The notes beneath the pieces were generated by a model. It worked only from the letters and a program-made list of their open reading frames with translations. It made no database searches and had not been told where the DNA came from. Of a stretch of DNA of 64,000 nucleotides, positions 1 to 64,000 are shown piece by piece; within the stretch, counting starts at the first letter, position 1, and each line of letters starts with the position of its first letter. A program made the translations under genes and the position numbers. The stretch is from Candidatus Latescibacterota bacterium (lineage in GTDB: Bacteria > Latescibacterota > UBA2968 > UBA8231). The stretch spans positions 5,152,001 to 5,216,000 of the forward strand of contig OZ241362.1 of the NCBI GenBank assembly GCA_965200315.1, given 5' to 3'.

Positions 1-691
1 CCGGCTTCATCTTGCTCAGTAGCTCTTCGTCGAACATGTGGTAGGTGTCCGCGCTTAGGGGAACCTGCAAGGAGACGAAGTCAGACTCGGCCAGTAGCGT
101 TGCTAGGTCCACTATTTCGACGTCCAAGTCGGGCGGCAGCGGTGCCTGCAAGTTTCTGCGCGTGGCCAAGACTCGGAGGCCAAAGGCGCTGGCGCGGCGG
201 GCGACCATCTCGCCGGTGGCGCCGAAACCGACGATGCCCAGCGCACAGGTGGAGAGCCGCTGCAACTCGGTGGCCGCGGCGCGGGCTTGGCGGAAGCGGC
301 CAGCGCGCATGAACTGCTCCATCCTCGGCAGTTGGCGGGCCAAGGACAGCAGCATGGCCATGATGTGGTCGGTCATTTCCTCGGCGCAGAAGAACGGGGC
401 ATTGGAGACGACGATGCCGCATTCCGTGGCCTTGGCCACGGCGATTTTATCGGTGCCGTTGCCGAGGCGAGAAATCAGGCGGCAGCGGTTCAGCGCTGCG
501 ACCACGGCCGCGGGTAAGCCGGTCGAGACAACGGCGACGGCGTCGCAGTTAGCTAGCTGGCGAATGAGTTCCTGCGGGTTTTCTTCCTCGACGTATTCAG
601 GTTCGATGCCGAACTTGGCGTACAGCGAGCGCTCCAGACCTCCGGCTGGGTACAGGGTCGCGTTGAGGCGGACAAAGCGGAAAGACGCCAT
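1..691 (-). CDS. D-isomer-specific 2-hydroxyacid dehydrogenase (C-terminus runs off window)
   Basis: Not in the ORF track. My minus-strand translation from ATG 691 gives MASFRFVRLN...SRLGNGTDKI...VSNAPFFCAEEMTDH...LGIVGFGATG (Rossmann motif)...ESDFVSLQVPL...KMKP. Confidence 0.85.
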   Translation of the reverse strand, partial: MASFRFVRLNATLYPAGGLERSLYAKFGIEPEYVEEENPQELIRQLANCDAVAVVSTGLPAAVVAALNRCRLISRLGNGTDKIAVAKATECGIVVSNAPFFCAEEMTDHIMAMLLSLARQLPRMEQFMRAGRFRQARAAATELQRLSTCALGIVGFGATGEMVARRASAFGLRVLATRRNLQAPLPPDLDVEIVDLATLLAESDFVSLQVPLSADTYHMFDEELLSKMKP

Positions 692-704
692 GACTCTGAA
701 CCGA

Positions 705-1568
705 TCACCAAGCCACTGCCATCATGTCCCGCGCCCAGTACAGCGGCCCGGCGAAGACGCTTTTTACCTCGGCGATTCCCTCGGTAGTCTCTTCTGCGGG
801 GTCGAGAGTTATTGACTGGTGATTGATGACCAAGCGCTTGGCCCCGGCCTCGGCGGCCATGCGCCCGGCATTGAGGGTGCCGGTTTCGGAGATGACGCTG
901 GGGAAGGTTTGGATCTTCTCCTCTCGATGCACGGCTTCCATCACGAATAGGTCTGCATCCCGCGCTAGCTCGACTACGGACTCGATCGGCGCGGTATCGC
1001 CGCTGAAGGCGACGACGCCTTCTTCGGTCTCAAAGCGCAAGCCATAGCATTCGATGTAGGGCTGGGCGTGCTTGACTTCGCGCGCATAGCAGGTCCAGCC
1101 TTCCCCGGCGGCCACTTTTCCCGCGGCGTATTCGGCTGCGTGGACTACTGGTTCCGGCCTAAAATCGCCCACGCCGCCGCGCATTTGGTAGGCGTGGACG
1201 CTCATGGGATGATTGGTGCGGGCGATCACGTCGTACCAGAAGAGGCCGTTGGGACTCCAAATGCCGTCGGTGATGCGCTTGATCGGGGGCGGCCCATAGA
1301 CGTGGAGGTCTGGCTCGGTGCCGATGCACTGGTCGAAGCGCGTCATCAGGAAGCAGAGATAATCGGAGATGTGGTCGGAGTGCAGGTGGGTAAAAAACAG
1401 GTTGTGTACCGAAGTGCAGGGGATGCCCAAGCGGTGCATCTTAAAGGTCGATGCGGGGCCGCAGTCGATCATCAGCCGCTGGTCGCAGATTTCGAGGATG
1501 AAACAGGTGCCCCAGCGGTCGCGCGTGGGGGTGGGCGTACCGGCGCCGACAATGTTTAGCTTTGGCAT
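705..1568 (-). CDS. MBL-fold metallo-hydrolase (RNase Z/arylsulfatase-like)
   Basis: GAGTPTP N-terminus, IDCG, THLHSDH metal-binding motif, FSGDT. Confidence 0.85.
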   Translation of the reverse strand: MPKLNIVGAGTPTPTRDRWGTCFILEICDQRLMIDCGPASTFKMHRLGIPCTSVHNLFFTHLHSDHISDYLCFLMTRFDQCIGTEPDLHVYGPPPIKRITDGIWSPNGLFWYDVIARTNHPMSVHAYQMRGGVGDFRPEPVVHAAEYAAGKVAAGEGWTCYAREVKHAQPYIECYGLRFETEEGVVAFSGDTAPIESVVELARDADLFVMEAVHREEKIQTFPSVISETGTLNAGRMAAEAGAKRLVINHQSITLDPAEETTEGIAEVKSVFAGPLYWARDMMAVAW

Positions 1569-1665
1569 GGGATCGTCTCCAGATTGTAGGGAAAATAAAT
1601 AGGCATTATTGGTAGGGGGTCAAGCTGGCCGCTAGTATTTTAAGCGACTGCTTCTCGCGGGAACT

Positions 1666-1767
1666 ATGCCCCTCAACACCCACACCCCCCGCCTGCCCCT
1701 GCGTCCCATGACGGATGCCGATTGGGACATCTTATTGCGCTGGAACCAAGACTCCGAGGTGTTGTAG
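1666..1767 (+). pseudogene. Truncated diverged copy of the 5' end of the GNAT gene at 2466
   Basis: Translates MPLNTHTPRLPLRPMTDADWDILLRWNQDSEVL*, versus MSPSLNTHCVHLHTSRLHLRPMTDADWDILLRWNQDADVL at 2466. Confidence 0.85.
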
Positions 1768-2074
1768 CGCGCTCGACCAGCTTCGGTCAGTATTGGTGAT
1801 TAGAGGTTGTCCGATCATCACTACCGGATTGGTGATCTTAGCGATATGGATCGTGCTTAGTTACCTACGTCACTACGCATTTTTTGCAAAGAACGATCCC
1901 GACAGGTTACAATCGGAGGAGTACCGATACGAAACGGCGCGGATGCAGATGATCGCAGCCAAGGAGTTACGCAATCCAGTTCCCTCAGAGGATCTTCCAG
2001 ACCCGAAGGAAAAGCCAGACGCGCCTAGACCGTCTTCCTATTCAACTGATGCAGATGAGGAAAATGTCGCATGA
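1715..2074 (+). CDS. Small membrane protein, start uncertain (probably 5'-truncated)
   Basis: One hydrophobic helix followed by YAFFAKNDPDRLQSEEY. Stop overlaps the next ATG (ATGA). The ORF-track start lies inside the GNAT fragment and is likely spurious. Confidence 0.5.
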   Translation: MPIGTSYCAGTKTPRCCSALDQLRSVLVIRGCPIITTGLVILAIWIVLSYLRHYAFFAKNDPDRLQSEEYRYETARMQMIAAKELRNPVPSEDLPDPKEKPDAPRPSSYSTDADEENVA

Positions 2075-2427
2075 AATCCCATCTCTTTACGTTCAGCCAA
2101 GCCTGCACACAGGCGCACACGCACACCGTGCTCAACAACATTGAGGAAGTTAAAACATGGATTGCGCCGTTTCCGTACTCCGCTATCCTCGTCTCCAGAC
2201 TCAATGCCCAGGACCTCAGTGCCATTCTTCGCGAGCGACTGCCCGACGTGTGGTTCATGGTCGCAGAAATGGACCCCCAGACCGTGAATGGCTGGCTGCC
2301 CGGAAATCTCTGGGAGTACGTAAACGACCCGCAGAAGGCGTGGTCTCAGCAATTGATCAGGACTATCGCCGATCCAAAGTATCTTCGTCGTCCCGTCGCC
2401 GATGCCGACAGAATGACGGGGACGTAG
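2071..2427 (+). CDS. Hypothetical protein, possibly Cas2/ferredoxin-like fold
   Basis: 118 aa, GAGGA RBS, translationally coupled to the upstream ORF. Pattern W-x5-S-x3-VS-x2-A-x2-L...FMVAEM...GWL...W. Confidence 0.55.
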   Translation: MKSHLFTFSQACTQAHTHTVLNNIEEVKTWIAPFPYSAILVSRLNAQDLSAILRERLPDVWFMVAEMDPQTVNGWLPGNLWEYVNDPQKAWSQQLIRTIADPKYLRRPVADADRMTGT

Positions 2428-2465
2428 ATCTGCCTAGCCCCGATCAGTTTGGGCTTCACAGCACC

Positions 2466-3035
2466 ATGTCGCCCTCCCTCAACACCCACTGCGTCCACCT
2501 GCACACATCCCGCCTGCACCTGCGTCCCATGACCGATGCCGATTGGGACATTTTGCTGCGCTGGAACCAAGATGCCGACGTGTTGTATTACGCCGATGGC
2601 TCAGATGTGACGGCCTATACGCTTGGCCAGATCAAGCGCATGTACGGCGGTATCTCGCAAGCCGCCTGCTGCTTTATCGCTGAGCTCGACGGTCAGCCCA
2701 TCGCCGAGGCCTGGTTGCAGGCTATGAATCTGGCGCGCATTATCGCAGCTCATCCCGGCTGCGACTGCCGCCGTATTGACCTGTCCATTGGCGAGAAGCA
2801 GTACTGGAACAAAGGCTTGGGGAGCGAAATAATCCGCGCATTGGTCGATTTCGGTTTTGCCGAGGAAAAGGCCGATTTTATCTTCGCCTGCGACATTGCC
2901 GATTACAACCCCCGCAGCCGCGCTGCGTTTGCCAAATCGGGCTTCCGCGTCGTGGCCCACAGCGCCCAACCGCCCGGCAGCAAGGCGCGTTCCACCTGCG
3001 ATATGCGCATCGCCCAAACCGAGTGGGCGGTCTAA
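2466..3035 (+). CDS. GNAT family N-acetyltransferase (RimJ/RimL-like)
   Basis: RLHLRPMT..D N-terminus and IGEKQYWNKGLGSE acetyl-CoA motif. Start is moved from the ORF-track 2157 to ATG 2466. Confidence 0.85.
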   Translation: MSPSLNTHCVHLHTSRLHLRPMTDADWDILLRWNQDADVLYYADGSDVTAYTLGQIKRMYGGISQAACCFIAELDGQPIAEAWLQAMNLARIIAAHPGCDCRRIDLSIGEKQYWNKGLGSEIIRALVDFGFAEEKADFIFACDIADYNPRSRAAFAKSGFRVVAHSAQPPGSKARSTCDMRIAQTEWAV

Positions 3036-3051
3036 TTCCAGCGAGGATATC

Positions 3052-3177
3052 GACCCATGCGCCTAGTCATCTTGTCGTACAGCCACCACGGCCGCGGCAT
3101 CGGCCAGACCATCCTTGGCGCAATAGCCGTTGGCGGAGGGCGGAATCGGTCAGCAGGTGCTGCATGCCGGCGGCGAT
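3052..3177. repeat. Composite scar: copy of the oxidoreductase 5' end (3052-3110) joined to a diverged copy of a glycosyltransferase 3' segment (3112-3177)
   Basis: 3052-3110 matches 4669-4727 (58/59 nt). 3112-3177 matches 10297-10362 (58/66 nt). Confidence 0.9.
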
Positions 3178-4587
3178 TTATTTTTTAAAAAATGTCGCGA
3201 TGTCGTTTGGGTCCCAAAGGTAGAGGTGCGGGTCGCGGAGATTTTTGAGGGTGTTGGTAAAGCCGGATTTGGAGGTAATAAGATAAAAAGCGTTTGCAGT
3301 CGGGAGGTTTTGGGCGCGGTGTTTGAGGGTTTGCAAAACGTCGGTGCCAACAGGAGTGGATGTCCATTTGCATTCGACAAAGAGAGTTTGCCGGGTTTCG
3401 GAGTTGAGGGCGACGAGGTCTATTTCGCTTTGTCTGTCCCACCAGCGTCCGATTCGGTGAAAGTAGAAGGGGGCGCGGTTGTGAAGGTTGAGCTTGAGCA
3501 AAAGTTCTCGCGTGATATTTTCAAAGGCAAAGCCCATAAATTCCGCTACGCAGGTATTTAGGCGGTTGAGAAAATACGGAAAATTGCCTGATTCGTAGAT
3601 ACTCAATTGACGGTAGATGAATCGCATCCAGAAAGTGATAAAGGGATCGCGGATTTTATAGCGACTTTTTTTGGTTTTCCAGGATTGCTCAGTAATGGGC
3701 ACTTCGCGTTCGATGAGGTCAAACAAGTCAGACAATTCGCGCAGGTATTTGGACAAGCTAGTGGCCGGCAGTCCGGCGGGGCCGGCAATTTCAGAGCGGC
3801 GGGTTTTTCCAGTGGCGATGGCTTCGAGGATTGCCAAATAGGTGTGGGCAGTGCCGCCAAATTCGGAGAGGATGATATCTCGCATTTCATTGCGAAAGGG
3901 GGCAAAGGGGGTGAACAGTGCTTGATGGAGAATTTGGTGGATGGTGCTGCCGCCCAATCCCATGCTTTCTATAATTTCGTAATACCGGGGCATGCCGCCA
4001 AAGATGCCGTAAAGGGTAAGTACGTCTGTGGACGATTGAAAGCCGAGATCTGTAGCAATTTGATAGATGGCTTCGATGGGTAAAGGGCTGAGATCAACTT
4101 CCCGGGTGAGACGACCATAGAGGGGTTCTTTGGCGTCTTGGAAAACTTTTTTCATCAGGCCCACGACAGAACCTATGGCAATGAGATGTATTCTGGATTG
4201 TTTGTGCCATGTGTCCCACACGCCTTGGAGGATGGAATAGATGGCGGGATCGACAGTGAGAAAGTTTTGAAATTCATCGAAGACGACGATCAGGTGTCGG
4301 TGCTGGGTTTCGGCAAAGAGAAAAACGAAAAAATCCTGCCAACTTGTAAATGTGGGCGCGTGGGCAATGTGCGATTTGAGGGTAGCCGAAAATTCGGCGA
4401 GGAGGGCATTTGCAGGGCGTTTTTCAACAAAAAAATAGATGCCGCCATTCTGGATATGTTGGCGCACGAGTTCTGTTTTTCCCACACGCCGTCGCCCAAA
4501 GATCGCGGTGAACTGAGAAAATTGGGCCGATCTTTCGGTTAGGTCGCGAAGAAGTGTCAGTTCTGTTTCTCGGTCGTAGAATCTCAT
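3178..4587 (-). CDS. Archaeal-type AAA ATPase with wHTH and C-terminal DUF234 (PD-(D/E)xK-like) domain
   Basis: MRFYDRETEL, Walker A GRRRVGKT, Walker B FDEFQ, GGMPRY, RWWDRQSEIDLVA...ECKW. Lower GC than the flanks. Confidence 0.85.
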   Translation of the reverse strand: MRFYDRETELTLLRDLTERSAQFSQFTAIFGRRRVGKTELVRQHIQNGGIYFFVEKRPANALLAEFSATLKSHIAHAPTFTSWQDFFVFLFAETQHRHLIVVFDEFQNFLTVDPAIYSILQGVWDTWHKQSRIHLIAIGSVVGLMKKVFQDAKEPLYGRLTREVDLSPLPIEAIYQIATDLGFQSSTDVLTLYGIFGGMPRYYEIIESMGLGGSTIHQILHQALFTPFAPFRNEMRDIILSEFGGTAHTYLAILEAIATGKTRRSEIAGPAGLPATSLSKYLRELSDLFDLIEREVPITEQSWKTKKSRYKIRDPFITFWMRFIYRQLSIYESGNFPYFLNRLNTCVAEFMGFAFENITRELLLKLNLHNRAPFYFHRIGRWWDRQSEIDLVALNSETRQTLFVECKWTSTPVGTDVLQTLKHRAQNLPTANAFYLITSKSGFTNTLKNLRDPHLYLWDPNDIATFFKK

Positions 4588-4673
4588 TATTATTCTTTTA
4601 ATAATTATTTTATTTAGAATAATAACAGACATGGAGACAAGTGTCAATGCAAGACAAGCCTGCTAAAAGACCC

Positions 4674-5735
4674 ATGCGCCTAGTCATCTTGTCGTACAGC
4701 CACCACGGCCGCAGCATCGGCCAGACCGTTCGCGCCTTGGGGCACGATATAATCGGGGTCATGGACGGGGAAGAAGCCCCGCGCCAACAACTAGCAGAGA
4801 TTTTCCAATGTCCGGGTTTTGCCACGGCGGGCGAGTGCCTTGACGCTGTGCAGCCCGACGCCGCTTTAGTCGCTGGCAAGCACATTGAAATGGCGGCTCA
4901 CGTGCAGGCCTGCGTCGAGCGGCGCATCCCCTACCTGCTCGACAAGCCCTTTGCCGATTGCGCTGCTCGGCTCCGCCCCGCGGCCGCAGCTTCGGCCAAA
5001 CACGGAGTCTTCAGTGCCCTCACGCTGCCCAACCGCGCCAGCCGCATCGTCGCCACGGTGGAGCGTCTGTTAGCTGACGGCACGCTGGGCGATCTGGTCC
5101 AGTATAGCTGCCGCCTCAATAACGGCCCGCCCTCGCGCTACGACCCGACGCCGTCGGCTTGGCACAACGATCCGGCCATTTCCGGCGGCGGTAGCTGGGC
5201 CGTAGAGGCGGCCCACGGCATTGACACCTTCCTGCAATTCGTCGGCGAGCAGACGGTACACGTGGTCGGCGCCATCATGTCCAATGCCACCCACGGCCGT
5301 ATTGTGGAGGATATCGGCTTGGGAATGCTGCGCACGGATGGGGGCGTGACCGGCGTTATCGAAAGCGGCTACGCCTATCCGTCAGGGGTGCGTAGCGGCG
5401 ACCACTTCTTCCGCTTTATCGGCACTCGCGCCATGGTGTTCCAGCAGTACGGCCAAGCAGGCGATCCTCTCATCGAAGTCCACACCACCGAGGGCGTGGA
5501 GTTCAGTGAGGATTTGTCGCACGGCGAGCGCATGACGACCATAGTCGATCGAGCTCTGACCGCTTTGGCAGATGGGCGGTCCTTCACCCCCAATATCGAC
5601 CAAGCCGTGCGCATCCTCGAAGTACAGGACGCGGTGTACGACCACGCCCGCCGAAGCCCGCTGACCAACGGCCCATACCCTATGGGCACCCCGGCTATGG
5701 CATCTAATGATGCGAATATGCAGGGCGGCGAATAG
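4674..5735 (+). CDS. Gfo/Idh/MocA family oxidoreductase
   Basis: LLDKPFA (EKP-equivalent) and SGGGSWAVEAAHGID motifs. Confidence 0.8.
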   Translation: MRLVILSYSHHGRSIGQTVRALGHDIIGVMDGEEAPRQQLAEIFQCPGFATAGECLDAVQPDAALVAGKHIEMAAHVQACVERRIPYLLDKPFADCAARLRPAAAASAKHGVFSALTLPNRASRIVATVERLLADGTLGDLVQYSCRLNNGPPSRYDPTPSAWHNDPAISGGGSWAVEAAHGIDTFLQFVGEQTVHVVGAIMSNATHGRIVEDIGLGMLRTDGGVTGVIESGYAYPSGVRSGDHFFRFIGTRAMVFQQYGQAGDPLIEVHTTEGVEFSEDLSHGERMTTIVDRALTALADGRSFTPNIDQAVRILEVQDAVYDHARRSPLTNGPYPMGTPAMASNDANMQGGE

Positions 5736-5831
5736 CTACGGTTTATAGCCGCTTATACAACTGAATAGTTCGCTGGGCCGCGCCTTCCCACGTAAAGGCT
5801 GCGGCCCGTTGTATAGCCGTTGGCGGAGCGC
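5736..5831. repeat. Direct-repeat copy of the 3' end of the glycosyltransferase gene (10219 onward)
   Basis: 5744-5812 is identical to 10226-10294 (69 nt). It is followed, after a short deletion, by a further ~19-nt matching segment. Confidence 0.9.
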
Positions 5832-5940
5832 GACGCGATTATGGGAACAGGCGAGAGGAACGCAGATTTACAGGATGTGTTCTGCCGTTAGATATGGCTT
5901 GGGACGGGCGTTGGGGTGTCGAAAGGGCGGCTTAAAAAGA

Positions 5941-6133
5941 TCATTTCAAAAGCCCAAGACGCTCGAGGTCGTTCTCACCCCACCGAACTTGTTGCTCAAT
6001 GATTGACTTGAGAGTACCGATAGCAAAGGTCTGGTTCATATTGTGCAGGTGAATAGTCGTCGTTCTCCCATCTCGGTGGATAAAAAGACGGGGCACGCCT
6101 TTTCTTTTGTATTCGCAAAACCCATCTCTTTTT
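5941..6133 (-). pseudogene. hicA: HicA toxin, 3' part (interrupted by IS1595-family element)
   Basis: Removing 6134-9728 and one CTTTTT copy restores an open frame: MAIDYSRLRSLTVRRLIQALKRDGFCEYKRKG...HRDGRTTTIHLHN...FAIGTLKSII...LGLLK*. Confidence 0.85.
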
Positions 6134-6155
6134 CGGAATTTCCTAATTTAAGGTC

Positions 6156-6184
6156 TTGACTTTCCATTTTGCAACCCCTATTTT
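6156..6184 (+). promoter_or_regulatory. Putative sigma70 promoter for the methyltransferase
   Basis: TTGACT-17 nt-TATTTT just inside the left TIR, upstream of an AAGGA RBS. Confidence 0.5.
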
Positions 6185-6220
6185 ACGGGCTATCCGCTAC
6201 GGCTAAACGAAAGGAAAATA

Positions 6221-7039
6221 ATGAAGTCCGACTGGATGAATGACGTTCATATCGGAAACTGCCTTGATGTTATGCAGGATTTCCCAGACGAAAGCATTGA
6301 TCTTATCGTAACTTCTCCGCCCTATGCCGACGCGAGAAAACACACCTATGGAGGCGTCCACCCCGATCTCTATGTCGAATGGTTTCTTCCGATAGGAGAG
6401 CAGATGCTACGAGTGCTAAAGCCATCGGGTTCCTTTGTGCTGAACATCAAAGAAAGGGCCGCCAATGGAGAAAGACACCTCTACGTCTTAGACCTGATAA
6501 GTGCGCTCAAAAGAGAAGTCGGTTTCAGGTGGGTCGAGGAGTATATCTGGCACAAGACGACATCGGCACCCGGCAAGTGGAAGTATCGGTTTCGAGATGG
6601 ATGGGAAAGACTTTTGCATTTTTCCAAGACCAACGAGTTCAAAATGAACCAAGAAAACGTCATGGTGCCAGCCGGAGAATGGACAAAAGCTCGACTAAAG
6701 AACATGGGTGAAAGAGATTACACACGTAATAATTCTGCGACCAAATCAGGGATTGGTCGCAACATCTCCGCTTGGTCTGGTCGAGAAAAGGTGTATCCTA
6801 GCAACGTCCTACACAAAGCACCCGTCTGCCATAATACCGGTCATTCTGCGGCCTTTCCCGAATGGCTACCAACCTTTTTTATCGAACTATTCACGGATCC
6901 CGGTGATGTTGTCCTAGATCCCTTTCTTGGATCAGGAACAACTTTTAGAGTTGCCCTGAAGCTCAATCGCACCCCTGTCGGCATTGAGCTAGAAGCCGAA
7001 AACGTAAAGGATACTGCATATGCTCCCTTGGGTTTCTGA
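6221..7039 (+). CDS. Beta-class N4-C/N6-A DNA methyltransferase
   Basis: DLIVTSPPY (motif IV) precedes HSAAFP...VLDPFLGSGTT (motif I). Confidence 0.92.
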   Translation: MKSDWMNDVHIGNCLDVMQDFPDESIDLIVTSPPYADARKHTYGGVHPDLYVEWFLPIGEQMLRVLKPSGSFVLNIKERAANGERHLYVLDLISALKREVGFRWVEEYIWHKTTSAPGKWKYRFRDGWERLLHFSKTNEFKMNQENVMVPAGEWTKARLKNMGERDYTRNNSATKSGIGRNISAWSGREKVYPSNVLHKAPVCHNTGHSAAFPEWLPTFFIELFTDPGDVVLDPFLGSGTTFRVALKLNRTPVGIELEAENVKDTAYAPLGF

Positions 7040-7655
7040 GGCTGACTTTGAGCGAGAACTTGAACGGCTGAAAACAAGCTACAAAGACGCACTCAATAAG
7101 GCGGAGGAGAGAAGAAAAAGGAATGTCGTTGATCCGTTTTCAAGTCTTATGATTGCAGAAACATTCGGAATGACGACAGCCGAAGAATTGAGCTTCTCAC
7201 AAGACACTGAATCTGCCACGCGAGGATCGAGCAATGCAATAGGCCACTTTCACCAAGGGATACTAGGGTCCGTAGCAGGGTGGGAAAACTATAATCGTGG
7301 CTATGATTTGAGGTCTGAAAAACAAAAGATGATTGTTGAGCTAAAGAATAAGCACAACACCTTGAATGATAACGACAAAAAAGGCACTATACGAAAACTG
7401 TCTAGCTCAATTAGCAGAGAACCGACTGACTGGACAGCCGCCCTTGTCTTAATCATTCCCAAAACGCCCATACGATACCAAACAACCATCGCACACAGAG
7501 TTATTGAGATGGAAGGCGCGAGCTTCTATCACTTAGTCACTGGACATCGTAATGCCATTCACCAACTCTTTGAACATCTATCCAATAGATTATCTCCCTC
7601 CGATGAAATCAGACGATATTGCAAGGCTATTTTAGACCATTCATTGCCACCATGA
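7020..7655 (+). CDS. Type II restriction endonuclease, Eco47II-family-like
   Basis: SNAIGHFHQGILG...YDL...VELKNKHNTLN (PD-(D/E)xK). Overlaps the MTase. Confidence 0.75.
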   Translation: MLPWVSEADFERELERLKTSYKDALNKAEERRKRNVVDPFSSLMIAETFGMTTAEELSFSQDTESATRGSSNAIGHFHQGILGSVAGWENYNRGYDLRSEKQKMIVELKNKHNTLNDNDKKGTIRKLSSSISREPTDWTAALVLIIPKTPIRYQTTIAHRVIEMEGASFYHLVTGHRNAIHQLFEHLSNRLSPSDEIRRYCKAILDHSLPP

Positions 7656-7861
7656 AAAGTAGAGACAGGCGAAATAGGAGCCGCAGACAATGCGGAAACA
7701 TCAGGGAAAACGGAAAGAGATGTGGAAATAGAACATCAAACTTTGAAGATGCCCTATATTGCCCGCGCTGTGATATAGCATTGATGCAAAAAGATCATCC
7801 TTTATTAGACGCCTTTGAATCCATTTTAGACAGCGAATCTTCTCGTTACTCAATCCTCTAA
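7652..7861 (+). CDS. Small Cys-rich (putative Zn-binding) protein
   Basis: ATGA overlap with the REase stop. QC-x8-RC...YCPRC. Confidence 0.4.
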   Translation: MKSRDRRNRSRRQCGNIRENGKRCGNRTSNFEDALYCPRCDIALMQKDHPLLDAFESILDSESSRYSIL

Positions 7862-8755
7862 CAATAACTCAAGTTGCTGCTCGCCCTTTGGAAGTGCTCG
7901 ATTCAGATTACGCATAAAGATGTTCCAGTTAGACGATGCCTTCATCAAGGCAGCAACGGCGGCCAGATGCTCTTTGAGCTTGGGGTGGCCCAGATCGGGT
8001 GTGAACCACTGGTGGTGCGTGTTGCGGCGACCCTTGCCGCTGGGGAGCGTAGGATTGACACGCCGCAGCTCGTCGAGGACGCCCGGCGCTAGGCGACTGT
8101 ACACAATGTCATTGGTGTAATGGCCTATTACGGACGGCCGCGCAACACCATTGGGGCCGGGCCAGCCCTTGAGGCGAAATATCTGATTGTAGAACTCGTA
8201 GGGAAATGTCTTGGTCCAAGGTTGAAACTCTTTGGCGATGAACTTCTCAAGAATGGTTGCAAGGGCGCGTTCTTCGCGTATGCGCTGGTAGCCCGTCGCC
8301 TCGTCCACAAGGGCAATTACGCCCACTGTGGCAAGGCTACGCATAAGTATCTCGGCCTGAACTGCGACATGAGCTTGATTAGGTAGCAGCATATTAGCAT
8401 CGCGGGCTTTGAGATACACTTCACAAACTTGGGGCAGTAGAATCGCATCATATCCAAGCGCAATTCTTCCTCCTGTTGGGAGTCTAAATCTAACCGGAGT
8501 TAGCGACTTGCTTAAAGTATTGGAAATGAATGGTTTAAGGCGTTCAGAGCGCAAAAAAGCGGGCAAGTCTGCGACTTGCTGCTCTGCTCCGGGGCCTGTA
8601 GGCTTGGGAGAACGCCCTAGTGCCTCTGAAAATCCTGCTTGAGTAAGAACGCGCGTTTCATCTTCCAGCACATAGCAAGGTATTTCAACTTCGCCGATTA
8701 CCAAAGGTCGATCTGGTGCTCCGGCGATTACTTTCAGCGGTTCCTGTTTGCTCAT
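7850..8755 (-). CDS. P63C domain protein (phage-associated)
   Basis: IPCYVLEDETRVL...VGVIALVDEATGYQ..RE..AL..IL..FIAKE..PWTKTFP.EFY..IFRL.GW...HHQW. Confidence 0.85.
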   Translation of the reverse strand: MSKQEPLKVIAGAPDRPLVIGEVEIPCYVLEDETRVLTQAGFSEALGRSPKPTGPGAEQQVADLPAFLRSERLKPFISNTLSKSLTPVRFRLPTGGRIALGYDAILLPQVCEVYLKARDANMLLPNQAHVAVQAEILMRSLATVGVIALVDEATGYQRIREERALATILEKFIAKEFQPWTKTFPYEFYNQIFRLKGWPGPNGVARPSVIGHYTNDIVYSRLAPGVLDELRRVNPTLPSGKGRRNTHHQWFTPDLGHPKLKEHLAAVAALMKASSNWNIFMRNLNRALPKGEQQLELLLED

Positions 8756-8757
8756 CT

Positions 8758-9639
8758 TTACACTCCCAATGCTCGATTGATCGTGAGGTTAAAAGCGAAC
8801 TCAGGCGTTGCTCTGCGGAGGTTGTAGCGATAGCAAAACTCATCGACGTAGCGTTGTAGGTGTCGCCTCGATACACTGTGGAACTGGCCGAACATGCCAC
8901 GCTTGAGCAGTGCCCAAAAACTCTCGATGGTGTTGGTGTGAACATCGCCGTCCACGTACCAATCAGAATGGCGGATCACCGAATGAGGGAGCACCTTAGA
9001 CATACCCATGTAGGCTTTGTACTCGTCGGTGTAGAGGCTCGATTCCTCGGTGTTGACGTGCTGGCGGACGAAAGCCCGCATATTGCGACCCTTCATGTTC
9101 TTCTTATCGACGGCTTTGGCCGCGACCGAGCCTTCACGCTCAACGGCTCCAATGACAGGGGCTTTCTTTGTGCCGCGACCGGGCTTATGCTTGCCATCTT
9201 TCCCATCGCCCTTAGTGCCTTTGCGGGGCTTACCTCCGATATAGGTTTCATCCATCTCGACGATACCTTGCAAGATGTTGCGATGCTCGACTTGGTTCAT
9301 CGCTTTACGAATTTGCATGTTCATTCGCCAAGCCGTGTTCTTGTTCACTTTTAGATCGCGGGAAAGTTGGAGCGCAGAGATTCCCTTCTTGGCATTAATC
9401 ATCAGCATAATTGCCAAGAACCACTTTTGTAGGGGTAAATGAGTATGGTGAAAGATGGTGCCGACCGTTACACTAAACGAGGTTTTACAGTTGTAGCAAC
9501 GGTGGCGATGTTCTGCGGGGGCCGTGCGCTCGCTCTGGCAATAGGGGCAAACAACCGTATCGCCCCAACGCACTTTTTCGAGATACTTGATGCAGGATTC
9601 TTGAGTAGGGAACTGCTCGAAAACTTCTAAGATGTTCAT
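8758..9639 (-). CDS. IS1595-family DDE transposase
   Basis: Zn ribbon CPYC...CYNC, FSVTVGTIF, catalytic EMDETYIGG, TDE and HTNTIESFW, YVDEFCYRYN. Confidence 0.95.
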   Translation of the reverse strand: MNILEVFEQFPTQESCIKYLEKVRWGDTVVCPYCQSERTAPAEHRHRCYNCKTSFSVTVGTIFHHTHLPLQKWFLAIMLMINAKKGISALQLSRDLKVNKNTAWRMNMQIRKAMNQVEHRNILQGIVEMDETYIGGKPRKGTKGDGKDGKHKPGRGTKKAPVIGAVEREGSVAAKAVDKKNMKGRNMRAFVRQHVNTEESSLYTDEYKAYMGMSKVLPHSVIRHSDWYVDGDVHTNTIESFWALLKRGMFGQFHSVSRRHLQRYVDEFCYRYNLRRATPEFAFNLTINRALGV

Positions 9640-9668
9640 GGCATCTTCTCCTATCATTAACTACATAG

Positions 9669-9697
9669 AAGATACCAAAAACAGGCAAAGAAGTCAA
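9669..9697 (-). promoter_or_regulatory. Putative sigma70 promoter for the transposase
   Basis: Minus strand TTGACT-17 nt-TATCTT just inside the right TIR. Confidence 0.5.
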
Positions 9698-9728
9698 GAA
9701 CTAAAAGACCTTAAAGTAGGAAATTCCG

Positions 9729-9793
9729 CTTTTTAATGCTTGTATCAATCTGCGTACTGTCAGCGAACGAAGTCTGCTATAATCAATGGCCAT
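9729..9793 (-). pseudogene. hicA: HicA toxin, 5' part
   Basis: ATG 9793 lies directly after the hicB stop. Reads MAIDYSRLRSLTVRRLIQALK and continues in frame at 6127 once the IS is removed. Confidence 0.85.
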
Positions 9794-9794
9794 A

Positions 9795-10064
9795 CTAGAT
9801 GGCTACGGCGACCAAAGGAACATCGCTGACCTGAATCTGCGAAGGTGGGTCCGTAGGTATGTCTTCGCCAATTTCTAGCAGATGTGCAACGAGAAGATCA
9901 ACAGCATTTTCTAAATTCTCTAAAGCCTCTTTCTCAGTATATCCCCAACTCGCAGCCCCTTTATGCTCTAGCTCGGGAATATAGGCTCGCCAGACCGCTT
10001 TCTCATCGGGCTCATCGGGCCACTTGTCTTGCTCTAAAACAGCCTGAAACAAATACGTTTTCAT
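9795..10064 (-). CDS. hicB: HicB family antitoxin
   Basis: AYIPEL..GAASWGYTEKEALENLENAV pattern, AGGAGG RBS. Confidence 0.85.
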   Translation of the reverse strand: MKTYLFQAVLEQDKWPDEPDEKAVWRAYIPELEHKGAASWGYTEKEALENLENAVDLLVAHLLEIGEDIPTDPPSQIQVSDVPLVAVAI

Positions 10065-10218
10065 ACATATCCCTCCTTTTTATTCGCGCTTCGGACCCCT
10101 CGACAGGACCCGCCAGCTTCCTCAACTAGTAATAGTTTACAACTCGCGGCAAATAGACCCAAATGTGAAACGGACCGGACGCGATGCCATCATACGACTG
10201 CGGCGCGGCAGCGAAAAA

Positions 10219-11376
10219 CTACGGGTATAGCCGCTTATACAACTGAATAGTTCGCTGGGCCGCGCCTTCCCACGTAAAGGCTGCGGCCCGTTGTCGTCCT
10301 TGGTGCGAGAGCCGTTGGCGAAGCGCAGAATCGGTCAGCAGGCGCTGCATCCCGGCGGCGATGGCGGCGGTGTCGAGCGGATCGACGAGCACCGCATCTT
10401 CTCCGGCGACTTCGACGAGCGACGAACCGTTCGACGTAAGCACCGGACAGCCGCTGGCCATTGCTTCAAGCACGGGCAGCCCGAATCCTTCTATCAGCGA
10501 TGGGAAGGCGAAAAAGAGCGCACGGGCAAGACAGGTGCGGATTTGCTCGTCGCTGAGCTGACCGACCAAGAGCACCCGATCGCTCAGGCCGAGTTGATGC
10601 GCCAGCCGCGCGAGCGCAGCGTTGCCCTCGCCGCGGCCCGCAAACACCAGCGCGAGATCGGGATGGGCCGGGGCGACTTGGGCAAAGGCGCGTACCAGCC
10701 GAGGTAAGTTTTTGTACGGCAAGCTGTTGCCCAAGCCAAAGGCAAAAGGCCGTTCTGCAAGGCTGTCGAGCATATCCTGCTGCACATGGTCTTGAGCGGT
10801 CGCTTTGCCCAAGCCAAACAGGGCCGGTGCCGCGTTGCCCGAATGCCAAGCAGGGGCCACGCCGTGGAGGATGGCGGTTACTTTGTCGGCTGGTACGCCG
10901 TGGTCGAGTGCCGCTTGGCGCGTGCTTGCGGAGACGGCGACGATGTGGTCGGCTGTGGCGATGGCCCGGCGAATGCCGAAGCTGCCTAGGGAGCCCTTGA
11001 CCCAGCGCCGCCAGCGTCGGCCGTCGGCGAGGTGGGGGTGATCAACCCATATCAGGTCGTGTAGGGTGATGACGACGCGCCGAGCGCGTACGCCGATGGG
11101 GAGAAAGTGGAACAGGGAGTGATATACGTCGGCGTCGAGCCCGTTGATGACCCGAGCACCGGCGAGGATGTTGTGCGGCGAGGAAATGTCGTGCGGTGAG
11201 AAAATCTCCCTGAAGTTGGCCTGATCGGCGATGGGACCGTGGCGCGACGGTCGGCGGACGATGATGTACTCGTTTTCGCGGTCCAGCTTGGCGATGTGGC
11301 TGACGAGGTCGGCGGCGTAGCGGCCGAGGCTGGTGGGTACGTCGCGCAGAGAGCGAGCGTCGATGCAGATCCTCAT
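10219..11376 (-). CDS. Glycosyltransferase family 4
   Basis: ITLHDL, YKNLPRL, FPSLIEGFGLPVLEAMASG. Confidence 0.92.
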   Translation of the reverse strand: MRICIDARSLRDVPTSLGRYAADLVSHIAKLDRENEYIIVRRPSRHGPIADQANFREIFSPHDISSPHNILAGARVINGLDADVYHSLFHFLPIGVRARRVVITLHDLIWVDHPHLADGRRWRRWVKGSLGSFGIRRAIATADHIVAVSASTRQAALDHGVPADKVTAILHGVAPAWHSGNAAPALFGLGKATAQDHVQQDMLDSLAERPFAFGLGNSLPYKNLPRLVRAFAQVAPAHPDLALVFAGRGEGNAALARLAHQLGLSDRVLLVGQLSDEQIRTCLARALFFAFPSLIEGFGLPVLEAMASGCPVLTSNGSSLVEVAGEDAVLVDPLDTAAIAAGMQRLLTDSALRQRLSHQGRQRAAAFTWEGAAQRTIQLYKRLYP

Positions 11377-12122
11377 GGGGGGAGGCCGGCACAGTAGTTG
11401 GGGATGTGCGCCAGTGCTGCCCGCGGCCAGACCCGGAAGTCAGCATAGGCGGCCGCGGCGTACCCCCGAGTTGAATTGGCATCGGTGAGCAAGGCGATGC
11501 CAATGGTTTTTTGGGGCAGGTTGGACGACAAGACGCGCTCGTGATCCTTTTCTAGATCGACCCATTCTTGGAGCCATTGCCCCAACTTCTCCGGCCCGCT
11601 TTGGAGCACGACAAACCAAGGGCGGGCAATTCCTTTGCGGCGGGAGACGGTACCCGGAGCCAAGGTCGTGCTCCACACGTATTTGATCTGTCGCGGGATG
11701 CCGAGGAGGTTGCGCGAAAAAATGACGTGTACCCCAGCGGCGCTGTCGTTGGTCTCGGTATAGCGCTCGTCGCCCCCCGGCGGCAGGGCGTCGGCGCGCC
11801 AGCACCAAGTCATAATGGGGTATTGCCGAGGGTCCCAGTGGAATCTCTTCATGAGGACGACCGAGTGGCCGGTGTCCTGTGCGGCTAAATAGCGGCGGCC
11901 GTTGGCCTCGCGGACGGCGTAGAGCTTGGGTTTGTCGTCGTCCTTGCCGCGCCAGCGCCAGGCCCGGGGTAGGCTGTCTAGGGGCGTGGTGGCAAAGTCT
12001 TCGATGACGATGTAGGGGGTGGCTCCGCGCTCACCTCCATCCGGCGGCGCGTTCTGGGCAGAGGCAGTATAGATAGAGAGGACGCAGTAGCCCGCTAGGC
12101 AAGCGAGTATGTGTCGACGCAT
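11373..12122 (-). CDS. DUF3047-like secreted protein
   Basis: Signal peptide, W.WR...LP.GGDE....NDSAA.V.V.F, KYVWS, IALLTDANST. Confidence 0.7.
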   Translation of the reverse strand: MRRHILACLAGYCVLSIYTASAQNAPPDGGERGATPYIVIEDFATTPLDSLPRAWRWRGKDDDKPKLYAVREANGRRYLAAQDTGHSVVLMKRFHWDPRQYPIMTWCWRADALPPGGDERYTETNDSAAGVHVIFSRNLLGIPRQIKYVWSTTLAPGTVSRRKGIARPWFVVLQSGPEKLGQWLQEWVDLEKDHERVLSSNLPQKTIGIALLTDANSTRGYAAAAYADFRVWPRAALAHIPNYCAGLPP

Positions 12123-12140
12123 TGCTCTACCTCTCGCGGG

Positions 12141-13172
12141 TCAGCGCGGATTTTCTTGTTCCTGCAGCATCGTTAAGGCCGTTGTGGGGCGGCGCTGGAG
12201 CGCGGTGCGGCTCATGTAGCTGAGAAAAGTCCAGCCGATGAAAATCCAGAACACGCGGCGCAGACGGCGCGTAAGACCCAAAGACAGGCCCAAAGACGGG
12301 TCTAACCCCAAGCTGGAAAACAAGAATACGAGGCCGCCTTCCATGACCCCGATATTGGAGGGCATGAAGAAAAACAGGCCGTTGATGACCGCGCCCAAGG
12401 CGTTGAGCAGAAAACAAAACCAAAAACCAATACCCGCGTCCAGTGCCCAGAGGATGGCGTAGGTCTCACAGGTGCCCATAAACCAGCCGATGCTCTGAAA
12501 GAACAAGGCGCGCAGGAAGCGGGTGCGGTGAGTGCGGTAAAAGGCCCCGATGTTGGTGTCGATGCGCGCCGCGCGTCCCATGTTGCGCTCGATTATGTCG
12601 GTGCGCAAGCCGGCCGAGCGGAGCAGTTTGAGCAGGGACGTGAACAGGTGCTCTTGACGCTTGTAGAAAACCCAGAAGGCCGCCAAGCTGACGATGAGCA
12701 GACACGCGAACAAGATCCGGTATTCCAAGGGGATAAGCTCGGACACGTCGTGGTAGTAGAACAACAGCCCTAGGCCGAGGACGGTAAAAGACAGGCCAAC
12801 CGCAATTTGCGCGGTTTTGTCGACGACCACCGAGGCCATGCCGCGCGGGCCGGGTGTTCGGTGAGTGAGCAAATAGGCCTTGACTGGCTCGCCGCCGAGA
12901 TTGGCCAGCGGCGTGAGTTGATTAACTGCCTCGCCGGCCAGCTTGGCCGCAAAAAGGGTGGGTAGCCGCGGTTTGAAGGCGTCGGGCGGGAAGGCGAAGT
13001 TCCAAGCGATAGTGTTGGAGAGGTGCCAAGCGCATGAGGGCAGCAACAGCAAGGGGAACGTCCACTTGATCGCATCTAAGTGGTGGAGGACCTCATCAGC
13101 CCCGAGCTCGCCGACGAGATAGCCCAGCAGCAGGAAGCCAAAGGCGACCATGAAAATTTGCAAAGCTTTCAC
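12141..13172 (-). CDS. Lysylphosphatidylglycerol-synthase TM-domain (flippase-like) membrane protein
   Basis: Multiple TM helices, GEAVNQLTP..LGGEPVK, P..IGVMEGG. GTG start overlaps the upstream TGA. Confidence 0.8.
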   Translation of the reverse strand: MKALQIFMVAFGFLLLGYLVGELGADEVLHHLDAIKWTFPLLLLPSCAWHLSNTIAWNFAFPPDAFKPRLPTLFAAKLAGEAVNQLTPLANLGGEPVKAYLLTHRTPGPRGMASVVVDKTAQIAVGLSFTVLGLGLLFYYHDVSELIPLEYRILFACLLIVSLAAFWVFYKRQEHLFTSLLKLLRSAGLRTDIIERNMGRAARIDTNIGAFYRTHRTRFLRALFFQSIGWFMGTCETYAILWALDAGIGFWFCFLLNALGAVINGLFFFMPSNIGVMEGGLVFLFSSLGLDPSLGLSLGLTRRLRRVFWIFIGWTFLSYMSRTALQRRPTTALTMLQEQENPR

Positions 13173-14455
13173 GCGGGATCCTCTCGGTTGACGGCCGGTG
13201 CCGGAAGCGCGGCAATCTGCCGCTCGGCGGCGCGCTGGTTGCCCGTCAGCCGGTAGTGGGTGGTCAAAACGCCGAGGGCCGCCGCGTGCAGCAGGACGAC
13301 GAGGAGCCAATAAACAACCGATAATAGATTGGCCACCAAGCCGATGGCAATGAACAATGAGAGGAAGTCCCGCTTGGTAATAAAACCGGTGCGCTCTAGA
13401 AAGCGATAGCTCCAGTCCTTTTCGCCATCGGACACCTTGTTGGATAGGTCGCCGAGGTAGTACTGCAGGCTGCCGCTGCCGGTTTTCAGGGCGTAGCTGT
13501 AGAGCAGGGCTAAGGTCAAGACCAGCGAGGCGATGGCGGAGACGCCGGCGTAGATGGGCAAGTAGTTGTCGGGATCGAGCCGCCACATACCAGCCATCAG
13601 CGCGGCGTATCCGAAGAGATAGGCAAGGTTGTCGGTGACCGTGTCGAACCATGCGCCGAATTTGGTCTCGGCCAGCTTGACGCGGGCTATTTCGCCGTCG
13701 CAGCCGTCGAGGATAGAGGCGAGTTGCCAGAGGATACCGCCACAGGCAAGCCGCAGGTAGTCGTCGGGCTGCGACGCCAGATAGGCGGCGAACAGACCCG
13801 GGCACAGGACCATGCAGAAGGTCACCATGTTGGGCGAGATGCCAGTATTGATGATGAGCTTGCTGATGGGCACGGAGATGTGCACGTTGAGCAGGCGCGC
13901 TACCGTGCCGCTGGTGGCCTTGCTCACTTGGTCGAAGAGCATGGTCTTAGCGGCGCGTGCGCTGCGCTTGTCGGTCACGCGTTGCCACAGGTGCGGCGCG
14001 ATGTCTTCGCGTCGCTGCGGACGCGCTGCGAGCGAACTCCAGATGTCGCCGGTTAGCATATCCGAGGACAACGCGCCCGTAGCGCAGAGGAACGCCCCGC
14101 TGCTGGTGCCTTGGCTGGCTTGGGCGACGAGGTCGTCTCGCTGTAGGCCCGCGTCAATGAGGGCTTGCAGCGAGGAATGGTGGTGGACGCAATCGCCCCT
14201 GAGTAGCAGCAAGGGGGCGTTGGGTAGGCGAGCGGCCTCAGGGGTGGTTTGCTCTATTTGGATGTCGAGGTCGGGGGTTAAGGACTTGCTGCTGGGGGCG
14301 TGGCCGGGGGGAAGCACGACCAAGACGCGCTCGATGCCCACGCGGGCCAAGGTGCGAACCCCGCGTTGGAGGAGGGTGCGGCCAGCAACCTGCACATCGG
14401 TTGCCGCGCCAGCGGGAAAGACCAAAATTCCTTGTTCAATTGCGCGCTTTCGCAT
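13169..14455 (-). CDS. CDP-alcohol phosphatidyltransferase with degenerate N-terminal NTP-transferase-like domain
   Basis: SPNMVT and LDGCDGEIARVK..ETKFGAWFDTVTD signature. Confidence 0.85.
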   Translation of the reverse strand: MRKRAIEQGILVFPAGAATDVQVAGRTLLQRGVRTLARVGIERVLVVLPPGHAPSSKSLTPDLDIQIEQTTPEAARLPNAPLLLLRGDCVHHHSSLQALIDAGLQRDDLVAQASQGTSSGAFLCATGALSSDMLTGDIWSSLAARPQRREDIAPHLWQRVTDKRSARAAKTMLFDQVSKATSGTVARLLNVHISVPISKLIINTGISPNMVTFCMVLCPGLFAAYLASQPDDYLRLACGGILWQLASILDGCDGEIARVKLAETKFGAWFDTVTDNLAYLFGYAALMAGMWRLDPDNYLPIYAGVSAIASLVLTLALLYSYALKTGSGSLQYYLGDLSNKVSDGEKDWSYRFLERTGFITKRDFLSLFIAIGLVANLLSVVYWLLVVLLHAAALGVLTTHYRLTGNQRAAERQIAALPAPAVNREDPA

Positions 14456-14593
14456 GCGTTTGCCGTTCACATTTGGGGATGTAAATAAAAGAAGCACTTT
14501 ATAGAGAAACTCCTAGTATAAGGAATTTTGCATCGTTTGTCGGACCTTAAATTCACGTGACTATTGTGTTACAATGGACAAAAAAGGCGCGTC

Positions 14594-17133
14594 ATGGGGG
14601 TTAAGGCTTGCGCGTGGCTGCTTCTAATCTGCTGGGCGACGGCTGGCAGTGCCCAACGACAGAGTTGGCAAATCGGCGGTGCGGGCTTGGCTTGGAGCGA
14701 GGGCGATTCCTTGGTGGTGCTCGTCGATTTTGACTCGGTGCCCGGCGCGATTCAGCCCGTCTATATCGAGCCTGACAAGAGCTTGCTCTCGCTTTTTACC
14801 GGCTGGGAACCACTCAAAGAGCCGCGCGAGTTGACCTATGTCGAAGGCGAGACGCCACGGGCTTGGAAGGGGTCGCAGGGCAACGAGACCCCCGCCCACA
14901 ATGGGACCTATATGGTTGATGGCGACAGCATGACCTTTAACCCGCCGGTGTCGTCCAATCCCGAGTCGGTTTGGTACACTATCGATTTAGCCGTGCCAGT
15001 ACCGGCGCACCGCTTTGGTTTTTTTACGCCGCCGCGCGGCTTCCGCGCCGACGGCATTCCCTTTGCCCAAGATGCTGTTCCTGCTTACGAAGTTTCCATT
15101 GCGGCGGAAGGCGACCCGAGTTGGCTGGTGGGCAATCAGCCGTATCGGCGCATTGGCCCGCTAATCGCCGCTGTCGCCGAAAACTTTGCCGCCCGGGTGC
15201 AAATTGAGTTTCCGAGGCAATACGTGCGCTTTGTGCGCTACAAGCGGAAGACGTCGCTGTTGGATTCGGCCGAGGGGCAGACCTATAGTACCGGCTCTGG
15301 GGCGGCGTTCAAAGGCTCGATCGGCGATTTTGAGCTTTTCGGCGCGGGCGTACCGCGCCGGGTGGTGTACCGCTCGCGGATTTTCGACTTAGGTGCGCCC
15401 CGCAATTTCGGTCGTCTTTTTTGGGCGGCGACGCCGCTGCGCGTGGTTGATGGGGCACTGGTGGAGGCGTCCGATGCCGAAGTAGGGGTGGAGGTGGAAG
15501 TGCGCACGGGGCGCGACGGGGATCCGAACATCTACCAAGAGTACACGGACCGCGGCGGCGAAGAAGTGGTGACGCGCGAGCGCTACGATTCGGTGCTACA
15601 GCCGCGCTGGCGCGCCGGTCGCCTGCGCGATCCCCGGCCGGGAATGCGCGCCTCTATTCAGTACGATAGCGACAATTGGTCTTTTTGGTCGCTGCCCTTT
15701 GCCGAGTCAGGGCAGGCGATTGACCTCAAGGGGGGGACTCATTTTCAGTTGCGGATCACGCTCAAAAGCGAGGACTTTGCCGCATTTGTGCGGCTGGACT
15801 CACTGTGGATTGAGACCGCGCCGCTTTTGGCCCGCCGGGTCTTGGGAGAGGTCGCGCTGTTGGGCGATGCCCAGCCGGCGGGAGGCTTGACCCAAGTGCC
15901 GTTGGGGGCGGCGGAGTTCGCCTACGATATTCGCGGCGAATTCACCGGTGAGGGGGCCGGCTTTGACGCGCTGAGGATTCGCACCGGGACGCGGGCTGCG
16001 TTTACTCGGCTAGAGATGGGGGAGCCCCCTAGAGTGGTTGAGCCGGTTGCAGTCACCGAGGGCGACGAGGAACTAGCGGTGGTGTTGCCGGAGCGGATCG
16101 GGCCGGGGTACGCGGCCGGTGCGCGCGTCGTCTTTGTCGCCGATGTGTTCTCGCTGGCTTGGACGTTCTCGGGCGAGGTTTATAATGACGGCGTCGATGC
16201 GCTGCCCCAGCCCATCGAACCGGGCGATGCCAGCGCCGAACTGGGGACCAATAGTCTGCGGGTCTTGGGGATGGCCGGACAAGGCGATGGGCCGGTGGTG
16301 GGATTGGATTTTTCCACTAGGGTGCTGACGCCCAATGGCGACGGGGTCCACGACGAGGTCGAGATCGGCTATGCGCTGGTAGGACTGCCCGAGGATGTCC
16401 CCGTGGTGTTCAAGGTGTATTCGCTCGACGGGAGGCGAGTAGCCAAGCGGTCATTAGGTGCGCAGCGCTCTGGTGCGCAGCGGGTGCGCTGGGATGGGCG
16501 CGATGAGGACGGAGCCGAGGACCTGCACGTGGCTCCCTCCGTAGATGCGCTGGCGATTGAATTTGTCGATGCTTTGGTACAAGAAGCGCGCGGACGAATC
16601 TGGCCGCGTGAGGCCCGGCTCAACGAGGATACGCGCTTTACCTATAAGCTGTGGACGGACGCCGACGAGCAGGACAGTGGCTTCGATCTTCTGCGCTTTC
16701 ACATGCCCGGCGCGACCACAGGTAACGTGGTCCTGCGGATCGGCGGGGAGGAGGTAGCGCCCGCGGCGGTGAGATTGCACGGCGATTCACTGTGGGTCTC
16801 GTTGCCGCGCACAGTGGTCGCCGATTCGGTGGAGGTGGATTTTACGGCGCGGCTTTGGGACAACGCTGCGCTGTTCGCGCTCGACTTGGGCATGAGGGAG
16901 CGCCTTGGTATCTGGCAGTCGGTGATGCCGAGCGAGCGTCGGGCCAATCTGCGCTCGTCGGTCGGTTGGTGGCGCAGCCCGCTGGAAGCGAGGGGGTTGG
17001 ACGCTGGCACTTTCGCTGGTCGGGGCAGACTGCCAATGGCGCGTTGGCGTTGCCGGGAATTTACCTCTGCCGGATTGACCCGGGGACGAGCGGTAGCGCG
17101 GCGATTTTGCGGCCTCTCGCCTTGGCCTATTAG
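14594..17133 (+). pseudogene. Secreted FlgD/T9SS-CTD protein fused by deletion to the C-terminal remnant of a paralogue
   Basis: Signal peptide, then LTPNGDGVHD...WDGRDEDG which breaks off at ~16513. It continues as a second paralogue segment and frameshifts at ~16950 into ...WSGQTANGALALPGIYLCRI...ALAY* (17133). Confidence 0.65.
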
Positions 17134-17165
17134 TTCCTCAACCCGAAAAAGCAAAGGGAGATAGC

Positions 17166-18191
17166 ATGGCGGTTAAGACGTGTTTGATGATCGGTGCCAG
17201 CGGCATGGCTGGTGGTTGGATCGAGCGGATGACCCAGCAACTCGGCGACCGGATCCAGATCGTCGGCTTGGTGGATGTCAACGAGGAAGTGCTGGCAGCG
17301 CAGGGAGCCAAGCTCGGCTTGGGTGCCAATCAGCTCTTTGCCGATTACCAAGAGGCTTGCGCCAAGGTGCCGGCCGATTTCTGCGGCATTGCCACTCCGC
17401 CGCAATTCCACAGCCCGCAGGCTATTGCCGCGCTGGAAGCGGGGATGCCGGTTATCTGCGAGAAGCCGATTGCCGATACGCTGGCCGCGGCCAAGGCCAT
17501 GGCCGCCAAGGCCGAGGAGACGGGGTTGCCGTGCGCGATTATCCAGAATTACCGCTACGCGCCCAACAAGCAGGAGGTGGTGCGGATCCGCGAGGAAGGG
17601 CGACTGGGGAGGCTACAGCACATCGTCGGCCGCTACGCCTGCGACTATCGCCAATACAAGGCATGGGGCAAGGAGTGGCGACACGACATGGATTTCAGCC
17701 TGCTCTTTGAGGGTTCGGTGCATCATTTCGATATGATGCGCTTTTTGGCCGGAGGGGATTGCGAGGTGTTGCAAGGGTTTGGGTGGAACCCGGCGTGGTC
17801 GAGTTTTAAGCACTATTCGAGCGGGTTTTATCTGATGAGGATGGACAATGGAGTACACACGGCGTACGAAGGGAACAGTTCGGCGGCGGGGATTACGAGC
17901 TGTTGGCACCGCGAGTACTATCGCTTGGAGTTCGAGGAGGGGACGGTGGAAATAGGGGCGGGAGACGAGGTGCGAATTTATCGGGTGGGGCAGGAGGTCG
18001 AGGTGTATGCGGCACCGGCCATGGAGTGGACCAGTCACGGCTATTTGTTCAAGGAGTTTGTGGATTGGCTGGCGGGGGGCAAGGCGTCGGCGACGAGGAT
18101 TGAAGATAATTTGCAGAGTTTCGCGCTGGTGATTGCGGCGCTGGAGACGACGGTGGATGGACAGCCCAAGCGAATTGCGGATTATGTGTAA
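17166..18191 (+). CDS. Gfo/Idh/MocA family oxidoreductase
   Basis: IATPPQFH, ICEKPIA, EGSVHHFD. Confidence 0.9.
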   Translation: MAVKTCLMIGASGMAGGWIERMTQQLGDRIQIVGLVDVNEEVLAAQGAKLGLGANQLFADYQEACAKVPADFCGIATPPQFHSPQAIAALEAGMPVICEKPIADTLAAAKAMAAKAEETGLPCAIIQNYRYAPNKQEVVRIREEGRLGRLQHIVGRYACDYRQYKAWGKEWRHDMDFSLLFEGSVHHFDMMRFLAGGDCEVLQGFGWNPAWSSFKHYSSGFYLMRMDNGVHTAYEGNSSAAGITSCWHREYYRLEFEEGTVEIGAGDEVRIYRVGQEVEVYAAPAMEWTSHGYLFKEFVDWLAGGKASATRIEDNLQSFALVIAALETTVDGQPKRIADYV

Positions 18192-18269
18192 GAAGCAATC
18201 CGCTTGGGAGCATCTGCCGTTGCTTCTGAACTGATTGCTGGAAGCGCCGGTCTAGCCGTCGTTGCCACC

Positions 18270-19410
18270 ACGTCGCGGTAATCGCGCCCGACGGCGATGT
18301 GTACTTTCCCCCCGCGCCGGCCAAGCTCTGGTTGGTCGGGTCGAAGCCGACCCAGCCCAGCTCTGGCAGCCGGCATTCGACCCAAGCGTGCGTGGCGTTG
18401 CTTGACGCCTGCTCGCCGGGGTTCAGGTAGCCCGAGACATAGCGGGCGGGGATGCCCAAGAGCGCGCAATGGCGAGCATGAGATGGGCGTAGTCTTGGCA
18501 GACGCCGCGACCGGTTTTGAGGATGTGCTCGACGGGGGATTCCGCTGTGGTGCTGCCCGGGATGTATTGCAAGCAGTCGTGGAGCGCCGTAGTCACGAGT
18601 GTGTGGAGCTTCCGGCACTCCTCGCCCACTTGCGCGAGGAGTGCTTCCCGATCTTCTCGGTCCGGCCACTCGTAGCGGATTAGAGTACACAGCCGGCCGG
18701 CGAGCCGCTCGGCCGCGGCTCCCGCGTGCGAGTCAGGGCTTTCGCTAATAGCAGCCAACTCCGCCGCCAGCACGTCGAGCGCACAGCACAATGAGCTGGG
18801 CAGCAGGGGATCGGTAACGAGCACCTCTATTACCCGATCCGGCTGAATCTCAATGCTGTAGCTGCGCTTGTAGGCGTAGAATGCTTGGCATGAACGCAAC
18901 AGGCTCGTCCAGTCTGTGTCCGCAGTCTCGCCCTGGGGACGGCTGGCGGCGAACTGGGCGAGGAGCAATGCGACTAAAAGCTGGGCGCGCTCGATGAACC
19001 AGCCAAGCCGCATGAAGTGCCAGCCCTCGTCGCGGTACATGGTCGCGTCGGCCACACCGGTGAAGGTGTTGATCTCCTGAGTGGTCTCCGCGTAGAAGCT
19101 CTCTGCAAGCGCAGCAGACGGCACAAATGTTCGGCCCGCTCGAGGTAGCGGCCCATCCAGTACAGCCCTTGAGCACTGCGCGAGAGCATTCCACGTCCTC
19201 TAGGAAGCGGTTCAGTGCGCTGATGCGCTGGGTTAGGCCGCTTTCTATATGCCGCCACTCGGCACCCGAGAGGATCCGGGGTACGCAGTCGATGGGAATG
19301 ATGCGCTCGTCGGCCTCGTCGTCGCCATAGACTGTGAAGGTGATGCCTTCGGTGGAGAAGGAGTGCGTTACGCGCTCTTGGATCGCGCCGAGTTCTTCGG
19401 CGGAAAGCCG
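18270..19410 (-). pseudogene. Collapsed circularly permuted ATP-grasp / alpha-E / transglutaminase operon remnant
   Basis: Successive fragments are EGITFTVYG...ERIIPIDCVPR...GLTQR..ALNRFLED, then MLSRSAQGLYWMGRYLERAE, then DATMYRDEGWHFMRLG..IERA, then GVCQDYAH...PARYVSGYL...HAWVE...GFDPTN...GRDYRDV. Frameshifts and fusions lie between them. Confidence 0.85.
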
Positions 19411-19422
19411 CTCCGGGCCGCC

Positions 19423-20676
19423 TCATTCCGCGGTCATCACCGGCGACTCGGCGGCGCGGGCGTGGAGCTTGGCGAATTCAGCGCTGCCGTCGTCGTCGAC
19501 TAGCTCGGTGCTCGATCCCCATTCGTCAACCGGGTGATTGCCGCTCTGAAAGAAGGCCCACTTCTGCCCGGAGTTGGCAAAGTAGATGTTGATGCCGCCG
19601 GCGCGGGCTACCTTGACCAGCCGTTTGGGTAGGCTGTGGTCGGCTTGATCGACTCGGTACTTTGCCAGCGCCTCTTCGTCGATCTCAATGCCCAAACCCG
19701 GTGATTCGGGCACCCGGGCGTGGCCGCCGATGACCTCGATTCGCTGGTTGAGCAGGCTGTGCTCGTACAGCTCGTGGCAGGTGATAGTCGGCCACTGGGC
19801 TTGGACTAGCACCGCGCTCAGGTGCAGCGAAAGGGCAGTGGTTGGCCCGGCACCGACCATCTGCAGGAAGAAGGGCATGCGCAGCGCCTCGCACGTGCGG
19901 CCTTGGCTGATGATCCCGTTGACGCCGCCGCCCAAGATCCAGCCGTCACAGACGCCGCCGAGCTCCATGGCCTCGCGGGGGTGGATTACGCCGTAGTGAT
20001 GGGCGATGGCGGTGCTGATTTGGGTGCGTAGGAAGCGGTTGCCAGAGGCGTCGTGGCGCGGAATGGGGTCTTCAAAAATCTTGATTTTGGGGAAGGTCTG
20101 CTCCAGCTCGCGCAGCAAGGGGATGGCGTTGGAGGCGTTGTTCAAAAAGGCGTTCCAGTCGGCGTCGATGCGGAAGTGGTCGGGGGTGACGGCGCTGATT
20201 TGGCGGATGGTCTCGCGGACATCGAACCACGGTCGGGTCTTGATCTTTATGCTGTTGTAGCCGAGTTCGACCGCGGTTTGCGCCTCAATGGCGTAGCGCT
20301 CCGGCGACATATCGTGATCCCAAAACGAGATGGCGCACCAGTCGCGGCACTTGGTGCCCAACAGCTTGTAGAGCGGTACGCCGGCTAGTTTCCCAGCAGC
20401 GTCGAAGAGGGCCATCTGCAAGCCAGCGCCCAAGGAGTCGTCCCACATGACGGCAAAGGGCGATTGGCCGAGGACGCGCTCGTGGGTTTGGACGCGGCCC
20501 CAAGTGTAGTTCTGAATGGTCTCGCCCCAGCCGACGGCGCCGGCGTCGGTTTCGACGCGGGTGATTTCGAGCTCGGACCAAGTGTGGATGCCAGCGCGTT
20601 CCATGTCGCGGCGGACGCGTTCGACAAACGGCACTTGCAGGGTGAAGCGTTCGACGTGGGTGATTTTGGCGGTCAT
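19423..20676 (-). CDS. Mandelate racemase/muconate lactonizing enzyme family protein
   Basis: ALFDAAGKLAGVPLYKLLG, KIK, RIDAD, FEDP, VPESPGLGIEID. Confidence 0.9.
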   Translation of the reverse strand: MTAKITHVERFTLQVPFVERVRRDMERAGIHTWSELEITRVETDAGAVGWGETIQNYTWGRVQTHERVLGQSPFAVMWDDSLGAGLQMALFDAAGKLAGVPLYKLLGTKCRDWCAISFWDHDMSPERYAIEAQTAVELGYNSIKIKTRPWFDVRETIRQISAVTPDHFRIDADWNAFLNNASNAIPLLRELEQTFPKIKIFEDPIPRHDASGNRFLRTQISTAIAHHYGVIHPREAMELGGVCDGWILGGGVNGIISQGRTCEALRMPFFLQMVGAGPTTALSLHLSAVLVQAQWPTITCHELYEHSLLNQRIEVIGGHARVPESPGLGIEIDEEALAKYRVDQADHSLPKRLVKVARAGGINIYFANSGQKWAFFQSGNHPVDEWGSSTELVDDDGSAEFAKLHARAAESPVMTAE

Positions 20677-20826
20677 GGGTGGGCCTTCCTTGGCGTTGGA
20701 TGATATGGCGCAGGTAGTGTCGAATGAGGTAGCGGCGGTGTCAAGGCGGCTGTGGCTGATGCCCGCTTGACGGCCCAAGCACACCTCCCTTAATTCCCCG
20801 CCTCACACAGCTACAAGGAATGCCCT

Positions 20827-21786
20827 ATGCCTGCCACTACTTGGCGCTATCACCCCTGGGCGGGTGTGTTCCCCGCGACCCTGTGCCCCTTCCACGCCGA
20901 CGAGTCGATTGACGAAGAAGGGCTGCGGGACTATATCGCCGAATTGGCCGCGGTCAATGGCGTCGATGGCTTGACCTGCAATGGCCACACCGGCGAGATC
21001 ATGTCGCTGCGTCCGGCCGAGCGCAATCGAGTGACGCAGATTGTGGCCGAGACGGTCAAGGCTGCTGGGCGCACGGTGAAGACGATCTCCGGCGTGTCGG
21101 TTGAGGGCAGCTTGGAGGGCATGGACCACGCGCTCGCGGCCAAGGAAGCCGGGGCCGATGCGATCTTGTTGATGCCGCCGCACCACTGGTTGCGCTTCGG
21201 CCGCTCGAGCCAGACGGCCGTGGGCTTTTTTGAGGATGTGGCCTCGGCCGGGGTCGACATGGTGGTGCATCAGTATCCAGCGTGGACCAAGGCCGGCTAT
21301 ACGCTCGCCGAGATGAAGGCGCTGGTGCAGATTCCCCAAGTCAAGTGCATCAAGATGGGCACCCGCGATATGAGCCGCTGGCTCTACGACTACCAAGAGT
21401 TGAAAAAAGTGAACCCCGACGTGCCGATTATCACCTGCCACGACGAATTCTTGTTGCCCAGCTTGCTGGAGGCGGCCGATGGGGCGCTGGTCGGCTTTGC
21501 CGGTTTTGTGCCCGAGCTGATCGTCGAGTTGGTGCAGCGGGCGTTGGACGGGGATTTGGCGAGAGCCAAGGAAGTGCAGAAAAAGGTCGAGCCGCTCAAC
21601 CGCATCGTCTATGCTTTTGGCGAGCCATCGTCGAGCGCGCATCAGCGCATGAAGTGCGCCCGCTGGCTGCTGGGCAAGTTCCCCTCGCCCAAGATGCGGC
21701 GGCCCCTGCGGGATTTGCCTCCGGCGGAGATCGCAGGCATTCGGCAGGGGTTGGAGGCGCTTGGTTACGAGTGCGTCTGCAAATGA
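20827..21786 (+). CDS. Dihydrodipicolinate synthase family protein
   Basis: GVFPATLCPF, CNGHTGE..SL..AER, GADAILLMPP, catalytic Lys in CIKMG. Confidence 0.9.
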   Translation: MPATTWRYHPWAGVFPATLCPFHADESIDEEGLRDYIAELAAVNGVDGLTCNGHTGEIMSLRPAERNRVTQIVAETVKAAGRTVKTISGVSVEGSLEGMDHALAAKEAGADAILLMPPHHWLRFGRSSQTAVGFFEDVASAGVDMVVHQYPAWTKAGYTLAEMKALVQIPQVKCIKMGTRDMSRWLYDYQELKKVNPDVPIITCHDEFLLPSLLEAADGALVGFAGFVPELIVELVQRALDGDLARAKEVQKKVEPLNRIVYAFGEPSSSAHQRMKCARWLLGKFPSPKMRRPLRDLPPAEIAGIRQGLEALGYECVCK

Positions 21787-21876
21787 TAGCAATCTTACGT
21801 CGTTTATAAGGTGATCCGCAGATGGACGTCTAGCCACTTCTCGGATCGTTCAAATCCTATAAGAGAGCAGGTGGTC

Positions 21877-23157
21877 ATGGAAGTCCCCAAGTTAGATAAC
21901 CCCGTAAAAGTCGCCCTGATCGGCACGGGCAATCGCGCCCGCACCATTTATCAGCCCTTGCTGCCGGCGCTCACAGACTGGGTTGAAGTGGTGGCCTGCG
22001 TCGATCCGGTGCAAGCGCATTGCGACCGGGCGGCCGCCGCGCTCGGCGCACGGGCTTATTACGACGTGCGAGAGTTGGTCAAGGACGGAATCGCCGAGGC
22101 GGCCTTGGTCGTCACGCCGGTGCCCTCGCACTACGCTTATTCGATATATCTGTCGAGCCACGGCATCCACAACATGTGCGAGACGACTTGGTGCAGCTTG
22201 ATAGCCCAAGCGCGGGCAATGATCCGCGTGGCGCGGGAGCAGGGGGTGGTGGTGCGCGTGGCGGAAAACTTCTTCCGCTTTGCCTGCGACCGCTTCGCCC
22301 TGACCGTGAAAGACAGCGGATTTATCGGTCGCATTGGCCGCATCTTCAGCTACGCCGACCACACCGGGTATCACAACAACTCGCGCTGGGTGCGCTTTTT
22401 TGGCCATCCAATGTGGGCGCAGGCCATTGGGCATTCGATGGCGACGCCGTCCTTCCGCTCCATGCCGCACCGCTTTCACTCCGGCGAGCACTTCAAGGCG
22501 CATTACTTCGGCTTTGCCGCTGGCGAGATGGTCGCCGATCAACTCGCCAATGGCAAAGGTTGGTTGGGGCGGCATCCGCGGCCTGGGTACACCGAATGGC
22601 AGGGCGAGCGGGGGACGCTGCTCTACCGAGCGCAGGACCCGGGGGTGGGAGCGAGCAAAGGGGGCTTTACGCTGGCCCAGATGCAGCTTCGGCGCTGTTC
22701 GGATGCGGGCATGGACCCTGAGCACGGAGTGGCGACGATTCGCTCGATTGCCGACGAGATCATCGACGTCATCGACGAGGACGACGGCTGTAGCTGGACC
22801 CGGACCTATGCCGACACCAGCACGGGCCGGCTCGAGTACAAAAATCCCTTCCGCACCCATGAGTATTCGAATCTGCGCAAGGACTATGGCGCGTCGGCCA
22901 TGAGCCATATCGCCGACTTTGCGCTCGCCGTGCGGGGGGTGCAGCAGAGCGAGTTTGACGACGAAGACGCGTTGATGTCGCTGGTGATGGACGTGGCCTG
23001 CGATTTGTCGGCGCAGAACGAGGGGCAGCGGATAGCCCTGCCATTGGCCGACGAGGCGGCCGCGGACGCCCCGCAGCACCAGAGCCTAGCCAAACAGTAC
23101 GGCATCGATCCCATGGACGTAGAGGGCATGATGTCGGTCAACTACGCCCAGCCCTGA
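21877..23157 (+). CDS. Gfo/Idh/MocA family oxidoreductase
   Basis: VALIGTGNRA Rossmann motif, VVTP...H, VAENF. Confidence 0.8.
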   Translation: MEVPKLDNPVKVALIGTGNRARTIYQPLLPALTDWVEVVACVDPVQAHCDRAAAALGARAYYDVRELVKDGIAEAALVVTPVPSHYAYSIYLSSHGIHNMCETTWCSLIAQARAMIRVAREQGVVVRVAENFFRFACDRFALTVKDSGFIGRIGRIFSYADHTGYHNNSRWVRFFGHPMWAQAIGHSMATPSFRSMPHRFHSGEHFKAHYFGFAAGEMVADQLANGKGWLGRHPRPGYTEWQGERGTLLYRAQDPGVGASKGGFTLAQMQLRRCSDAGMDPEHGVATIRSIADEIIDVIDEDDGCSWTRTYADTSTGRLEYKNPFRTHEYSNLRKDYGASAMSHIADFALAVRGVQQSEFDDEDALMSLVMDVACDLSAQNEGQRIALPLADEAAADAPQHQSLAKQYGIDPMDVEGMMSVNYAQP

Positions 23158-23159
23158 CC

Positions 23160-24260
23160 ATGGGACGGGGCACACTGTATCCGCCCGAGTCGCGGACTTG
23201 GCGCGACGCCCAGACGGGTGCTGAAGTCCGCCAAGTTACGGCGCACCCGTCGATCCACCACCATCCGTTCTATTATATTCCCGCGTACGACGACGCCATG
23301 CAGCATCTGGTGTTTGTCTCGCACCGCACGGGCCGGGCGGAGCTTTTCCTTGAATTGCGCCATTCCGGGCAGTTGCTACAGCTAACCGAGCACGAGGGGC
23401 TGGCCGAGTTTTCGATTTCGCCGTCGCACGATGGCCGCTATGTCTATTTCACCGATGGGCAGGGGGCTTGGCGAGTAGATACCGAGACCTGCCGGGAAGA
23501 GCAGGTGGCTTCTTTTGCTACGGCGGCCATGCGCGAAAAAGGCATGGCCGCAGCGGCGATGGGCACGACGGCACTCAGTTACGACGATGCGTGGTGGGCG
23601 GTGCCGGTGAAGGTGGGCGATGCGGCGCGCTTGGTGGTGGTCGATACCTGTAGTGGCGCGAGTGAGGTGATCGTGGAGCGGGATTCGATTGGCCATCCAG
23701 AATTTCATCCCAATGATAGTTCACTACTGCGCTATGCCGGGCCGTATTACGAGCGGATGTGGGTGGTAAATCGGGACGGCAGCGACCATCGGCTGGCGTA
23801 CGTGCGCGAGGGGAACGAGTGGATCGTCCACGAGACTTGGCATCCGCGCAAGCGGGAGCTGCTGACGACGCGCTGGCCGCACGGGGTCATCGGCGTGGAT
23901 GTCGATAGCGGAGCCGTGCGGCCGGTCTGTTCGTTCAACGCTTGGCATCCGATGGTCCGCCGCGACGGTACACGGATGGTGGCGGATACCACGTTTCCCG
24001 ATAGCGGCTTGCAGGTGTTGGACCCCAACGACGGCGTCGGCGCACCGCAACTGCTCTGTTTGTCGCAGTCGAGCAACGAGGGCAAACACTGGAACATTGA
24101 TCACTGTCCGTACGACGACGGCCCGGTCGAAGTCTATGCGCCGCAGCACACGCATCCGCACCCGAATTTTTCGCCGGATGGGTGCTACGTGGTTTTTGCG
24201 TCGGATCGGAGTGGGTGGGCGCAGGTGTATGAGTGTAGGGTGCCGGATGCGATGCGTTAA
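23160..24260 (+). CDS. Oligogalacturonate lyase-like beta-propeller protein
   Basis: D..TG.EVRQVT....HHHPFYY, GHPEFHP, VHETW, HTHPHPNFSPDG. Confidence 0.8.
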   Translation: MGRGTLYPPESRTWRDAQTGAEVRQVTAHPSIHHHPFYYIPAYDDAMQHLVFVSHRTGRAELFLELRHSGQLLQLTEHEGLAEFSISPSHDGRYVYFTDGQGAWRVDTETCREEQVASFATAAMREKGMAAAAMGTTALSYDDAWWAVPVKVGDAARLVVVDTCSGASEVIVERDSIGHPEFHPNDSSLLRYAGPYYERMWVVNRDGSDHRLAYVREGNEWIVHETWHPRKRELLTTRWPHGVIGVDVDSGAVRPVCSFNAWHPMVRRDGTRMVADTTFPDSGLQVLDPNDGVGAPQLLCLSQSSNEGKHWNIDHCPYDDGPVEVYAPQHTHPHPNFSPDGCYVVFASDRSGWAQVYECRVPDAMR

Positions 24261-24282
24261 ATTTTATTGGGGAGATAGCTAG

Positions 24283-25113
24283 ATGCCTACTTCCACTATT
24301 TTGTTGGGCGATTGCCGCGAAAAACTCGGCGGGGTCGCGTCCGAATCCGCCGACTTGATCGTCACTTCGCCGCCGTATGCCAATCAGCGCGCTAGCACCT
24401 ATGGTGGGGTAAAGCCCGACGAGTACGTGGCGTGGTTTTTGCCGATTGCCGACGAGTTGCAGCGCGTACTCAAGCCGAGCGGCACTTTTGTTTTGAATAT
24501 CAAGGAATGTGCTGTCAAAGGGGAGCGGCACACCTATGTGCTGGAATTGATACTTGCGCTGCGGCAGCAGGGTTGGCTGTGGACCGAGGAGTTTGTGTGG
24601 CACAAGAAAAACTGCTATCCCGGCAAGTGGCCGAATCGGTTTAGGGATTCTTGGGAGCGGCTGTTGCAGTTCAACAAGCAGCGCCAATTCAAGATGAACC
24701 AAGAAGCCGTGATGGTCCCTGTGGGCGACTGGTATGAACGGAGGATGCACAACCTGAGCGCGACCGATCGCCGGCGCGACGAGTCCAATGTGGGCAGCGG
24801 CTTTGGCAAGAAGGTGGAAAATTGGCTGGGACGCGACAAGGTCTATCCTACCAATGTGCTGCACCGCGCCACCGAATGTGCCAACCGCAGCCATAGTGCG
24901 GCTTTTCCGCGTTGGTTGCCGGAGTGGTTTATAGATTTGTTCACCGACCCCGGCGATGTGGTGTTGGATCCGTTTATTGGCTCGGGGACGACGGCGTTTG
25001 CTGCACTGGATAAGGGGCGGCACGTCATCGGCATTGAGATGCACGAGCCGTATTACGAGGAGTTGCAGCAGAAACTCGACCAAGATCAACCCATTTTACT
25101 GTCGTTTACTTAG
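24283..25113 (+). CDS. Beta-class DNA methyltransferase (orphan), paralogue of 6221..7039
   Basis: DLIVTSPPY, HSAAFP, VLDPFIGSGTT. Confidence 0.92.
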   Translation: MPTSTILLGDCREKLGGVASESADLIVTSPPYANQRASTYGGVKPDEYVAWFLPIADELQRVLKPSGTFVLNIKECAVKGERHTYVLELILALRQQGWLWTEEFVWHKKNCYPGKWPNRFRDSWERLLQFNKQRQFKMNQEAVMVPVGDWYERRMHNLSATDRRRDESNVGSGFGKKVENWLGRDKVYPTNVLHRATECANRSHSAAFPRWLPEWFIDLFTDPGDVVLDPFIGSGTTAFAALDKGRHVIGIEMHEPYYEELQQKLDQDQPILLSFT

Positions 25114-25131
25114 GGCGAGAATATATTAGCT

Positions 25132-25436
25132 ATGATGACATATAGGGATATAATTACTTCATAAGCTCTTTTCCGATTGAGATTGATACGGATATCCAAT
25201 TAAAGGGAAGACCTCCGACCATGGCGAGTTCGGATTTTCTGACAAATAAAGAACAAGGCGACTGGGCGGAGCAAATTGTACTCAATGCAGTAAATGCACA
25301 TTCTACAGAGTACTGCGCGGTACAATACGGGCGTTCTGACAATCTTGCAGCAGGTGATCCGGGATTTGCCGAATTCTATTCAGAGTATCAAAATGAATTA
25401 AACAGTATAGGCAAGAAGCCAGAGAAATTATTGATC
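25132..25436 (+). pseudogene. AccI-family restriction endonuclease, N-terminal remnant
   Basis: PPTMASSDFLTNKEQGDWAE...YGRSDNLAAGDPGF..FY..YQNELNSIGKKP. Frameshift near 25160, and the fragment breaks off into the MTase after ~100 codons. Confidence 0.75.
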
Positions 25437-26936
25437 ATGTCTGATTATCTTCAAATGGTTGGCGAGAAGCACCAGAAGCGGTTTGGACAGTTTTTTACTC
25501 CAGATGCAGTGGCTGCTTTTATGGTGGATTGGGTATTGGATTCAGGAGCGAATGTGGTGTTTGATCCGGCGTTTGGGTTGGGGGCGTTTCACGCGGCGAT
25601 TGATGATCGAGCTGGCGTTCAGTTCACAGGGTGTGAAGTGGATGCTACCATCGTCGAGTTCTGGGAGCAAAACTCAGGGGAACGTGCGGATTTTGTTACA
25701 ATTGAAGACTATTTGCTTTCTTGGGGCGGCCAATACGACAGTATCGTTTGCAACCCACCGTACATGCGCTTTCAGAAGTTTCTCAATAGGGATGTAGTTG
25801 CGTGTGCGTTTGAGGAAAATCTCGGTCTAAAGCTCTCTGGCTATATGAACACCGCGTCGGCCTTTCTGCTCAAGTCACTTTCTGAACTTTCTGAACGTGG
25901 CCGCTTGGCGTATATCATGCCGCTTGAGTTCTTGAATGCGGGATACGGTACGTTGGTAAAGCAAAAACTCGTTGAATCTGGCCACTTGTGCAGCATTATC
26001 AGCTTCGATTGCGAGAAAGACATTTTCCCGGATGCGACCACGTCTGTGGGCATCATTTTATACGACAGAGCGGTTTATCATATCGCGGTCCAGTTTTTCC
26101 GTCTGCAATCTATAGACGAACTCGCCGCATTCGAGAGTCTGCAACCCGTTGCTGAAGTTCCTCGCTCGACATTGGAGCCGCAGGCCAAGTGGCTGCCCCA
26201 TTTCCAAGGAACGGCGTTCAGCGTTGATCGCCAAAAGATGACGACTCTTGCACACTTTGGAAAATTTAGCCGAGGCATTGCCACAGGTGCGAATGCGTTC
26301 TTCGTCCTAAATCCTACGAGTGTAGCAGCAAGCCACCTCGGTGCGGCCGAGTGCGTACCCTGCATTGCCAAGAGTTCGCAGATTAAAACGGCTGTTTTTA
26401 GGGATGCGGATTTTGCGGATAATCCTGTCTTTCTGTTCTCGGTCACAGGCAATCTCTCCAAGGGCGCTGAAGATTACATCAGGTTTGGGGAAAGCGAGGG
26501 CTATCACGAGCGATTTTTGACGAAAAACAGAACGCCGTGGTACAAAACAGAAACGCGAAGTCCGGCGCCCCTTTTGTTCGGCGTGTTCTCACGCGATGGC
26601 TATAAGGTCGTATTAAACAAGACTAAGGCATTGAACTTGACTTGCTACCATGGATTCCAACCCAACCTGTTGGGTGCCGCATACACAGAGCACTTGTTTC
26701 TTTATCTGTCGTCGCAAATAGGAAGGCAGATCGTAGCTCGCTCTATGCGCCAATACGGTCGGGCGCTGGATAAGTTTGAACCTAATGATTTGAATGACGC
26801 TTTGGTGCCCACGGCGGCTTTCTTCGATACCATATCCAAGGAGAAAGTCGCCGAAGCCGTCCGATTTTTGGAGGAGAACGGAGCGTTGCCGGAGTGGATG
26901 GAAGAATTCTTCGCGCCGTTGAAGTGTGAAGAGTAA
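25437..26936 (+). CDS. Gamma-class N6-adenine DNA methyltransferase (M.AccI/Eco57I-like)
   Basis: GQFFTP, FDPAFGLGAF (motif I), VCNPPY (motif IV), RGIATGAN.FF. Confidence 0.88.
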   Translation: MSDYLQMVGEKHQKRFGQFFTPDAVAAFMVDWVLDSGANVVFDPAFGLGAFHAAIDDRAGVQFTGCEVDATIVEFWEQNSGERADFVTIEDYLLSWGGQYDSIVCNPPYMRFQKFLNRDVVACAFEENLGLKLSGYMNTASAFLLKSLSELSERGRLAYIMPLEFLNAGYGTLVKQKLVESGHLCSIISFDCEKDIFPDATTSVGIILYDRAVYHIAVQFFRLQSIDELAAFESLQPVAEVPRSTLEPQAKWLPHFQGTAFSVDRQKMTTLAHFGKFSRGIATGANAFFVLNPTSVAASHLGAAECVPCIAKSSQIKTAVFRDADFADNPVFLFSVTGNLSKGAEDYIRFGESEGYHERFLTKNRTPWYKTETRSPAPLLFGVFSRDGYKVVLNKTKALNLTCYHGFQPNLLGAAYTEHLFLYLSSQIGRQIVARSMRQYGRALDKFEPNDLNDALVPTAAFFDTISKEKVAEAVRFLEENGALPEWMEEFFAPLKCEE

Positions 26937-26976
26937 AAGATAAATCACTGGTCACTTATATAGAAAGGAAAGGAAC

Positions 26977-27873
26977 ATGCTACCCATCGTCGATACGCAT
27001 CAACACCTGTGGGATTTGGCGCAATTCGCGCTGCCGTGGTTGGAAGGCGAGGGAATGGACTCGCTGCGGAAAAATCACTTGCTGAGCGATTACTTGGCCG
27101 CGGCTGAAGGAGCCGGCATCGCCCGCACCATTTACATGGAAGTCGACGTCGCCGCTGCGCAGCGCATTGCGGAAGCGGAGTTTGTCGCCGGCTTGTGTCG
27201 GGCCGACGACAATCCAATGGCCGCGGCGGTGATCGGGGGCAGTCCGGGGGCGGAGGGTTTCCGCGCTTATATCGACCGCTTTAAGGGCGAGGATGCTATC
27301 AAAGGCGTACGGCAGGTGTTGCACGTGCCCGACGCCGCGCCGGGTCATTGTCGGCAGGAGCGTTTCGTCCGGGATGTGCAGTACCTAGGAGCGCTCGGCA
27401 TGAGCTTCGATCTGTGCCTGCGACCGAGCGAGTTGGGGGATGCGGTGGGCTTGGTGGATCAGTGCCCGGAAACGCGCTTCATCGTCGATCACTGTGGCAA
27501 TGCCGACCCGCAGATCGTCAACGGCGCGGCTGAGCACAATCCGGCCAACCCGTTCAGCCACACCAAAGAGCAGTGGCAGCGCGACATGGCGGCCTTGGCC
27601 GAGCGCGAGCATTCAGTGTGCAAGATATCCGGGATTGTCGCCCGGGCACCCGCCGGGTGGAACGCCGACACGCTGGCACCGACAGTCAATTACTGCTTGG
27701 ACTGCTTCGGGCCGGACCGGGTGGTGTTCGGCGGCGACTGGCCGGTGTGCAACTTCGGGGCGAGTTTGGGTGCGTGGGTGGCTGCGTTGCGGGAGATCGT
27801 CTCCGGGCGGCCGCAGGAAGAACAGGCCAAATTACTCGCCGGCAATGCCGAGCGGCTCTACGGACTGGAGTGA
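26977..27873 (+). CDS. Amidohydrolase 2 family (L-fuconolactonase-like)
   Basis: IVDTHQHLWD, KGVRQ, IVDHCG, CKISG, FGGDWPV. Confidence 0.88.
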   Translation: MLPIVDTHQHLWDLAQFALPWLEGEGMDSLRKNHLLSDYLAAAEGAGIARTIYMEVDVAAAQRIAEAEFVAGLCRADDNPMAAAVIGGSPGAEGFRAYIDRFKGEDAIKGVRQVLHVPDAAPGHCRQERFVRDVQYLGALGMSFDLCLRPSELGDAVGLVDQCPETRFIVDHCGNADPQIVNGAAEHNPANPFSHTKEQWQRDMAALAEREHSVCKISGIVARAPAGWNADTLAPTVNYCLDCFGPDRVVFGGDWPVCNFGASLGAWVAALREIVSGRPQEEQAKLLAGNAERLYGLE

Positions 27874-27875
27874 GT

Positions 27876-28889
27876 ATGGACCCTTTTGAGAAAGTAGCGA
27901 TTGGCAACACGGGCGTGGAGGTGACGCGGCTGGGGTTGGGCGGCGCGCCGTTGGGTGGGATGGTTCTAGCCGACGGGATTTTTGTGGGTAGCGGCTACGA
28001 CGCGGCCTTGGCCATCATCCGCCGGGCATACGCAATGGGCGTGCGCTACTTTGATACCGCACCGATGTACGGCGACGGGCGCAGCGAGGTGCGCTACGGG
28101 CGGGTGTTAGGCGAGTTCCCACGGGCGTCGTTTGCCATCTCGACCAAGGGATCGCGGGTCTTGCGGCCTGCCAACCCGGATGACTTGGCTCCCTACAGCG
28201 AGGATGGGATTCCGCACTATACCTATGATTTTGACTTCAGCGCCGAGGGCCTGCGGGCTTCGCTCGATTCGAGCTTGGAACGGTTGGGGTTGGCGGCGGT
28301 GGATATTTTCTTCGTCCACGACAGCGACTTTGCGGGGCAGCACACCGACGAGGATTTTATCGAAGCGCTGGAGGCGGCGGTCGAATTGCGGGCCGAGGAC
28401 ACGGTCAAGGCCATCGGCATGGGTATGAACGAATGGGAGCGCACTGGGCGGATGGTTGAGTGCTTTGACTTGGACTACATCCTGCTGGCCGGGCGCTATA
28501 CGCTGCTGGACCAGTCGGCGCTGCCCGAGTTTTTGCCGCTGTGCGTAGAGCGCGGAGTGAAGCTGACTATGGGCGGGCCGTACAACAGCGGCATCCTCGC
28601 CCGCGATTTGAGCCAGCCGGTGTCTTTTGATTACCTGCCCGCGCCTGAGCATCTAGTGCAACAGGCCAAGGCACTCAAGGCGGTCTGCGACCGGCACGGC
28701 GTTGAACTGCGGGCCGCGGCATTGCAATTTCCCTTTGGGGATGAGGCGGTGATTTCGGTAGTGCCCGGTGCGGCGTCGGTAGCCGAGCTGGAGGACAACG
28801 CGCGCGTGATGCAGGCGGAGATACCGTCGGTTCTGTGGGCGGAGTTGAAGGCCGAAGGGCTGTTGCCAGAGGCTGCGCCGACGCCGTGA
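27876..28889 (+). CDS. Aldo/keto reductase (D-threo-aldose/L-fucose dehydrogenase-like)
   Basis: LGLGGAPLG, YFDTAPMYG.G.SE, STK, LAGRYTLLDQ, PYNSGIL. Confidence 0.9.
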   Translation: MDPFEKVAIGNTGVEVTRLGLGGAPLGGMVLADGIFVGSGYDAALAIIRRAYAMGVRYFDTAPMYGDGRSEVRYGRVLGEFPRASFAISTKGSRVLRPANPDDLAPYSEDGIPHYTYDFDFSAEGLRASLDSSLERLGLAAVDIFFVHDSDFAGQHTDEDFIEALEAAVELRAEDTVKAIGMGMNEWERTGRMVECFDLDYILLAGRYTLLDQSALPEFLPLCVERGVKLTMGGPYNSGILARDLSQPVSFDYLPAPEHLVQQAKALKAVCDRHGVELRAAALQFPFGDEAVISVVPGAASVAELEDNARVMQAEIPSVLWAELKAEGLLPEAAPTP

Positions 28890-29135
28890 GAAAATGTTAA
28901 AGTTGTAGTTACAATTTCTTGCGGTTAGATCGATCAATCCTACCTCATTCGTGAGATGCGGCGCCTCGCTGGGTGCGCGGGCGGCCCCCCAAGGAGAACC
29001 CCCAAGCACCGGCGGGGCCAAGGCGACGAGAGCACAGCTCGGTAAGCACCGCAAGGCGGCCATCAGCAACACTTTTACCGCGCCTGTCGACAAGGCGACG
29101 AGCAAGAGCATACAAGAGCATAAGCGCGATGAATC

Positions 29136-29906
29136 CTATTTATGGTTTTTGATCTGGCCCCACGTCGTTGTAGTTATCGCGGTGGGCTCTTGTGGCCTTG
29201 ATGCAAGGCGCATCAAGTCAAAGCTAAGACTGTATTCCCATCGTCCTATTTTGCCAAGGGGTGCTGCGGAGTAAGCAATAAAGCCTATGGTAGATCCCGG
29301 AGTTATGTCTTGATGAAGCATAGCTCCGGGATCGGAAAAACTTTCTGACAGTGTGGCGATGCCGACAAGGCAATCCTCATCTTTAAACAAGCGAAACTCA
29401 ATGGTTATATTGGTGAGTATGCCATTAGTATCGTTGTACAATTCGCCTAATATCACCGCTGTTGAATCCGGCCCGAAGGTCGTAAAATTCAAGGACTCCT
29501 CTACTAGTATTAGGCCACCAGTCAAAGACTCGGTATCAGGATCTGGCGATCTGGCATAGCCAGAGAATCTAATACTAAAGTCGTCGTATTGTCCTTGTTC
29601 AAAATCTGTTTCAATGGTAAATGGACAGATCTGACCGGGCTGGATATGCTCGTAAATATCTGGACGGCCAGAGATAACCGCCAAGACTACGCCTTGTAGC
29701 TTGACTGTTACGACTACTTGGATTGGCTGGACTGATTCAAACTCGTCTACGTTTAGAGCTTCGCCTATAAAGGCGATCTTTCCGTTATCGTCTACTACTT
29801 CCTCGACACTAACAATCTTGAAATACTCATCGGAGTAGAAAGCGATAGCGGGGGATGCCGTTAAGAAAACGGCGACAATCAGGCAAATCACGACTTTCGC
29901 GCCCAT
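29136..29906 (-). CDS. Secreted protein with two FxLYD-like domains and C-terminal TTWGQIK tail
   Basis: Signal peptide, repeated (I/L)GE.LN...I.PG..F units, ends PTAITTTTWGQIKNHK. Lower GC. Confidence 0.7.
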   Translation of the reverse strand: MGAKVVICLIVAVFLTASPAIAFYSDEYFKIVSVEEVVDDNGKIAFIGEALNVDEFESVQPIQVVVTVKLQGVVLAVISGRPDIYEHIQPGQICPFTIETDFEQGQYDDFSIRFSGYARSPDPDTESLTGGLILVEESLNFTTFGPDSTAVILGELYNDTNGILTNITIEFRLFKDEDCLVGIATLSESFSDPGAMLHQDITPGSTIGFIAYSAAPLGKIGRWEYSLSFDLMRLASRPQEPTAITTTTWGQIKNHK

Positions 29907-30394
29907 CTCTGAGTCTCCTTTACTGGATGGTGGTTGCTTGGCTCCCCGCTGGGAGCCGGGCTATTGCAACCACCTCGCAGAGATTTAGCGGGAAGTCTTA
30001 CCTATTTGCCCTAGCTTAGACGGCCAATCCAAGCTCATTGAGCAGGCTATTGTATTCGGCAAGTAACCCGACATCGGGCCTGCTCGGTGGTTGCAGGCGA
30101 TATAATGGTGTCGGGAGGTCGGATTGTCAACGGTCGAATTTCAAAACGTACCACTACCCAAAATTCCGTGCGCAAGGACTTAGAAGAAATTGAGTTCCAA
30201 CTCGCCAAGGGCCGCCACGACCTCTGCGTGGGAGTGCGCGCCGGCGCGACCCTAGAGTCGCGGCTGGCCATCGAACTAATTCGTTTTAGGCCAGGTAGTC
30301 TTGACCTTTCGGGCAAGGGCGATCTGGCCTTTCTTTACGGCTGGAGGGTGGTAGGTGGTAGCGGATTGATAGCTCATATCATAGGGAGGCAGCT

Positions 30395-31330
30395 ATGGCC
30401 AAACGACTGGTTTACTTCAACGGCGAGTTCGTCCCCGAGCCGGAGGCGCGGATCTCGATTTTTGACTGCGCCCTAATGTATGGGGACATGGTTTTTGAGA
30501 TGACGCGGAGCTTTGGGCAACAGCCCTACCGGCTGCGCGATCATCTGGAGCGGCTGTACGGCTCGCTCAAATACGCGCAGATCGACTGCGGGCTGGACAT
30601 CGACGCAATGGAGGAGGCGACCCACGAAACCATTGCCCGCAACCTGCCCGCGATCGGTGCGCTGGACTTTCAGATCATGCACGACGTCACGCGCGGTGCC
30701 CTGCCGCTGTACGATACTATCGTCAAGGAGGGCACGGCCCCCATTGTCACCATCAACGTCTTTCCGCTGGTGCGGCACATCGGCGGGATGGCGCATTTCT
30801 ATCGGGAGGGGGCGCACTTTGTCGTCCCGCCCCAGCAGTCGGTGCCCTCGCGCTACATTGACCCGAAAGCCAAAAACCGCAGCCGCATCTTCTACAAGAT
30901 CGCCGAGTTGCAAGCCGCGCAGATGGAGGCCGGGGCCCAAGCGCTGCTGACCGACGAGCACGGCTTTATCACCGAGGGAACGGGCAACAACTTCTTCATG
31001 GTGCGCGACGGCCAAGTGATAACGCCCAAAGGGCACAATATCCTGCGCGGCGTATCGCGCGGCGCGTGTATGGAACTGGCCAGCAAGCTCGGCCTTCCCC
31101 TGTGCGAGGCCGACATCGAGCCGTACGACGTGCGTCTGGCTGACGAGGCGTGGTTTACCAGCACTACGATCTGCATGGTGCCAATCACGCGCTTTAACTT
31201 TCAAGCGGTGGGCGACGGCCAAGTGGGGCCGGTGTATAGCGAGTTGCTAGCGGCGTGGTCTGAAGAAGTCGGCGTGGATATTGCCGGTCAGGCGCGTCAA
31301 TACGCCGAGATGGAGGGGTGGCGGCCCTAG
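30395..31330 (+). CDS. Class IV aminotransferase (branched-chain/D-amino acid)
   Basis: YGDMVFEMTR, KAK, EGTGNNFF, ILRGVSR, ADEAWFTST. Confidence 0.9.
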   Translation: MAKRLVYFNGEFVPEPEARISIFDCALMYGDMVFEMTRSFGQQPYRLRDHLERLYGSLKYAQIDCGLDIDAMEEATHETIARNLPAIGALDFQIMHDVTRGALPLYDTIVKEGTAPIVTINVFPLVRHIGGMAHFYREGAHFVVPPQQSVPSRYIDPKAKNRSRIFYKIAELQAAQMEAGAQALLTDEHGFITEGTGNNFFMVRDGQVITPKGHNILRGVSRGACMELASKLGLPLCEADIEPYDVRLADEAWFTSTTICMVPITRFNFQAVGDGQVGPVYSELLAAWSEEVGVDIAGQARQYAEMEGWRP

Positions 31331-31411
31331 CAGAGAGGGCTTGCACGTACACGCGCCCTGTGTAGAGTGAAAGGGAGGCGTGGGACCGCCAGCAATGAAA
31401 GGAGGATCGTT

Positions 31412-34400
31412 ATGGCCGACGCTATGGGGAAATTTCAGCAACTGCTGCGCGAGTTGTTCCAGTTTGACTGCGCCGACCTCGATTTTGGCATCTACCGCAT
31501 TATGAACTACAAGCGGGAGGCCATTGAGAAGTTTGTCGCCGAGAAGCTGCCCGACGTCGTCGCCAGCGAATTGAACAGCGGTTCACTGGCGGACCAAGCT
31601 CGGATGGCCGCAGACCTGGAGGAAGTGAAGGAGCAAATTGCGGAATTATTGGGCGAGAACGCTCTCGACGCCAATGACAACCTATCCGAGAGCTTCCATA
31701 GTACTCGGGTGGGCAAGAAGTACTTGAATCTACAGAAGAAGGCGGTGGGTGGTTTCAGCCGTGCGGCCGTTGAAGTTAGCATCTACAATCACCTGTATAC
31801 CTTCTTCAGCCGCTATTATCAGGACGGCGACTTCATTTCTAAGCGCCGCTATTCCAAACGCCACCACTACGCCATTCCGTACAACGGCGAAGAAGTCTAT
31901 CTCCACTGGGCCAACAGCGATCAGTACTACATCAAGACGAGCGAGCACTTTCGCGATTACGACTGGAAAGCCCCTAATGGTGTGGCCGTGCATTTTCGGA
32001 TTAAGGCCGCCGATGTGGAGCAAAACAACGTCAAGGGCGATAAGCGGTTTTTTCTGCCTCATATACGAGAGACCAAGTGGAACGCTCAAGATCGCGCCGT
32101 CACCATTCCGTTTGCATATCGGCCCTTGACTGCGGCGGAGAGCAAGCAATACGGCAGCCGCGATCAGCAGCATAAAATTATCGCCGAAGTGGTGGAGGCC
32201 ATTCCCAAGCGGCTGAGTAAGGAGTTCGATGCGCTGGCTGCGCTGACGGGCGAGCGGCGGCGCAATGGCAGGGACGAATCCGTATCGCATTTGGAGCATC
32301 ACCTGCGGCAGTACACCCGGCGCAACACGTCCGACTTTTTCATTCACAAAGGATTGGCTGAGTTCCTTTCCCGCGAGTTGGATTTCTATCTGAAGAGTGA
32401 AGTGCTGAACTTGGACGAGATGGCTGTAGCTGGCGAAAACACGGCTGAGGGTTGGTTCCAGATGGTGCGGGTAATAAAGTCTGTCGGCAATCAGGTGATC
32501 GCATTTTTGGCGCAGATGGAGAATTTCCAGAAGATGCTGTGGGAAAAGCGCAAGTTCGTTATGGAGACGCAGTACTGTATTGCGCTCGGCAGCGTGGACG
32601 AGGGCTTTTATTTAGACATTGCGGGCAACGACGCGCAGTGGGACGAATGGCGAGCGTTATTCCACATTGACGAGGAACAGATCGACCTATTCAATGCAAA
32701 TAAAAACGGGCGTGAAAAACGCATTGACTTTCTGGAGAAGCATCCGACTCTGGTATTGGATACCAAACACTTCGACGCCGATTTCACCGACCGGCTGTTG
32801 GCGAGTTTTGACGATTTGGACGGGATAACCGACGGGCTGTTGATTCACGGAGAGAACTGGCAGGCGTTGAATCTGTTGACAGAGCGGTATCGGGAGGAGG
32901 TGAAGTGTATTTATATTGATCCGCCGTATAATACCGGAGATTCGGAGATTCTGTATAAAAACGGCTATAAGGATTCCGCGTGGCTGACGATGATGGAGAA
33001 CCGCCTTACGACTGGAAAAGCGTTCTTGGAAGAAAGAGGTATGCAATGCACGACGATCGACGACGTGGAGTTTCACATGTTAAAGGAACTAATCACCAAA
33101 ACATTCGGAAGCGAAAATATAACTGGAGTTGCAGTTATAAAAAATAACCCTTCTGGTCGTTCTACTGTCAAAGGGTTCTCAATATCACACGAATATGCGA
33201 TTTTCTCATCTGCCTCAGAAAATACTGTCTTGGGAGCAATACCAAGAACAGGAGAACAACTACAGCAATACCCCGAGGAAGATGAAATGGGTAAATTTCA
33301 GTGGCGTAGCTTTATTCGGTTAGGCGGTGAAAATGACTTTCGTACTGCACGTCCCAAGTTACACTATCCTCTCGTAGTTTCAGGAGATACGGTTCGGCTA
33401 CCTGCGATGGAATGGAATAGTCTAGCTAGCAGATGGGATCTATCTGAAAATCTACGCGAAAATGAGGAAGTGTTTTGGCCTATATATAGCGACAAAGAGT
33501 ACACTTGGAGGCTGGGTGTGGACACACTCAGAAATCGTATTGGCGACTTACGAGTGCGCCAAACACGGAATGGGTGTATGACAATCGAGATCAAATTCCG
33601 ACTTGACGATGATGGAGTTTTACCTAAAACTGTGTGGGATGAAAAGTGGATGAATGCGACTTCATATGGCACTACAGTGTTGCGAAACATAATGGGTAGA
33701 TCACAAGCATTTTCCTTCCCAAAGTCTGTTTATGCAATAGAAAAGAGTCTACGTGTCGGCGGGCTAGGCATCTTGGGAACTATCCTCGACTACTTCGCCG
33801 GCTCTGGCACCACCGGCCACGCGGTCATTAATCTAAACCGCGAGGACGGCGGGCAGCGCAAGTTCATCCTCGTGGAGATGGGCGAATACTTCGACACGGT
33901 GTTGCTGCCGCGCATCAAGAAAGTATCATTCACGCCTGAGTGGAAAGATGGCAAGCCTAAGCGCATGGCCACGCCGGAAGAAGCCGAGCGAAGCCCGCGT
34001 ATTGTCAAATACATGCGCTTGGAATCCTACGAAGATGCGCTGAGCAGCATTGAGCTAAACGACGATCCCGCGCAGTTGAAATTACTCGAAAAGACATTCG
34101 GCGACGACTATTTGCTCAAGTACCTACTAGAATGGGAAACTAGGGGCAACGAAACCCTGCTCAATGTAGAAAAGCTACGCAGCCCGTTCCGCTACCGGCT
34201 GCGGATTTACGCCAACGGCGCAACCCACGAGCGCACCGTTGATTTGCCCGAAACGTTCAACTACCTGCTGGGCCTGAAGGTGCAGACGCGCCAAGTGTAT
34301 GCCGATGGCGAGCAGCACTACTTGGTCTATCGGGGCGAAACCCGCGACGCGCCCGGGCAGAAAGTAGCAATTATCTGGCGAGCAACCGACGAATGGGTGC

Positions 34401-34555
34401 AAGCCGACTTTGAGCGCGACCGGCAATTTGTATCCGAGCAAAAGCTGGTCGAAGGGGCAGACATAGTCTATGTCAACGGCGACTCCTGCATCCTCACAGC
34501 CACCGCCATAGAGCCACTGTTCAAGACGCGGATGTTCGTCAGGATGGAGCAATGA
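31412..34555 (+). CDS. mod: Type III restriction-modification methyltransferase (Mod)
   Basis: LFQFDCADLDFGIYRIMN, IYIDPPYN, FPK, ILDYFAGSGTTGHA. AT-richer TRD segment at ~33040-33780. Confidence 0.9.
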   Translation: MADAMGKFQQLLRELFQFDCADLDFGIYRIMNYKREAIEKFVAEKLPDVVASELNSGSLADQARMAADLEEVKEQIAELLGENALDANDNLSESFHSTRVGKKYLNLQKKAVGGFSRAAVEVSIYNHLYTFFSRYYQDGDFISKRRYSKRHHYAIPYNGEEVYLHWANSDQYYIKTSEHFRDYDWKAPNGVAVHFRIKAADVEQNNVKGDKRFFLPHIRETKWNAQDRAVTIPFAYRPLTAAESKQYGSRDQQHKIIAEVVEAIPKRLSKEFDALAALTGERRRNGRDESVSHLEHHLRQYTRRNTSDFFIHKGLAEFLSRELDFYLKSEVLNLDEMAVAGENTAEGWFQMVRVIKSVGNQVIAFLAQMENFQKMLWEKRKFVMETQYCIALGSVDEGFYLDIAGNDAQWDEWRALFHIDEEQIDLFNANKNGREKRIDFLEKHPTLVLDTKHFDADFTDRLLASFDDLDGITDGLLIHGENWQALNLLTERYREEVKCIYIDPPYNTGDSEILYKNGYKDSAWLTMMENRLTTGKAFLEERGMQCTTIDDVEFHMLKELITKTFGSENITGVAVIKNNPSGRSTVKGFSISHEYAIFSSASENTVLGAIPRTGEQLQQYPEEDEMGKFQWRSFIRLGGENDFRTARPKLHYPLVVSGDTVRLPAMEWNSLASRWDLSENLRENEEVFWPIYSDKEYTWRLGVDTLRNRIGDLRVRQTRNGCMTIEIKFRLDDDGVLPKTVWDEKWMNATSYGTTVLRNIMGRSQAFSFPKSVYAIEKSLRVGGLGILGTILDYFAGSGTTGHAVINLNREDGGQRKFILVEMGEYFDTVLLPRIKKVSFTPEWKDGKPKRMATPEEAERSPRIVKYMRLESYEDALSSIELNDDPAQLKLLEKTFGDDYLLKYLLEWETRGNETLLNVEKLRSPFRYRLRIYANGATHERTVDLPETFNYLLGLKVQTRQVYADGEQHYLVYRGETRDAPGQKVAIIWRATDEWVQADFERDRQFVSEQKLVEGADIVYVNGDSCILTATAIEPLFKTRMFVRMEQ

Positions 34556-35259
34556 GCATGCAAATCGAAATCCCCAAAGACGCAATCGCCGCATTCTGTC
34601 GGCGCAACCGCATTCGGCGCATGGCCCTGTTTGGCTCGGTGCTGCGCGACGACTTCGGGCCGGAAAGCGATGTAGATGTGCTAGTGGAGTTTGAGCCGGA
34701 TGTGCGTTTGGGTTGGAAGTTTTTTGCTGTGTCTGCGGAGCTGGGCCGCATTTTGGGCCACAAGGCTGATATGCACACCTTTGAGTCCATTGCAAACAAG
34801 CAAAATTGGCTGCTGCGCGAGGAAATACTCGGCTCGGCCGAAGCGCTGTACGAGCGAGGGCCGGCGTATGAAAGCTGGCCGCAAGAAGGCTGCGATAAGC
34901 CGCTCAAGACAGGTGGGAAGCGGCGCGACGACCGTGTACCCCTGCTGGATATGCTCATCCACGCGAGAAAAGCGGTTGATTCGTTTGGCGAGGTAAGCCG
35001 CGAGGACTTGGAAAACGACTGGATAAAGGAGTTCGCCCTTACTCGGGCAGTGGAAGTGATCGGCGAAGCGGCCCGTCGGGTCTCGCTGCCGACGCAGCAA
35101 CACTACCCGGAAGTGCCGTGGGGTGAAATTATCGGAACGCGCAACGTGCTAGCGCACGACTATGACCAAGTGGACCGCGACAAGCTCTGCGATATGGTGT
35201 GGAATCATCTGCCGCCGCTGATTGCTCATTTGGAAGCTATCGTTGGGGAAGGAGCCTAA
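34552..35259 (+). CDS. Fused MntA-type nucleotidyltransferase + HepT/DUF86 HEPN RNase
   Basis: LFGSVLRDDFGPESDVDVLVEF (GSx10DxD), then EVIGEAA...VPW..I.GTRNVLAHDY (Rx4H), in one ORF. Confidence 0.85.
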   Translation: MSMQIEIPKDAIAAFCRRNRIRRMALFGSVLRDDFGPESDVDVLVEFEPDVRLGWKFFAVSAELGRILGHKADMHTFESIANKQNWLLREEILGSAEALYERGPAYESWPQEGCDKPLKTGGKRRDDRVPLLDMLIHARKAVDSFGEVSREDLENDWIKEFALTRAVEVIGEAARRVSLPTQQHYPEVPWGEIIGTRNVLAHDYDQVDRDKLCDMVWNHLPPLIAHLEAIVGEGA

Positions 35260-35263
35260 GGCC

Positions 35264-38200
35264 ATGCCGCGCCGCCCCACGCCAAAGGACGCCATGTCGG
35301 CCGCCAAGTTGGAACAGCGCTTGGTCCTATTGGCTTGGCTACACAGCCGGCTAGGCTATGCCAACACCAGCGAGCTATTGGCAGACATAGCGCAAGCCGA
35401 CGAAGGCTTTGACGCTGAGGGCCGCAGCCCTATCTACGCCCGGCTGTCCTCGCGCTCTGAGAAGATGCGGGATATTTTGCCGGAGGACTTGGTGCGTTAC
35501 GACGACCACATCCGCAAGCATTTAGCGGCCATGAACGCGGGCCGCCGCCAGCCCATCACGCTGCGCTATTTCCAGTATTTGGCCGCACTGTACAGCGAGA
35601 TTTTCTTGGACTGGTACTTCAACCGCCGCGCCGCGCTGCTGCGCTCACTGAACGAACTAGTCTGGCGGCGCAATAAGGCGCAGGAAACAGAGTTTGCCTC
35701 AGAGGATTTGTGCAAGCTGGCGTTCTGGATGGCCACCGGCAGCGGCAAGACTCTGATCATGCACTTGAACTACCGGCAATACCTGCATTACAACAAGGAG
35801 CCGCTCGACAACATACTACTCATTACGCCTAACGAGGGCCTGAGTCAGCAGCATATTGACGAACTGCAAGCCTCCAATATCGCGGCCGTGCGCTTTGACC
35901 TGAATGAAAGCGGTCTGCTAAACGAAGATCGCGTCAAAGTCACCGAGATCACCAAATTGGTGATAAAAAAGAAGGGCAAAGGGGAGAGCATTCCGGTTGA
36001 GGCCTTTGAAGGCCACAACCTGATTTTTGTGGACGAGGGGCACAAAGGATCTGGCGGCGATGCGTGGCGCCAGGTTCGGGATGCGCTAGGGGCCACCGGG
36101 TTCACCTTTGAATACAGTGCGACCTTCGGGCAAGCCCTGACCGCGGCGCAAAACGAGTTCCTGATAGCCGAATACGGCAAAGCCATCGCCTTTGATTATT
36201 CCTATCGCTATTTCTACGACGACGGCTATGGCAAAAATTTTCATATCCTCAACCTGCGAGAGGAGACGACAGCCGACCAGACTGATAGGCTGCTGCTAGC
36301 CAACCTGCTGTCGTTCTACCAACAACAGCGCGTTTTCAGCCAACAGCAAGAGGAGCTGCGGCCTTACAACTTGGCAAGGCCACTGTGGGTGTTCGTCGGC
36401 AGCCGCGTCAACGCGGTCTATACGGAAAAAGGCCAACCGCGCAGCAACATCCTGACGGTCGTACGCTTCCTACATCGGCTACTGGCGCAACGCGATTGGG
36501 CTATAAGTACCATCAAGCAGCTATTGCAGGCACAGTCGGGATTGCTGGATCCGTATGGGGAAGATCTTTTTGCTGATAAGTTGACATATTTACGCGGTAA
36601 AATGGATGCTGAGGCGGTCTATTGTGCCATATTAACAGACATTCTGGCTGAGTCGTCCGCGAGCGGGGGCGGGCTACACGTATGCGATATCCGCGGCAGC
36701 GAGGGCGAATTGGGCCTCAAAGTCAGCGGAGCGGAAAACTACTTTGGCCTGATTTACGTCGGCGACAAGGCCAAGTTCAAAAAGCTGGTCGCGGCGGACA
36801 ACGCCGGCATCGTCACGGAAGAAGACGCGTTCTCCGACTCCCTGTTCGACGGTATCAACGAGCCAAAGACGACCATTGAGGTACTTATTGGGGCCCGCAA
36901 GTTTATAGAGGGTTGGAATTCGTATCGGGTGTCCAATATGGGGCTGCTCAACATCGGCCAGAGCGAGGGGTCGCAGATAATCCAGCTATTCGGGCGCGGC
37001 GTCCGCTTGCGGGGGCGGGACAGGACGCTAAAACGCAGCTCTGCGCTAGACGGGCGGCATCCCGATCACATCGAGCTGCTAGAGACCCTGAACATCTTTG
37101 CTGTCCGCGCCAACTACATGGCCCAATTCCGAGGCTATCTGGAGCGAGAAGGCGTTGCCACAGAGGGGCTTTTGGAATTTCCCCTGTTTATCCGTCCCAA
37201 CGAGGACTTTCTGAATAAGGGGTTGGTTGTTCCCCGGGTGGACGATGGACGGGATTTCGCGGTTGATACAGGGGTTGTGCTGGAGCCGGTCCCGAATATG
37301 AACCGAGTGTCCGTTGACATGTCTGCCAAGGTCCAAAGGCTGGATAGCAGTGAATCGGGTCCAATGGAGGCGAAGGCCGGCGCGGAATTGCTCATACCGG
37401 ATGCAAGTCTCAAACTAATAGATTGGGAAAGCATCCATTTCGACCTGCTTGCATACAAGGCGCGAAAAGGGTGGGGAAACTTGCTCGTCCAACCGGATGC
37501 GCCGCGAGAAATTTTGGCATACCGCAGCAAATCCGGTGCGCTGTATCGCCTGATAGCGGAGGACGCCGTAGTACGTCCGAAAAACCTCGACGACTTGGAG
37601 CGGCTACAAGAGGCGGCGACTAGCATTGTGCGGCAGTACGCCGACGCCCTCTATCGGCACCGACGCGAGCAGTGGGATTCAGAAAATTTGGTCTATAAGA
37701 CGCTAGACGAGCGAGAGCCCAATCTGCGGTTCAACGTCCGCGATGCCGACGACAGCCGCACCGGCCAATACATAGTAAGCGTGCCGCGGTCGGAAACCGC
37801 ATTGATAGAGGAGATTGAAAAGCTCATCGAGGATAGCTGTGCGCTATACGACAACGAGGCCGCAGCGGGTGCTTTGCCGCGTCTTCATTTTGACCGGCAC
37901 TTATATCAACCGCTGCTGCAAGAAGGCGATGTCAAGGTAAAAATATCCCCACTGGGATTAAATGAAAGCGAACAGAAATTCGTGCGGGATGTGCGGGCAT
38001 ACTGGAAAAAAGAGCAAGGTAACGCACTGGCCGGCGCGGAGATATTCCTGTTGCGGAATCTGAGCCGCGGCAAAGGCGTAGGGTTCTACGAAACCAGCGG
38101 CTTCTACCCGGACTTCATTCTATGGATAAAAAAGGGCGACGAACAACGCATTGTGTTCATCGAGCCGCACGGCATGCTCCATGCAAATGCTTACAGGCAC

Positions 38201-38428
38201 GACGCCAAGGCCCAATTGCACGAGCGGCTACCGGACGTAGCCGCTAAAATGTCCCGCTCAAACGTAAGCCTCGATTCTTTCATAATTTCGGCGACGCCCT
38301 ACAAAGACCTGTATAGACACTACAATAACGGCGAGTGGACGCTAGAGCAGTTTGCTGAAAAGCACATTCTCTTTCCCGAGCGGGATGGCGACTATATGGC
38401 AAGAATTATCGGGTGCGTTAAGAGCTAA
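35264..38428 (+). CDS. res: Type III restriction endonuclease (Res)
   Basis: MATGSGKT, VDEGH, YSATF, QLFGRGVRL, C-terminal FYPDFILW...FIEPHG nuclease motif. Confidence 0.9.
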   Translation: MPRRPTPKDAMSAAKLEQRLVLLAWLHSRLGYANTSELLADIAQADEGFDAEGRSPIYARLSSRSEKMRDILPEDLVRYDDHIRKHLAAMNAGRRQPITLRYFQYLAALYSEIFLDWYFNRRAALLRSLNELVWRRNKAQETEFASEDLCKLAFWMATGSGKTLIMHLNYRQYLHYNKEPLDNILLITPNEGLSQQHIDELQASNIAAVRFDLNESGLLNEDRVKVTEITKLVIKKKGKGESIPVEAFEGHNLIFVDEGHKGSGGDAWRQVRDALGATGFTFEYSATFGQALTAAQNEFLIAEYGKAIAFDYSYRYFYDDGYGKNFHILNLREETTADQTDRLLLANLLSFYQQQRVFSQQQEELRPYNLARPLWVFVGSRVNAVYTEKGQPRSNILTVVRFLHRLLAQRDWAISTIKQLLQAQSGLLDPYGEDLFADKLTYLRGKMDAEAVYCAILTDILAESSASGGGLHVCDIRGSEGELGLKVSGAENYFGLIYVGDKAKFKKLVAADNAGIVTEEDAFSDSLFDGINEPKTTIEVLIGARKFIEGWNSYRVSNMGLLNIGQSEGSQIIQLFGRGVRLRGRDRTLKRSSALDGRHPDHIELLETLNIFAVRANYMAQFRGYLEREGVATEGLLEFPLFIRPNEDFLNKGLVVPRVDDGRDFAVDTGVVLEPVPNMNRVSVDMSAKVQRLDSSESGPMEAKAGAELLIPDASLKLIDWESIHFDLLAYKARKGWGNLLVQPDAPREILAYRSKSGALYRLIAEDAVVRPKNLDDLERLQEAATSIVRQYADALYRHRREQWDSENLVYKTLDEREPNLRFNVRDADDSRTGQYIVSVPRSETALIEEIEKLIEDSCALYDNEAAAGALPRLHFDRHLYQPLLQEGDVKVKISPLGLNESEQKFVRDVRAYWKKEQGNALAGAEIFLLRNLSRGKGVGFYETSGFYPDFILWIKKGDEQRIVFIEPHGMLHANAYRHDAKAQLHERLPDVAAKMSRSNVSLDSFIISATPYKDLYRHYNNGEWTLEQFAEKHILFPERDGDYMARIIGCVKS

Positions 38429-38443
38429 CATTGGAGTCAGAAA

Positions 38444-39226
38444 ATGACCGACCATCCCACCGGTGCCGAGCGTTTCTTCTTTGACAACAACGGCTACTTG
38501 GTGCTGGAAAATTTTCTCGCGCCGGATCGGGTCGCGGCCCTCTACGCGGCGCTGGAACACACCATTGAGCGGCGGCGTGACGTCCAGTTCAAGCGGGCGC
38601 ACGAGCCAGCTTTTGCCGACCGGCTCGACGCGGCCAACGCACGGGTCATGCACCTGCTGGCCGAGGACCCGCTCTTTTTAGAAATGCTCGACTACGAGCC
38701 GATGATGGCCTACGTCCACGGCCTCTTTAACGAGATGCCACACCTGCACTCGACGGACGCCTTCTACGAGGTCGAACCTGCCGACTATCACGGGCAAGGC
38801 TGGCACATCGACGGCATTCAGGATGGCTTCCGCAACCTCAAGCCGCACATCCCACTGTTGCAGTTCAAGGTGGGTTACTACCTGAGCGACATGAGCGAGC
38901 CAGACCAAGGCAACCTGACCTTGGTGCCCGGCAGCCACAAGGCCCTGCTGGAGCCGGACGCTGGGGATATGCTTGGGGCCGTGCAGATATGCGGCGGCCC
39001 GGGGACGGCGGTGCTGTTCCACAACGCGATGTGGCACACAGCCGGGCCCTTTACGCGCCGCCGAGGCAAGCGGGTGATGCTGTACTATGGGTACGAACAT
39101 CCGTGGATGCTGGCGTGTGCCGAGCAGTGGCGCTACGATCAGACCTTCTTGCAGGGGCTTTCACCGGCGCAGCGGCGCTTTTTCCACGGGTTTGTGTTCG
39201 ACCCGCCTGAGTATCGCTGGGGATGA
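38444..39226 (+). CDS. Phytanoyl-CoA dioxygenase (PhyH) family protein
   Basis: FFFDNNGYLV, WHID (HxD), GNLTLVPGSHK, WH. Confidence 0.9.
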   Translation: MTDHPTGAERFFFDNNGYLVLENFLAPDRVAALYAALEHTIERRRDVQFKRAHEPAFADRLDAANARVMHLLAEDPLFLEMLDYEPMMAYVHGLFNEMPHLHSTDAFYEVEPADYHGQGWHIDGIQDGFRNLKPHIPLLQFKVGYYLSDMSEPDQGNLTLVPGSHKALLEPDAGDMLGAVQICGGPGTAVLFHNAMWHTAGPFTRRRGKRVMLYYGYEHPWMLACAEQWRYDQTFLQGLSPAQRRFFHGFVFDPPEYRWG

Positions 39227-39789
39227 ACTGGAACTCGCCCGATCTACGAGGTCGTCGCCAGTTGGGCTTGGCCCTGTTTTTGATCTCGCTGGCGATGCTG
39301 TTTGGGGCCAGCATCGCGGCTTTTGCCTACCTGCGGCTGACTAGCCCGGCGTTGCAGGGGAGCGAGCGGATTGAGCTGCCGCTGGTGCTCGGCGTTTCGA
39401 CTGTCGTGCTGTTGGGTGCTGGGGTGGCGATGTACAAGGCGACGCAGAATGCCCGGCGCGGGCACTTCCCACTGCTGAGGCGGTGGTTGGCTTGGGCTTG
39501 GGTGACGAGCGCGTTGTTTATTGCCGTGCAGGTGCCGGCGCTGATGCAGCTACTCGATCGCCATCGGGCGCTGGAGGCGAGTGTCTATGGCATTGCATTT
39601 GCGCTGGTGGTGGTTCATGCGCTGCACGTGGTGGGTGGGATGGTGCCGTTGTCGATGCTGGCGTGGAAGGCGCGTACAAATCGGCTCGACAGCGAGCACT
39701 TGCACTCCGTGCGGGCCTGCGCCGCGTATTGGCATTTCCTCGAAGCGGTGTGGATCGCGCTGTTGGGTGCGTTTTTTGTGTGGGGGTGA
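39223..39789 (+). CDS. Cytochrome c oxidase subunit III-like membrane protein
   Basis: LFLISLAMLF, HALHVVGG, YWHFLEAVW. Confidence 0.8.
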   Translation: MNWNSPDLRGRRQLGLALFLISLAMLFGASIAAFAYLRLTSPALQGSERIELPLVLGVSTVVLLGAGVAMYKATQNARRGHFPLLRRWLAWAWVTSALFIAVQVPALMQLLDRHRALEASVYGIAFALVVVHALHVVGGMVPLSMLAWKARTNRLDSEHLHSVRACAAYWHFLEAVWIALLGAFFVWG

Positions 39790-39832
39790 AGGACGCGCGG
39801 GAAAGTTTCGTACCAGTACCTCTTCGGCGTTG

Positions 39833-40216
39833 CTAGCCAGTTGGCTCGCTCACGGATGCCAGAAGCTCAAAGTCCGTATCTGCGGATTCGAGCGCGGCAC
39901 CGTGGCGGCGGGCGCAGGCGGCAATGAGCACATCGGTGGCCGGGGCGGTAATGCCTTGGGCGCGCGCTCGCCGCGCCAGATCACAGGCCGCCTGCCAGAC
40001 CTCTGAGTCGATGGGCAGCTCGGGGAGGGTGCGGGCAAAGTCCCGCAGGACCTTCTGTTCCTGTTGCCCGGAGGCACCGTTCCACAGCTCGAGCTGTACC
40101 AGTGGGCACCAACAGGCCTGCCCACTGGTCAGCGCCGCTTCGACGCGAGCGCGCACCGTGGGATCGCCGCCCGGACGGAGCATGTGTATCCAGGACGAGG
40201 TATCGACGAGGATCAA
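39833..40216 (-). CDS. vapC: VapC PIN-domain toxin
   Basis: MILVDTSSWI, ELWNG, DVLIAACA, SADTDF. Confidence 0.9.
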   Translation of the reverse strand: MILVDTSSWIHMLRPGGDPTVRARVEAALTSGQACWCPLVQLELWNGASGQQEQKVLRDFARTLPELPIDSEVWQAACDLARRARAQGITAPATDVLIAACARRHGAALESADTDFELLASVSEPTG

Positions 40217-40220
40217 CGGC

Positions 40221-40424
40221 TCAGCCTTGCCGCCGTGCGGCCTGAAGCTCTTGCGGCGCGATCAGCTCTGGGCAAGTGCCAGCGTATTGGACGAGTTCCG
40301 CCATGCGCCTGCGGCGGTTGAAGTCCGCGATGGCTCCGACGATGGCCTCGCGTTTGGTCTTTGCTTGCGTGAACCTGATGGCATCCTCAAGCTCATCTTC
40401 GGGAATATCAACAGTAGTTTTCAT
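40221..40424 (-). CDS. vapB: VapB antitoxin
   Basis: MKTTVDIPEDELEDAIRFT.AKTKREAI, directly upstream of vapC. Confidence 0.85.
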   Translation of the reverse strand: MKTTVDIPEDELEDAIRFTQAKTKREAIVGAIADFNRRRRMAELVQYAGTCPELIAPQELQAARRQG

Positions 40425-40569
40425 AATTCTAAAGTAGCTATTTATAGAATCTATATCAAGCATAATTATATTCTTTCTGGCTTGTCAGATTGTTCATGAT
40501 TTTGAAATTATATGCACTATATATTGTTGTTATTGTCAGCTTCAAGTACTCAGCCGGGAGGAGTTTATT

Positions 40570-40955
40570 ATGCAAAGCATATATGCGGACTTAGCCGGCC
40601 TAATGAGCCTGTTGGGAACGGCGGTCCTCGTCGGTTCGCTCGTCTTCGGGCAGGCGGCGTGATCCGAGGAGGCGGAGAAAGAGGACGAAGATGATGCCTA
40701 TACCGACGCCTATTTGATGGAGGAAGCCATCGTCGTAGGGTCGCGCCATGCGCCGCACTCGATTCCTTTGACGGAGGCGTCATTGTCGATGCCGAAGTCG
40801 GCTACCAGTTGAGCGTGGGAACGCAGAATTTTTTCGACTCAGTGGCCGCCGCGCCGCCCGAGGAGACCGCCGGTCAGGGCAATCTGCGCCCGGAGAGTAC
40901 GCCTTGGGATTACAACGGTGCTTTCTGGTACATGCGCTTGTTTGCGGAATTTTGA
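40570..40955 (+). pseudogene. TonB-dependent receptor remnant (N- and C-termini only)
   Basis: GGAGGA RBS and a signal peptide with an in-frame TGA, then MEEAIVVGSR (TonB-box-like). It jumps at ~40760 to DAEVGYQLSVGTQNFFD...PWDYNGAFWYMRLFAEF* (beta-barrel terminal Phe). Confidence 0.7.
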
Positions 40956-41049
40956 TTGCAAATCGTCTAAAGCAGACGGTGGAAGATGCGGTCGAGCAGT
41001 GCAAGCTCGGCCGCATTTCCAGGTGGATGCTGCTCTGTTTCCCCGGCCC

Positions 41050-43374
41050 CTAGTAGGCCACGGCCACGATGCGTTGCACGCTGCGATCTCCAGTGTCGCC
41101 AGCGATGTGTAGCTCGGCTATGTAGAGGCCGGGCGACACGCGCTGGCCGCGCAGGTCGCGGCCGTCCCAGTGCCAGGCGATGTGGCCGGCTTGCCCAGCC
41201 CGCTCTTGGGCGAAAAGCAGCCGGCCGGACAAATCGTAGAGCCGCAGGTGCAAAGGGCGAGCGGAGAGCACGTTGATGAGGCTGAATGAAATGAGGAGTT
41301 GGTCGTTGATCCCATCGCCGTTAGGCGTAATGAGCGCGGGGCTGAAGGAGAGGCCGGCAAAAAGCTGGTCGGCGACGGGCAGGCGCACGACGTTGGAACT
41401 GCTCTCGACTTGGGGGGCAGCGTCGCCGGGGTCAACGAGTTGCCGCGTTTGCGCCTTTTGGCTGTCTTCTAAGAAGGCGTCGAAGCGGGTTGCCTGTAGG
41501 TAAATAGGGGCCGTAAAGCGGAGTTCGACGAGTTGGCGGCTGCGGATGCGGCGCGGAAAGGTGGCGCGAAAGCCCTGCGCGAGGGTATCGGCGACCACCT
41601 CGACAGGCTCGCCATCGACCAAGGCGGCGTCAAAGCGGGGGACGGTGGTGGCTTCAATGGCGATCTGGTCGAAGCCGTCTCGGGTCGTCGCAGGCCGCAG
41701 GAAGTAGGAAAACAGGGTCTCTTGGCCAGGCGCGACCTGAAGGGGGAACACTTCGCCGACGACCTCAGACGCCAGTGGATCGGAGAAGTTGACGGCCAGC
41801 GAGTTGAAGTGGGGAGCCTGCGTCGGACTGTCGGACACCAAGCGCACATCGAGTTCCATAAAGCGGCGCGGAGAAGGCGACTGGAAGACCGCGCCCGACG
41901 CGCTGTACATATTGCTCCAAGGGCTCCAGTCCGCCCCGGCAATGCGCGTGGTGTCGATCTTGCCCTTAAAACTGGGGATTAGTTTGTTGTAGCGCTTCTC
42001 GGTTACTTCTCTACCGTTTTTGTCGTAAAAAGTGTATTGCTCTACTATTTCGTTCCCCGTGCGCGAGCGGATTTCGACGTGGGTGCCTAAAGGGGTCTGG
42101 GCCTGCCAGTCAAGCGAGTTGAGGTTCTTGCCGCTGCCTAGGTCGATGAGCGGCGAGCGGAGACGGACCGCAAGGGGATAGCCCTCGCCGTACACTTGGA
42201 TTTCCTCGGCCGAGCCGTTGGCATAGCAGCCCCAGCGCGAGGAGGCGTCGGTCGCACTCGCGGCACAGGTGGCGTCCCAGATCAGCCAGGCAATGCGGAC
42301 GTAGCGGGCTGGTAGGGTGGGGAACTGGTGGTCGGCTAGCCCGGCTCTGTGGTTTTCGCTGTTGGGGAACCCGGCAAAGTGCCGCGTCCAGATGCGGGTG
42401 CCGTCCGGGGCGATGGTGCCGTCCGAGGTGAGGACCTCGTAATTTTTGTAGCTAAAAGAACGCGGACCGCTGGCCCCGGCTCGGGTGCGCAGCAGGTGTT
42501 CGCCAAAGCCGCCGCGGATGGCTATGCCGGTAATCAGGCGCACGAAGTCCACTGGATAGACGGCCCCTAAGTCGATGGTGATGTGGCTCCAAGTGTTGTA
42601 GGTGTTGCGCGGCTCGCGCCCGTTGCGCCAGCGGTTGAAGATCGAGCCATCGACTAGGTTTAGCGCGTTGCCCAAGGTGACCTCTTCGGCGCGGACAAAG
42701 GCGTCGATGACTATGTCGATAGCTCCGCCGCGCTCGACGAGGTTGAGGGTGAGATTGTCGCCGATGCTTTTGACCTCGACGGCGACGAGCCGGGCGTTGG
42801 GGACATGCTTGAGGTTGCGGATTTGCAGGTAGCGGATCGGCGTCAGGTAGAGCGCGTCGCCGGGGGCGAATGCGACGCGGTGGCGCGCGTTTTCCTTGAA
42901 GCGTTCCTTGATGCGGTAGATCAGGGAGCCTTCGACTGGATTGGCTACTTGGTCGAGTTGCGGCTCGCCGGAGGAGAGCAAGAGATCGAACAGCTCAAAG
43001 GGGGGCGCGGCGGCGGCGAAGACCAAGGCAATGCTATGCGCCGAGACGCTGCGGCCGAGGTCGATTTCCACAAACCAGTCGTCTGGATCGTCGGCCGGGT
43101 TGGGTGCCCAGCCGGTCGCTGGGTTGCCGTCGAGGAGTGCGTTGGCGGCGCTGGGATTGGAGCCGGCTCGGTGGATGCCGCCGCCTAAAGCTGTGGCGTC
43201 GAGCACGGCATCTACGCCCTTTTGGATGTGCATCGGTTGGATCGCTCCAGTAGACGCGATTTTGACTGCGCCCACTGGCACCTGCCAGTCGCGCCAATCG
43301 CGCACCGAGTCAAAGCGCAACTGATCGGCGTCAGCGGTGGCGACCAAGCAGAGAGACAAAAGGACGATGAACAT
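41050..43374 (-). CDS. Secreted protein with C-terminal TPNGDG/FlgD-Ig (T9SS type B-like) domain
   Basis: Signal peptide and discoidin-like IDLG repeats. Ends LITPNGDGIND...WDGRDLRG..VSPGLY...VAVAY. Confidence 0.8.
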   Translation of the reverse strand: MFIVLLSLCLVATADADQLRFDSVRDWRDWQVPVGAVKIASTGAIQPMHIQKGVDAVLDATALGGGIHRAGSNPSAANALLDGNPATGWAPNPADDPDDWFVEIDLGRSVSAHSIALVFAAAAPPFELFDLLLSSGEPQLDQVANPVEGSLIYRIKERFKENARHRVAFAPGDALYLTPIRYLQIRNLKHVPNARLVAVEVKSIGDNLTLNLVERGGAIDIVIDAFVRAEEVTLGNALNLVDGSIFNRWRNGREPRNTYNTWSHITIDLGAVYPVDFVRLITGIAIRGGFGEHLLRTRAGASGPRSFSYKNYEVLTSDGTIAPDGTRIWTRHFAGFPNSENHRAGLADHQFPTLPARYVRIAWLIWDATCAASATDASSRWGCYANGSAEEIQVYGEGYPLAVRLRSPLIDLGSGKNLNSLDWQAQTPLGTHVEIRSRTGNEIVEQYTFYDKNGREVTEKRYNKLIPSFKGKIDTTRIAGADWSPWSNMYSASGAVFQSPSPRRFMELDVRLVSDSPTQAPHFNSLAVNFSDPLASEVVGEVFPLQVAPGQETLFSYFLRPATTRDGFDQIAIEATTVPRFDAALVDGEPVEVVADTLAQGFRATFPRRIRSRQLVELRFTAPIYLQATRFDAFLEDSQKAQTRQLVDPGDAAPQVESSSNVVRLPVADQLFAGLSFSPALITPNGDGINDQLLISFSLINVLSARPLHLRLYDLSGRLLFAQERAGQAGHIAWHWDGRDLRGQRVSPGLYIAELHIAGDTGDRSVQRIVAVAY

Positions 43375-43385
43375 GGGTTAGACGC

Positions 43386-45818
43386 TCAGCGCAACAAGAG
43401 CAACTTGCGCACTTGGACCTGCTCACCAGCGCGCAGGCGATAAGTGTAAACGCCAGTGGCCAGTCGCTCACCAGCGTCGTTGCGCCCGTCCCAATGAGCA
43501 GTGTAGTACCCAACTGAGTGCCAGCCGCGTACGAGGCGGGCGACCTTTTGGCCGGCGAGGTTGTAAATGGCTAATTCGATGTCGGCCGCTTGCGGCAGCG
43601 CGAAGCCGAGGCTGCTGCTGCTGTTGAAGGGGTTGGGGACGTTTTGGGCGAGAGCTAAGGCAGCGGGTTGGTCCGTGCGGAACACTTCTGTGACGGCCGT
43701 CGGCACGTGCGGCGCGGCCGGAATGCGCGTCACTAGGCGCACATCGTCTAGGTAGAAGGTGCCCGTCATATTGCCCTCAAAGCGGAGGGCGTCGATCCAG
43801 TCCACTTGGTCGCGGAGGCCGGGGCCGTAGTGGTTGGGCTGGTCGAAGGCCGTGAAGGGGATTTCTAAGACCTGCCACTCGCGGCGCGAAAAGTCGAGAT
43901 GGAACTGCTCGGGATCGCGCGCCAAATCCACGCCAAGGCCGTCGATAAAGAGGACGAAGATGGGAAAGGTGGGCAGCTCGATGTCGCCGGGATGGAAGGC
44001 GAAGCGCACGCCAGCAAAACCGAGGGGATCGACGGGTGCGGTCGGACTAAATTCGATGGTCCACGGGGTGTAGAAGTTTTTGGGCTCCGCCTCGACCGCG
44101 ACGGTGCGGGTGCCGTAGAAGATGGGCCCCTCGCCTGTGACCTGCATTTGGGCACTGCTGTCGCCGACCAACTGCCAGTCGGCAGCTACGCGCTCGTCGA
44201 AAACGGACAAGTCCGGCGGCAGGAGGGTGATTTGGTGGATAAAGTCGATGCCCTTGAAAGCGCCATCGACCTCCTGTTCGAGGCGCACGACCACTTCGTA
44301 GAAGCCCTTGGGCAAGTTGGCGGTCTCCAAGCGGGTGTCGAGTTGGTAGGTCTGGTCGTCGAGAGCAACTAGCGGCAGGTCTGCCGGGCCGCCCAAGGAA
44401 CGTAGGTCTGCGGTTAGGCGCGGCGGTCCGCCGTCGGGGACGAGCCGTGCGAGGCGCACTGTGGCGTGGACTCGGAGCGCGTCGCCGATGGACAGGGTGT
44501 CGGGCATCTGGTGTTCCCACGAGCCGCCGATGGGACTGTAGGTGATTTTGATGACCAGTTCGTTGCGGTTATCGCTGGTGACGTATAGACTGCCCTCGGC
44601 GTCGCTGGCAAGCCCGACGGGGAATCCCCAGACATCGCCTTGCGTCTCGCCGGCTTGAAAGCCGGTGATAAAGCTGCCCATGCGGGCGTCGCTGCCATCG
44701 GGTTGGCTAAAGAGCGCGGCGACTAGGTAGCCGGGGTGCGACGAGAGCTTGGCTTTGCCGGCGCGGAAGGCGACGAAGGCGGCGTTGTGGTAGCGGGAGG
44801 GAAACTGGTCGCCGGTGTAGAAGTGGAGGCCCATGGGTGCGTAGTGGGCTGGGACCAAGGCCACCGGGCGTTTTTGGGTGGCGGCGAGGAGGCTGTCTTG
44901 GCGGGTGATGGGCAGTGCTTTTTCGTAGCCAGCAATGGTAAAGTCGCTCCAGACTTGGTGGCTGTGGACCAAAGGATAGCCCATAAAGTCTTGGTCGCCG
45001 ATGATGTCAATCCACTCCGGTGGGCGCGTGCGGCCTTCGAGGTCGTGGCCGTTGTGATTGGCCCACAGCTCATTGGTCTGCGGGTGGAAGTCCATGCCGA
45101 TGGTGTGGCGGATGCCAGTGGCAAAGATGCGGCGACCGCGGCCGTCGGGATTGAATTGCAAGATGGTGCCGCGCTCGGGGTGGTGAGGCACGGGGTTGTT
45201 GGTGTTGCCGACGACCTGAAAGCCCGCGTCCATGCGGCACAGGTCGCAGGGTGAGCCGACCGACAGATACATTTTGTCGTTGCGGCGATCGACGACGAGG
45301 GTGCGGGTATCGTGCCAACCCTCCGAAGGAACGTCGGGCAGGACGACTTCTTCTTGTTCGTATACTAGGTCGCCATCGGTGTCGCGCACGCGGATGACTT
45401 GGTGTTCCTCGGCGACGTAGAGCGCGTCTTTGTAGAACAGGAGGCTGTGGGCTTCTCTGAGGCCGCGCAGGGCGATGATGCGCTCGTCGGCCACGCCATC
45501 GCGATTGCGGTCGGGCAGGGCGACGATCTGGCCAGCGCCCATGTTGGCCACGTGCAACACGCCATTGGGGTCAAAGGCCATAAAGCGGGGTCTGCGCAGG
45601 CCCTCGTGGGCGAAGACGCGGGCCGAGAAGTGAGGGGGAAGGTTGAGCACCAAGCCTTGGGGCACGGCACCACGAAAGGCTTCGGGCACAATGAGTGGGG
45701 TCGGCTGCAAGCCCAGATCAACTTCGGGGACTAGCGTCCCAGCGGGGTAGCCTTCGTCTTGGGCCAGCCCGGCAGCGGCGAAGCGGAGAGCGAAGGCGAA
45801 TGATATGACGATGTACAT
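43386..45818 (-). CDS. Secreted PQQ-dependent sugar/sorbosone dehydrogenase-like protein with FlgD/T9SS type A-like C-terminus
   Basis: H.TRTL, SVGSPCD.C, FATGIRH..G, AHYAPMGL.FY. Ends QNVPNPFN...WDGRND.GERLATGVY.YRL...KLLLLR. Confidence 0.85.
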   Translation of the reverse strand: MYIVISFAFALRFAAAGLAQDEGYPAGTLVPEVDLGLQPTPLIVPEAFRGAVPQGLVLNLPPHFSARVFAHEGLRRPRFMAFDPNGVLHVANMGAGQIVALPDRNRDGVADERIIALRGLREAHSLLFYKDALYVAEEHQVIRVRDTDGDLVYEQEEVVLPDVPSEGWHDTRTLVVDRRNDKMYLSVGSPCDLCRMDAGFQVVGNTNNPVPHHPERGTILQFNPDGRGRRIFATGIRHTIGMDFHPQTNELWANHNGHDLEGRTRPPEWIDIIGDQDFMGYPLVHSHQVWSDFTIAGYEKALPITRQDSLLAATQKRPVALVPAHYAPMGLHFYTGDQFPSRYHNAAFVAFRAGKAKLSSHPGYLVAALFSQPDGSDARMGSFITGFQAGETQGDVWGFPVGLASDAEGSLYVTSDNRNELVIKITYSPIGGSWEHQMPDTLSIGDALRVHATVRLARLVPDGGPPRLTADLRSLGGPADLPLVALDDQTYQLDTRLETANLPKGFYEVVVRLEQEVDGAFKGIDFIHQITLLPPDLSVFDERVAADWQLVGDSSAQMQVTGEGPIFYGTRTVAVEAEPKNFYTPWTIEFSPTAPVDPLGFAGVRFAFHPGDIELPTFPIFVLFIDGLGVDLARDPEQFHLDFSRREWQVLEIPFTAFDQPNHYGPGLRDQVDWIDALRFEGNMTGTFYLDDVRLVTRIPAAPHVPTAVTEVFRTDQPAALALAQNVPNPFNSSSSLGFALPQAADIELAIYNLAGQKVARLVRGWHSVGYYTAHWDGRNDAGERLATGVYTYRLRAGEQVQVRKLLLLR

Positions 45819-45981
45819 GGAGAATTTTTGGGGGTGGGATAGGTATTCGTCCCTAAATTAGCATTTTTTGTACTAGGTGTGTCAATAATCCTAATTGTAG
45901 AATAAGTCGCCAGTGGCAAGTGCCCTATTGGAAGCAGACAGGCACTTTGCACTTTTTACTCAGTCGGAGGAGCGGATACTG

Positions 45982-46821
45982 ATGCCCCTTATGCCGCTTA
46001 TAGGACGCATTGTGTTAGGAATCGCCGTGCTACTTGTGGTGGGCTACGTTTTGGCTGCGGCCTATCTCTACTTTTTTCAGGAAAAATTCATTTACAAGCC
46101 GAGTACCCGCGTTGCGGTCACGCCGGCTGCGGTGGGAATGCGCTACGAGGAAGTCTCGCTAGTCGCCAGCGATGGGGTGCGCCTGAGTGGATGGTACCTG
46201 CCGTTGGCCGATGCGCGAGGCACGGTGCTTTTTTGCCATGGGAATGCGGGCAATATATCGAATCTGCTTGGAGTGGCCGCGGATGCGCACCGGTTGGGCT
46301 TGGGAATTTTGTTGTTTGACTATCGAGGCTATGGTCAAAGTGAGGGTACGCTCTCTGAGGAAGGTACGCACCGCGATGCAGAGGCGGCTTGGAACTACTT
46401 GGTGCAAGAAGCCGGGCTGGCCCCGGAGCAGATTGCGATTATCGGTCGGTCGCTGGGCGGGCCAATGGCCGCACGGCTGGCGCGAGACAGGCAGCCGGCC
46501 GCCCTGTTCTTGGAGGCGACTTTTACCTCCATACCCGAGCTGGGCCGCGAGCTGTATCCGATTTTTCCGGTCGATTTGCTCGCCCGCTACGAGTATCCCA
46601 CGTTGGAGTACCTAAAGCAGGTACAATGCCCGGTGCTAGTGAGCCACAGCCGCGATGACAAGTTTATTGTATTCGCACACGGCCAGCGGCTGTACGAGGC
46701 CGCCAGCCAGCCTAAGGCATTTACCGCGCTGCGGGGTGGCCATAGTTCGGCCTTTAGCGAGGATGCGGCCGCGTATGAAGCCGGGGTGGAGGCGTTTTTG
46801 ACGCGGGTGCTGGGGTGGTAG
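45982..46821 (+). CDS. Alpha/beta hydrolase (ABHD17/BEM46-like)
   Basis: N-terminal TM, HGNAGN, DYRGYGQS, GRSLGG, D and H of the triad. Confidence 0.9.
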   Translation: MPLMPLIGRIVLGIAVLLVVGYVLAAAYLYFFQEKFIYKPSTRVAVTPAAVGMRYEEVSLVASDGVRLSGWYLPLADARGTVLFCHGNAGNISNLLGVAADAHRLGLGILLFDYRGYGQSEGTLSEEGTHRDAEAAWNYLVQEAGLAPEQIAIIGRSLGGPMAARLARDRQPAALFLEATFTSIPELGRELYPIFPVDLLARYEYPTLEYLKQVQCPVLVSHSRDDKFIVFAHGQRLYEAASQPKAFTALRGGHSSAFSEDAAAYEAGVEAFLTRVLGW

Positions 46822-46912
46822 GCTGCATTCCCTGGCGCGGCGCATAGACGCTTTGCCACCGCCTTTAATCATTTGAGAATAGTATGTAGCCCATAAACTA
46901 TTGGAGGTAGAG

Positions 46913-48130
46913 ATGAACAAAAACAAGGGCGAGGTCGTCCGATTGGCGATAGTGGGGTGCGGCGGTATGGCTGGGGCACATCTGCGGGGATACGAAGAGC
47001 TGTTGGAAAAAGGCGAGACGCGGTTCCGCATTGTCGCGGCTGTCGATGAGGTGCCCGCCCGCGCCGAGGATTTTGCTGTGCGCATCAACGGGTTCGCCGG
47101 CTGGGAGGTCAATGTCTATGCGAGCGTAGCCGAGCTGCTGGCCGGGGAAGACGCGCTCGATGGGGCCGATATATGCAGCCCGCACGGTTTGCACCACGTA
47201 CTGGCCTGCGAGCTGCTAGAGGGCGGAGTGAACGTGCTGGTCGAAAAGCCGATTGGGGTCACGGTGCGGGCCTCGAAGAAGATCGCGCAGACAGCGCAGC
47301 GCTGCGGACGGGTCGCTGCCACGGCCGAGCAGTGCCGCCGTGCCCTCGGCCAGCGCGCGATTCACTGGGCTTTCAACGACGGCCTGTTGGGTGCGCCGAA
47401 GATGTGGTGGGCCGTGCAGGCCGGGTGGAACGATCCGGCCCAAGTGCCCAATTGGCACTGGCGCCTGGATCGCAAGTTGGGCGGTTGTGGCATGGTCATG
47501 GACAGCGGGGCGCACTGGGTTGACACCATGCGCTATTGGTTCGGCGAAATAGAGAGCGTGTACGCCCGGGTTGAGCAGATCTACCCGCGCCCCCATCGCC
47601 AAGGCGAGGAAATCGTCCATAGCGCGTCCGAGGACTTTTGGACCAGCATATTCAACTTCAAGAGCGGCTTAATCGGCACGTGGTCGTGGACGATCAGCGC
47701 GCCGGGCAAGGGCTTTACCCAACTGACGCTGAGCGGCGAGAAAGGGTCGATCATCGACACGGACATCTTCCACCCGGCCGCCTTTCAGGCCAATGGTGAG
47801 TGCCAGCTCGCCGACGGGACCACGCACAGTATGTCCGAGTTGCAAGAAATGTACTTGGCAACTCTGAGTGAGAAGGAAAAGGACGCGCTCTTCCCCTATG
47901 GGATCACCGGCGGGGTGACGCTGGAGTTGTGGGATTTTATCGACGCGCTGAGCGAGGGGCGGCCAGTGGAAATCGGCGCGGAGGAAGGCTTGCGCAGCAA
48001 GGCCGTCAGCGAGGCCATTTACGAATCTGGCCACTCTGGGCAGGTGGTACAGGTCGCCGATGTGCTGACGGGCAAGATCGACGCCTACCAGCGCGACGTC
48101 GACGAGGCGTGGGGGCTAGATACCGATTAG
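46913..48130 (+). CDS. Gfo/Idh/MocA family oxidoreductase
   Basis: IVGCGGMA, VLVEKPI, MDSGAHWVD. Confidence 0.9.
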   Translation: MNKNKGEVVRLAIVGCGGMAGAHLRGYEELLEKGETRFRIVAAVDEVPARAEDFAVRINGFAGWEVNVYASVAELLAGEDALDGADICSPHGLHHVLACELLEGGVNVLVEKPIGVTVRASKKIAQTAQRCGRVAATAEQCRRALGQRAIHWAFNDGLLGAPKMWWAVQAGWNDPAQVPNWHWRLDRKLGGCGMVMDSGAHWVDTMRYWFGEIESVYARVEQIYPRPHRQGEEIVHSASEDFWTSIFNFKSGLIGTWSWTISAPGKGFTQLTLSGEKGSIIDTDIFHPAAFQANGECQLADGTTHSMSELQEMYLATLSEKEKDALFPYGITGGVTLELWDFIDALSEGRPVEIGAEEGLRSKAVSEAIYESGHSGQVVQVADVLTGKIDAYQRDVDEAWGLDTD

Positions 48131-49132
48131 GCGGAGCCAGAGCCGCTTTAGGGCTTGGTCGGTGCGCTGGGCATCGAATGGGCTGTTGGTGCGCTGGAGG
48201 TCGGCGATGCGCTCGGGATGAGATGGATCCGGCAACAGGCGGAACGTGAAGAGGTACGCGCCGGTAGAATCGAGGTAGAAGTCGGAGCGGCCAAAGCGCA
48301 GGTCGTAGAAGTAGAGCGCGTCATCGCGGTGCTCCACTCGATAGTACCCGCGAGAAAACCAGAACAGGTGCTGGATGGGTGGGTCGTCGCGCCGGGGAGC
48401 GATGAGGTGGGTGTTGCGCTCGATGCGGCGGAAGCGGATCGCCGAGTCGTCGAGCAGGGAGTACAGCCCGGCCCACAGGTGATCGTCCTCGCCAGCCAAG
48501 CCCGACCACAGTACGGCGTTGAACGGGGTCGGTGCGACGTACAGACGCTCGTAGGGGATGCCTTGTTCGTCTAGTGCTTGGGCAAAGGTGCTGCGCACGT
48601 GCAGGCAGATCGCAGCGGTAGCGAGCAGGTACGCCGTGCTCAAGCCGAGGCCCAGCGCGTTGAGTCGCCGCCGCCAGTGCAATCGCCGCTGGCATAGGGC
48701 GGCGATGAGGCCGAAGGCTAAGGGCAGGGTATAGAGCGGGTCTATGACGAAGATGGAACCGAAGGCGACCGGGTAATTGCTGAACGGACTGAACAATTGG
48801 GTGCCGTACCCGGTGAAGCAGTCGAGGAGGGCGTGCGTGAGAATCGCCCAGAACGCCAGCGCGGCCCACTCGCGCCAGCTTGCGGCGCGGTGTAGCTTAG
48901 ACAGTGCCCAACCCATCCCAAGGCCGCCGCCTACCGCAAAGAGCAGGGAGTGCGATACCCAGCGGTGAAAGTCCAATTGGTCGGCCCCCGACAAAAAGGC
49001 CGCGCCCAACACGTCGAGGTCTGGGAGGACGCCCAAGGCCGCGCCCCACAGGGGGGCTTTGTTGCCAACCTTGTTGCCTAAAACCTTTTCGCCGACGGCC
49101 GCGCCGAGCGCGATTTGCGTAACGCTATCCAT
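48116..49132 (-). CDS. Inner-membrane metal-dependent hydrolase (YdjM family)
   Basis: MDSVTQIALGAAVGE, LPDLDV, HRWVSHSL, THALLDCFTGYGT. Confidence 0.88.
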   Translation of the reverse strand: MDSVTQIALGAAVGEKVLGNKVGNKAPLWGAALGVLPDLDVLGAAFLSGADQLDFHRWVSHSLLFAVGGGLGMGWALSKLHRAASWREWAALAFWAILTHALLDCFTGYGTQLFSPFSNYPVAFGSIFVIDPLYTLPLAFGLIAALCQRRLHWRRRLNALGLGLSTAYLLATAAICLHVRSTFAQALDEQGIPYERLYVAPTPFNAVLWSGLAGEDDHLWAGLYSLLDDSAIRFRRIERNTHLIAPRRDDPPIQHLFWFSRGYYRVEHRDDALYFYDLRFGRSDFYLDSTGAYLFTFRLLPDPSHPERIADLQRTNSPFDAQRTDQALKRLWLRLIGI

Positions 49133-49224
49133 AAGGAGCTGTTAGATTTGCAGAGAACAACGTACCAAAAAAACGCCGCGTGTGCATGAGGGCGGCCCGG
49201 CCCGAGAAAGTCTATCAGATCAAT

Positions 49225-51768
49225 ATGTTGAGCAACATAGTCCAATCGCTACGAGTATGGGTCCGGTGTCTATGGCATCGAAGAACCCATGCGTCCCAAA
49301 AAAAAGCAAATTCCTATCCATTTTCGGAATCTCAGGTCCCTGCGAGAGAGTCGCCGGAAGTCCCCCAAGAGTTGACTCCACCTACAAAGTGGAGACAGCG
49401 CAAACCTGACACAGATAGCTTGGAGAGCGATCACACTACGGAAGTGGCAGACTGTGCTGAAGAGGATAATCCGCAGGCAGGGCCAGGGGGCCCTTATTCA
49501 GTGGACGCCAAACCCGAAGAGGACAACCACAAGACTGTATCTGATAGTCGGAACGCTGCTGACGAAGAGCCCAATGATGACGAGTTCGCCAAGTCCGGCC
49601 AAGTTCCCATAGAAATCGAACCGGTCACGCCAAGCAGTACCGGTTCAGAAAAGACACCTTCCGATCCGCCGGAAGATGCACTTTTGGAGCTGGATTCGTC
49701 TTTGGCACAACCTGCCGAAGCTCGCGAAAACGTACCTAATAGCAATGCCGACGTCGGCGATTCATTGCAGCCCGACTTGATCGCCCTGCCTCCTGAGCCA
49801 CCGAAGAAGGCCGAACCGCCTGAAGACAACGCTCGCATTGAGAATTCAGCTTCTCTGGAGAACAAGGGGAAGAAACAAAATCGAAGTCAAAAGTCCCCAC
49901 GTAGAATAGGCGGAAGGCGAAATGGACCGACACAGTCCCCATCGCCAGTCGATGACGATGCTAAGGACGAGCCAACGTTTACACCTTGCCCGGAACTCAT
50001 CTGCCGCAAGGCTTCTGGGGCTTGGCAGTGGGAGGTCGTGTTGGCTGTGGATGCCGAATGCAACATCATGGGAGTTCGGCACGATGGCGAACCTCTGGAT
50101 ATGGTGAACGGCGAATACAGTCTTTCGGCCTTGGCTGGCAGCTTGTCTATTGACTACGAAGATCGCGAATCGGATCAGTTGCCGTTGTTCGACGACAGGC
50201 CGCTGATCTTCAAGATGCCGAACGATTGGAATGGTGCTGGTCCCAAGGTAGGCGGCATCACCAGTGGATACTTCATCGTTATGGTCCCGAGGGAGTGGAA
50301 ACGCACGGGGAGCGCACCTGTTGCGCCGGAGAAATGCACGGACGCGAACTTCATGGCGCATTTTTTCTATATGGAGAAAGGCGGTCCGGCGGGAGATGTA
50401 GGCGGGTTCGAGGATTGCGATCTCGAATTGACCAAAACCGGCTTTGAGTTGGACGGGGACCGTGTCTTTGACGATTGTGAAAACGGCGAGTTATTCGTTG
50501 GTGATCCGCCAAGGCTGTGCCCTGCCTCAGGCATTGTGTGGGCGCGGATCGGCGAAGAAAAGACGGGCGGATGGAAAGGAGAGAACTTCAAGCCGGCCGA
50601 GCAATCTCTTGCGGAGGTTTTGAATGGCCGCCAAGGGCGATTCTTTGTCCGTGTTTACGACGATGGCGCGAAGTTGCTAGACAGTGGCGAGTTTCGCTAT
50701 CTGCGCGACCTCCGGGCGATTCGCGTGAATGATGAACCGCACTCTGCGAATACACTGCTCGTCCCGTCCTCAACAGGATATTCGTCGGCAAAGGTACAAT
50801 TCGTCAGTGCTGACGGCACTGCCATCCAACCAGACCTCGACACCGCCGGAACCCATGCAACCGTGCAGTCGGAAGGCACTCTTATAGTTGCGCCGCATCC
50901 GGATGGGGATCGCATATCGTGTGTCTTGCCGGCCGGTGCGGACCGCGTCGATACCGTCATCAAACTACCGCGCATTTGGTGGCAGATGAAGCAAGATGAT
51001 GGGGAGGCCGACGAATGGCGCGACAGGCCCTTGGCGATGAGTCGGCAGGAGTTTCGCCACTTCGAGGATGCGGCGATTCGATTGCGCTTGCCGCTGCGCG
51101 TTTCATCGGTCAAGGTGGGGTTCAGCGAGGAACTGGACCGGACCTATCGCCCCCAAAAGAATGGAGATAACACGGAGGCTGAGATACGTTTGTCCGACTT
51201 TATCGACTACGATCAGATTGACCAACGGCTGAACGAGGATGCTTTGCTCAATATTCAATGCGGCACAGAGGTAATGGCACTCATCCGTGTTTCTGCCGAT
51301 TCCGTACCGACGATCACAACTTTCAGGTCGGAACCGATGGTGGTCAAAATCGGCGAGACAGCTACATTGCACTGGGCCACCCAAAATGTGGAGTTGGATG
51401 GCGTTGTTGTTGTTATTGAACCTGAAATCGGCTCGGTGGAATCGAGCGGCAGCCAAACGGTCAAACCCACTGAAACCACTACTTACACGCTGAGACTGAG
51501 AGCTCCAGGCATAGAGGACGTGGAGCAAGCCGTTACTGTGGCAGTAAAGGCACGACCGCTGACAGAGGAGGAGCTATTTGCGCGGGTCAAGTGTGCGAAG
51601 TGTGCAGGTGGGGCTTGGCGACCAGGCGCAGGCTTCAGCCGCGGCGAGCTTTATGCCGCCGGTCTAACCAATGCGGACGCGATGCGCAGGTCCATCCCCA
51701 CCGATAGACGCCGCCGGAGTACGCATTTAGCCAACATAGACACCATCAAGAGGTTTATTGATGTCTGA
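49225..51768 (+). CDS. Hypothetical protein: acidic disordered N-terminus, beta-rich core, Ig-like repeat, C-terminal ribosomal eL13-like motif
   Basis: C-terminus WRPGAGFSRGELYAAGLTNADAMRRSIPTDRRRRSTHLANIDTIKRF. Stop overlaps the helicase start. Confidence 0.75.
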   Translation: MLSNIVQSLRVWVRCLWHRRTHASQKKANSYPFSESQVPARESPEVPQELTPPTKWRQRKPDTDSLESDHTTEVADCAEEDNPQAGPGGPYSVDAKPEEDNHKTVSDSRNAADEEPNDDEFAKSGQVPIEIEPVTPSSTGSEKTPSDPPEDALLELDSSLAQPAEARENVPNSNADVGDSLQPDLIALPPEPPKKAEPPEDNARIENSASLENKGKKQNRSQKSPRRIGGRRNGPTQSPSPVDDDAKDEPTFTPCPELICRKASGAWQWEVVLAVDAECNIMGVRHDGEPLDMVNGEYSLSALAGSLSIDYEDRESDQLPLFDDRPLIFKMPNDWNGAGPKVGGITSGYFIVMVPREWKRTGSAPVAPEKCTDANFMAHFFYMEKGGPAGDVGGFEDCDLELTKTGFELDGDRVFDDCENGELFVGDPPRLCPASGIVWARIGEEKTGGWKGENFKPAEQSLAEVLNGRQGRFFVRVYDDGAKLLDSGEFRYLRDLRAIRVNDEPHSANTLLVPSSTGYSSAKVQFVSADGTAIQPDLDTAGTHATVQSEGTLIVAPHPDGDRISCVLPAGADRVDTVIKLPRIWWQMKQDDGEADEWRDRPLAMSRQEFRHFEDAAIRLRLPLRVSSVKVGFSEELDRTYRPQKNGDNTEAEIRLSDFIDYDQIDQRLNEDALLNIQCGTEVMALIRVSADSVPTITTFRSEPMVVKIGETATLHWATQNVELDGVVVVIEPEIGSVESSGSQTVKPTETTTYTLRLRAPGIEDVEQAVTVAVKARPLTEEELFARVKCAKCAGGAWRPGAGFSRGELYAAGLTNADAMRRSIPTDRRRRSTHLANIDTIKRFIDV

Positions 51769-54700
51769 TGCAAACGACATACGACAATGGCCTGAGAAGA
51801 TTCGCCAACGTTATGAAAATTATCTGAAGACCTCCTTCTACTTCAAAGATCCGAGCCTGCGGAAATCCTTCCAAGCCGCGCTGAAGGAGGAAGGCAGTCT
51901 ATTGAAGGGTCCGTTTCCCGAACCGGCCCGTGGCTTCAAACAGGGCCTGAACGCAAGAGCGTTGGCACAGGAGTGTTTTCCTGACCAAATCGAAGGTCTT
52001 CTCCCGGCGCTGATTGACCGGCCGTTGTACGTGCATCAAGAGTGCGCGATCCGAGCCACGTACCAAAATCAACAGAACATCGTCGTCGCCACCGGCACCG
52101 CCAGCGGCAAGACCGAGAGTTTCCTCTACCCGATTCTATTTGAGTTGTACCGTCAGCATCTAGCTGGCAAACTGCGGGAGCCGGGGGTGCGGGCGATGAT
52201 CCTGTACCCGATGAATGCACTCGCCAACGACCAGCGCGAACGCCTTGGAAACATCTGCAAGGACTTGAGCGAAGCAGCGTCGCGATTCAAACCTACGTTC
52301 GGCCAGTACATCGGGCAGACGCCCGAAGATAGTAAAGACAACAGGCGCAATGCCGCTGCACGGGACGAGGAACGCTTGCCTGGCGAATTGGTCTTCCGCA
52401 AGGAGATGCGAGACGCGCCGCCGCACATCCTGTTGACCAACTACTCCATGCTGGAATACCTGCTCATTCGTCCCGACGACAGCCCGCTGTTCGACGACGG
52501 TCGGGGTACGCGCTGGCAGTTCATCGTGCTCGACGAGGCGCACCAATACCGCGGTGCCAAGGGCATGGAGATGGGCATGCTGATCCGGCGTCTCAAGCAG
52601 CGGTTGCGCGCTGGCGGTCGCAAAGATTCGTTTCGCTGCATCGCCACCAGCGCGACCATTTCCTCCGGCGAGGGAGAGGAAGACAAGCAAGCTGTGGCGG
52701 ATTTTGCCGAAGCGCTCTTTGGCGAACGCTTCTCGGTGCCAGGGATCATTTTTGGGGAATCTGAGCAGACAAGCAAAGACGGACGCCCGCGGCGTTATCA
52801 CGCCTTCCTGCGAGCACTTGAAGGAGCATTTCTGGTTCACAGAGAGGGGGCGGATGCCGTTGTGTTGAACCGCAAAGGCGTGATGGAGGACGGCTCCACT
52901 GCGGAACCGTTGGAAGTCGCGCTGTGCCGCGAGTGCGGGCAGCACTACTACGTTGGTCGGGAGAGAGGCGGAAAGCTGCAAGAGGCAGTCCGCGACCCCA
53001 GCCAGTCGGATTTTGGCGTGGACTACTATCTGCCATTGGAGGGAGCAACGCACGTTTTGTGTAGGCGCTGTGGTGCGCTCTCCCCATCCGGTCTCACATG
53101 CGGTTGCGGAGCGGCAATTCGCGTCAAGAAATGCAAATCTCACGAGGAGCATCCCGACCAACTCAAGCAATGCGAGACCTGCGGCTATCAACGCGGCGGC
53201 ATCGGCGATCCCGTGCAGGAGATCATTCACGGTTCTGACGGTCCTAATGCGGTCATCGCGACGGCTTTGCACGAGTTGCTGCCGGAAAACGGGCGCAAGG
53301 TGCTGGCTTTTGCCGACAGTCGGCAGGAAGCGGCGTTCTTCGCGTGGTACGCGGAGGACTCTTACGAGAAGGTTCGCGACCGCAATCTGATGTTACGTGC
53401 GCTGAGAGAGGGGCCGGTTGATCGGGAAGCCCTGTCCATTGACGACATCAAGAACCGGTTGCTCAAACAATGGGATTGGGCTGGCCTGTTTAAAGGATCA
53501 GATACTACGGAGAGCAAAAACCGCAGGGTGCTAGTAGCGATCTTTCGCGAAGCACTGACGGATGAGAGAAGGCTGTCTCTGGCTGGTGTCGGTTTGGTCA
53601 AGTGGTACGTCAAGATTCCTGATAACTTGACATTACCCCGAGCAATGAGAAATCCGCCGTGGAATCTCACGGACGAGGAAGCGTCCGGTCTGATAGGGTA
53701 CCTTTTGGACGAGATGCGCCTGCACCGCGCCATGGCTTTGTCGGAAAGCTCCGAAGCTCCGGCATGGAGCGATGTTTCGCCGTGGCCCCAACAAGCCTAC
53801 GGTTTGGGGCGACCCGGCAAACGGCGGCATGTCTCCGAGTGGGGCGGCTCCCAATCCGCAATCGTGAAGCACTTCCTTCACAGGTTGCTTGCAGGCAGTG
53901 GGCTGCCCGACGATAAGAAGCAGGTGAAATCAGAGGAGCTCATGAAGGATATATGGTGCGCACTGCGCGGCCATGCTGACGAGCCCATTCTTTGCCGAGA
54001 AAAGACGAACGGGACGTTTCGTCTCAACCCGCGCTGGTTGCGTATTAAGTTTGCCGCTCCCGATGAGATTTGGGAATGCAGTACCTGCGCTACGCTGACC
54101 CCTCACAACATTCGCCAAGTCTGTCCTAGAAATAAATGCCCCGGCTTCTTGATTCCGGCCGATCACACACGCCTTGAGGAAAATCATTATCGAATTCTTT
54201 ACGAAAGCACTGACTTGCCGCCCGTCCTGCGCTCGGAGGAGCACACCGCGCAGATCGAGAGCGACGAAGCGCGTCGGAGACAGGATTGTTTCAAGAACGG
54301 AAAGACGCACCTCCTCAGTTCCTCGACTACATTTGAAGTCGGAGTTGATCTAGGCGATCTAGAGGCTGTGTTCCTCCGCAATGTGCCGCCGGAGCCATTC
54401 AACTATACTCAGCGCGTCGGGAGGGCGGGACGCCGAGAGACACCGGGGCTCGCTCTGACCTACTGTCGTCGCAATCCGCATGATCTCTACCACTACGAAG
54501 ATCCCAAGAATCGCGTAATCGAAGGCAAGGTGCGGCCGCCGCGATTGCAGATGAAGAATGCGAAAATCATCGTCCGGCACATGGTCGCCACTGCCTTGTC
54601 TGCGTTTTTCAAGACTGTAGAGAATAGGGAACGTTTTAGGAACGTAGAAGCATTCATCGGAAATTGGTCGAATCCGTGCGCTGTATCCGACCTAAAGCAA

Positions 54701-55993
54701 TTCTGCGAGGATAACGATGTGTTGAGGGACTCTCTGAGCCGGATCGTGCCGCAGGATATGCGCGAAGAGACTGGCCTTGCCAGCGATGATTGGATTGACC
54801 AGATAGCTGGGCCGCAAAGCCGATTCGCCGATGTAGAAGCGGAAGTGTGCGCGGATTATCGCGAAATGGAGAAGTTCCGGCTGAAACTGTTCAATCAGCA
54901 TAAAGGAACAAACAGAGTCGAAGCTCGCATGAAAACCATTGCCGGCGAGCAGACTTTGAACTTCCTGTCGCGCAAGGCAGTCATTCCCAAATACGGCTTT
55001 CCCGTGGATGTCGTCGAGCTTGATACTCGTCCCCAGGTCGGCAACCCAACGGGTATATCACTTCAGCGTGATTTATCCCAAGCCATCGCCGAGTACGCGC
55101 CTGGCGGCAAGGTGGTGGCAAACAAACTGGAATGGGAATCTTGCGGGATCAAGAAGATTCCCGGGAAGGAATGGTCGATCCGTCATTACGAATACGATGA
55201 TGCTGATGCGCGTAACTTCAAGCAATGGAATGAAGGTGCCTTGCCCGAGCCCGAGCCCCACAATAGTAGAAAATACCTTATCCCGGAGTTCGGTTTCGTA
55301 ACGCCGCTGTTCACGAAACCCAAGGAACCGCGTGGACGAGTACAGCGCCTATATACGACTCGGCCGTTTTTCCAAGGCTTCGAAAAAAATGACCAACCCG
55401 ACCCCAAGAACATCCTCGGCGTACAAGTTACCAAGGCTCGGCCCGGAACTTTGGTCATCCTGTGCGAAGGCTGGAACAGAGGGGGGTTCTATATCTGCCT
55501 CTCTTGTGGCACTCACAAGACGAAATCAAAAGGGATTCACAAATCCCCTTCGGATTCCGAATGCTCCGGTCCCTTAGCCCAGTTCTCGCTTGGCCACGAA
55601 CTGGTCACGGACGTCGTGCGCTTGCAATTTCCTCAGCTAACAGGCGAGTGGGAAGCCTATTCGGTCGCCTACGCGGTCCTGCTCGGCGCAGCCGAGACCT
55701 TGGACGTACCGGATGCGGATCTAAATGTGACGATTACCGGCAGCACTGGGGAATCCGCAATAGTGCTCTACGACAACGTGCCGGGCGGCGCGGCACTGGT
55801 CGCACAACTGGAACAGGAGAGCGTCTTCAAGGAGATGCTCCGCAACGCACGGCAACGGGTTCAGGGCAATTGCGGCTGCGATTCGAGCTGCTACGGCTGC
55901 TTGCGGAGCTATCGAAATCAATTCGCCCATCCGCGCTTGGATCGGAAGAAGGCACTGGAGGCACTGGCGATCTTGGACACCCGCGTTGGGTGA
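51758..55993 (+). CDS. DEAH-box SF2 helicase with Zn fingers and C-terminal DUF1998 (DruE/MrfA-like)
   Basis: TGTASGKTE, YPMNALANDQ, LDEAH, SAT, AFADSRQ, STTFEVGVDLG, QRVGRAGR, LYDNVPGGA...CGCDSSCYGCLRSYRNQ..H..LDR. Confidence 0.92.
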   Translation: MMSDANDIRQWPEKIRQRYENYLKTSFYFKDPSLRKSFQAALKEEGSLLKGPFPEPARGFKQGLNARALAQECFPDQIEGLLPALIDRPLYVHQECAIRATYQNQQNIVVATGTASGKTESFLYPILFELYRQHLAGKLREPGVRAMILYPMNALANDQRERLGNICKDLSEAASRFKPTFGQYIGQTPEDSKDNRRNAAARDEERLPGELVFRKEMRDAPPHILLTNYSMLEYLLIRPDDSPLFDDGRGTRWQFIVLDEAHQYRGAKGMEMGMLIRRLKQRLRAGGRKDSFRCIATSATISSGEGEEDKQAVADFAEALFGERFSVPGIIFGESEQTSKDGRPRRYHAFLRALEGAFLVHREGADAVVLNRKGVMEDGSTAEPLEVALCRECGQHYYVGRERGGKLQEAVRDPSQSDFGVDYYLPLEGATHVLCRRCGALSPSGLTCGCGAAIRVKKCKSHEEHPDQLKQCETCGYQRGGIGDPVQEIIHGSDGPNAVIATALHELLPENGRKVLAFADSRQEAAFFAWYAEDSYEKVRDRNLMLRALREGPVDREALSIDDIKNRLLKQWDWAGLFKGSDTTESKNRRVLVAIFREALTDERRLSLAGVGLVKWYVKIPDNLTLPRAMRNPPWNLTDEEASGLIGYLLDEMRLHRAMALSESSEAPAWSDVSPWPQQAYGLGRPGKRRHVSEWGGSQSAIVKHFLHRLLAGSGLPDDKKQVKSEELMKDIWCALRGHADEPILCREKTNGTFRLNPRWLRIKFAAPDEIWECSTCATLTPHNIRQVCPRNKCPGFLIPADHTRLEENHYRILYESTDLPPVLRSEEHTAQIESDEARRRQDCFKNGKTHLLSSSTTFEVGVDLGDLEAVFLRNVPPEPFNYTQRVGRAGRRETPGLALTYCRRNPHDLYHYEDPKNRVIEGKVRPPRLQMKNAKIIVRHMVATALSAFFKTVENRERFRNVEAFIGNWSNPCAVSDLKQFCEDNDVLRDSLSRIVPQDMREETGLASDDWIDQIAGPQSRFADVEAEVCADYREMEKFRLKLFNQHKGTNRVEARMKTIAGEQTLNFLSRKAVIPKYGFPVDVVELDTRPQVGNPTGISLQRDLSQAIAEYAPGGKVVANKLEWESCGIKKIPGKEWSIRHYEYDDADARNFKQWNEGALPEPEPHNSRKYLIPEFGFVTPLFTKPKEPRGRVQRLYTTRPFFQGFEKNDQPDPKNILGVQVTKARPGTLVILCEGWNRGGFYICLSCGTHKTKSKGIHKSPSDSECSGPLAQFSLGHELVTDVVRLQFPQLTGEWEAYSVAYAVLLGAAETLDVPDADLNVTITGSTGESAIVLYDNVPGGAALVAQLEQESVFKEMLRNARQRVQGNCGCDSSCYGCLRSYRNQFAHPRLDRKKALEALAILDTRVG

Positions 55994-56024
55994 CCGCCTC
56001 TGGCCAGCTAGTGAGGTACAAAAG

Positions 56025-56888
56025 ATGATGCCCCCGCGTTTCTTCAATGAACACAAAAGGAGGGATCCACTGAAGTCTTTAGATCAGCCTACCGGAGCCG
56101 CTTGGCGGCCCGTTAGGCCAGACGAGTGCGCCGACCCGCTTGGCGCCTTGGCCCGGGCGGAGATACCGGCGATTCTGCTGCCCCAAGTTTGCACGCCAGC
56201 CGATTGCCAGCGGCTGATGGAGCGCTTTGGCGAGCGCGGGTTGCTGCGCACCCCGGGCGACCAGCGCTCGCGCATCGACATTGGCACCAGCCTCGGCAAC
56301 ATGGGCGGCGACCAAGAGGCATTCCTCGCTCATGCCGAGGAGACGGCCGCGCTTTTTGCCACCCTCTTCGCGGGTCTGCTCGACCCGGTGCAGCTGCTCT
56401 ATCGGCACTTGCAGGCGCTGGCGCCCAACAAGGCGGTTAAGACAGCGCGCGAGCGCGACGGGCGCTTGTACGGCCCGGCCATCTTTCGCATCCACTACGA
56501 GACCCATTCCTATAGTCCGCACATCGACCACGTAGTTCTGCGCGAAAAGCGATTCAACTACGAGGTAGCGCGCTTTACCCACCAATTTGCCGGTGTGCTG
56601 TGCGTGCAGAACGCGGATTCTGCGGGCCCTGGGGTGCAGGCGGTGTTGCACCGTTGTCTGTGGACCGAGGAGATACAGCCGCATATCGCCGAAGGCCGTT
56701 TTCACGAGTATGCGGCCGCGCATGGCGTGGAGCACTGCGAGGTCGCGCTCGCGCCGGGCGATTTGTATTTCTTCAATACGCGCTGCATCCACGAGGTCCC
56801 AGCGGTGCAGGGGCGCGATCCGCGGGTGGTGCTCGCCGTCTTCATTGGCTATGCCGACGACGACGACGAAATCTACGTGTGGTCTTAA
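56025..56888 (+). CDS. 2OG-Fe(II) oxygenase superfamily protein (start uncertain)
   Basis: PHID (HxD), PGDLYFFN..CIHEV....R. Confidence 0.7.
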   Translation: MMPPRFFNEHKRRDPLKSLDQPTGAAWRPVRPDECADPLGALARAEIPAILLPQVCTPADCQRLMERFGERGLLRTPGDQRSRIDIGTSLGNMGGDQEAFLAHAEETAALFATLFAGLLDPVQLLYRHLQALAPNKAVKTARERDGRLYGPAIFRIHYETHSYSPHIDHVVLREKRFNYEVARFTHQFAGVLCVQNADSAGPGVQAVLHRCLWTEEIQPHIAEGRFHEYAAAHGVEHCEVALAPGDLYFFNTRCIHEVPAVQGRDPRVVLAVFIGYADDDDEIYVWS

Positions 56889-56891
56889 CTC

Positions 56892-57986
56892 ATGCTGCCG
56901 TTCACGCGCATCGTCCGCGCCCTGCCGCCGACCATTCCCTTTGTGCCGCCCGAGGTGCTGGAGAGGGAGCAGGGACAGCCGCTCGCCCTGCGGGTTGGAG
57001 CTAACGAGAGCAATTTCGGGATCTCGCCGAAGGCGCGGCAGGCCATGGTGGAGGCGGTGGATCAAGTGCATTGGTACAACGACCCGGAGGGATACGAGCT
57101 GCGCTCGGCGCTGGCAGCGCGGCACGGGGTAGCGCGGGAAGAGGTCGTCTTGGGCGCGGGCATTGACGAAATTTTGGGACTGCTAGTGCGCCTGTTTGCC
57201 GAGCCGGGCGACTCAGTGGTGACGTCGCTAGGGGCCTATCCCACATTCAACTACCATGTCGAGGGGCACGGGGCGGTATTGCACAAGGTGCCCTATCGAG
57301 CGGATCGGGAGGATTTGCCGGCCCTGTTGGCCAAGGCGCGGCAAGTGCGCCCCAAGCTGCTTTATGTGGCCAACCCGGACAACCCCATGGGCACCTATCA
57401 GCGAGCCGACGAGTTGCGGGATTGTATCGCGGAGTTGCCGCCGGATTGTGTGTTCTTGCTCGACGAGGCGTATATCGACTTCGCCCCGGCGGATGCGCTG
57501 TTGCCGCTAGAAGTAGAACGGGCCCAGGTGGTGCGGTTGCGGACGTTTTCCAAGGCGCACGGCATGGCCGGGGCTAGGGTCGGCTACGCGCTGGCGCACC
57601 GCGATTTGGTGGCCGCGCTCAACAAGGTTCGCAATCACTTTGGAGTCAACCGCGTCGCCCAAGCCGGGGCACTTGCTTCGCTGAGCGACGACGAGTTTGT
57701 GCGCTCGGTGGTGCGGCAAGTGGAGGAAGGTCGGCGGGAATATGTGCAGCTAGCCACGGAATTGGGGCTGAAAACGGTGCCTTCGGCGACGAATTTCGTG
57801 GCACTCGACGTGGGCTGTGGCGAGTGTGCGCGCTGCCTGATGCAGGTGCTTTTGCAGCACGGGGTCTTCGTGCGGATGCCGGGCGTGGCTCCGCTCGACC
57901 GCTGCATCCGGCTGACCGTGGGGCCAAAAGCCGAGCGGCAAGCCTTTGCGAAGGTCTTGCGCGAGGTGTTGCCGCAGATTAGATGA
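56892..57986 (+). CDS. Class I/II PLP aminotransferase (HisC-like)
   Basis: GANES, ANPDNPMG, LDEAY, RTFSKAHGMAGARVGY. Confidence 0.9.
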   Translation: MLPFTRIVRALPPTIPFVPPEVLEREQGQPLALRVGANESNFGISPKARQAMVEAVDQVHWYNDPEGYELRSALAARHGVAREEVVLGAGIDEILGLLVRLFAEPGDSVVTSLGAYPTFNYHVEGHGAVLHKVPYRADREDLPALLAKARQVRPKLLYVANPDNPMGTYQRADELRDCIAELPPDCVFLLDEAYIDFAPADALLPLEVERAQVVRLRTFSKAHGMAGARVGYALAHRDLVAALNKVRNHFGVNRVAQAGALASLSDDEFVRSVVRQVEEGRREYVQLATELGLKTVPSATNFVALDVGCGECARCLMQVLLQHGVFVRMPGVAPLDRCIRLTVGPKAERQAFAKVLREVLPQIR

Positions 57987-58116
57987 ATGGAAGGGAGTTA
58001 TTACTTGACTCCGAATGCCCCTCGACAAGAACGGGCGCCACGTTCCAAATAACTCAACAGCTTCTCTAAAGGGAGTAGAGGCGGCATTTGAAACGAAATC
58101 TGAGGGAGCCTACACC

Positions 58117-58317
58117 ATGCTACCTGTCAAAGAGCAGGATATCATCGACGAAAATGATCAGCGCGTCAGCGTGGTGCTCGAAATAGGTGCCTACCAAAAG
58201 CTGCTGGAAGAGCTAGAGGAGCTAGAGTCGATTCGGGCCTACGACCAAGCTAAGTCAAGAGACGATGAGGCGATTCCTTTTGAGCAAGCGGTTGAAGAAA
58301 TCGAAAGTGAGTGCTGA
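58117..58317 (+). CDS. Putative antitoxin (RelB/Phd-like)
   Basis: IIDEN..RVSVVL....YQKLLEELEELE.IRAYD.AK...IPFEQ. Lies upstream of the relE remnant. Confidence 0.7.
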   Translation: MLPVKEQDIIDENDQRVSVVLEIGAYQKLLEELEELESIRAYDQAKSRDDEAIPFEQAVEEIESEC

Positions 58318-58545
58318 AATGGTACGGCCTTAGAATCCGGCGGCAAGCGCAGAGAGAATTGGCCCAATCGCCGTCTGGAATCCATGAGAAGGTGCCAACC
58401 CCGGTCAGCAGGATGCCGCAAACTGAAGGGGCGTGCAGGCTGGCGCATCCGGGCAGGGGATTACCGAGTGATTTATGAAATTGACGATCAGCAGAGTACG
58501 GTGACGGTTTTACACATTGGATATCGGCGGGATGTTTACCGCTGA
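58311..58545 (+). pseudogene. relE: RelE/ParE-family toxin, frameshifted
   Basis: [15 protein letters not shown]...EKV, then a frameshift into [26 protein letters not shown]...[11 protein letters not shown]. Length is 235 nt, not a multiple of 3. Confidence 0.8.
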
Positions 58546-58574
58546 ATGAGAGACTGTCTGTTTGGATAAAACCC

Positions 58575-59930
58575 ATGACTACCGACCTAGCACTTCTCCA
58601 CCGCGACCCGCAATACACCTACCCGGTTCTCGTCAAGGGCGAGGGGATTTACTTATACGACGAAGCGGGCAATCGCTATATCGACGGCACGGCCGGGGCT
58701 GGCAACGTCACCCTAGGCCACGGTCGTCATGCCATCGTCGAGGCTATGGCCGCTCAGGGAAGGGAATTGGCCTATTGTTTTTCGACGTTTTTTACCAACC
58801 CTCCGGCCCTTGAATACGCCCGCCGCTTGGCCGAACTGGCCCCCGGGGATTTGAACCACGCGTACTTTGTCTCGGGTGGCTCCGAAGGCGTGGAGACGGC
58901 CATTAAACTGGCCCGCTTGTACCATCTGCAGCGGGGCCAAGCGCAAAAGCACCAGATCATCGGTCGCTGGCGCGGCTATCACGGTGCTACTTTGGGGGCC
59001 TTGGCCGCTACCGGGATGCCGGGGCTGCGGGTGCCTTTTGAGCCATATCTGCCAGCTTTTCCGCACATTGCCTCGTGCTATCCTTATCGCTGCGCTTTTG
59101 CCGGTTGCGAAGATCGCTGCAATTTGACCTGTGCCCGTCAGTTAGAAGAGACCATCGCGAGGTAGGGGCCGACAATATCGCGGCCTTTATCGCCGAGCCG
59201 GTGGTCATGGCCGGGGTCGCCGCTGGGGTACCGCCGCCCGATTACTACCCTCTCATTCGCCAAATCTGCGCCGAGCCACGACGTCCTTTTTATCGCCGAC
59301 GAGATCATCACCGGCTTTGGCCGCACCGGCAAACTCTTTGCCATTGAGCATTGGGACGTAGTGCCCGATATGATCGTTTTTGGCAAAGGGGCCAGCAGCG
59401 GATACGCGCCCTTGGGAGGGGTGTTGCTGAGCGAACAGATGCGGCGGGGCCTCACCCGCAGCGGCCAAGCCCTGCCGCACGTTTTTACCTATGTCAACAA
59501 CCCAGTAGCCATGCGCGCTGGCTTGGCCGTACTGGACCTGCTAAAAGAAGAAGGGATCGTGCAACACGCCGCTCAGGTGGGGGCCTATTTGCAGGAAAAG
59601 GCCCCGAGCTTGACGCGCCACGCTTGCGTCGGCCAAGTGCGCGGCAAGGGCCTGATGCTGGGGATTGAACTGGTGCAGGATCGCCGCAGTCGCAAGCCCT
59701 TTCCCCCTGAGTGGGGCGTGGCGCAGCGCGTGCCTCTGCTTGCCTTGGAACGGGGCTTGGCTATTTCGGGCACTAGCGGGGGAGCCAATTGGGTTGCGGG
59801 CGATGATTTGCGCTTTTACCCGCCGCTGATCATTGCGCAGGAACAGCTCGACGAGTCCCTAGCTATCATGGACGAGTGTTTGGGATTGCTGGAAGAGGAA
59901 CTGCGGCAAAAGGGCTGGGTGCCAGCCTAG
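58575..59930 (+). pseudogene. Class III aminotransferase with two frameshifts
   Basis: GEGIYLYDE..YIDG, SGGSEGVE, YHG; then AFIAEPV in another frame; then IADEIITGFGRTG, FGKG back in the first frame. Shifts are near 59157 and 59276. Confidence 0.8.
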
Positions 59931-60039
59931 CTCAGCGTTCCGCAACTAAAACCGCGCAACGACACGACGGCGACGTTTACCGTGCGACGACCCTAACACA
60001 AGCTAGCTCAGCGTTCCGCAACTAAAACCGCGCAACGAC
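59927..60039. repeat. Two identical 37-bp direct repeats separated by 39 bp
   Basis: CTAGCTCAGCGTTCCGCAACTAAAACCGCGCAACGAC at 59927-59963 and 60003-60039. Confidence 0.9.
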
Positions 60040-60040
60040 C

Positions 60041-60920
60041 CTATTCAATCGGCCAGATCGCTCCCATCTGCCACACGTCCAGCGATCGCACCGTCGCCGC
60101 GCCGCCTCGGGCAAATAGCTGGACGCCGAGACTATCCGGCTGGGCGGGATAGATGCGCTTGGCCAAATAATGGAGGTCATTGGCGAAGACCTCTACCACG
60201 CTCCGATCCACGAATACCCGCAATGCTAGCGGCTCGCCGTAAGGGAGGTCGAACGCACGCCGTTGCGATTCGCGATTGCTCACCTCGGGATTGATGCTGG
60301 ACCGACTTACGTCCAAAATCAACTCCCGGAGCGGACCAATTTTTTGCGGTGCGCGGTTGGCTGACCACGGATTGAGGTTGAAGCGAATGAGGGTTTGTTC
60401 TAAGCCGTCTGGCGAACAGCAAACCTTCAGACCGAATTCTTCGGCACTCTCCCATTCAAACACCGCTTGAATTTCCAGTCGGTTGCCTTTGATTGCATTG
60501 AGCGGACCCTCTTCGTCCGCAGCCAATTGGATGTCGGAAAAGTGCGCGTGCTCGCCGCGCAACGCCTCTAACCGGCAAGCCGTGATAGATAAATGTGGGC
60601 ACTCCTTCTTTGTTGATAAACGCGGCCCCGCTGTAGCACTGGTCCCGGTCGGCTCCCTCCGGCCCGGGCGGCAGCGCAATGGGGTGGTCCGTCCAGTGAA
60701 CCAAATCTGCACTGGAGGCGTGGCCCCAATGGATCGTGCCGTGGAAAGCGCCATTGGGATTGTATTGGTAAAAGATGTGGTATCGGCCCCGCCAGAAAAT
60801 GGTTCCGTTCGGGTCGTTCATCCAGTTGATCGGGGCTAGAAAATGGTAGGATGGACGATACGGATCCGACGCCAATTGCAGACGACGCGGGTCCATGTCG
60901 CGTTGCTTTGACTCAGGCAT
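60041..60920 (-). pseudogene. GH32 beta-fructosidase with large internal deletion
   Basis: RPSYHF...WMNDPNG...[12 protein letters not shown]...CYSG. It jumps and frameshifts at ~60573 to the C-terminal beta-sandwich (LRVFVDRSVVEVFAN...RIYP). The RDP and EC catalytic motifs are absent. Confidence 0.85.
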
Positions 60921-62402
60921 TTACTTGTCTCCCATGGGATTGTCCCAATCCCGTACCGGCCCTTGGGACAGCAATTCCGCGAGTGTGAGGCAGGCTAGGT
61001 CGCGTCCGTCCGCCAGTGCTTTGTCGATAGCGCGGCGGCCGCCTTTGATCTTCTTTTTCCCATGCACGATGGCGGAACGGACTCCATAGAGGGCCTTTAC
61101 TCTGTTGGATATCCAGCCGCGTTGGTCGCGTCCTTGGCCGAGCAGTCGTTCTGCCCGGATCGCCAGTTGTTGGCTCAGTTGCTGTTTGATCGGACCGTAC
61201 ATGATCTCCAAGGAGATGGAAACATCGAGGATGCGGTCCTCTGTACTAAATGGGCCGCCGACCCGAGCAAAAGAGGCGGCGAGGCGGCGGATCGCAAGGT
61301 CAATAACATCGCGCCTACCGCGATAGGTACACCAGCGGCTTGCCAAGGCCGCGAAAGCAGCCGCATCCTGCTGGCTGAATGGGTGTTCCTTGGGTGCTGA
61401 GTCGGACAAGTAGGCAGAGGAGTTGCGAAAACCGCAAGCGAAGTTGGGATCAATTTCCTCTACCCACTTGGCGACGCGGCCAAAGCTCGTGTGGAAGACC
61501 AGCGGAGTTCGCGTGGCAATCGCTAGCAAATCAACTAGGACTTTGCTGTCGTCTGGCAATCGGTCCGCAAGGTCAATCTCGTAGTCGCCGGGGAAGCGGT
61601 ACTTTACTTTCGGTCCGCAAGCGCAACGGGACTTATTGGAAAAATCGCCCCCATCCGGGGGAGGTGCGACGCCTGGCCCCCACCTTAGACTGCGCACGAG
61701 CGCGGTCGTGCGCACAGGACGGTTTGACTGGCTAGGGTCGTCGGGCAGGCCGTACGTCGCCTTGGCGTCCTCGTAGGGCGCTAGATAGGCGTCGCGGCCA
61801 AGCTCGAAGCGCCGGTCGAGTTTTAAGCCGTGCAAGATAGTGATCTCGTAGGCCGGGAGATTGGCATCCGCTCCGGCCGTCAGGTAGCGGTGCAGCAGTT
61901 GCGCGGCCTGCTCGCCGCTATCCCGCATAGTGCGTTTAGCCAGATGAGATACGAGGGACTTTAGCTCGACGTGGAACCAGTCGCACGTGGACAGCATGAA
62001 GCCGACCCCTTCGCGCTTGCCCGAACCGATCAGTCCCGGGCGCAGCAATGGATGCTCCCGCAGAATCGCCCTTGCTTCTATAGGATCGGACTTGAGCCAG
62101 AGATGGGATTCTGCGAAGAGCTTGGCGGCGGTGGGGTCGTGCTTTGCGCGGGCGGCGAGCTCTCGATATTGCTGGTTGATGCTCGGCCAGTATTCGTCTA
62201 GCGGGCCGTAGTGTGGGGTCTCTGGTGAAAAGGGGAAAGCGGGTCGCGCCTGTGCGGCAATGTCTTTGAGTGCTGCTGCTAGCCGGTCGATCCAATCGGC
62301 TGCGTTAAAGGCTGTGCCATTAGCTTGTTTATCTGGTCGAGTAAAAATGTGCCCCTTGTGATTGTCCGAGGTTGTAGTGGTGATCCTATAATCGTCAGGC
62401 AT
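60921..62402 (-). CDS. HEPN domain-containing protein (Apea-like C-terminus)
   Basis: EDRILDVSISLEIMY...LAIRA..LL...LYGVRSAIVHG (Rx4H). Confidence 0.7.
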   Translation of the reverse strand: MPDDYRITTTTSDNHKGHIFTRPDKQANGTAFNAADWIDRLAAALKDIAAQARPAFPFSPETPHYGPLDEYWPSINQQYRELAARAKHDPTAAKLFAESHLWLKSDPIEARAILREHPLLRPGLIGSGKREGVGFMLSTCDWFHVELKSLVSHLAKRTMRDSGEQAAQLLHRYLTAGADANLPAYEITILHGLKLDRRFELGRDAYLAPYEDAKATYGLPDDPSQSNRPVRTTALVRSLRWGPGVAPPPDGGDFSNKSRCACGPKVKYRFPGDYEIDLADRLPDDSKVLVDLLAIATRTPLVFHTSFGRVAKWVEEIDPNFACGFRNSSAYLSDSAPKEHPFSQQDAAAFAALASRWCTYRGRRDVIDLAIRRLAASFARVGGPFSTEDRILDVSISLEIMYGPIKQQLSQQLAIRAERLLGQGRDQRGWISNRVKALYGVRSAIVHGKKKIKGGRRAIDKALADGRDLACLTLAELLSQGPVRDWDNPMGDK

Positions 62403-62586
62403 GATGCGTACTTTCTGGGTAGTGGGGTCCGATGCTGTTCCGGCAGATGGGACCGCCTACTCGCTTTTTAAGAGAAAAACAAGGGGAGAAAACCAGGTCA
62501 AGCGCACCTACACCACCCCTGGAGGGCACTTGTGTCGAGCGTGGGGATGCGTTTTAGTAGCAGAGGATTCTCAATAGGAGTAGGTG

Positions 62587-63492
62587 GTGAAGATACTAGT
62601 AGCAGGTAGCAGCGGCTTGATAGGCACGGCGCTCTGTAGCCAGTTGGAGCGCGACGGGCACGAGGTGGTGCGTTTGGTGAGGCGGGAGCCAGCGCACGGG
62701 GAGTTGCGCTGGGCTCCAGAAGCTGGCGAGCTGGAGCAAGAGGTTCTGGAGGGGATAGAGGCGGTGGTGCATTTAGGAGGCCGGAACATCGCCGCCGGGC
62801 GCTGGACGGCCACTGTCAAGGAGCAGTTGCGCCAGAGTCGGGTGCAGACGACGCAGTTGCTCGCTGTGCGCTTGGCGGGATTAGCCGCGCCGCCGAGGGT
62901 GCTGGTCTGCGCGTCGGCCATCGGCATTTACGGCCATCGGCGCGACGAGGAGCTAGACGAAGGAAGTGCTACCGGCGAGGGGTTTTTGGCCGAGTTGGGC
63001 CGAGCGTGGGAGGGGGCGAGCGCGGTGGCTGCCGAGGCTGGTATCCGCGTCGTGCAGGCCCGCTTGGGGATCGTCCTCAGTCGCCGGGGCGGAGCGCTGG
63101 CCAAGATGCTGTTGCCCTTCCGCTTGGGGATGGGTGGCAAGATCGGCGACGGTCGGCAGTACGTTAGCTGGATTAGCTTGGAGGACGCGGTGGCAGCGCT
63201 GATCTATGCGGTGGAAAACGACGCCTTGCGCGGGCCGGTGAACCTGACCGCGCCTCAGCCGGTGACCAATGCCGAATTGACGCGGACATTGGGTCGCGTG
63301 TTGCGGCGGCCGACGCTGTTGCCGCTGCCGGCGTTTGCCGCCAAGTTGGTTTTGGGCGAATTGGCCGAGGAGGGGTTGCTGGCCAGCCAGCGGGTGCGGC
63401 CAAAGCGACTGTTGGAAGCGGGTTTCGAGTTCAAGCATCTTGAATTGGAGGGCGTGTTGCGCCAGGAGCTGGCGGCGCGGGAGTCGGATTGA
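62587..63492 (+). CDS. TIGR01777 family NAD-dependent epimerase (YfcH/YfhF-like)
   Basis: KILVAGSSGLIG, ASAIGIYG, GFLAE....WE, G.GRQYVSWI, GPVNLTAP. Confidence 0.92.
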   Translation: MKILVAGSSGLIGTALCSQLERDGHEVVRLVRREPAHGELRWAPEAGELEQEVLEGIEAVVHLGGRNIAAGRWTATVKEQLRQSRVQTTQLLAVRLAGLAAPPRVLVCASAIGIYGHRRDEELDEGSATGEGFLAELGRAWEGASAVAAEAGIRVVQARLGIVLSRRGGALAKMLLPFRLGMGGKIGDGRQYVSWISLEDAVAALIYAVENDALRGPVNLTAPQPVTNAELTRTLGRVLRRPTLLPLPAFAAKLVLGELAEEGLLASQRVRPKRLLEAGFEFKHLELEGVLRQELAARESD

Positions 63493-63493
63493 G

Positions 63494-63605
63494 GCTAAGA
63501 GGCCCCCTAACAAAGCTGGATTCCCGCTTTCGCGGGAATGACATGGGAGGGCAGTATGCCCGCGTTCCTAGGATTGCCCAACGGGTTTTGTTAGGACCTC
63601 TTAGC
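63494..63605. mobile_element. MITE-like element containing a REP-like palindrome
   Basis: Imperfect inverted ends GCTAAGAGGCCCCCTAACAAA and TTTGTTAGGACCTCTTAGC. Internal hairpin CTGGATTCCCGC-TTTC-GCGGGAATGAC (63516-63542). Confidence 0.6.
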
Positions 63606-63640
63606 TCATGGATGTAGGACAACGCCGAAGGACGGCAACA

Positions 63641-64000
63641 GTGCCGAATGCGATTAGTCTTTTTGCCGGAGCGGGTGGTTGCTCGTTGGGATTCAAGAAA
63701 GCTGATTATCAAATTCTGTATGCCTTGGACAGTGACCCAACGGCAGTTGAAACCTATAGAGCTAACTTTTCAGGGACTAGCTGCGTCCAAGGCGATGTGC
63801 GAGAGTTTGACTTCGGTATGTTGCTCAACGACTTAAAAATTAAAGCAGGTGAGCTGGATATTTTAATCGGCGGGCCGCCCTGTCAGGGTTTTAGTACTGC
63901 TGGCACTAAATTTTGGGATGATCCAAGAAATAGCCTGTTAAAAAGCTATGTTAAGTCGCTGAAAATAATGCGTCCAAAGTGGTTTATCATGGAAAACGTA
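63641..64000 (+). CDS. C5-cytosine DNA methyltransferase (runs off window)
   Basis: Not in the ORF track. My translation from GTG 63641 gives ISLFAGAGG (motif I), GGPPCQGFS (motif IV), DDPRN, MENV (motif VI). Low GC. Confidence 0.92.
   Translation, partial: MPNAISLFAGAGGCSLGFKKADYQILYALDSDPTAVETYRANFSGTSCVQGDVREFDFGMLLNDLKIKAGELDILIGGPPCQGFSTAGTKFWDDPRNSLLKSYVKSLKIMRPKWFIMENV

What the first reader, a model, noticed from the sequence alone, without database searches (positions are those of the whole stretch)
49225..55993. Candidate new two-gene defence system: eL13-motif protein coupled to a DruE-like DUF1998 helicase
Seen: two overlapping genes inserted between housekeeping-type genes. Gene 1 (~848 aa) has a long acidic disordered N-terminus, an unrecognised beta-rich core, an Ig-like repeat and a C-terminal R.G.GFS.GEL..AG.....A....I..D.RRRS.H..N...K segment. 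Gene 2 is a 1411-aa DEAH helicase with Zn fingers and DUF1998. Known: DUF1998 helicases form the core of Druantia (DruE) and occur in DISARM (DrmB), but I do not recognise this partner as any Dru or Drm protein. Inference: this is a Druantia-like anti-phage module. Its partner may use an RNA-binding ribosomal-protein motif to sense or engage RNA or ribosomes, or to load the helicase.
Basis: partly seen in the sequence, partly recalled or inferred. Interest (0 to 1): 0.85.

Follow-up and report, generated by a model that had tools for sequence, protein, structure and literature searches.

The report
Druantia-like helicase cassette, ribosomal-motif partner
A mobile two-gene cassette pairs a helicase related to the Druantia phage-defence helicase DruE with an uncharacterised multi-domain partner whose tail copies part of ribosomal protein eL13, making it a likely new variant of a known bacterial anti-phage system.

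Summary

The pair is conserved. 52 of 57 loci from at least 13 phylum-level groups, all MAGs, have the helicase directly downstream. It behaves as an accessory cassette: 3 of 5 same-genus genomes have an empty site, and sponge-metagenome runs show a presence/absence polymorphism.

Gene 1 is not DruH by sequence. 0 of 41 family members hit any PADLOC model, and hhalign against E. coli DruH gives probability 0.1%.

The tail is swappable. About 81% of members carry the eL13-like tail. Others carry uS17, uS5, winged-helix, Zn-ribbon or basic tails. This favours a generic nucleic-acid-binding anchor over a ribosome-specific role.

Verdict: probably a new variant of Druantia type III, with an Ig-array partner taking the place of DruH. 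Defence function is inferred, not shown.

The parts
49200..56086 (+). Polymorphic two-gene cassette (6,887 bp)
   Evidence: Contigs of runs X4, X5 and X6 break at 49199/49200 and at 56086/56087, with loose ends leading into other sequence. In the DNA run X5 one 6,950-nt contig spans 49170-56116 at depth 31.7, against 60-93 in the flanks. GC is 0.55-0.59, against 0.61-0.635 in the flanks.
49225..51768 (+). Gene 1, partner protein (847 aa from the ATG; the frame is open from GTG 49180)
   Evidence: Family of at least 391 clusters at 90% identity. No Pfam, NCBIfam or PADLOC family covers the core.
49360..49884 (+). Acidic, proline-rich, probably disordered region (P0001 residues 61-235)
   Evidence: 23% D+E, 14% P, net charge -23. 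Not conserved in the family alignment.
49891..49920 (+). Conserved basic motif K.PR.IGGRR just before the core
   Evidence: Present in the family consensus.
49987..51294 (+). Beta-rich core of several beta-sandwich domains. It holds most of the invariant residues.
51298..51549 (+). Ig/PKD-like domain (model residues 448-531)
51565..51765 (+). eL13-like C-terminal module (model residues 537-603), net charge +6
51761..51768 (+). 8-nt overlap of the gene 2 start (ATG) with the gene 1 stop (TGA)
   Evidence: Taking the residue aligned to the window's TTG as the start, 42 of 52 loci overlap, and 32 of them at the window's own spacing (8 nt from the ATG).
51761..55993 (+). Gene 2, DruE-like YprA/MrfA-family helicase (1410 aa from the ATG)
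   Evidence: PADLOC DruE1 E 1.8e-157 and DruE3 E 2.3e-154. PDB 9tu7 (2108 aa, the best PDB match, taken by its length to be E. coli DruE) E 4.6e-73 and YprA 6znp E 4.3e-20.
52034..52663 (+). RecA1 / DEAD domain
   Evidence: Pfam PF00270, E 5e-18.
52925..53182 (+). Cys-rich (Zn-binding type) insertion
   Evidence: Eight invariant Cys in 31 helicases. A beta-barrel with CxxC motifs is described at this position in the ARMADA/Druantia clade (Bell et al., passage).
54230..54436 (+). RecA2 / Helicase_C
   Evidence: Pfam PF00271, E 1.5e-10.
55667..55903 (+). MZB (DUF1998) Zn-binding domain. The protein ends 29 residues later, so a C-terminal nuclease domain does not fit.
   Evidence: Pfam PF09369, E 3.2e-12.

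Best explanation
This is a self-contained, horizontally mobile two-gene anti-phage module of the Druantia/YprA-helicase class. It is closest in layout to Druantia type III-B, with the DruH partner replaced by a protein family unrelated to it in sequence.

Proposed working (inferred by analogy with published type III work):
1. The helicase loads on single-stranded or forked DNA of replicating phage and unwinds it 3'-to-5'.
2. The partner, made in coupled translation just upstream, uses its array of Ig-like beta-sandwich domains as the fast-evolving recognition or scaffold part.
3. The partner's small basic C-terminal module (here eL13-like) holds on to nucleic acid, either the strand exposed by the helicase or an infection-specific RNA or DNA.
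4. Neither protein shows a recognisable nuclease domain. Interference would therefore come from blocking or immobilising replication intermediates, or from recruiting host nucleases.

Shown here: domain content, homology of the tail to eL13, conserved synteny, mobility and patchy distribution. Inferred: defence function, substrates and the roles of the parts.
For: - Helicase identity: PADLOC DruE models E 1.8e-157 to 8.1e-110. Pfam DEAD, Helicase_C and MZB. Best PDB sequence match is 9tu7, a 2108-aa DEAD/DEAH helicase, E 4.6e-73.
- Synteny: 52 of 57 genome loci with a gene 1 relative have the helicase directly downstream on the same strand. 42 of the 52 overlap, with the helicase start taken by alignment to the window's. 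The record titles name at least 13 phylum-level groups.
- Partner evolves faster than the helicase in 52 of 52 loci (median identity to the window's proteins 44% against 70%). The same is reported for DruH against DruE (Wu et al., passage).
- Accessory behaviour: found in 4 of 24 other same-genus species genomes, and only one of those copies is intact. Found in 0 of 16 genomes of other genera of the class.
- Empty site: YdjM and the WelO5-like gene lie about 40-46 bp apart (match ends) in 3 of 5 same-genus genomes.
- Population polymorphism: the cassette stands at about 0.4 of flank depth, with alternative junctions. Its GC is lower than the flanks.
- Defence or mobile neighbours recur among the 101 nearest ORFs: ResIII 4, AAA_22 4, DDE transposases 3+2, N6_N4_Mtase 2, PIN 2, AAA_21 2. 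PADLOC gives mad2 3, MTases 2, DpdF 2.
- In L001 gene 1 is followed by GmrSD_N and AAA_15/DUF3696 genes instead of the helicase.
- A type III R-M pair lies 11 kb upstream in the window.
- Layout parallels published DruH: six Ig-like domains between terminal domains, with the C-terminal region binding ssDNA and the DruE stalk. The M. smegmatis pair has a DruE in which only DExD/H, helicase-C and DUF1998 domains are listed, and a 17-bp overlap.
- Tail swaps to other nucleic-acid-binding modules.
Against: - No experiment; function rests on analogy.
- Most immediate neighbours are ordinary metabolic genes, and no third gene is conserved. Defence-island support is therefore modest. The output format does not give the share of neighbours with a defence hit.
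- No effector activity is recognisable in either protein.
- Published DruH carries an N-terminal helical exonuclease region and a C-terminal helical domain that contacts DruE. Gene 1 has neither, so the analogy may fail at the mechanistic level.
- Helicase scores against the DruE models (about 520 bits over part of their length) show a distant relative whose subtype I could not place.
- Presence in metatranscriptome contigs does not prove transcription. The cassette-to-flank depth ratio there resembles that of the DNA run.
Confidence: 0.6

Rival explanations
1. Gene 1 is a true but very divergent DruH. It would share the ancestral Ig-domain array, having lost both helical end domains and gained new ends. 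The locus would then be an ordinary member of Druantia type III-B rather than a variant with a new partner.
For: - Same position, strand and start-stop overlap relative to DruE as in published systems.
- Both partners are built around several Ig-like domains.
- Himpich et al. state that III-B has a compact DruE without PLD domains plus DruH.
Against: - 0 of 41 family members hit any of the PADLOC DruH3 models, whereas E. coli DruH hits 10 of them.
- The window's protein gave no PADLOC family at E<=0.1, and in NCBIfam only the L13e model, so nothing that would mark the STY4851/ECs_5259 family under which E. coli DruH is annotated.
- hhalign of the family profile against E. coli DruH gives probability 0.1%.
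- Ig-like folds are too common to argue descent.
- A structural comparison with the solved DruH (9tud) could not be made.
Confidence: 0.15
2. The partner is physically tied to the gene-expression machinery. Its end modules are pieces of ribosomal proteins (eL13, uS17, uS5) and, in some members, a sigma-70 domain. They would dock it on ribosomes or RNA polymerase, or act as baits that phage take-over factors attack. The helicase would then be switched on by interference with translation or transcription.
For: - Three different ribosomal-protein modules occupy the same C-terminal position. eL13-like. uS17: full Pfam domain E 2.1e-28 in L033, 46% identical to that genome's own uS17. uS5: Pfam S5_C E 3.7e-19 and S5 N-terminal domain E 2.7e-7 in one member, taken by its tail sequence to be P0165, whose tail is 40% identical to a stretch 3 kb from the uS17-like hit in the window's genome, read as rpsE.
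- An N-terminal fusion to sigma-70 regions 2-4 lies in one 1349-aa ORF in L047. L053 has a similar 1357-aa ORF that was not scanned.
Against: - Bacteria have no eL13 (established knowledge), so the commonest tail cannot mimic a host protein.
- Other tails at the same position look like winged helix, Zn ribbon, helix-hairpin-helix or plain basic helices. These suggest nucleic-acid binding in general.
- DruE-type helicases bound ssDNA and not ssRNA in vitro (Himpich et al., passage).
Confidence: 0.15
3. The pair is not an immune system but an accessory DNA-repair or replication-restart module, like MrfA/MrfB, carried on a mobile cassette.
For: - YprA/MrfA relatives act in repair (PDB 6znp match E 4.3e-20; Bell et al. 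describe a repair branch).
- Flanking genes in the window are metabolic.
Against: - Far stronger match to DruE models than to YprA-type models (TIGR03817 117.9 bits against a cut-off of 874).
- No MrfB-like exonuclease.
- Patchy within-genus distribution, remnants and population polymorphism fit defence genes better than repair genes.
- The fast-evolving partner points the same way.
Confidence: 0.07

Closest known systems
Druantia type III-B (DruH-DruE; the Mycolicibacterium smegmatis MSMEG_1253/1254 pair is taken here as an example because only helicase and DUF1998 domains are listed for its DruE; the paper itself says only 'type III')
   Same: - Two genes, with the partner upstream and overlapping the helicase.
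- The helicase has DExD/H, helicase-C and DUF1998/MZB domains and no listed nuclease domain.
- The partner is large and has no Pfam domains (passages).
   Different: - The partner here is shorter (847 against 1132 aa) and hits no DruH model.
- Its ends are a disordered acidic N-terminus and a small eL13-like tail.
- The helicase is shorter (1410 against 1667 aa).
- Whether gene 2 falls in the III-B clade was not tested.
Druantia type III-A (E. coli / P. aeruginosa DruH-DruE; PDB 9tud for DruH, and 9tu7 taken to be DruE)
   Same: - Same helicase class (E 4.6e-73 to 9tu7).
- The partner is built around several Ig-like domains.
- The partner diverges faster than the helicase (Wu et al.).
   Different: - DruE III-A carries two PLD-type nuclease domains. 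Gene 2 ends right after MZB.
- DruH has an N-terminal helical region with reported 3'-5' exonuclease activity and a C-terminal helical domain that binds ssDNA/ATP and the DruE stalk. Gene 1 has neither.
- hhalign probability is 0.1%.
Ribosomal protein eL13 (archaea and eukaryotes)
   Same: - The conserved G.GFS..EL ... D.RR motif is shared (E 5.4e-9 to Pyrobaculum eL13).
   Different: - Only the conserved core segment is present, fused to the end of an 847-aa bacterial protein.
- Scores are below the curated family cut-offs.
- Bacteria do not use eL13 in their ribosomes (established knowledge).
MrfA/YprA repair helicases and the ARMADA/DISARM YprA-like defence helicases
   Same: SF2 core plus MZB/DUF1998. 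A Cys-rich insertion, as described for the ARMADA-Druantia lineage.
   Different: No MrfB exonuclease, no BrxHII/DrmD-type SNF2 gene and no methyltransferase next to it in the window. One relative (L050) has an SNF2 helicase fused to the partner.

Membership tests
Druantia (any type) | DruE: a large YprA-like SF2 helicase with DUF1998/MZB | tested here: met
   PADLOC DruE1 E 1.8e-157, DruE3 E 2.3e-154, DruE2 E 1.5e-120, DruE4 E 8.1e-110. Pfam DEAD, Helicase_C and MZB.
Druantia type III | Partner is DruH (PADLOC DruH3 models; annotated as the STY4851/ECs_5259 family; assigned to the YjiT family by Wu et al.) | tested here: not met
   No DruH model hit for the window's protein at E<=0.1. None for 37 of 37 family members or 4 of 4 long members at E<=0.01. 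E. coli DruH as positive control hits 10 DruH3 models. hhalign probability 0.1%. This is a sequence-level test only.
Druantia type III | Structural likeness of the partner to solved DruH (N-terminal helical domain, six Ig-like domains, C-terminal helical domain) | not testable with these tools
   9tud is in the PDB sequence copy but did not appear in the fold-library results. Proteins known only from an annotated-record locus may not be folded. The gene 1 model has no helical end domains.
Druantia type III | Two-gene operon, with the partner upstream of the helicase | tested here: met
   8-nt overlap in the window. 52 of 57 loci are syntenic.
Druantia type III-A | C-terminal PLD-type nuclease domains on DruE | tested here: not met
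   No PLD or other nuclease family in Pfam. The protein ends 29 residues after MZB.
Druantia (any type) | Protects against phage | not testable with these tools
   Needs a challenge assay.
Ribosomal protein eL13 | Sequence match to the family model at the curated threshold | tested here: not met
   Pfam 18.2 bits against a cut-off of 24.9. NCBIfam 35.9 bits against 96. The match is significant as a local similarity (E 4.2e-9; profile against PDB E 5.4e-9).
Ribosomal protein eL13 | Fold of the conserved core | tested here: met
   [not shown]
Ribosomal protein eL13 | Stand-alone ribosomal subunit component | tested here: not met
   It is the last 67 residues of an 847-aa protein and the only copy in the genome.
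DISARM / ARMADA | YprA-like helicase next to a BrxHII/DrmD-type SNF2 helicase and a methyltransferase | tested here: not met
   The window flanks are YdjM and WelO5-like genes. No third gene is conserved among 101 nearest ORFs of 52 loci.

The most novel reading that the evidence does not exclude
The partner protein is a modular sensor that has repeatedly captured pieces of the cell's own expression machinery (eL13-like, uS17 and uS5 modules at its C-terminus, a sigma-70 domain at its N-terminus). It would use them to sit on ribosomes or RNA polymerase, or as baits for phage take-over factors. That would couple surveillance of translation or transcription to a DNA helicase. This would be a kind of 'integrated decoy' logic not yet described for helicase-based bacterial immunity.
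Probability: 0.15. Interest if true: 0.85.

Novelty: new variant of a known kind. Interest (0 to 1): 0.62.

Why it matters
- Druantia is widespread, and its type III mechanism was only worked out in 2026. The published work rests on DruH.
- This locus shows that the same helicase class is paired, in a large cross-phylum family of uncultured and largely sponge-associated bacteria, with a different partner that current defence-finder models do not see.
- If it defends, the Druantia class becomes wider, and systems of this type are being missed in metagenomes.
- It also offers a natural experiment: one conserved helicase with many interchangeable partner tails. That could show what the partner's nucleic-acid-binding end contributes.
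- A bacterial protein carrying a real eL13 segment is itself an oddity of ribosomal-protein evolution.

Tried and rejected
- Foldseek against PDB with the 603-residue core model gave only generic multi-Ig proteins (titin, contactin; TM<=0.2). This does not help with ancestry.
- ESM Atlas look-alikes of residues 260-800 scored 0.80 or less, which is chance level by the tool's own note.
- Complex prediction with helicase residues 575-1410 and partner residues 441-603, both as alignments, returned 'no answer' (score 0.07, mark 0.32). This is not evidence either way.
- A search of the window's genome with one DruH model (PDLC00039) found nothing, but the control genomes did not ring either, so it is uninformative.
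- No flanking direct or inverted repeats mark the cassette ends. Promoter and terminator scans were at or below shuffle expectation. There are no tRNA genes or Rfam families in the window.
- Literature searches for eL13 with anti-phage, L13e with helicase/bacteria/fusion, DUF1998/helicase/defense/L13e, DruE with ribosomal protein, and a six-term decoy search found no description of this family. The one eL13 + anti-phage hit was a strain name in a reference list. These searches cover open-access papers and bioRxiv only.
- Supplementary tables were closed. Tables S1 and S2 of Bell et al. (10.1101/2025.09.15.676423) may already list this helicase clade and its neighbour.
- I could not place gene 2 in the published DruE tree, because reference sequences of types I, II, III-B and IV were not to hand.
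- Metatranscriptome contigs cover most of the cassette (X4: 49775-56116 with no differences). DNA carry-over cannot be excluded, so I do not claim expression.
- The weak NusG (E 0.0013) and SNF2_assoc (E 0.0064) hits in L050 are below Pfam thresholds. I dropped the idea that this fusion is RapA-like.
Full report
WHAT IS THERE. Two co-directional ORFs fill the interval. The longest frame of gene 1 runs 49180-51768. The ATG at 49225 (847 aa) is the likelier start. The family consensus begins at that methionine, and the cassette edge mapped from public runs falls at 49199/49200. Gene 2 starts at ATG 51761 (a TTG lies at 51758) and ends at 55993. Its start overlaps the gene 1 stop by 8 nt, with a GAGG just upstream.

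GENE 2. Pfam finds DEAD (93-302), Helicase_C (825-893) and MZB/DUF1998 (1304-1382) and no nuclease domain. PADLOC gives DruE1 E 1.8e-157, DruE3 E 2.3e-154, DruE2 E 1.5e-120 and DruE4 E 8.1e-110, far above DpdJ, DrmA and BrxH models. NCBIfam has nothing at threshold. The best PDB sequence match is 9tu7, a 2108-aa DEAD/DEAH helicase that I take by its length to be E. coli DruE, at E 4.6e-73; YprA 6znp scores E 4.3e-20. In 31 aligned orthologues eight Cys of an insertion between the RecA domains, and the Cys of MZB, are invariant. The protein ends 29 residues after MZB. It is therefore a compact DruE relative without a recognisable nuclease domain. Its roughly equal scores to type I and type III models mean I cannot assign a subtype.

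GENE 1.
- Residues 61-235 are acidic and proline-rich (net charge -23) and are not conserved.
- A short basic motif, K.PR.IGGRR, precedes a well conserved core.
- With a 37-sequence alignment AlphaFold2 gives pLDDT 86.3 for the last 603 residues. The model is a chain of beta-sandwich domains followed by a short helical tail.
- Foldseek finds only generic multi-Ig proteins.
- Sequence agrees with structure. NCBIfam archaeal L13e gives E 4.2e-9. The family profile against PDB gives E 5.4e-9 to Pyrobaculum eL13 and about 1e-5 to eukaryotic eL13.
- The first 270 core residues fold confidently (pLDDT 87.9). They give only weak Fn3-like matches for the second domain and none listed for the first.
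- The core has no Pfam, NCBIfam or PADLOC family.

IS THE PAIR REAL?
- The gene 1 core has 391 relatives among 90%-identity clusters. The best 120 are all at E<1e-175.
- A profile search of 1.84 billion representatives lists 150 best hits at E<=2e-171. 149 of them match long stretches of the core. One (P0124) matches only through the Ig-like repeat, so the total of 1,270 at E<=1e-30 is probably inflated.
- In one-genome-per-species contigs 57 loci encode a relative. All are MAGs, and their titles name at least 13 phylum-level groups.
- 52 of the 57 have the helicase directly downstream on the same strand.
- The five exceptions are a 2.4-kb contig (L024), a contig that ends 2.4 kb on (L045), two gene 1 fragments (L054, L057) and L001.
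- In L001 gene 1 is followed, overlapping, by a GmrSD_N protein and an AAA_15/AAA_21-DUF3696 ATPase.
- With the helicase start taken by alignment to the window's, 42 of the 52 pairs overlap, 32 of them at the window's own 8-nt spacing.
- In 52 of 52 loci the partner is less conserved than the helicase (median identity to the window's proteins 44% against 70%).

MOBILITY.
- Among 40 relatives, gene 1 was found in 4 of 24 other species genomes of the same genus: one intact copy, one with a TAG stop, one in pieces, and one 33-residue remnant. It was found in 0 of 16 genomes of other genera of the class.
- In 3 of 5 complete same-genus genomes the flanking YdjM and WelO5-like genes lie about 40-46 bp apart (match ends). 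In the other two the gaps are 0.7 and 1.7 kb. In the window the two genes lie about 6.9 kb apart.
- Public runs labelled sponge metagenome hold the stretch.
- In three runs of one study the contigs break at 49199/49200 and 56086/56087 with loose ends into other sequence. In the DNA run the cassette contig has depth 31.7 against 60-93 for the flanks. Cassette-bearing strains and strains with another allele therefore coexist.
- GC is 4-7 points below the flanks. No terminal repeats were found.

CONTEXT. Window neighbours are metabolic or envelope genes. A type III methyltransferase (31367-34555, E 1.5e-187) and restriction enzyme (35222-38428, E 5e-157) lie 11 kb upstream. I scanned 101 nearest ORFs from the 52 syntenic loci. 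These were chosen from 200 candidates: one on each side of the pair where there was one, plus ten large flanking ORFs. The most recurrent Pfam families are typical of defence or mobile elements: ResIII 4, AAA_22 4, DDE transposases 3 and 2, DEAD 3, N6_N4_Mtase 2, PIN 2, AAA_21 2. Many housekeeping singletons stand beside them. PADLOC shows mad2 3, methyltransferases 2, DpdF 2, PDC-S11 2 and NsnB 2. No third gene is conserved. This is a self-contained cassette in variable contexts, with modest defence-island support.

IS GENE 1 DruH? I took E. coli ATCC 8739 DruH from NC_010468.1. It equals PDB 9tud and hits 10 PADLOC DruH3 models. The window's protein, 37 of 37 family members and 4 of 4 long members hit none. 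hhalign of the family profile against DruH gives probability 0.1%. [quoted passage not shown] Other groups describe it as an ssDNA binder inhibited by ATP, or as a sensor with J-like and Ig-like domains that evolves faster than DruE. Gene 1 shares the Ig-array theme and the fast evolution but lacks both helical ends. A direct structural comparison with 9tud was not possible.

THE TAIL IS A SWAPPABLE MODULE. 255 stored relatives were screened, and 210 carry a core motif. Of these, 152 have the eL13-type tail by a strict pattern. About 18 more have it by eye, giving roughly 81% in total. About 31 have other tails and about 9 are truncated (the last three counts are my reading of the printed tails). 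The other tails include:
- A complete uS17 domain. In L033 it scores Pfam E 2.1e-28 and is 46% identical to that genome's own uS17. In P0061 it is 53% identical to the uS17-like stretch of the window's genome.
- uS5 N- and C-terminal domains. One member scores Pfam E 2.7e-7 and 3.7e-19. By its tail sequence I take it to be P0165, whose tail is 40% identical to a stretch 3 kb from the uS17-like hit in the window's genome, as in a ribosomal-protein operon. P0255 looks the same by eye.
- A TrcR-like segment in L048 (E 2.4e-11).
- Modules that look like winged helix, Zn ribbon and helix-hairpin-helix. This rests on reading the sequences, not on a model hit at threshold.
- Plain basic helices. These occur in relatives whose cores are 73-80% identical to the window's protein, so swapping is recent.
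In L038 and L040 the eL13 motif is split by an insert of about 65 residues.
The N-terminus varies too. In L047 one 1349-aa ORF joins a coiled coil and sigma-70 regions 2-4 to the core. In L050 an SNF2 helicase is fused behind the core.

READING. The simplest account is a Druantia-type helicase module with a partner that combines a recognition or scaffold array with an exchangeable nucleic-acid-binding end. The eL13-like piece is the commonest version of that end. The bolder account is docking to, or mimicry of, the translation and transcription machinery. It is kept alive by three ribosomal-protein modules and the sigma fusions. It is weakened because bacteria lack eL13, because many tails are not ribosomal, and because DruE bound ssDNA and not ssRNA in vitro. 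Defence itself is inferred from family membership of the helicase and from the cassette's population behaviour.

PAPERS SEEN.
- Bell et al. 10.1101/2025.09.15.676423: abstract, section 5 and passages.
- Himpich et al. 10.64898/2026.05.13.724758: passages.
- 'Molecular basis of the Druantia anti-phage defense system' 10.64898/2026.05.12.722862: passages.
- Li and He PMC13316683: passages.
- PMC13463889: passages.
- Loeff et al. 10.64898/2026.05.13.724313: abstract and sections 5, 7, 9 and 17.
- Wu et al. 10.64898/2026.05.12.724681: passages.
None of the three papers searched for 'L13' or 'ribosomal' holds either term in the main text. Supplements were not available.

Noticed in passing
window 31367-38428 (+): A type III restriction-modification pair: methyltransferase (PADLOC MTase_III E 1.5e-187) followed by restriction enzyme (REase_III E 5e-157). 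It lies about 11 kb upstream of the cassette.
   Followed up: partly
G000:C1:1951377-1963723 (locus L063:1377-13723, minus strand): The same genome holds a second YprA-like helicase (1760 aa; DruE3 model E 1.9e-95). It is followed by a DpdE/DrmD-like SNF2 helicase (953 aa; E 5.7e-210) and preceded by two mad3/mad8-like genes. This may be an ARMADA- or DISARM-like system.
   Followed up: partly
L047:7424-11473, and L053 (ORF 7388-11458): In two Thermoanaerobaculia MAGs the partner is unusually long. In L047 it is a 1349-aa fusion of a coiled coil, sigma-70 regions 2, 3 and 4 and a region-1.2-like piece to the core, with a degenerate eL13 tail. L053 has a similar 1357-aa ORF that was not scanned.
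   Followed up: partly
L050:8642-13912: In a Longimicrobiales MAG one 1756-aa ORF joins the partner core to an SNF2-type helicase (SNF2-rel E 2e-61, Helicase_C E 2e-25), ahead of a DruE that appears frameshifted.
   Followed up: partly
L001:9326-15050: A full-length partner with an eL13 tail is followed not by the helicase but by a GmrSD_N (DUF262) protein and an AAA_15/AAA_21-DUF3696 ATPase, overlapping in operon fashion. The partner may work with other effectors.
   Followed up: partly
L038 and L040 (gene 1 tails); P0152, P0220: The eL13-like motif is split by an insert of about 65 residues, between the G.GFS..E half and the D.RRRS.H half. The insert was not identified.
   Followed up: no
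window 49199/49200 and 56086/56087: In three sponge-associated runs the contigs branch exactly at these two points into another sequence of at least about 2 kb (contigs of 1266 and 783 nt share only 30 nt with the window). The site therefore holds alternative inserts in the population. Their content was not seen.
   Followed up: no
window 58575-59165 and 59361-59930 (+): Two adjacent ORFs match the front (profile 11-184) and the back (252-403) of Aminotran_3. This is a class III aminotransferase gene that looks split, either broken or an assembly error.
   Followed up: no
G022:C1:805402-805500: A same-genus genome without the cassette keeps a 33-residue remnant of the partner's N-terminus at 82% identity. 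This suggests past loss.
   Followed up: no
loci L001-L057 (record titles) and runs X1, X5, X9 and others: All 57 loci are MAGs. Their taxa (Poribacteria, SAR202, Dadabacteria, Binatia, Latescibacterota and others) are ones I recall as typical of marine sponge microbiomes. The runs that hold the window are labelled sponge metagenome. The helicase is 55-89% identical across phyla, which suggests recent exchange within that habitat.
   Followed up: partly

Follow-up and report, generated by a model that had tools for sequence, protein, structure and literature searches.

An eL13-like ribosomal protein domain fills a replaceable C-terminal slot in the multi-Ig partner of a compact DruE helicase

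The accessory gene of a two-gene DruE cassette, found in the 64,000-nucleotide stretch of DNA analyzed here (the window), encodes a protein whose C-terminal tail is truly homologous to the ribosomal protein eL13 in its short, archaeal-type form, the fold part of this assignment coming from structure prediction. Comparison with relatives shows that this end of the protein is a replaceable slot, with the eL13-like tail as its ancestral and dominant filling, and that this filling has been displaced several times by inserted small proteins (uS17, uS5, omega, a winged-helix-like host protein, and K/R-rich tails). To our knowledge, bacterial ribosomes lack eL13 and have no known site for it, and the tail is not a ribosomal protein in these bacteria. 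Because the same end position holds other ribosome or RNA polymerase proteins in relatives, the tail looks like a swappable, strongly basic binding module of an immune system; by analogy, we give a probability of about one half to its serving the sensor subunit as a basic adaptor that binds nucleic acid.

The gene runs from 49180 to 51768 on the forward strand (frame +1, 862 residues from a GTG start), and its translation ends in ...EELFARVKCAKCAGGAWRPGAGFSRGELYAAGLTNADAMRRSIPTDRRRRSTHLANIDTIKRFIDV*, where the peptide that a preliminary description of this DNA had singled out is found. The tail itself (residues 799–862, 51574–51765, forward strand) is confirmed, but its codon phase begins one base earlier than the start at 51575 given there. 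It is net basic and has a predicted β-β-helix-helix-helix order. Taken alone as a 74-residue piece, the window tail matches Pfam Ribosomal_L13e (PF01294) with E = 1e-4 and 22.7 bits, its sole match below 0.1 and just under the family's gathering cut-off of 24.9 bits, and the tails of other genomes match PF01294 at E ≤ 0.01 in 38 of 38 cases (best 2.1e-10). When the 74-residue piece was run with phmmer against the PDB, 46 of the 47 distinct matches at E ≤ 10 were eL13 (best 9e6q_AH, 1.3e-5), the remaining one being a pentapeptide-repeat protein. With a whole-family profile at E ≤ 1, the best 60 of 72 PDB matches were all eL13, headed by Pyrobaculum at 4e-8; among solved structures, this archaeal eL13 scores 35 bits as against 25 bits for the top eukaryote. 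The proposed homology to Ribosomal_L13e is thus supported both by the HMM and by the family profile.

An AF2 model of residues 702–862 has a mean pLDDT of 90.2 (80–95 in the tail), and its last ∼60 residues superpose on eL13 of yeast, worm, mammalian, and Pyrobaculum ribosomes with an rmsd of 1.9–3.5 Å; the alignments to eL13 chains span 63–77 columns at 27%–32% identity (Foldseek E 1.5e-3 to 8e-3), so that the predicted tail fold agrees with that of eL13 in solved ribosomes. The preliminary description had named the absence of a significant HMM or structural match to L13e as grounds for refutation, and this check came out in favor of the homology. The Foldseek matches ranked above eL13 are Ig domains and fall on the first half of the model. 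The eL13 motif spacing claimed from the letters alone reappears as conserved columns in 38 tails (G20, F21, S22, E25, D44, R47, and H51 invariant; G18, R46, and N54 nearly so) and in a gapless alignment with standalone L13e proteins. On average, columns are 52% identical in the tail versus 48% in the core of the protein. We find it scarcely credible that the resemblance is due to chance or that a separate small gene has been read through and mis-called as a fusion: the sub-threshold score of the single window tail (22.7 versus 24.9 bits) would favor chance, but the 38 matching relatives, the eL13 matches of the profile in the PDB, and the predicted structure all speak against it, and the tail is in frame and free of stops in 156 of 186 sequences, as identified by motif.

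Searches among short proteins bear on where the tail came from. A single tail sequence retrieved one fragment only; the tail alignment performed better, its profile returning five standalone PF01294 proteins of 61–90 residues (E 1e-15 to 1e-13) that align with the tails end to end without gaps and are their closest relatives. Standalone archaeal-form eL13 and the tails have a common core, R-x-G-x-G-F-S-x-x-E-L...A-G-L...I-x-x-D-x-R-R-R...N, and a His three residues past RRR(S/T), invariant in the tails, is partly shared by the standalone proteins. One standalone cluster has a member named Candidatus Aenigmarchaeota, and Pyrobaculum is the best solved relative, so that the transfer from archaea raised as a possibility at the outset is consistent with the data, and a putative archaeal source fits them. 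Ribosomal eL13 is a free protein, whereas the tail is the C-terminal domain of a bacterial protein of 600–900 residues, with one copy per genome; a second L13e-like copy was found neither in its own genome, nor in five further carrier genomes, nor elsewhere in the phylum (167 other genomes).

The carrier had been taken to be a non-ribosomal bacterial protein, and it is one, namely the multi-Ig partner of a DruE helicase; this partner has more than 249 homologues and 53 genome loci. The preliminary description had noticed neither this defense context nor that the tail position is a swappable slot. Its database form is 860 residues long, starting at the ATG at 49186, and many relatives begin at the equivalent of M16. 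The N-terminal region (49180–49992, forward strand) consists of a short amphipathic start (LSNIVQSLRVWVRCLW) and a segment rich in P, E, D, and S that, read by eye, is probably of low complexity and disordered; the region is poorly conserved, with "x" in the consensus across the stretch. A conserved short linear motif, PRRIGGRR (consensus PRxIGGRR; 49897–49920, forward strand), lies ∼25 residues ahead of the folded core and is found ahead of the core in most loci. The core (residues 272–702, 49993–51285, forward strand) is all-β and acidic (median net charge −19), with several β-sandwich or Ig-like domains (AF2 pLDDT 90.6, pTM 0.84). A Foldseek search with it against PDB entries to 8 April 2026 gave generic multi-Ig arrays only, with TM < 0.2, and no DruH chain, and no catalytic family was recognized in it. 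A single Ig-like β-sandwich (residues 703–790, 51286–51549, forward strand), supported by AF2 strands and Ig-domain matches, precedes the tail and is missing in some relatives (L040, L042, L043, L047, L048, L053, L054, and L058).

The start of the downstream gene overlaps the stop of the partner by 8 nt. This gene (51761–55993, forward strand, ATG at 51761, about 1410 residues) encodes a compact DruE-like helicase of the YprA/MrfA family, which matches the PADLOC models DruE1 (1.8e-157) and DruE3 (2.3e-154) and the Pfam families DEAD (5e-18), Helicase_C (1.5e-10), and MZB (MZB/DUF1998; 3.2e-12). Pfam detects no PLD nuclease domain in it, and MZB ends at residue 1382 of 1411. A same-strand DruE match lies directly 3′ of the partner in 50 of 53 genome loci across many phyla, and DruE is 63%–83% identical across loci and phyla. 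The cassette has a GC content of 0.54–0.60 versus 0.63 in the flanks, the partner is carried by 5 of the 168 genomes of the phylum, and the order of the core tree is scrambled relative to taxonomy; the cassette has spread horizontally among many (>10) bacterial phyla. Its host here is an uncultured bacterium. Viral contigs scanned with partner-consensus patterns gave no relative, no tRNA was found at 40–64 kb of the window and no Rfam family anywhere in it, and neither promoter nor terminator scans rose above shuffle level.

On sequence grounds, the partner and the compact DruE form a Druantia type III–like two-gene defense cassette: as in Druantia III, a large, non-enzymatic-looking, Ig-rich partner lies upstream of DruE and overlaps it in a two-gene operon. 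Druantia III-B, as described in the accessible parts of two preprints, has a DruE without PLD, as does the window (10.64898/2026.05.13.724758; 10.1101/2025.09.15.676423), and by this description the window DruE would fit the PLD-less III-B-like branch and not III-A with its C-terminal PLD. The partner itself was considered as a DruH (STY4851/YjiT family) and rejected at the level of sequence, with an hhalign probability of 0.6% for the core profile and a BLASTP E value of 0.58 against E. coli DruH; the comparison covers this E. coli DruH, taken from an annotated E. coli plasmid. No PADLOC model matches the partner at E ≤ 10, and hhalign against the protein paired with a compact DruE on a plasmid of Clostridium butyricum gives a probability of 0.2%. 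PADLOC names neither the C. butyricum plasmid partner nor a Ralstonia partner. Compared with DruH, the partner is shorter, with no helical domain at either terminus of the kind described for DruH, and the swappable tail derived from ribosomal or RNA polymerase proteins is a feature of the partner, unlike DruH.

An eL13-like tail is present in 148 of 169 distinct cores, and the other 21 nest within eL13 clades, which requires at least eight changes, the number of independent swaps being approximate because the tree flags long branches (L081, L078, and L044/L076). It should be noted that the tree was built with FastTree, with SH-like support, and left out five truncated tails, P0006 (tandem Ig repeats), and identical cores; that tail classes were assigned by motif regex, with the degenerate L043, L056, L059, and L079 put under eL13-like by eye; and that HMM confirmation of the eL13 class covers 38 locus tails. 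Besides eL13, the slot is filled by uS17, uS5, omega, and at least four unnamed types, all in the C-terminal position. There are two occurrences of uS17 (P0064, E = 5.9e-32, and L044, 1.3e-28), a uS5 tail with both its N and C domains (∼1e-29), and an RNA polymerase omega tail at L024 (Rpb6/omega, 4.6e-9), all of them full-length subunits scoring over their own Pfam cut-offs. In L024, L049, L052, L009, and L010, the stretch from the new stop to the start of DruE still contains untranslated 3′ remnants of eL13. Searches of Pfam and the PDB gave no match for the type A tail, a basic coiled coil, and no family for the type B and type D (P0024/P0027) tails; the L049/L052 type and its host paralogues likewise matched no family. 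By-eye guesses of "L29-like" for type A and "HARE-HTH/RNAP delta-like" for L049/L052 were unsupported and were dropped; "S6-like" for the P0119 tail is unconfirmed, Pfam alone giving a weak E of 0.019 and a PDB search returning no S6 match.

In the reading that we prefer, the tail would be a basic adaptor that binds polyanions (RNA or single-stranded DNA) and anchors the sensor subunit on nucleic acid or a ribonucleoprotein, where DruE would in turn be recruited or licensed. The median net charge is +8 for eL13 tails, +15.5 for S17, +18 for type A, +12 for type B, and +14 for type D, and the S5 and wHTH-type tails carry +7 and +6; except for omega, basic tails (median +6 to +18) thus sit on an acidic core (median −19). 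eL13, uS17, and uS5 bind rRNA. The omega tail of L024, which is acidic (−12) and whose family does not bind nucleic acid, suits a "machine subunit" theme better than a charge theme, although its locus may be decaying (see below). Because ribosomal proteins are basic anyway, charge does not separate an adaptor from a bait or a tether, the two alternatives weighed below. The closest parallel is with E. coli DruH, which, in the part of the preprint available, is reported to bind ssDNA via K1067, H1062, R1064, and R1031 near its C-terminus (10.64898/2026.05.12.722862). That surface and the tail are both basic and C-terminal, but they differ in fold and family, and binding by the tail is something that we infer; as the partner has no detectable homology to DruH, the parallel is one of analogy.

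The variety of tails also invites an unlikely but not negligible reading, in which the tail is an integrated bait: the slot would carry copies of small subunits of the gene-expression machinery, and phage proteins directed against ribosomes or RNA polymerase would bind or modify the tail and so activate the sensor together with DruE. In its favor, a single position of a conserved immune partner is taken up by whole proteins unrelated to one another; four carriers from one genus each bear a different tail; standalone paralogues of the L049/L052 tail occur in the genomes that carry it; and the partner evolves faster than DruE (mean column identity 48% versus 74%). One preprint argues that it is DruH that senses phage proteins in Druantia III (10.64898/2026.05.12.724681). 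The omega tail of L024 is identical to the host rpoZ product at 97 of 97 residues, the DNA differing at 7 of 311 positions with all differences synonymous within the 97 aligned codons. However, if half of the seven differences arose in an unconstrained copy, zero non-synonymous changes would have p ∼0.04 by our own estimate, which is modest evidence, and this sole exact host copy sits at a locus whose DruE is frameshifted within the first ∼30 codons and which may be decaying. The L044 S17 tail is only ∼44% identical to its own host's S17, and for these uncultured hosts neither a phage nor a phage factor aimed at these proteins is known. Host paralogues of the wHTH-type tail are 39%–48% identical to it, and no second copy of the type A or type B tail exists in the genomes that carry them. 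The dominant eL13 tail has no counterpart in the bacterial hosts, so that 148 of 169 members carry a tail with no host protein to mimic.

Integrated decoys are a known logic in plant NLR immune receptors (as cited through the discussion section of PMC11702601). By analogy, though with low confidence, the slot might be a bacterial "integrated decoy," a sensor that captures whole genes for small ribosome or RNA polymerase subunits (archaeal eL13, bacterial uS17 and uS5, and the host's own omega) and displays their products as bait or anchor, new tails being gained by insertion into the old eL13-coding end. The likeness, which lies in unrelated domains at one position of a conserved immune component and in rapid turnover between close relatives, is architectural only: plant decoys are copies of host proteins, whereas eL13, the dominant domain of the slot, is foreign to the host and cannot be a copy of a host target. 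If the decoy view were true, the role of the system would be to watch over the gene-expression machinery and not just to detect phage DNA.

We regard as distinctly unlikely a further reading in which the tail is built into ribosomes or RNA polymerase, or docks on them, as a subunit would, and so tethers the sensor-DruE pair there until infection frees it. The uS17, uS5, and omega replacements would suit such docking, being full-length subunits (with both domains in uS5) that are all fused via their N-termini; eukaryotic homologues of these families naturally bear N-terminal extensions. E. coli DruE and DruH, as reported in the available portion of a preprint, associate with host proteins that are displaced upon infection (10.64898/2026.05.13.724758). 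Against a tether, bacterial ribosomes have no known eL13 site, yet the ancestral tail is eL13, which has traveled through more than 10 phyla, and for the unnamed tails A, B, and D no matching subunit family was found.

A role confined to docking on DruE, or a purely structural one in which the tail folds onto the acidic core, in either case without nucleic-acid binding, seems very improbable to us. It is worth weighing because, in the P. aeruginosa Druantia III system, the C-terminal helical domain of DruH touches the DruE stalk according to the accessible part of the preprint (10.64898/2026.05.13.724313), which leaves room for a docking role of the C-terminus, and because a basic tail beside an acidic core could form an intramolecular latch. 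DruE, however, is strongly conserved across the loci while the tails swap among unrelated folds, and a single conserved docking surface would probably not accommodate all of them.

We found no report of a link between an eL13 tail and a DruE partner in the article text that was searched (supplementary tables may list partner families or domains), and the Druantia and YprA papers that were term-searched (a set that excludes 10.64898/2026.05.13.724313) hold no relevant mention of ribosomal proteins or L13. The literature searched likewise yielded nothing on integrated decoys in bacterial phage defense or on ribosomal-protein fusions in defense, the latter as judged from titles and the opening lines of abstracts.

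Druantia is a widespread phage-defense system whose mechanism is now emerging from the 2026 DruH-DruE preprints, with the role of the partner subunit as the open point. The family described here amounts to a natural experiment, in which one conserved helicase is paired with a fast-evolving multi-Ig partner whose last module has been exchanged many times, and since that module has been swapped for recognizable proteins of known binding behavior, the function of the partner is directly testable. The insertions with remnants show how a domain can be replaced at the 3′ end of a gene when its stop overlaps the start of the one that follows, and the tail provides a clear case of an archaeal/eukaryotic-type ribosomal protein domain in bacteria, moved over more than 10 phyla by a defense cassette.

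The partner protein is encoded by an 862-codon ORF at 49180-51768 on the plus strand, and the peptide quoted in the preliminary description matches the last residues of its translation exactly. That description had proposed an eL13-like domain in the tail of the protein, and both profile and structural searches now bear this out. Ribosomal_L13e is the sole meaningful Pfam match of the tail (E = 1e-4, 22.7 bits against a cut-off of 24.9), and of the 47 distinct sequences that phmmer found among all PDB chains at E ≤ 10 with a 74-residue piece, 46 are eL13 (best 9e6q_AH, 1.3e-5). All 38 eL13-type tails cut from genomic loci match PF01294 at E ≤ 0.01 (best 2.1e-10). When the whole-family profile was run against the PDB, the best 60 of the 72 sequences at E ≤ 1 were all eL13, headed by Pyrobaculum calidifontis eL13 (4e-8, 35 bits), with the best eukaryotic chains at ∼25 bits. 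An AlphaFold2 model of residues 702-862 (31-sequence alignment, mean pLDDT 90.2) predicts an Ig-like sandwich and, after it, two short strands and three helices; in a Foldseek search of the PDB, its first half retrieved Ig domains and its second half retrieved eL13 chains of yeast pre-60S and 60S, C. elegans, mammalian, and Pyrobaculum ribosomes (rmsd 1.9-3.5 Å over 63-77 columns, 27-32% identity). The resemblance of the tail to eL13 is real, and we regard its identity, together with the defence context of the partner, as very likely.

A tail-only profile searched against a collection of 5.8 billion proteins matched six small proteins. One (P0124) is a fragment of the partner family, and the other five (P0125-P0129) are standalone PF01294 proteins of 61-90 residues (E = 1.1e-15 to 1.2e-13), with which the tails align from first to last residue without an internal gap; the tail therefore corresponds to a whole short-form eL13 and not to a piece of one. 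A taxon name is attached to one of the five standalone clusters, Candidatus Aenigmarchaeota archaeon, and because Pyrobaculum is also the best PDB match, the sequence comparisons favour an archaeal donor, in line with the transfer from archaea that had been raised as a possibility. The bacteria that carry the tail have no second copy of eL13: PF01294 matches once in the window's own genome and not at all in 14 control genomes, nothing except the cassette's own tail was matched in five other carrier genomes (next matches at E ≥ 0.066), and across 168 genomes of the phylum the tail profile matched only the window's own.

The partner ORF overlaps by 8 nt the gene for a compact DruE helicase (ATG at 51761, stop at 55993), which is matched in PADLOC by DruE1 (1.8e-157) and DruE3 (2.3e-154) and in Pfam by DEAD, Helicase_C, and MZB; Pfam found no PLD nuclease domain in it. 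Of 53 loci, 50 have a same-strand DruE match after the partner, the exceptions being L011, L030 (at a contig end), and L060 (partial). Across phyla, DruE is 63-83% identical to the window protein, and mean column identity is 74% for DruE, 48% for the partner core, and 52% for the tail. A role of the tail in docking onto DruE is hard to square with these numbers, as unrelated tail folds would then face one highly conserved helicase.

Upstream of the cassette lie a YdjM-family membrane protein on the minus strand and, at 41050-45818 (minus strand), two large secreted proteins with type IX secretion C-terminal sorting domains (CHU_C/Por_Secre_tail), one with F5/8 type C domains and the other with a glucose/sorbosone dehydrogenase-like beta-propeller. 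Downstream, a WelO5-like Fe/2OG dioxygenase gene (55986-56888) starts 8 nt before the DruE stop and is followed by a class I/II aminotransferase (56892-57986) and by a class-III aminotransferase split into two ORFs (58575-59165 and 59361-59930, covering Pfam positions 11-184 and 252-403), a split that may stem from a frameshift, from pseudogenisation, or from a sequencing error. The membrane-protein, dioxygenase, and aminotransferase genes look like ordinary chromosome genes. GC content is 0.54-0.60 in the cassette and 0.63 in the flanks, and because it is back at 0.63 over the WelO5-like and class I/II aminotransferase genes, these are probably chromosomal and not part of the cassette.

The 53 loci come from Latescibacterota (the closest), Acidobacteriota, Alpha- and Gammaproteobacteria, Rhodothermota, Chloroflexota, Gemmatimonadota, Spirochaetota, Binatota, Thermodesulfobacteriota, Verrucomicrobiota, Bdellovibrionota, and others. 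These phyla are interleaved in the core tree, and a partner match is present in only 5 of 168 genomes of the window's phylum (one of the five being a 33-residue fragment), which together point to an accessory system that moves horizontally; no relative turned up when viral contigs were scanned by pattern. Many carriers belong to lineages that we take to be typical of marine sponge microbiomes (Poriferihabitaceae, SAR202/Dehalococcoidia, Dadabacteria, Binatia, and Latescibacterota), and if the carriers are indeed sponge-associated, the cassette would be circulating within one habitat. One Thermoanaerobaculia genome (OZ243982.1) has two cassette copies, one (L023) with a fragmentary DruE and the other (L056) with a degenerate eL13-like tail lacking the RRR motif; the tails at L059 and L079 are similarly degenerate.

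The core of the partner is predicted to be all-beta (pLDDT 90.6, pTM 0.84), and a fold search with the model found resemblance to generic multi-Ig arrays only; most partners have one extra Ig domain between core and tail. PADLOC gave no match for the partner, and sequence and profile comparison detected no similarity to E. coli DruH. The N-terminal region is poorly conserved, of low complexity, and, judged by eye, probably disordered. Within it, ∼25 residues before the folded core, stands a conserved PRxIGGRR motif (49897-49920) that is kept in most of the 53 loci (L008-L060) and that may act as a docking peptide, whether for DruE or for something else. An amphipathic stretch nearer the N terminus, LSNIVQSLRVWVRCLWHRR (49225-49290, residues 16-37), recurs in the divergent members P0058 and P0064; BLASTP paired it weakly with the N terminus of E. 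coli DruH, VNPLLQWLNMFFSRRS (L064:4558-7914), a pairing that is not significant alone. One homologue (P0006, 1366 residues) has its Ig domain and a proline-rich linker in many tandem repeats on both sides of the core, either a real expansion or an assembly artefact. Compact DruE-like helicases on a C. butyricum plasmid (L062) and an R. solanacearum megaplasmid (L063) have overlapping upstream partners of 1069 and 470 residues, which neither PADLOC nor the core profile of the present family recognised.

A tail census covered 120 of at least 249 homologues and 70 loci, and motifs were classified in the 186 sequences with a near-complete core, duplicates between the protein and locus sets included. 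Tails are eL13-like in 156 of the 186 (152 by regular expression and 4 degenerate ones added by eye). The rest comprise type A (K/R-rich coiled coil; 9), type B (5), and type D (2) tails, uS17, uS5, and a winged-helix-like type (2 each), an omega tail, an "S6-like" tail, and an odd Ig-repeat protein (1 each), and 5 truncated sequences. Pfam identifies the uS17 tails of P0064 (5.9e-32) and L044 (1.3e-28), both domains of the uS5 tail of L080 (4.9e-29 and 4.2e-30), and, as RNA_pol_Rpb6/omega, the tail of L024 (4.6e-9, 36.6 bits against a cut-off of 26 bits). In a FastTree of 169 distinct cores, computed with long-branch warnings, the 21 non-eL13 rows are nested in eL13-bearing clades, with at least eight label changes and uS17 at two separate places. 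The window's genus alone has four tails among its carriers, eL13 in the window, type B at L009, type A at L010, and type D at L008, provided that these three loci correspond, as we infer, to same-genus genomes. The C terminus of the partner is thus a slot with an exchangeable tail. At L008 (type D; 3980 and 8600), the conserved core motif GRQGRFF contains an in-frame TAG and DruE is frameshifted near residues 1165-1273; this cassette is probably pseudogenised. Three loci have insertions within the eL13-like tail itself: a repeat of the core's own FDDSExGxLFVG motif (L017), an extra segment of ∼60 residues (L051), and an insert of ∼17 residues (L066).

At five loci (L024, L049, L052, L009, and L010), an untranslated eL13 3′ end persists between the new stop codon and the DruE start; in L024 it reads, in another frame, ...TPIDKRRRSAHQRNIEMLGRLMDA, and in the other four it is shorter. 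Because such remnants lie behind replacement tails, eL13 is taken as the ancestral tail, and its coding sequence as the place where the other tails were inserted. The last eL13 codons, within which the overlapping DruE start lies, are retained at the replaced tails. The omega tail is the freshest case: it is identical to the rpoZ product of the same genome over 97 of 97 residues, and L024:8709-9019 is 97.7% identical in DNA to the host gene (L085) over 311 nt. The copied segment begins ∼11 nt ahead of the ATG, extends 9 nt beyond the stop, and interrupts the eL13 tail in frame. The 7 mismatches are all silent within 97 identical codons; the tail is a recent host-gene copy and not an assembly artefact, and the lack of replacement changes is only modest evidence of constraint on the fused copy (estimated p about 0.04). 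At this locus the DruE gene carries a frameshift among the first ∼30 codons, possibly through decay or a sequencing error. Elsewhere, the S17 tail of L044, where DruE is intact, is ∼44% identical to the host's own S17 over 109 aligned residues, and the winged-helix-like tails of L049 and L052 have standalone paralogues in the same genomes (48% and 39% identity). It is attractive to see the tails as integrated bait, since the partner, an immune protein, changes faster than its helicase and has taken up copies of whole host proteins, but the dominant tail, eL13, has no host counterpart to mimic. Docking of the partner on the ribosome or RNA polymerase through its tail is possible for the bacterial subunits, but its fit to eL13 is not obvious.

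According to recent reports, Druantia III pairs DruE with one Ig-rich partner, DruH (10.64898/2026.05.12.722862, 10.64898/2026.05.13.724313, 10.64898/2026.05.12.724681, 10.64898/2026.05.13.724758). There, DruH is variously described as an ssDNA binder, in E. coli through basic residues near its C terminus (10.64898/2026.05.12.722862), as a 3′-5′ exonuclease whose C-terminal helical domain contacts the DruE stalk (10.64898/2026.05.13.724313), as a likely phage-protein sensor (10.64898/2026.05.12.724681), and as a scaffold (10.64898/2026.05.13.724758), and subtype III-B is described as having a compact DruE without PLD domains (10.64898/2026.05.13.724758, 10.1101/2025.09.15.676423). The window cassette, a compact PLD-less DruE with one partner, fits the III-B outline as given in those texts, but its partner comes from a family with no detectable relation to E. 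coli DruH.

Seven of the nine tail types are clearly basic (median net charge +6 to +18), whereas the partner core is acidic (median -19); the exceptions are omega (-12) and the doubtful S6-like tail (+2). The eL13, uS17, and uS5 families bind rRNA, and the unnamed types A, B, and D are K/R-rich. For these reasons, and given the reported C-terminal ssDNA binding of E. coli DruH, we rank first, at a probability of roughly one half, the reading that the tail is a nucleic-acid- or ribonucleoprotein-binding adaptor, which would position the partner as a sensor subunit for DruE.

Roughly one in four of the listed homologues already bears an automatic PF01294 label from Pfam, so the bare domain match is visible in databases. 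A literature search, exclusive of supplements that may list domains, found nothing linking L13e, or any ribosomal or RNA polymerase subunit domain, with Druantia or DruE partners. What appears to be new is the family as a DruE partner, the putative archaeal short-form origin of its tail, and the slot behaviour with its insertion remnants. We class the cassette as a DruE system of the Druantia type whose partner is different and modular. DruE seems to have partners from several unrelated families.
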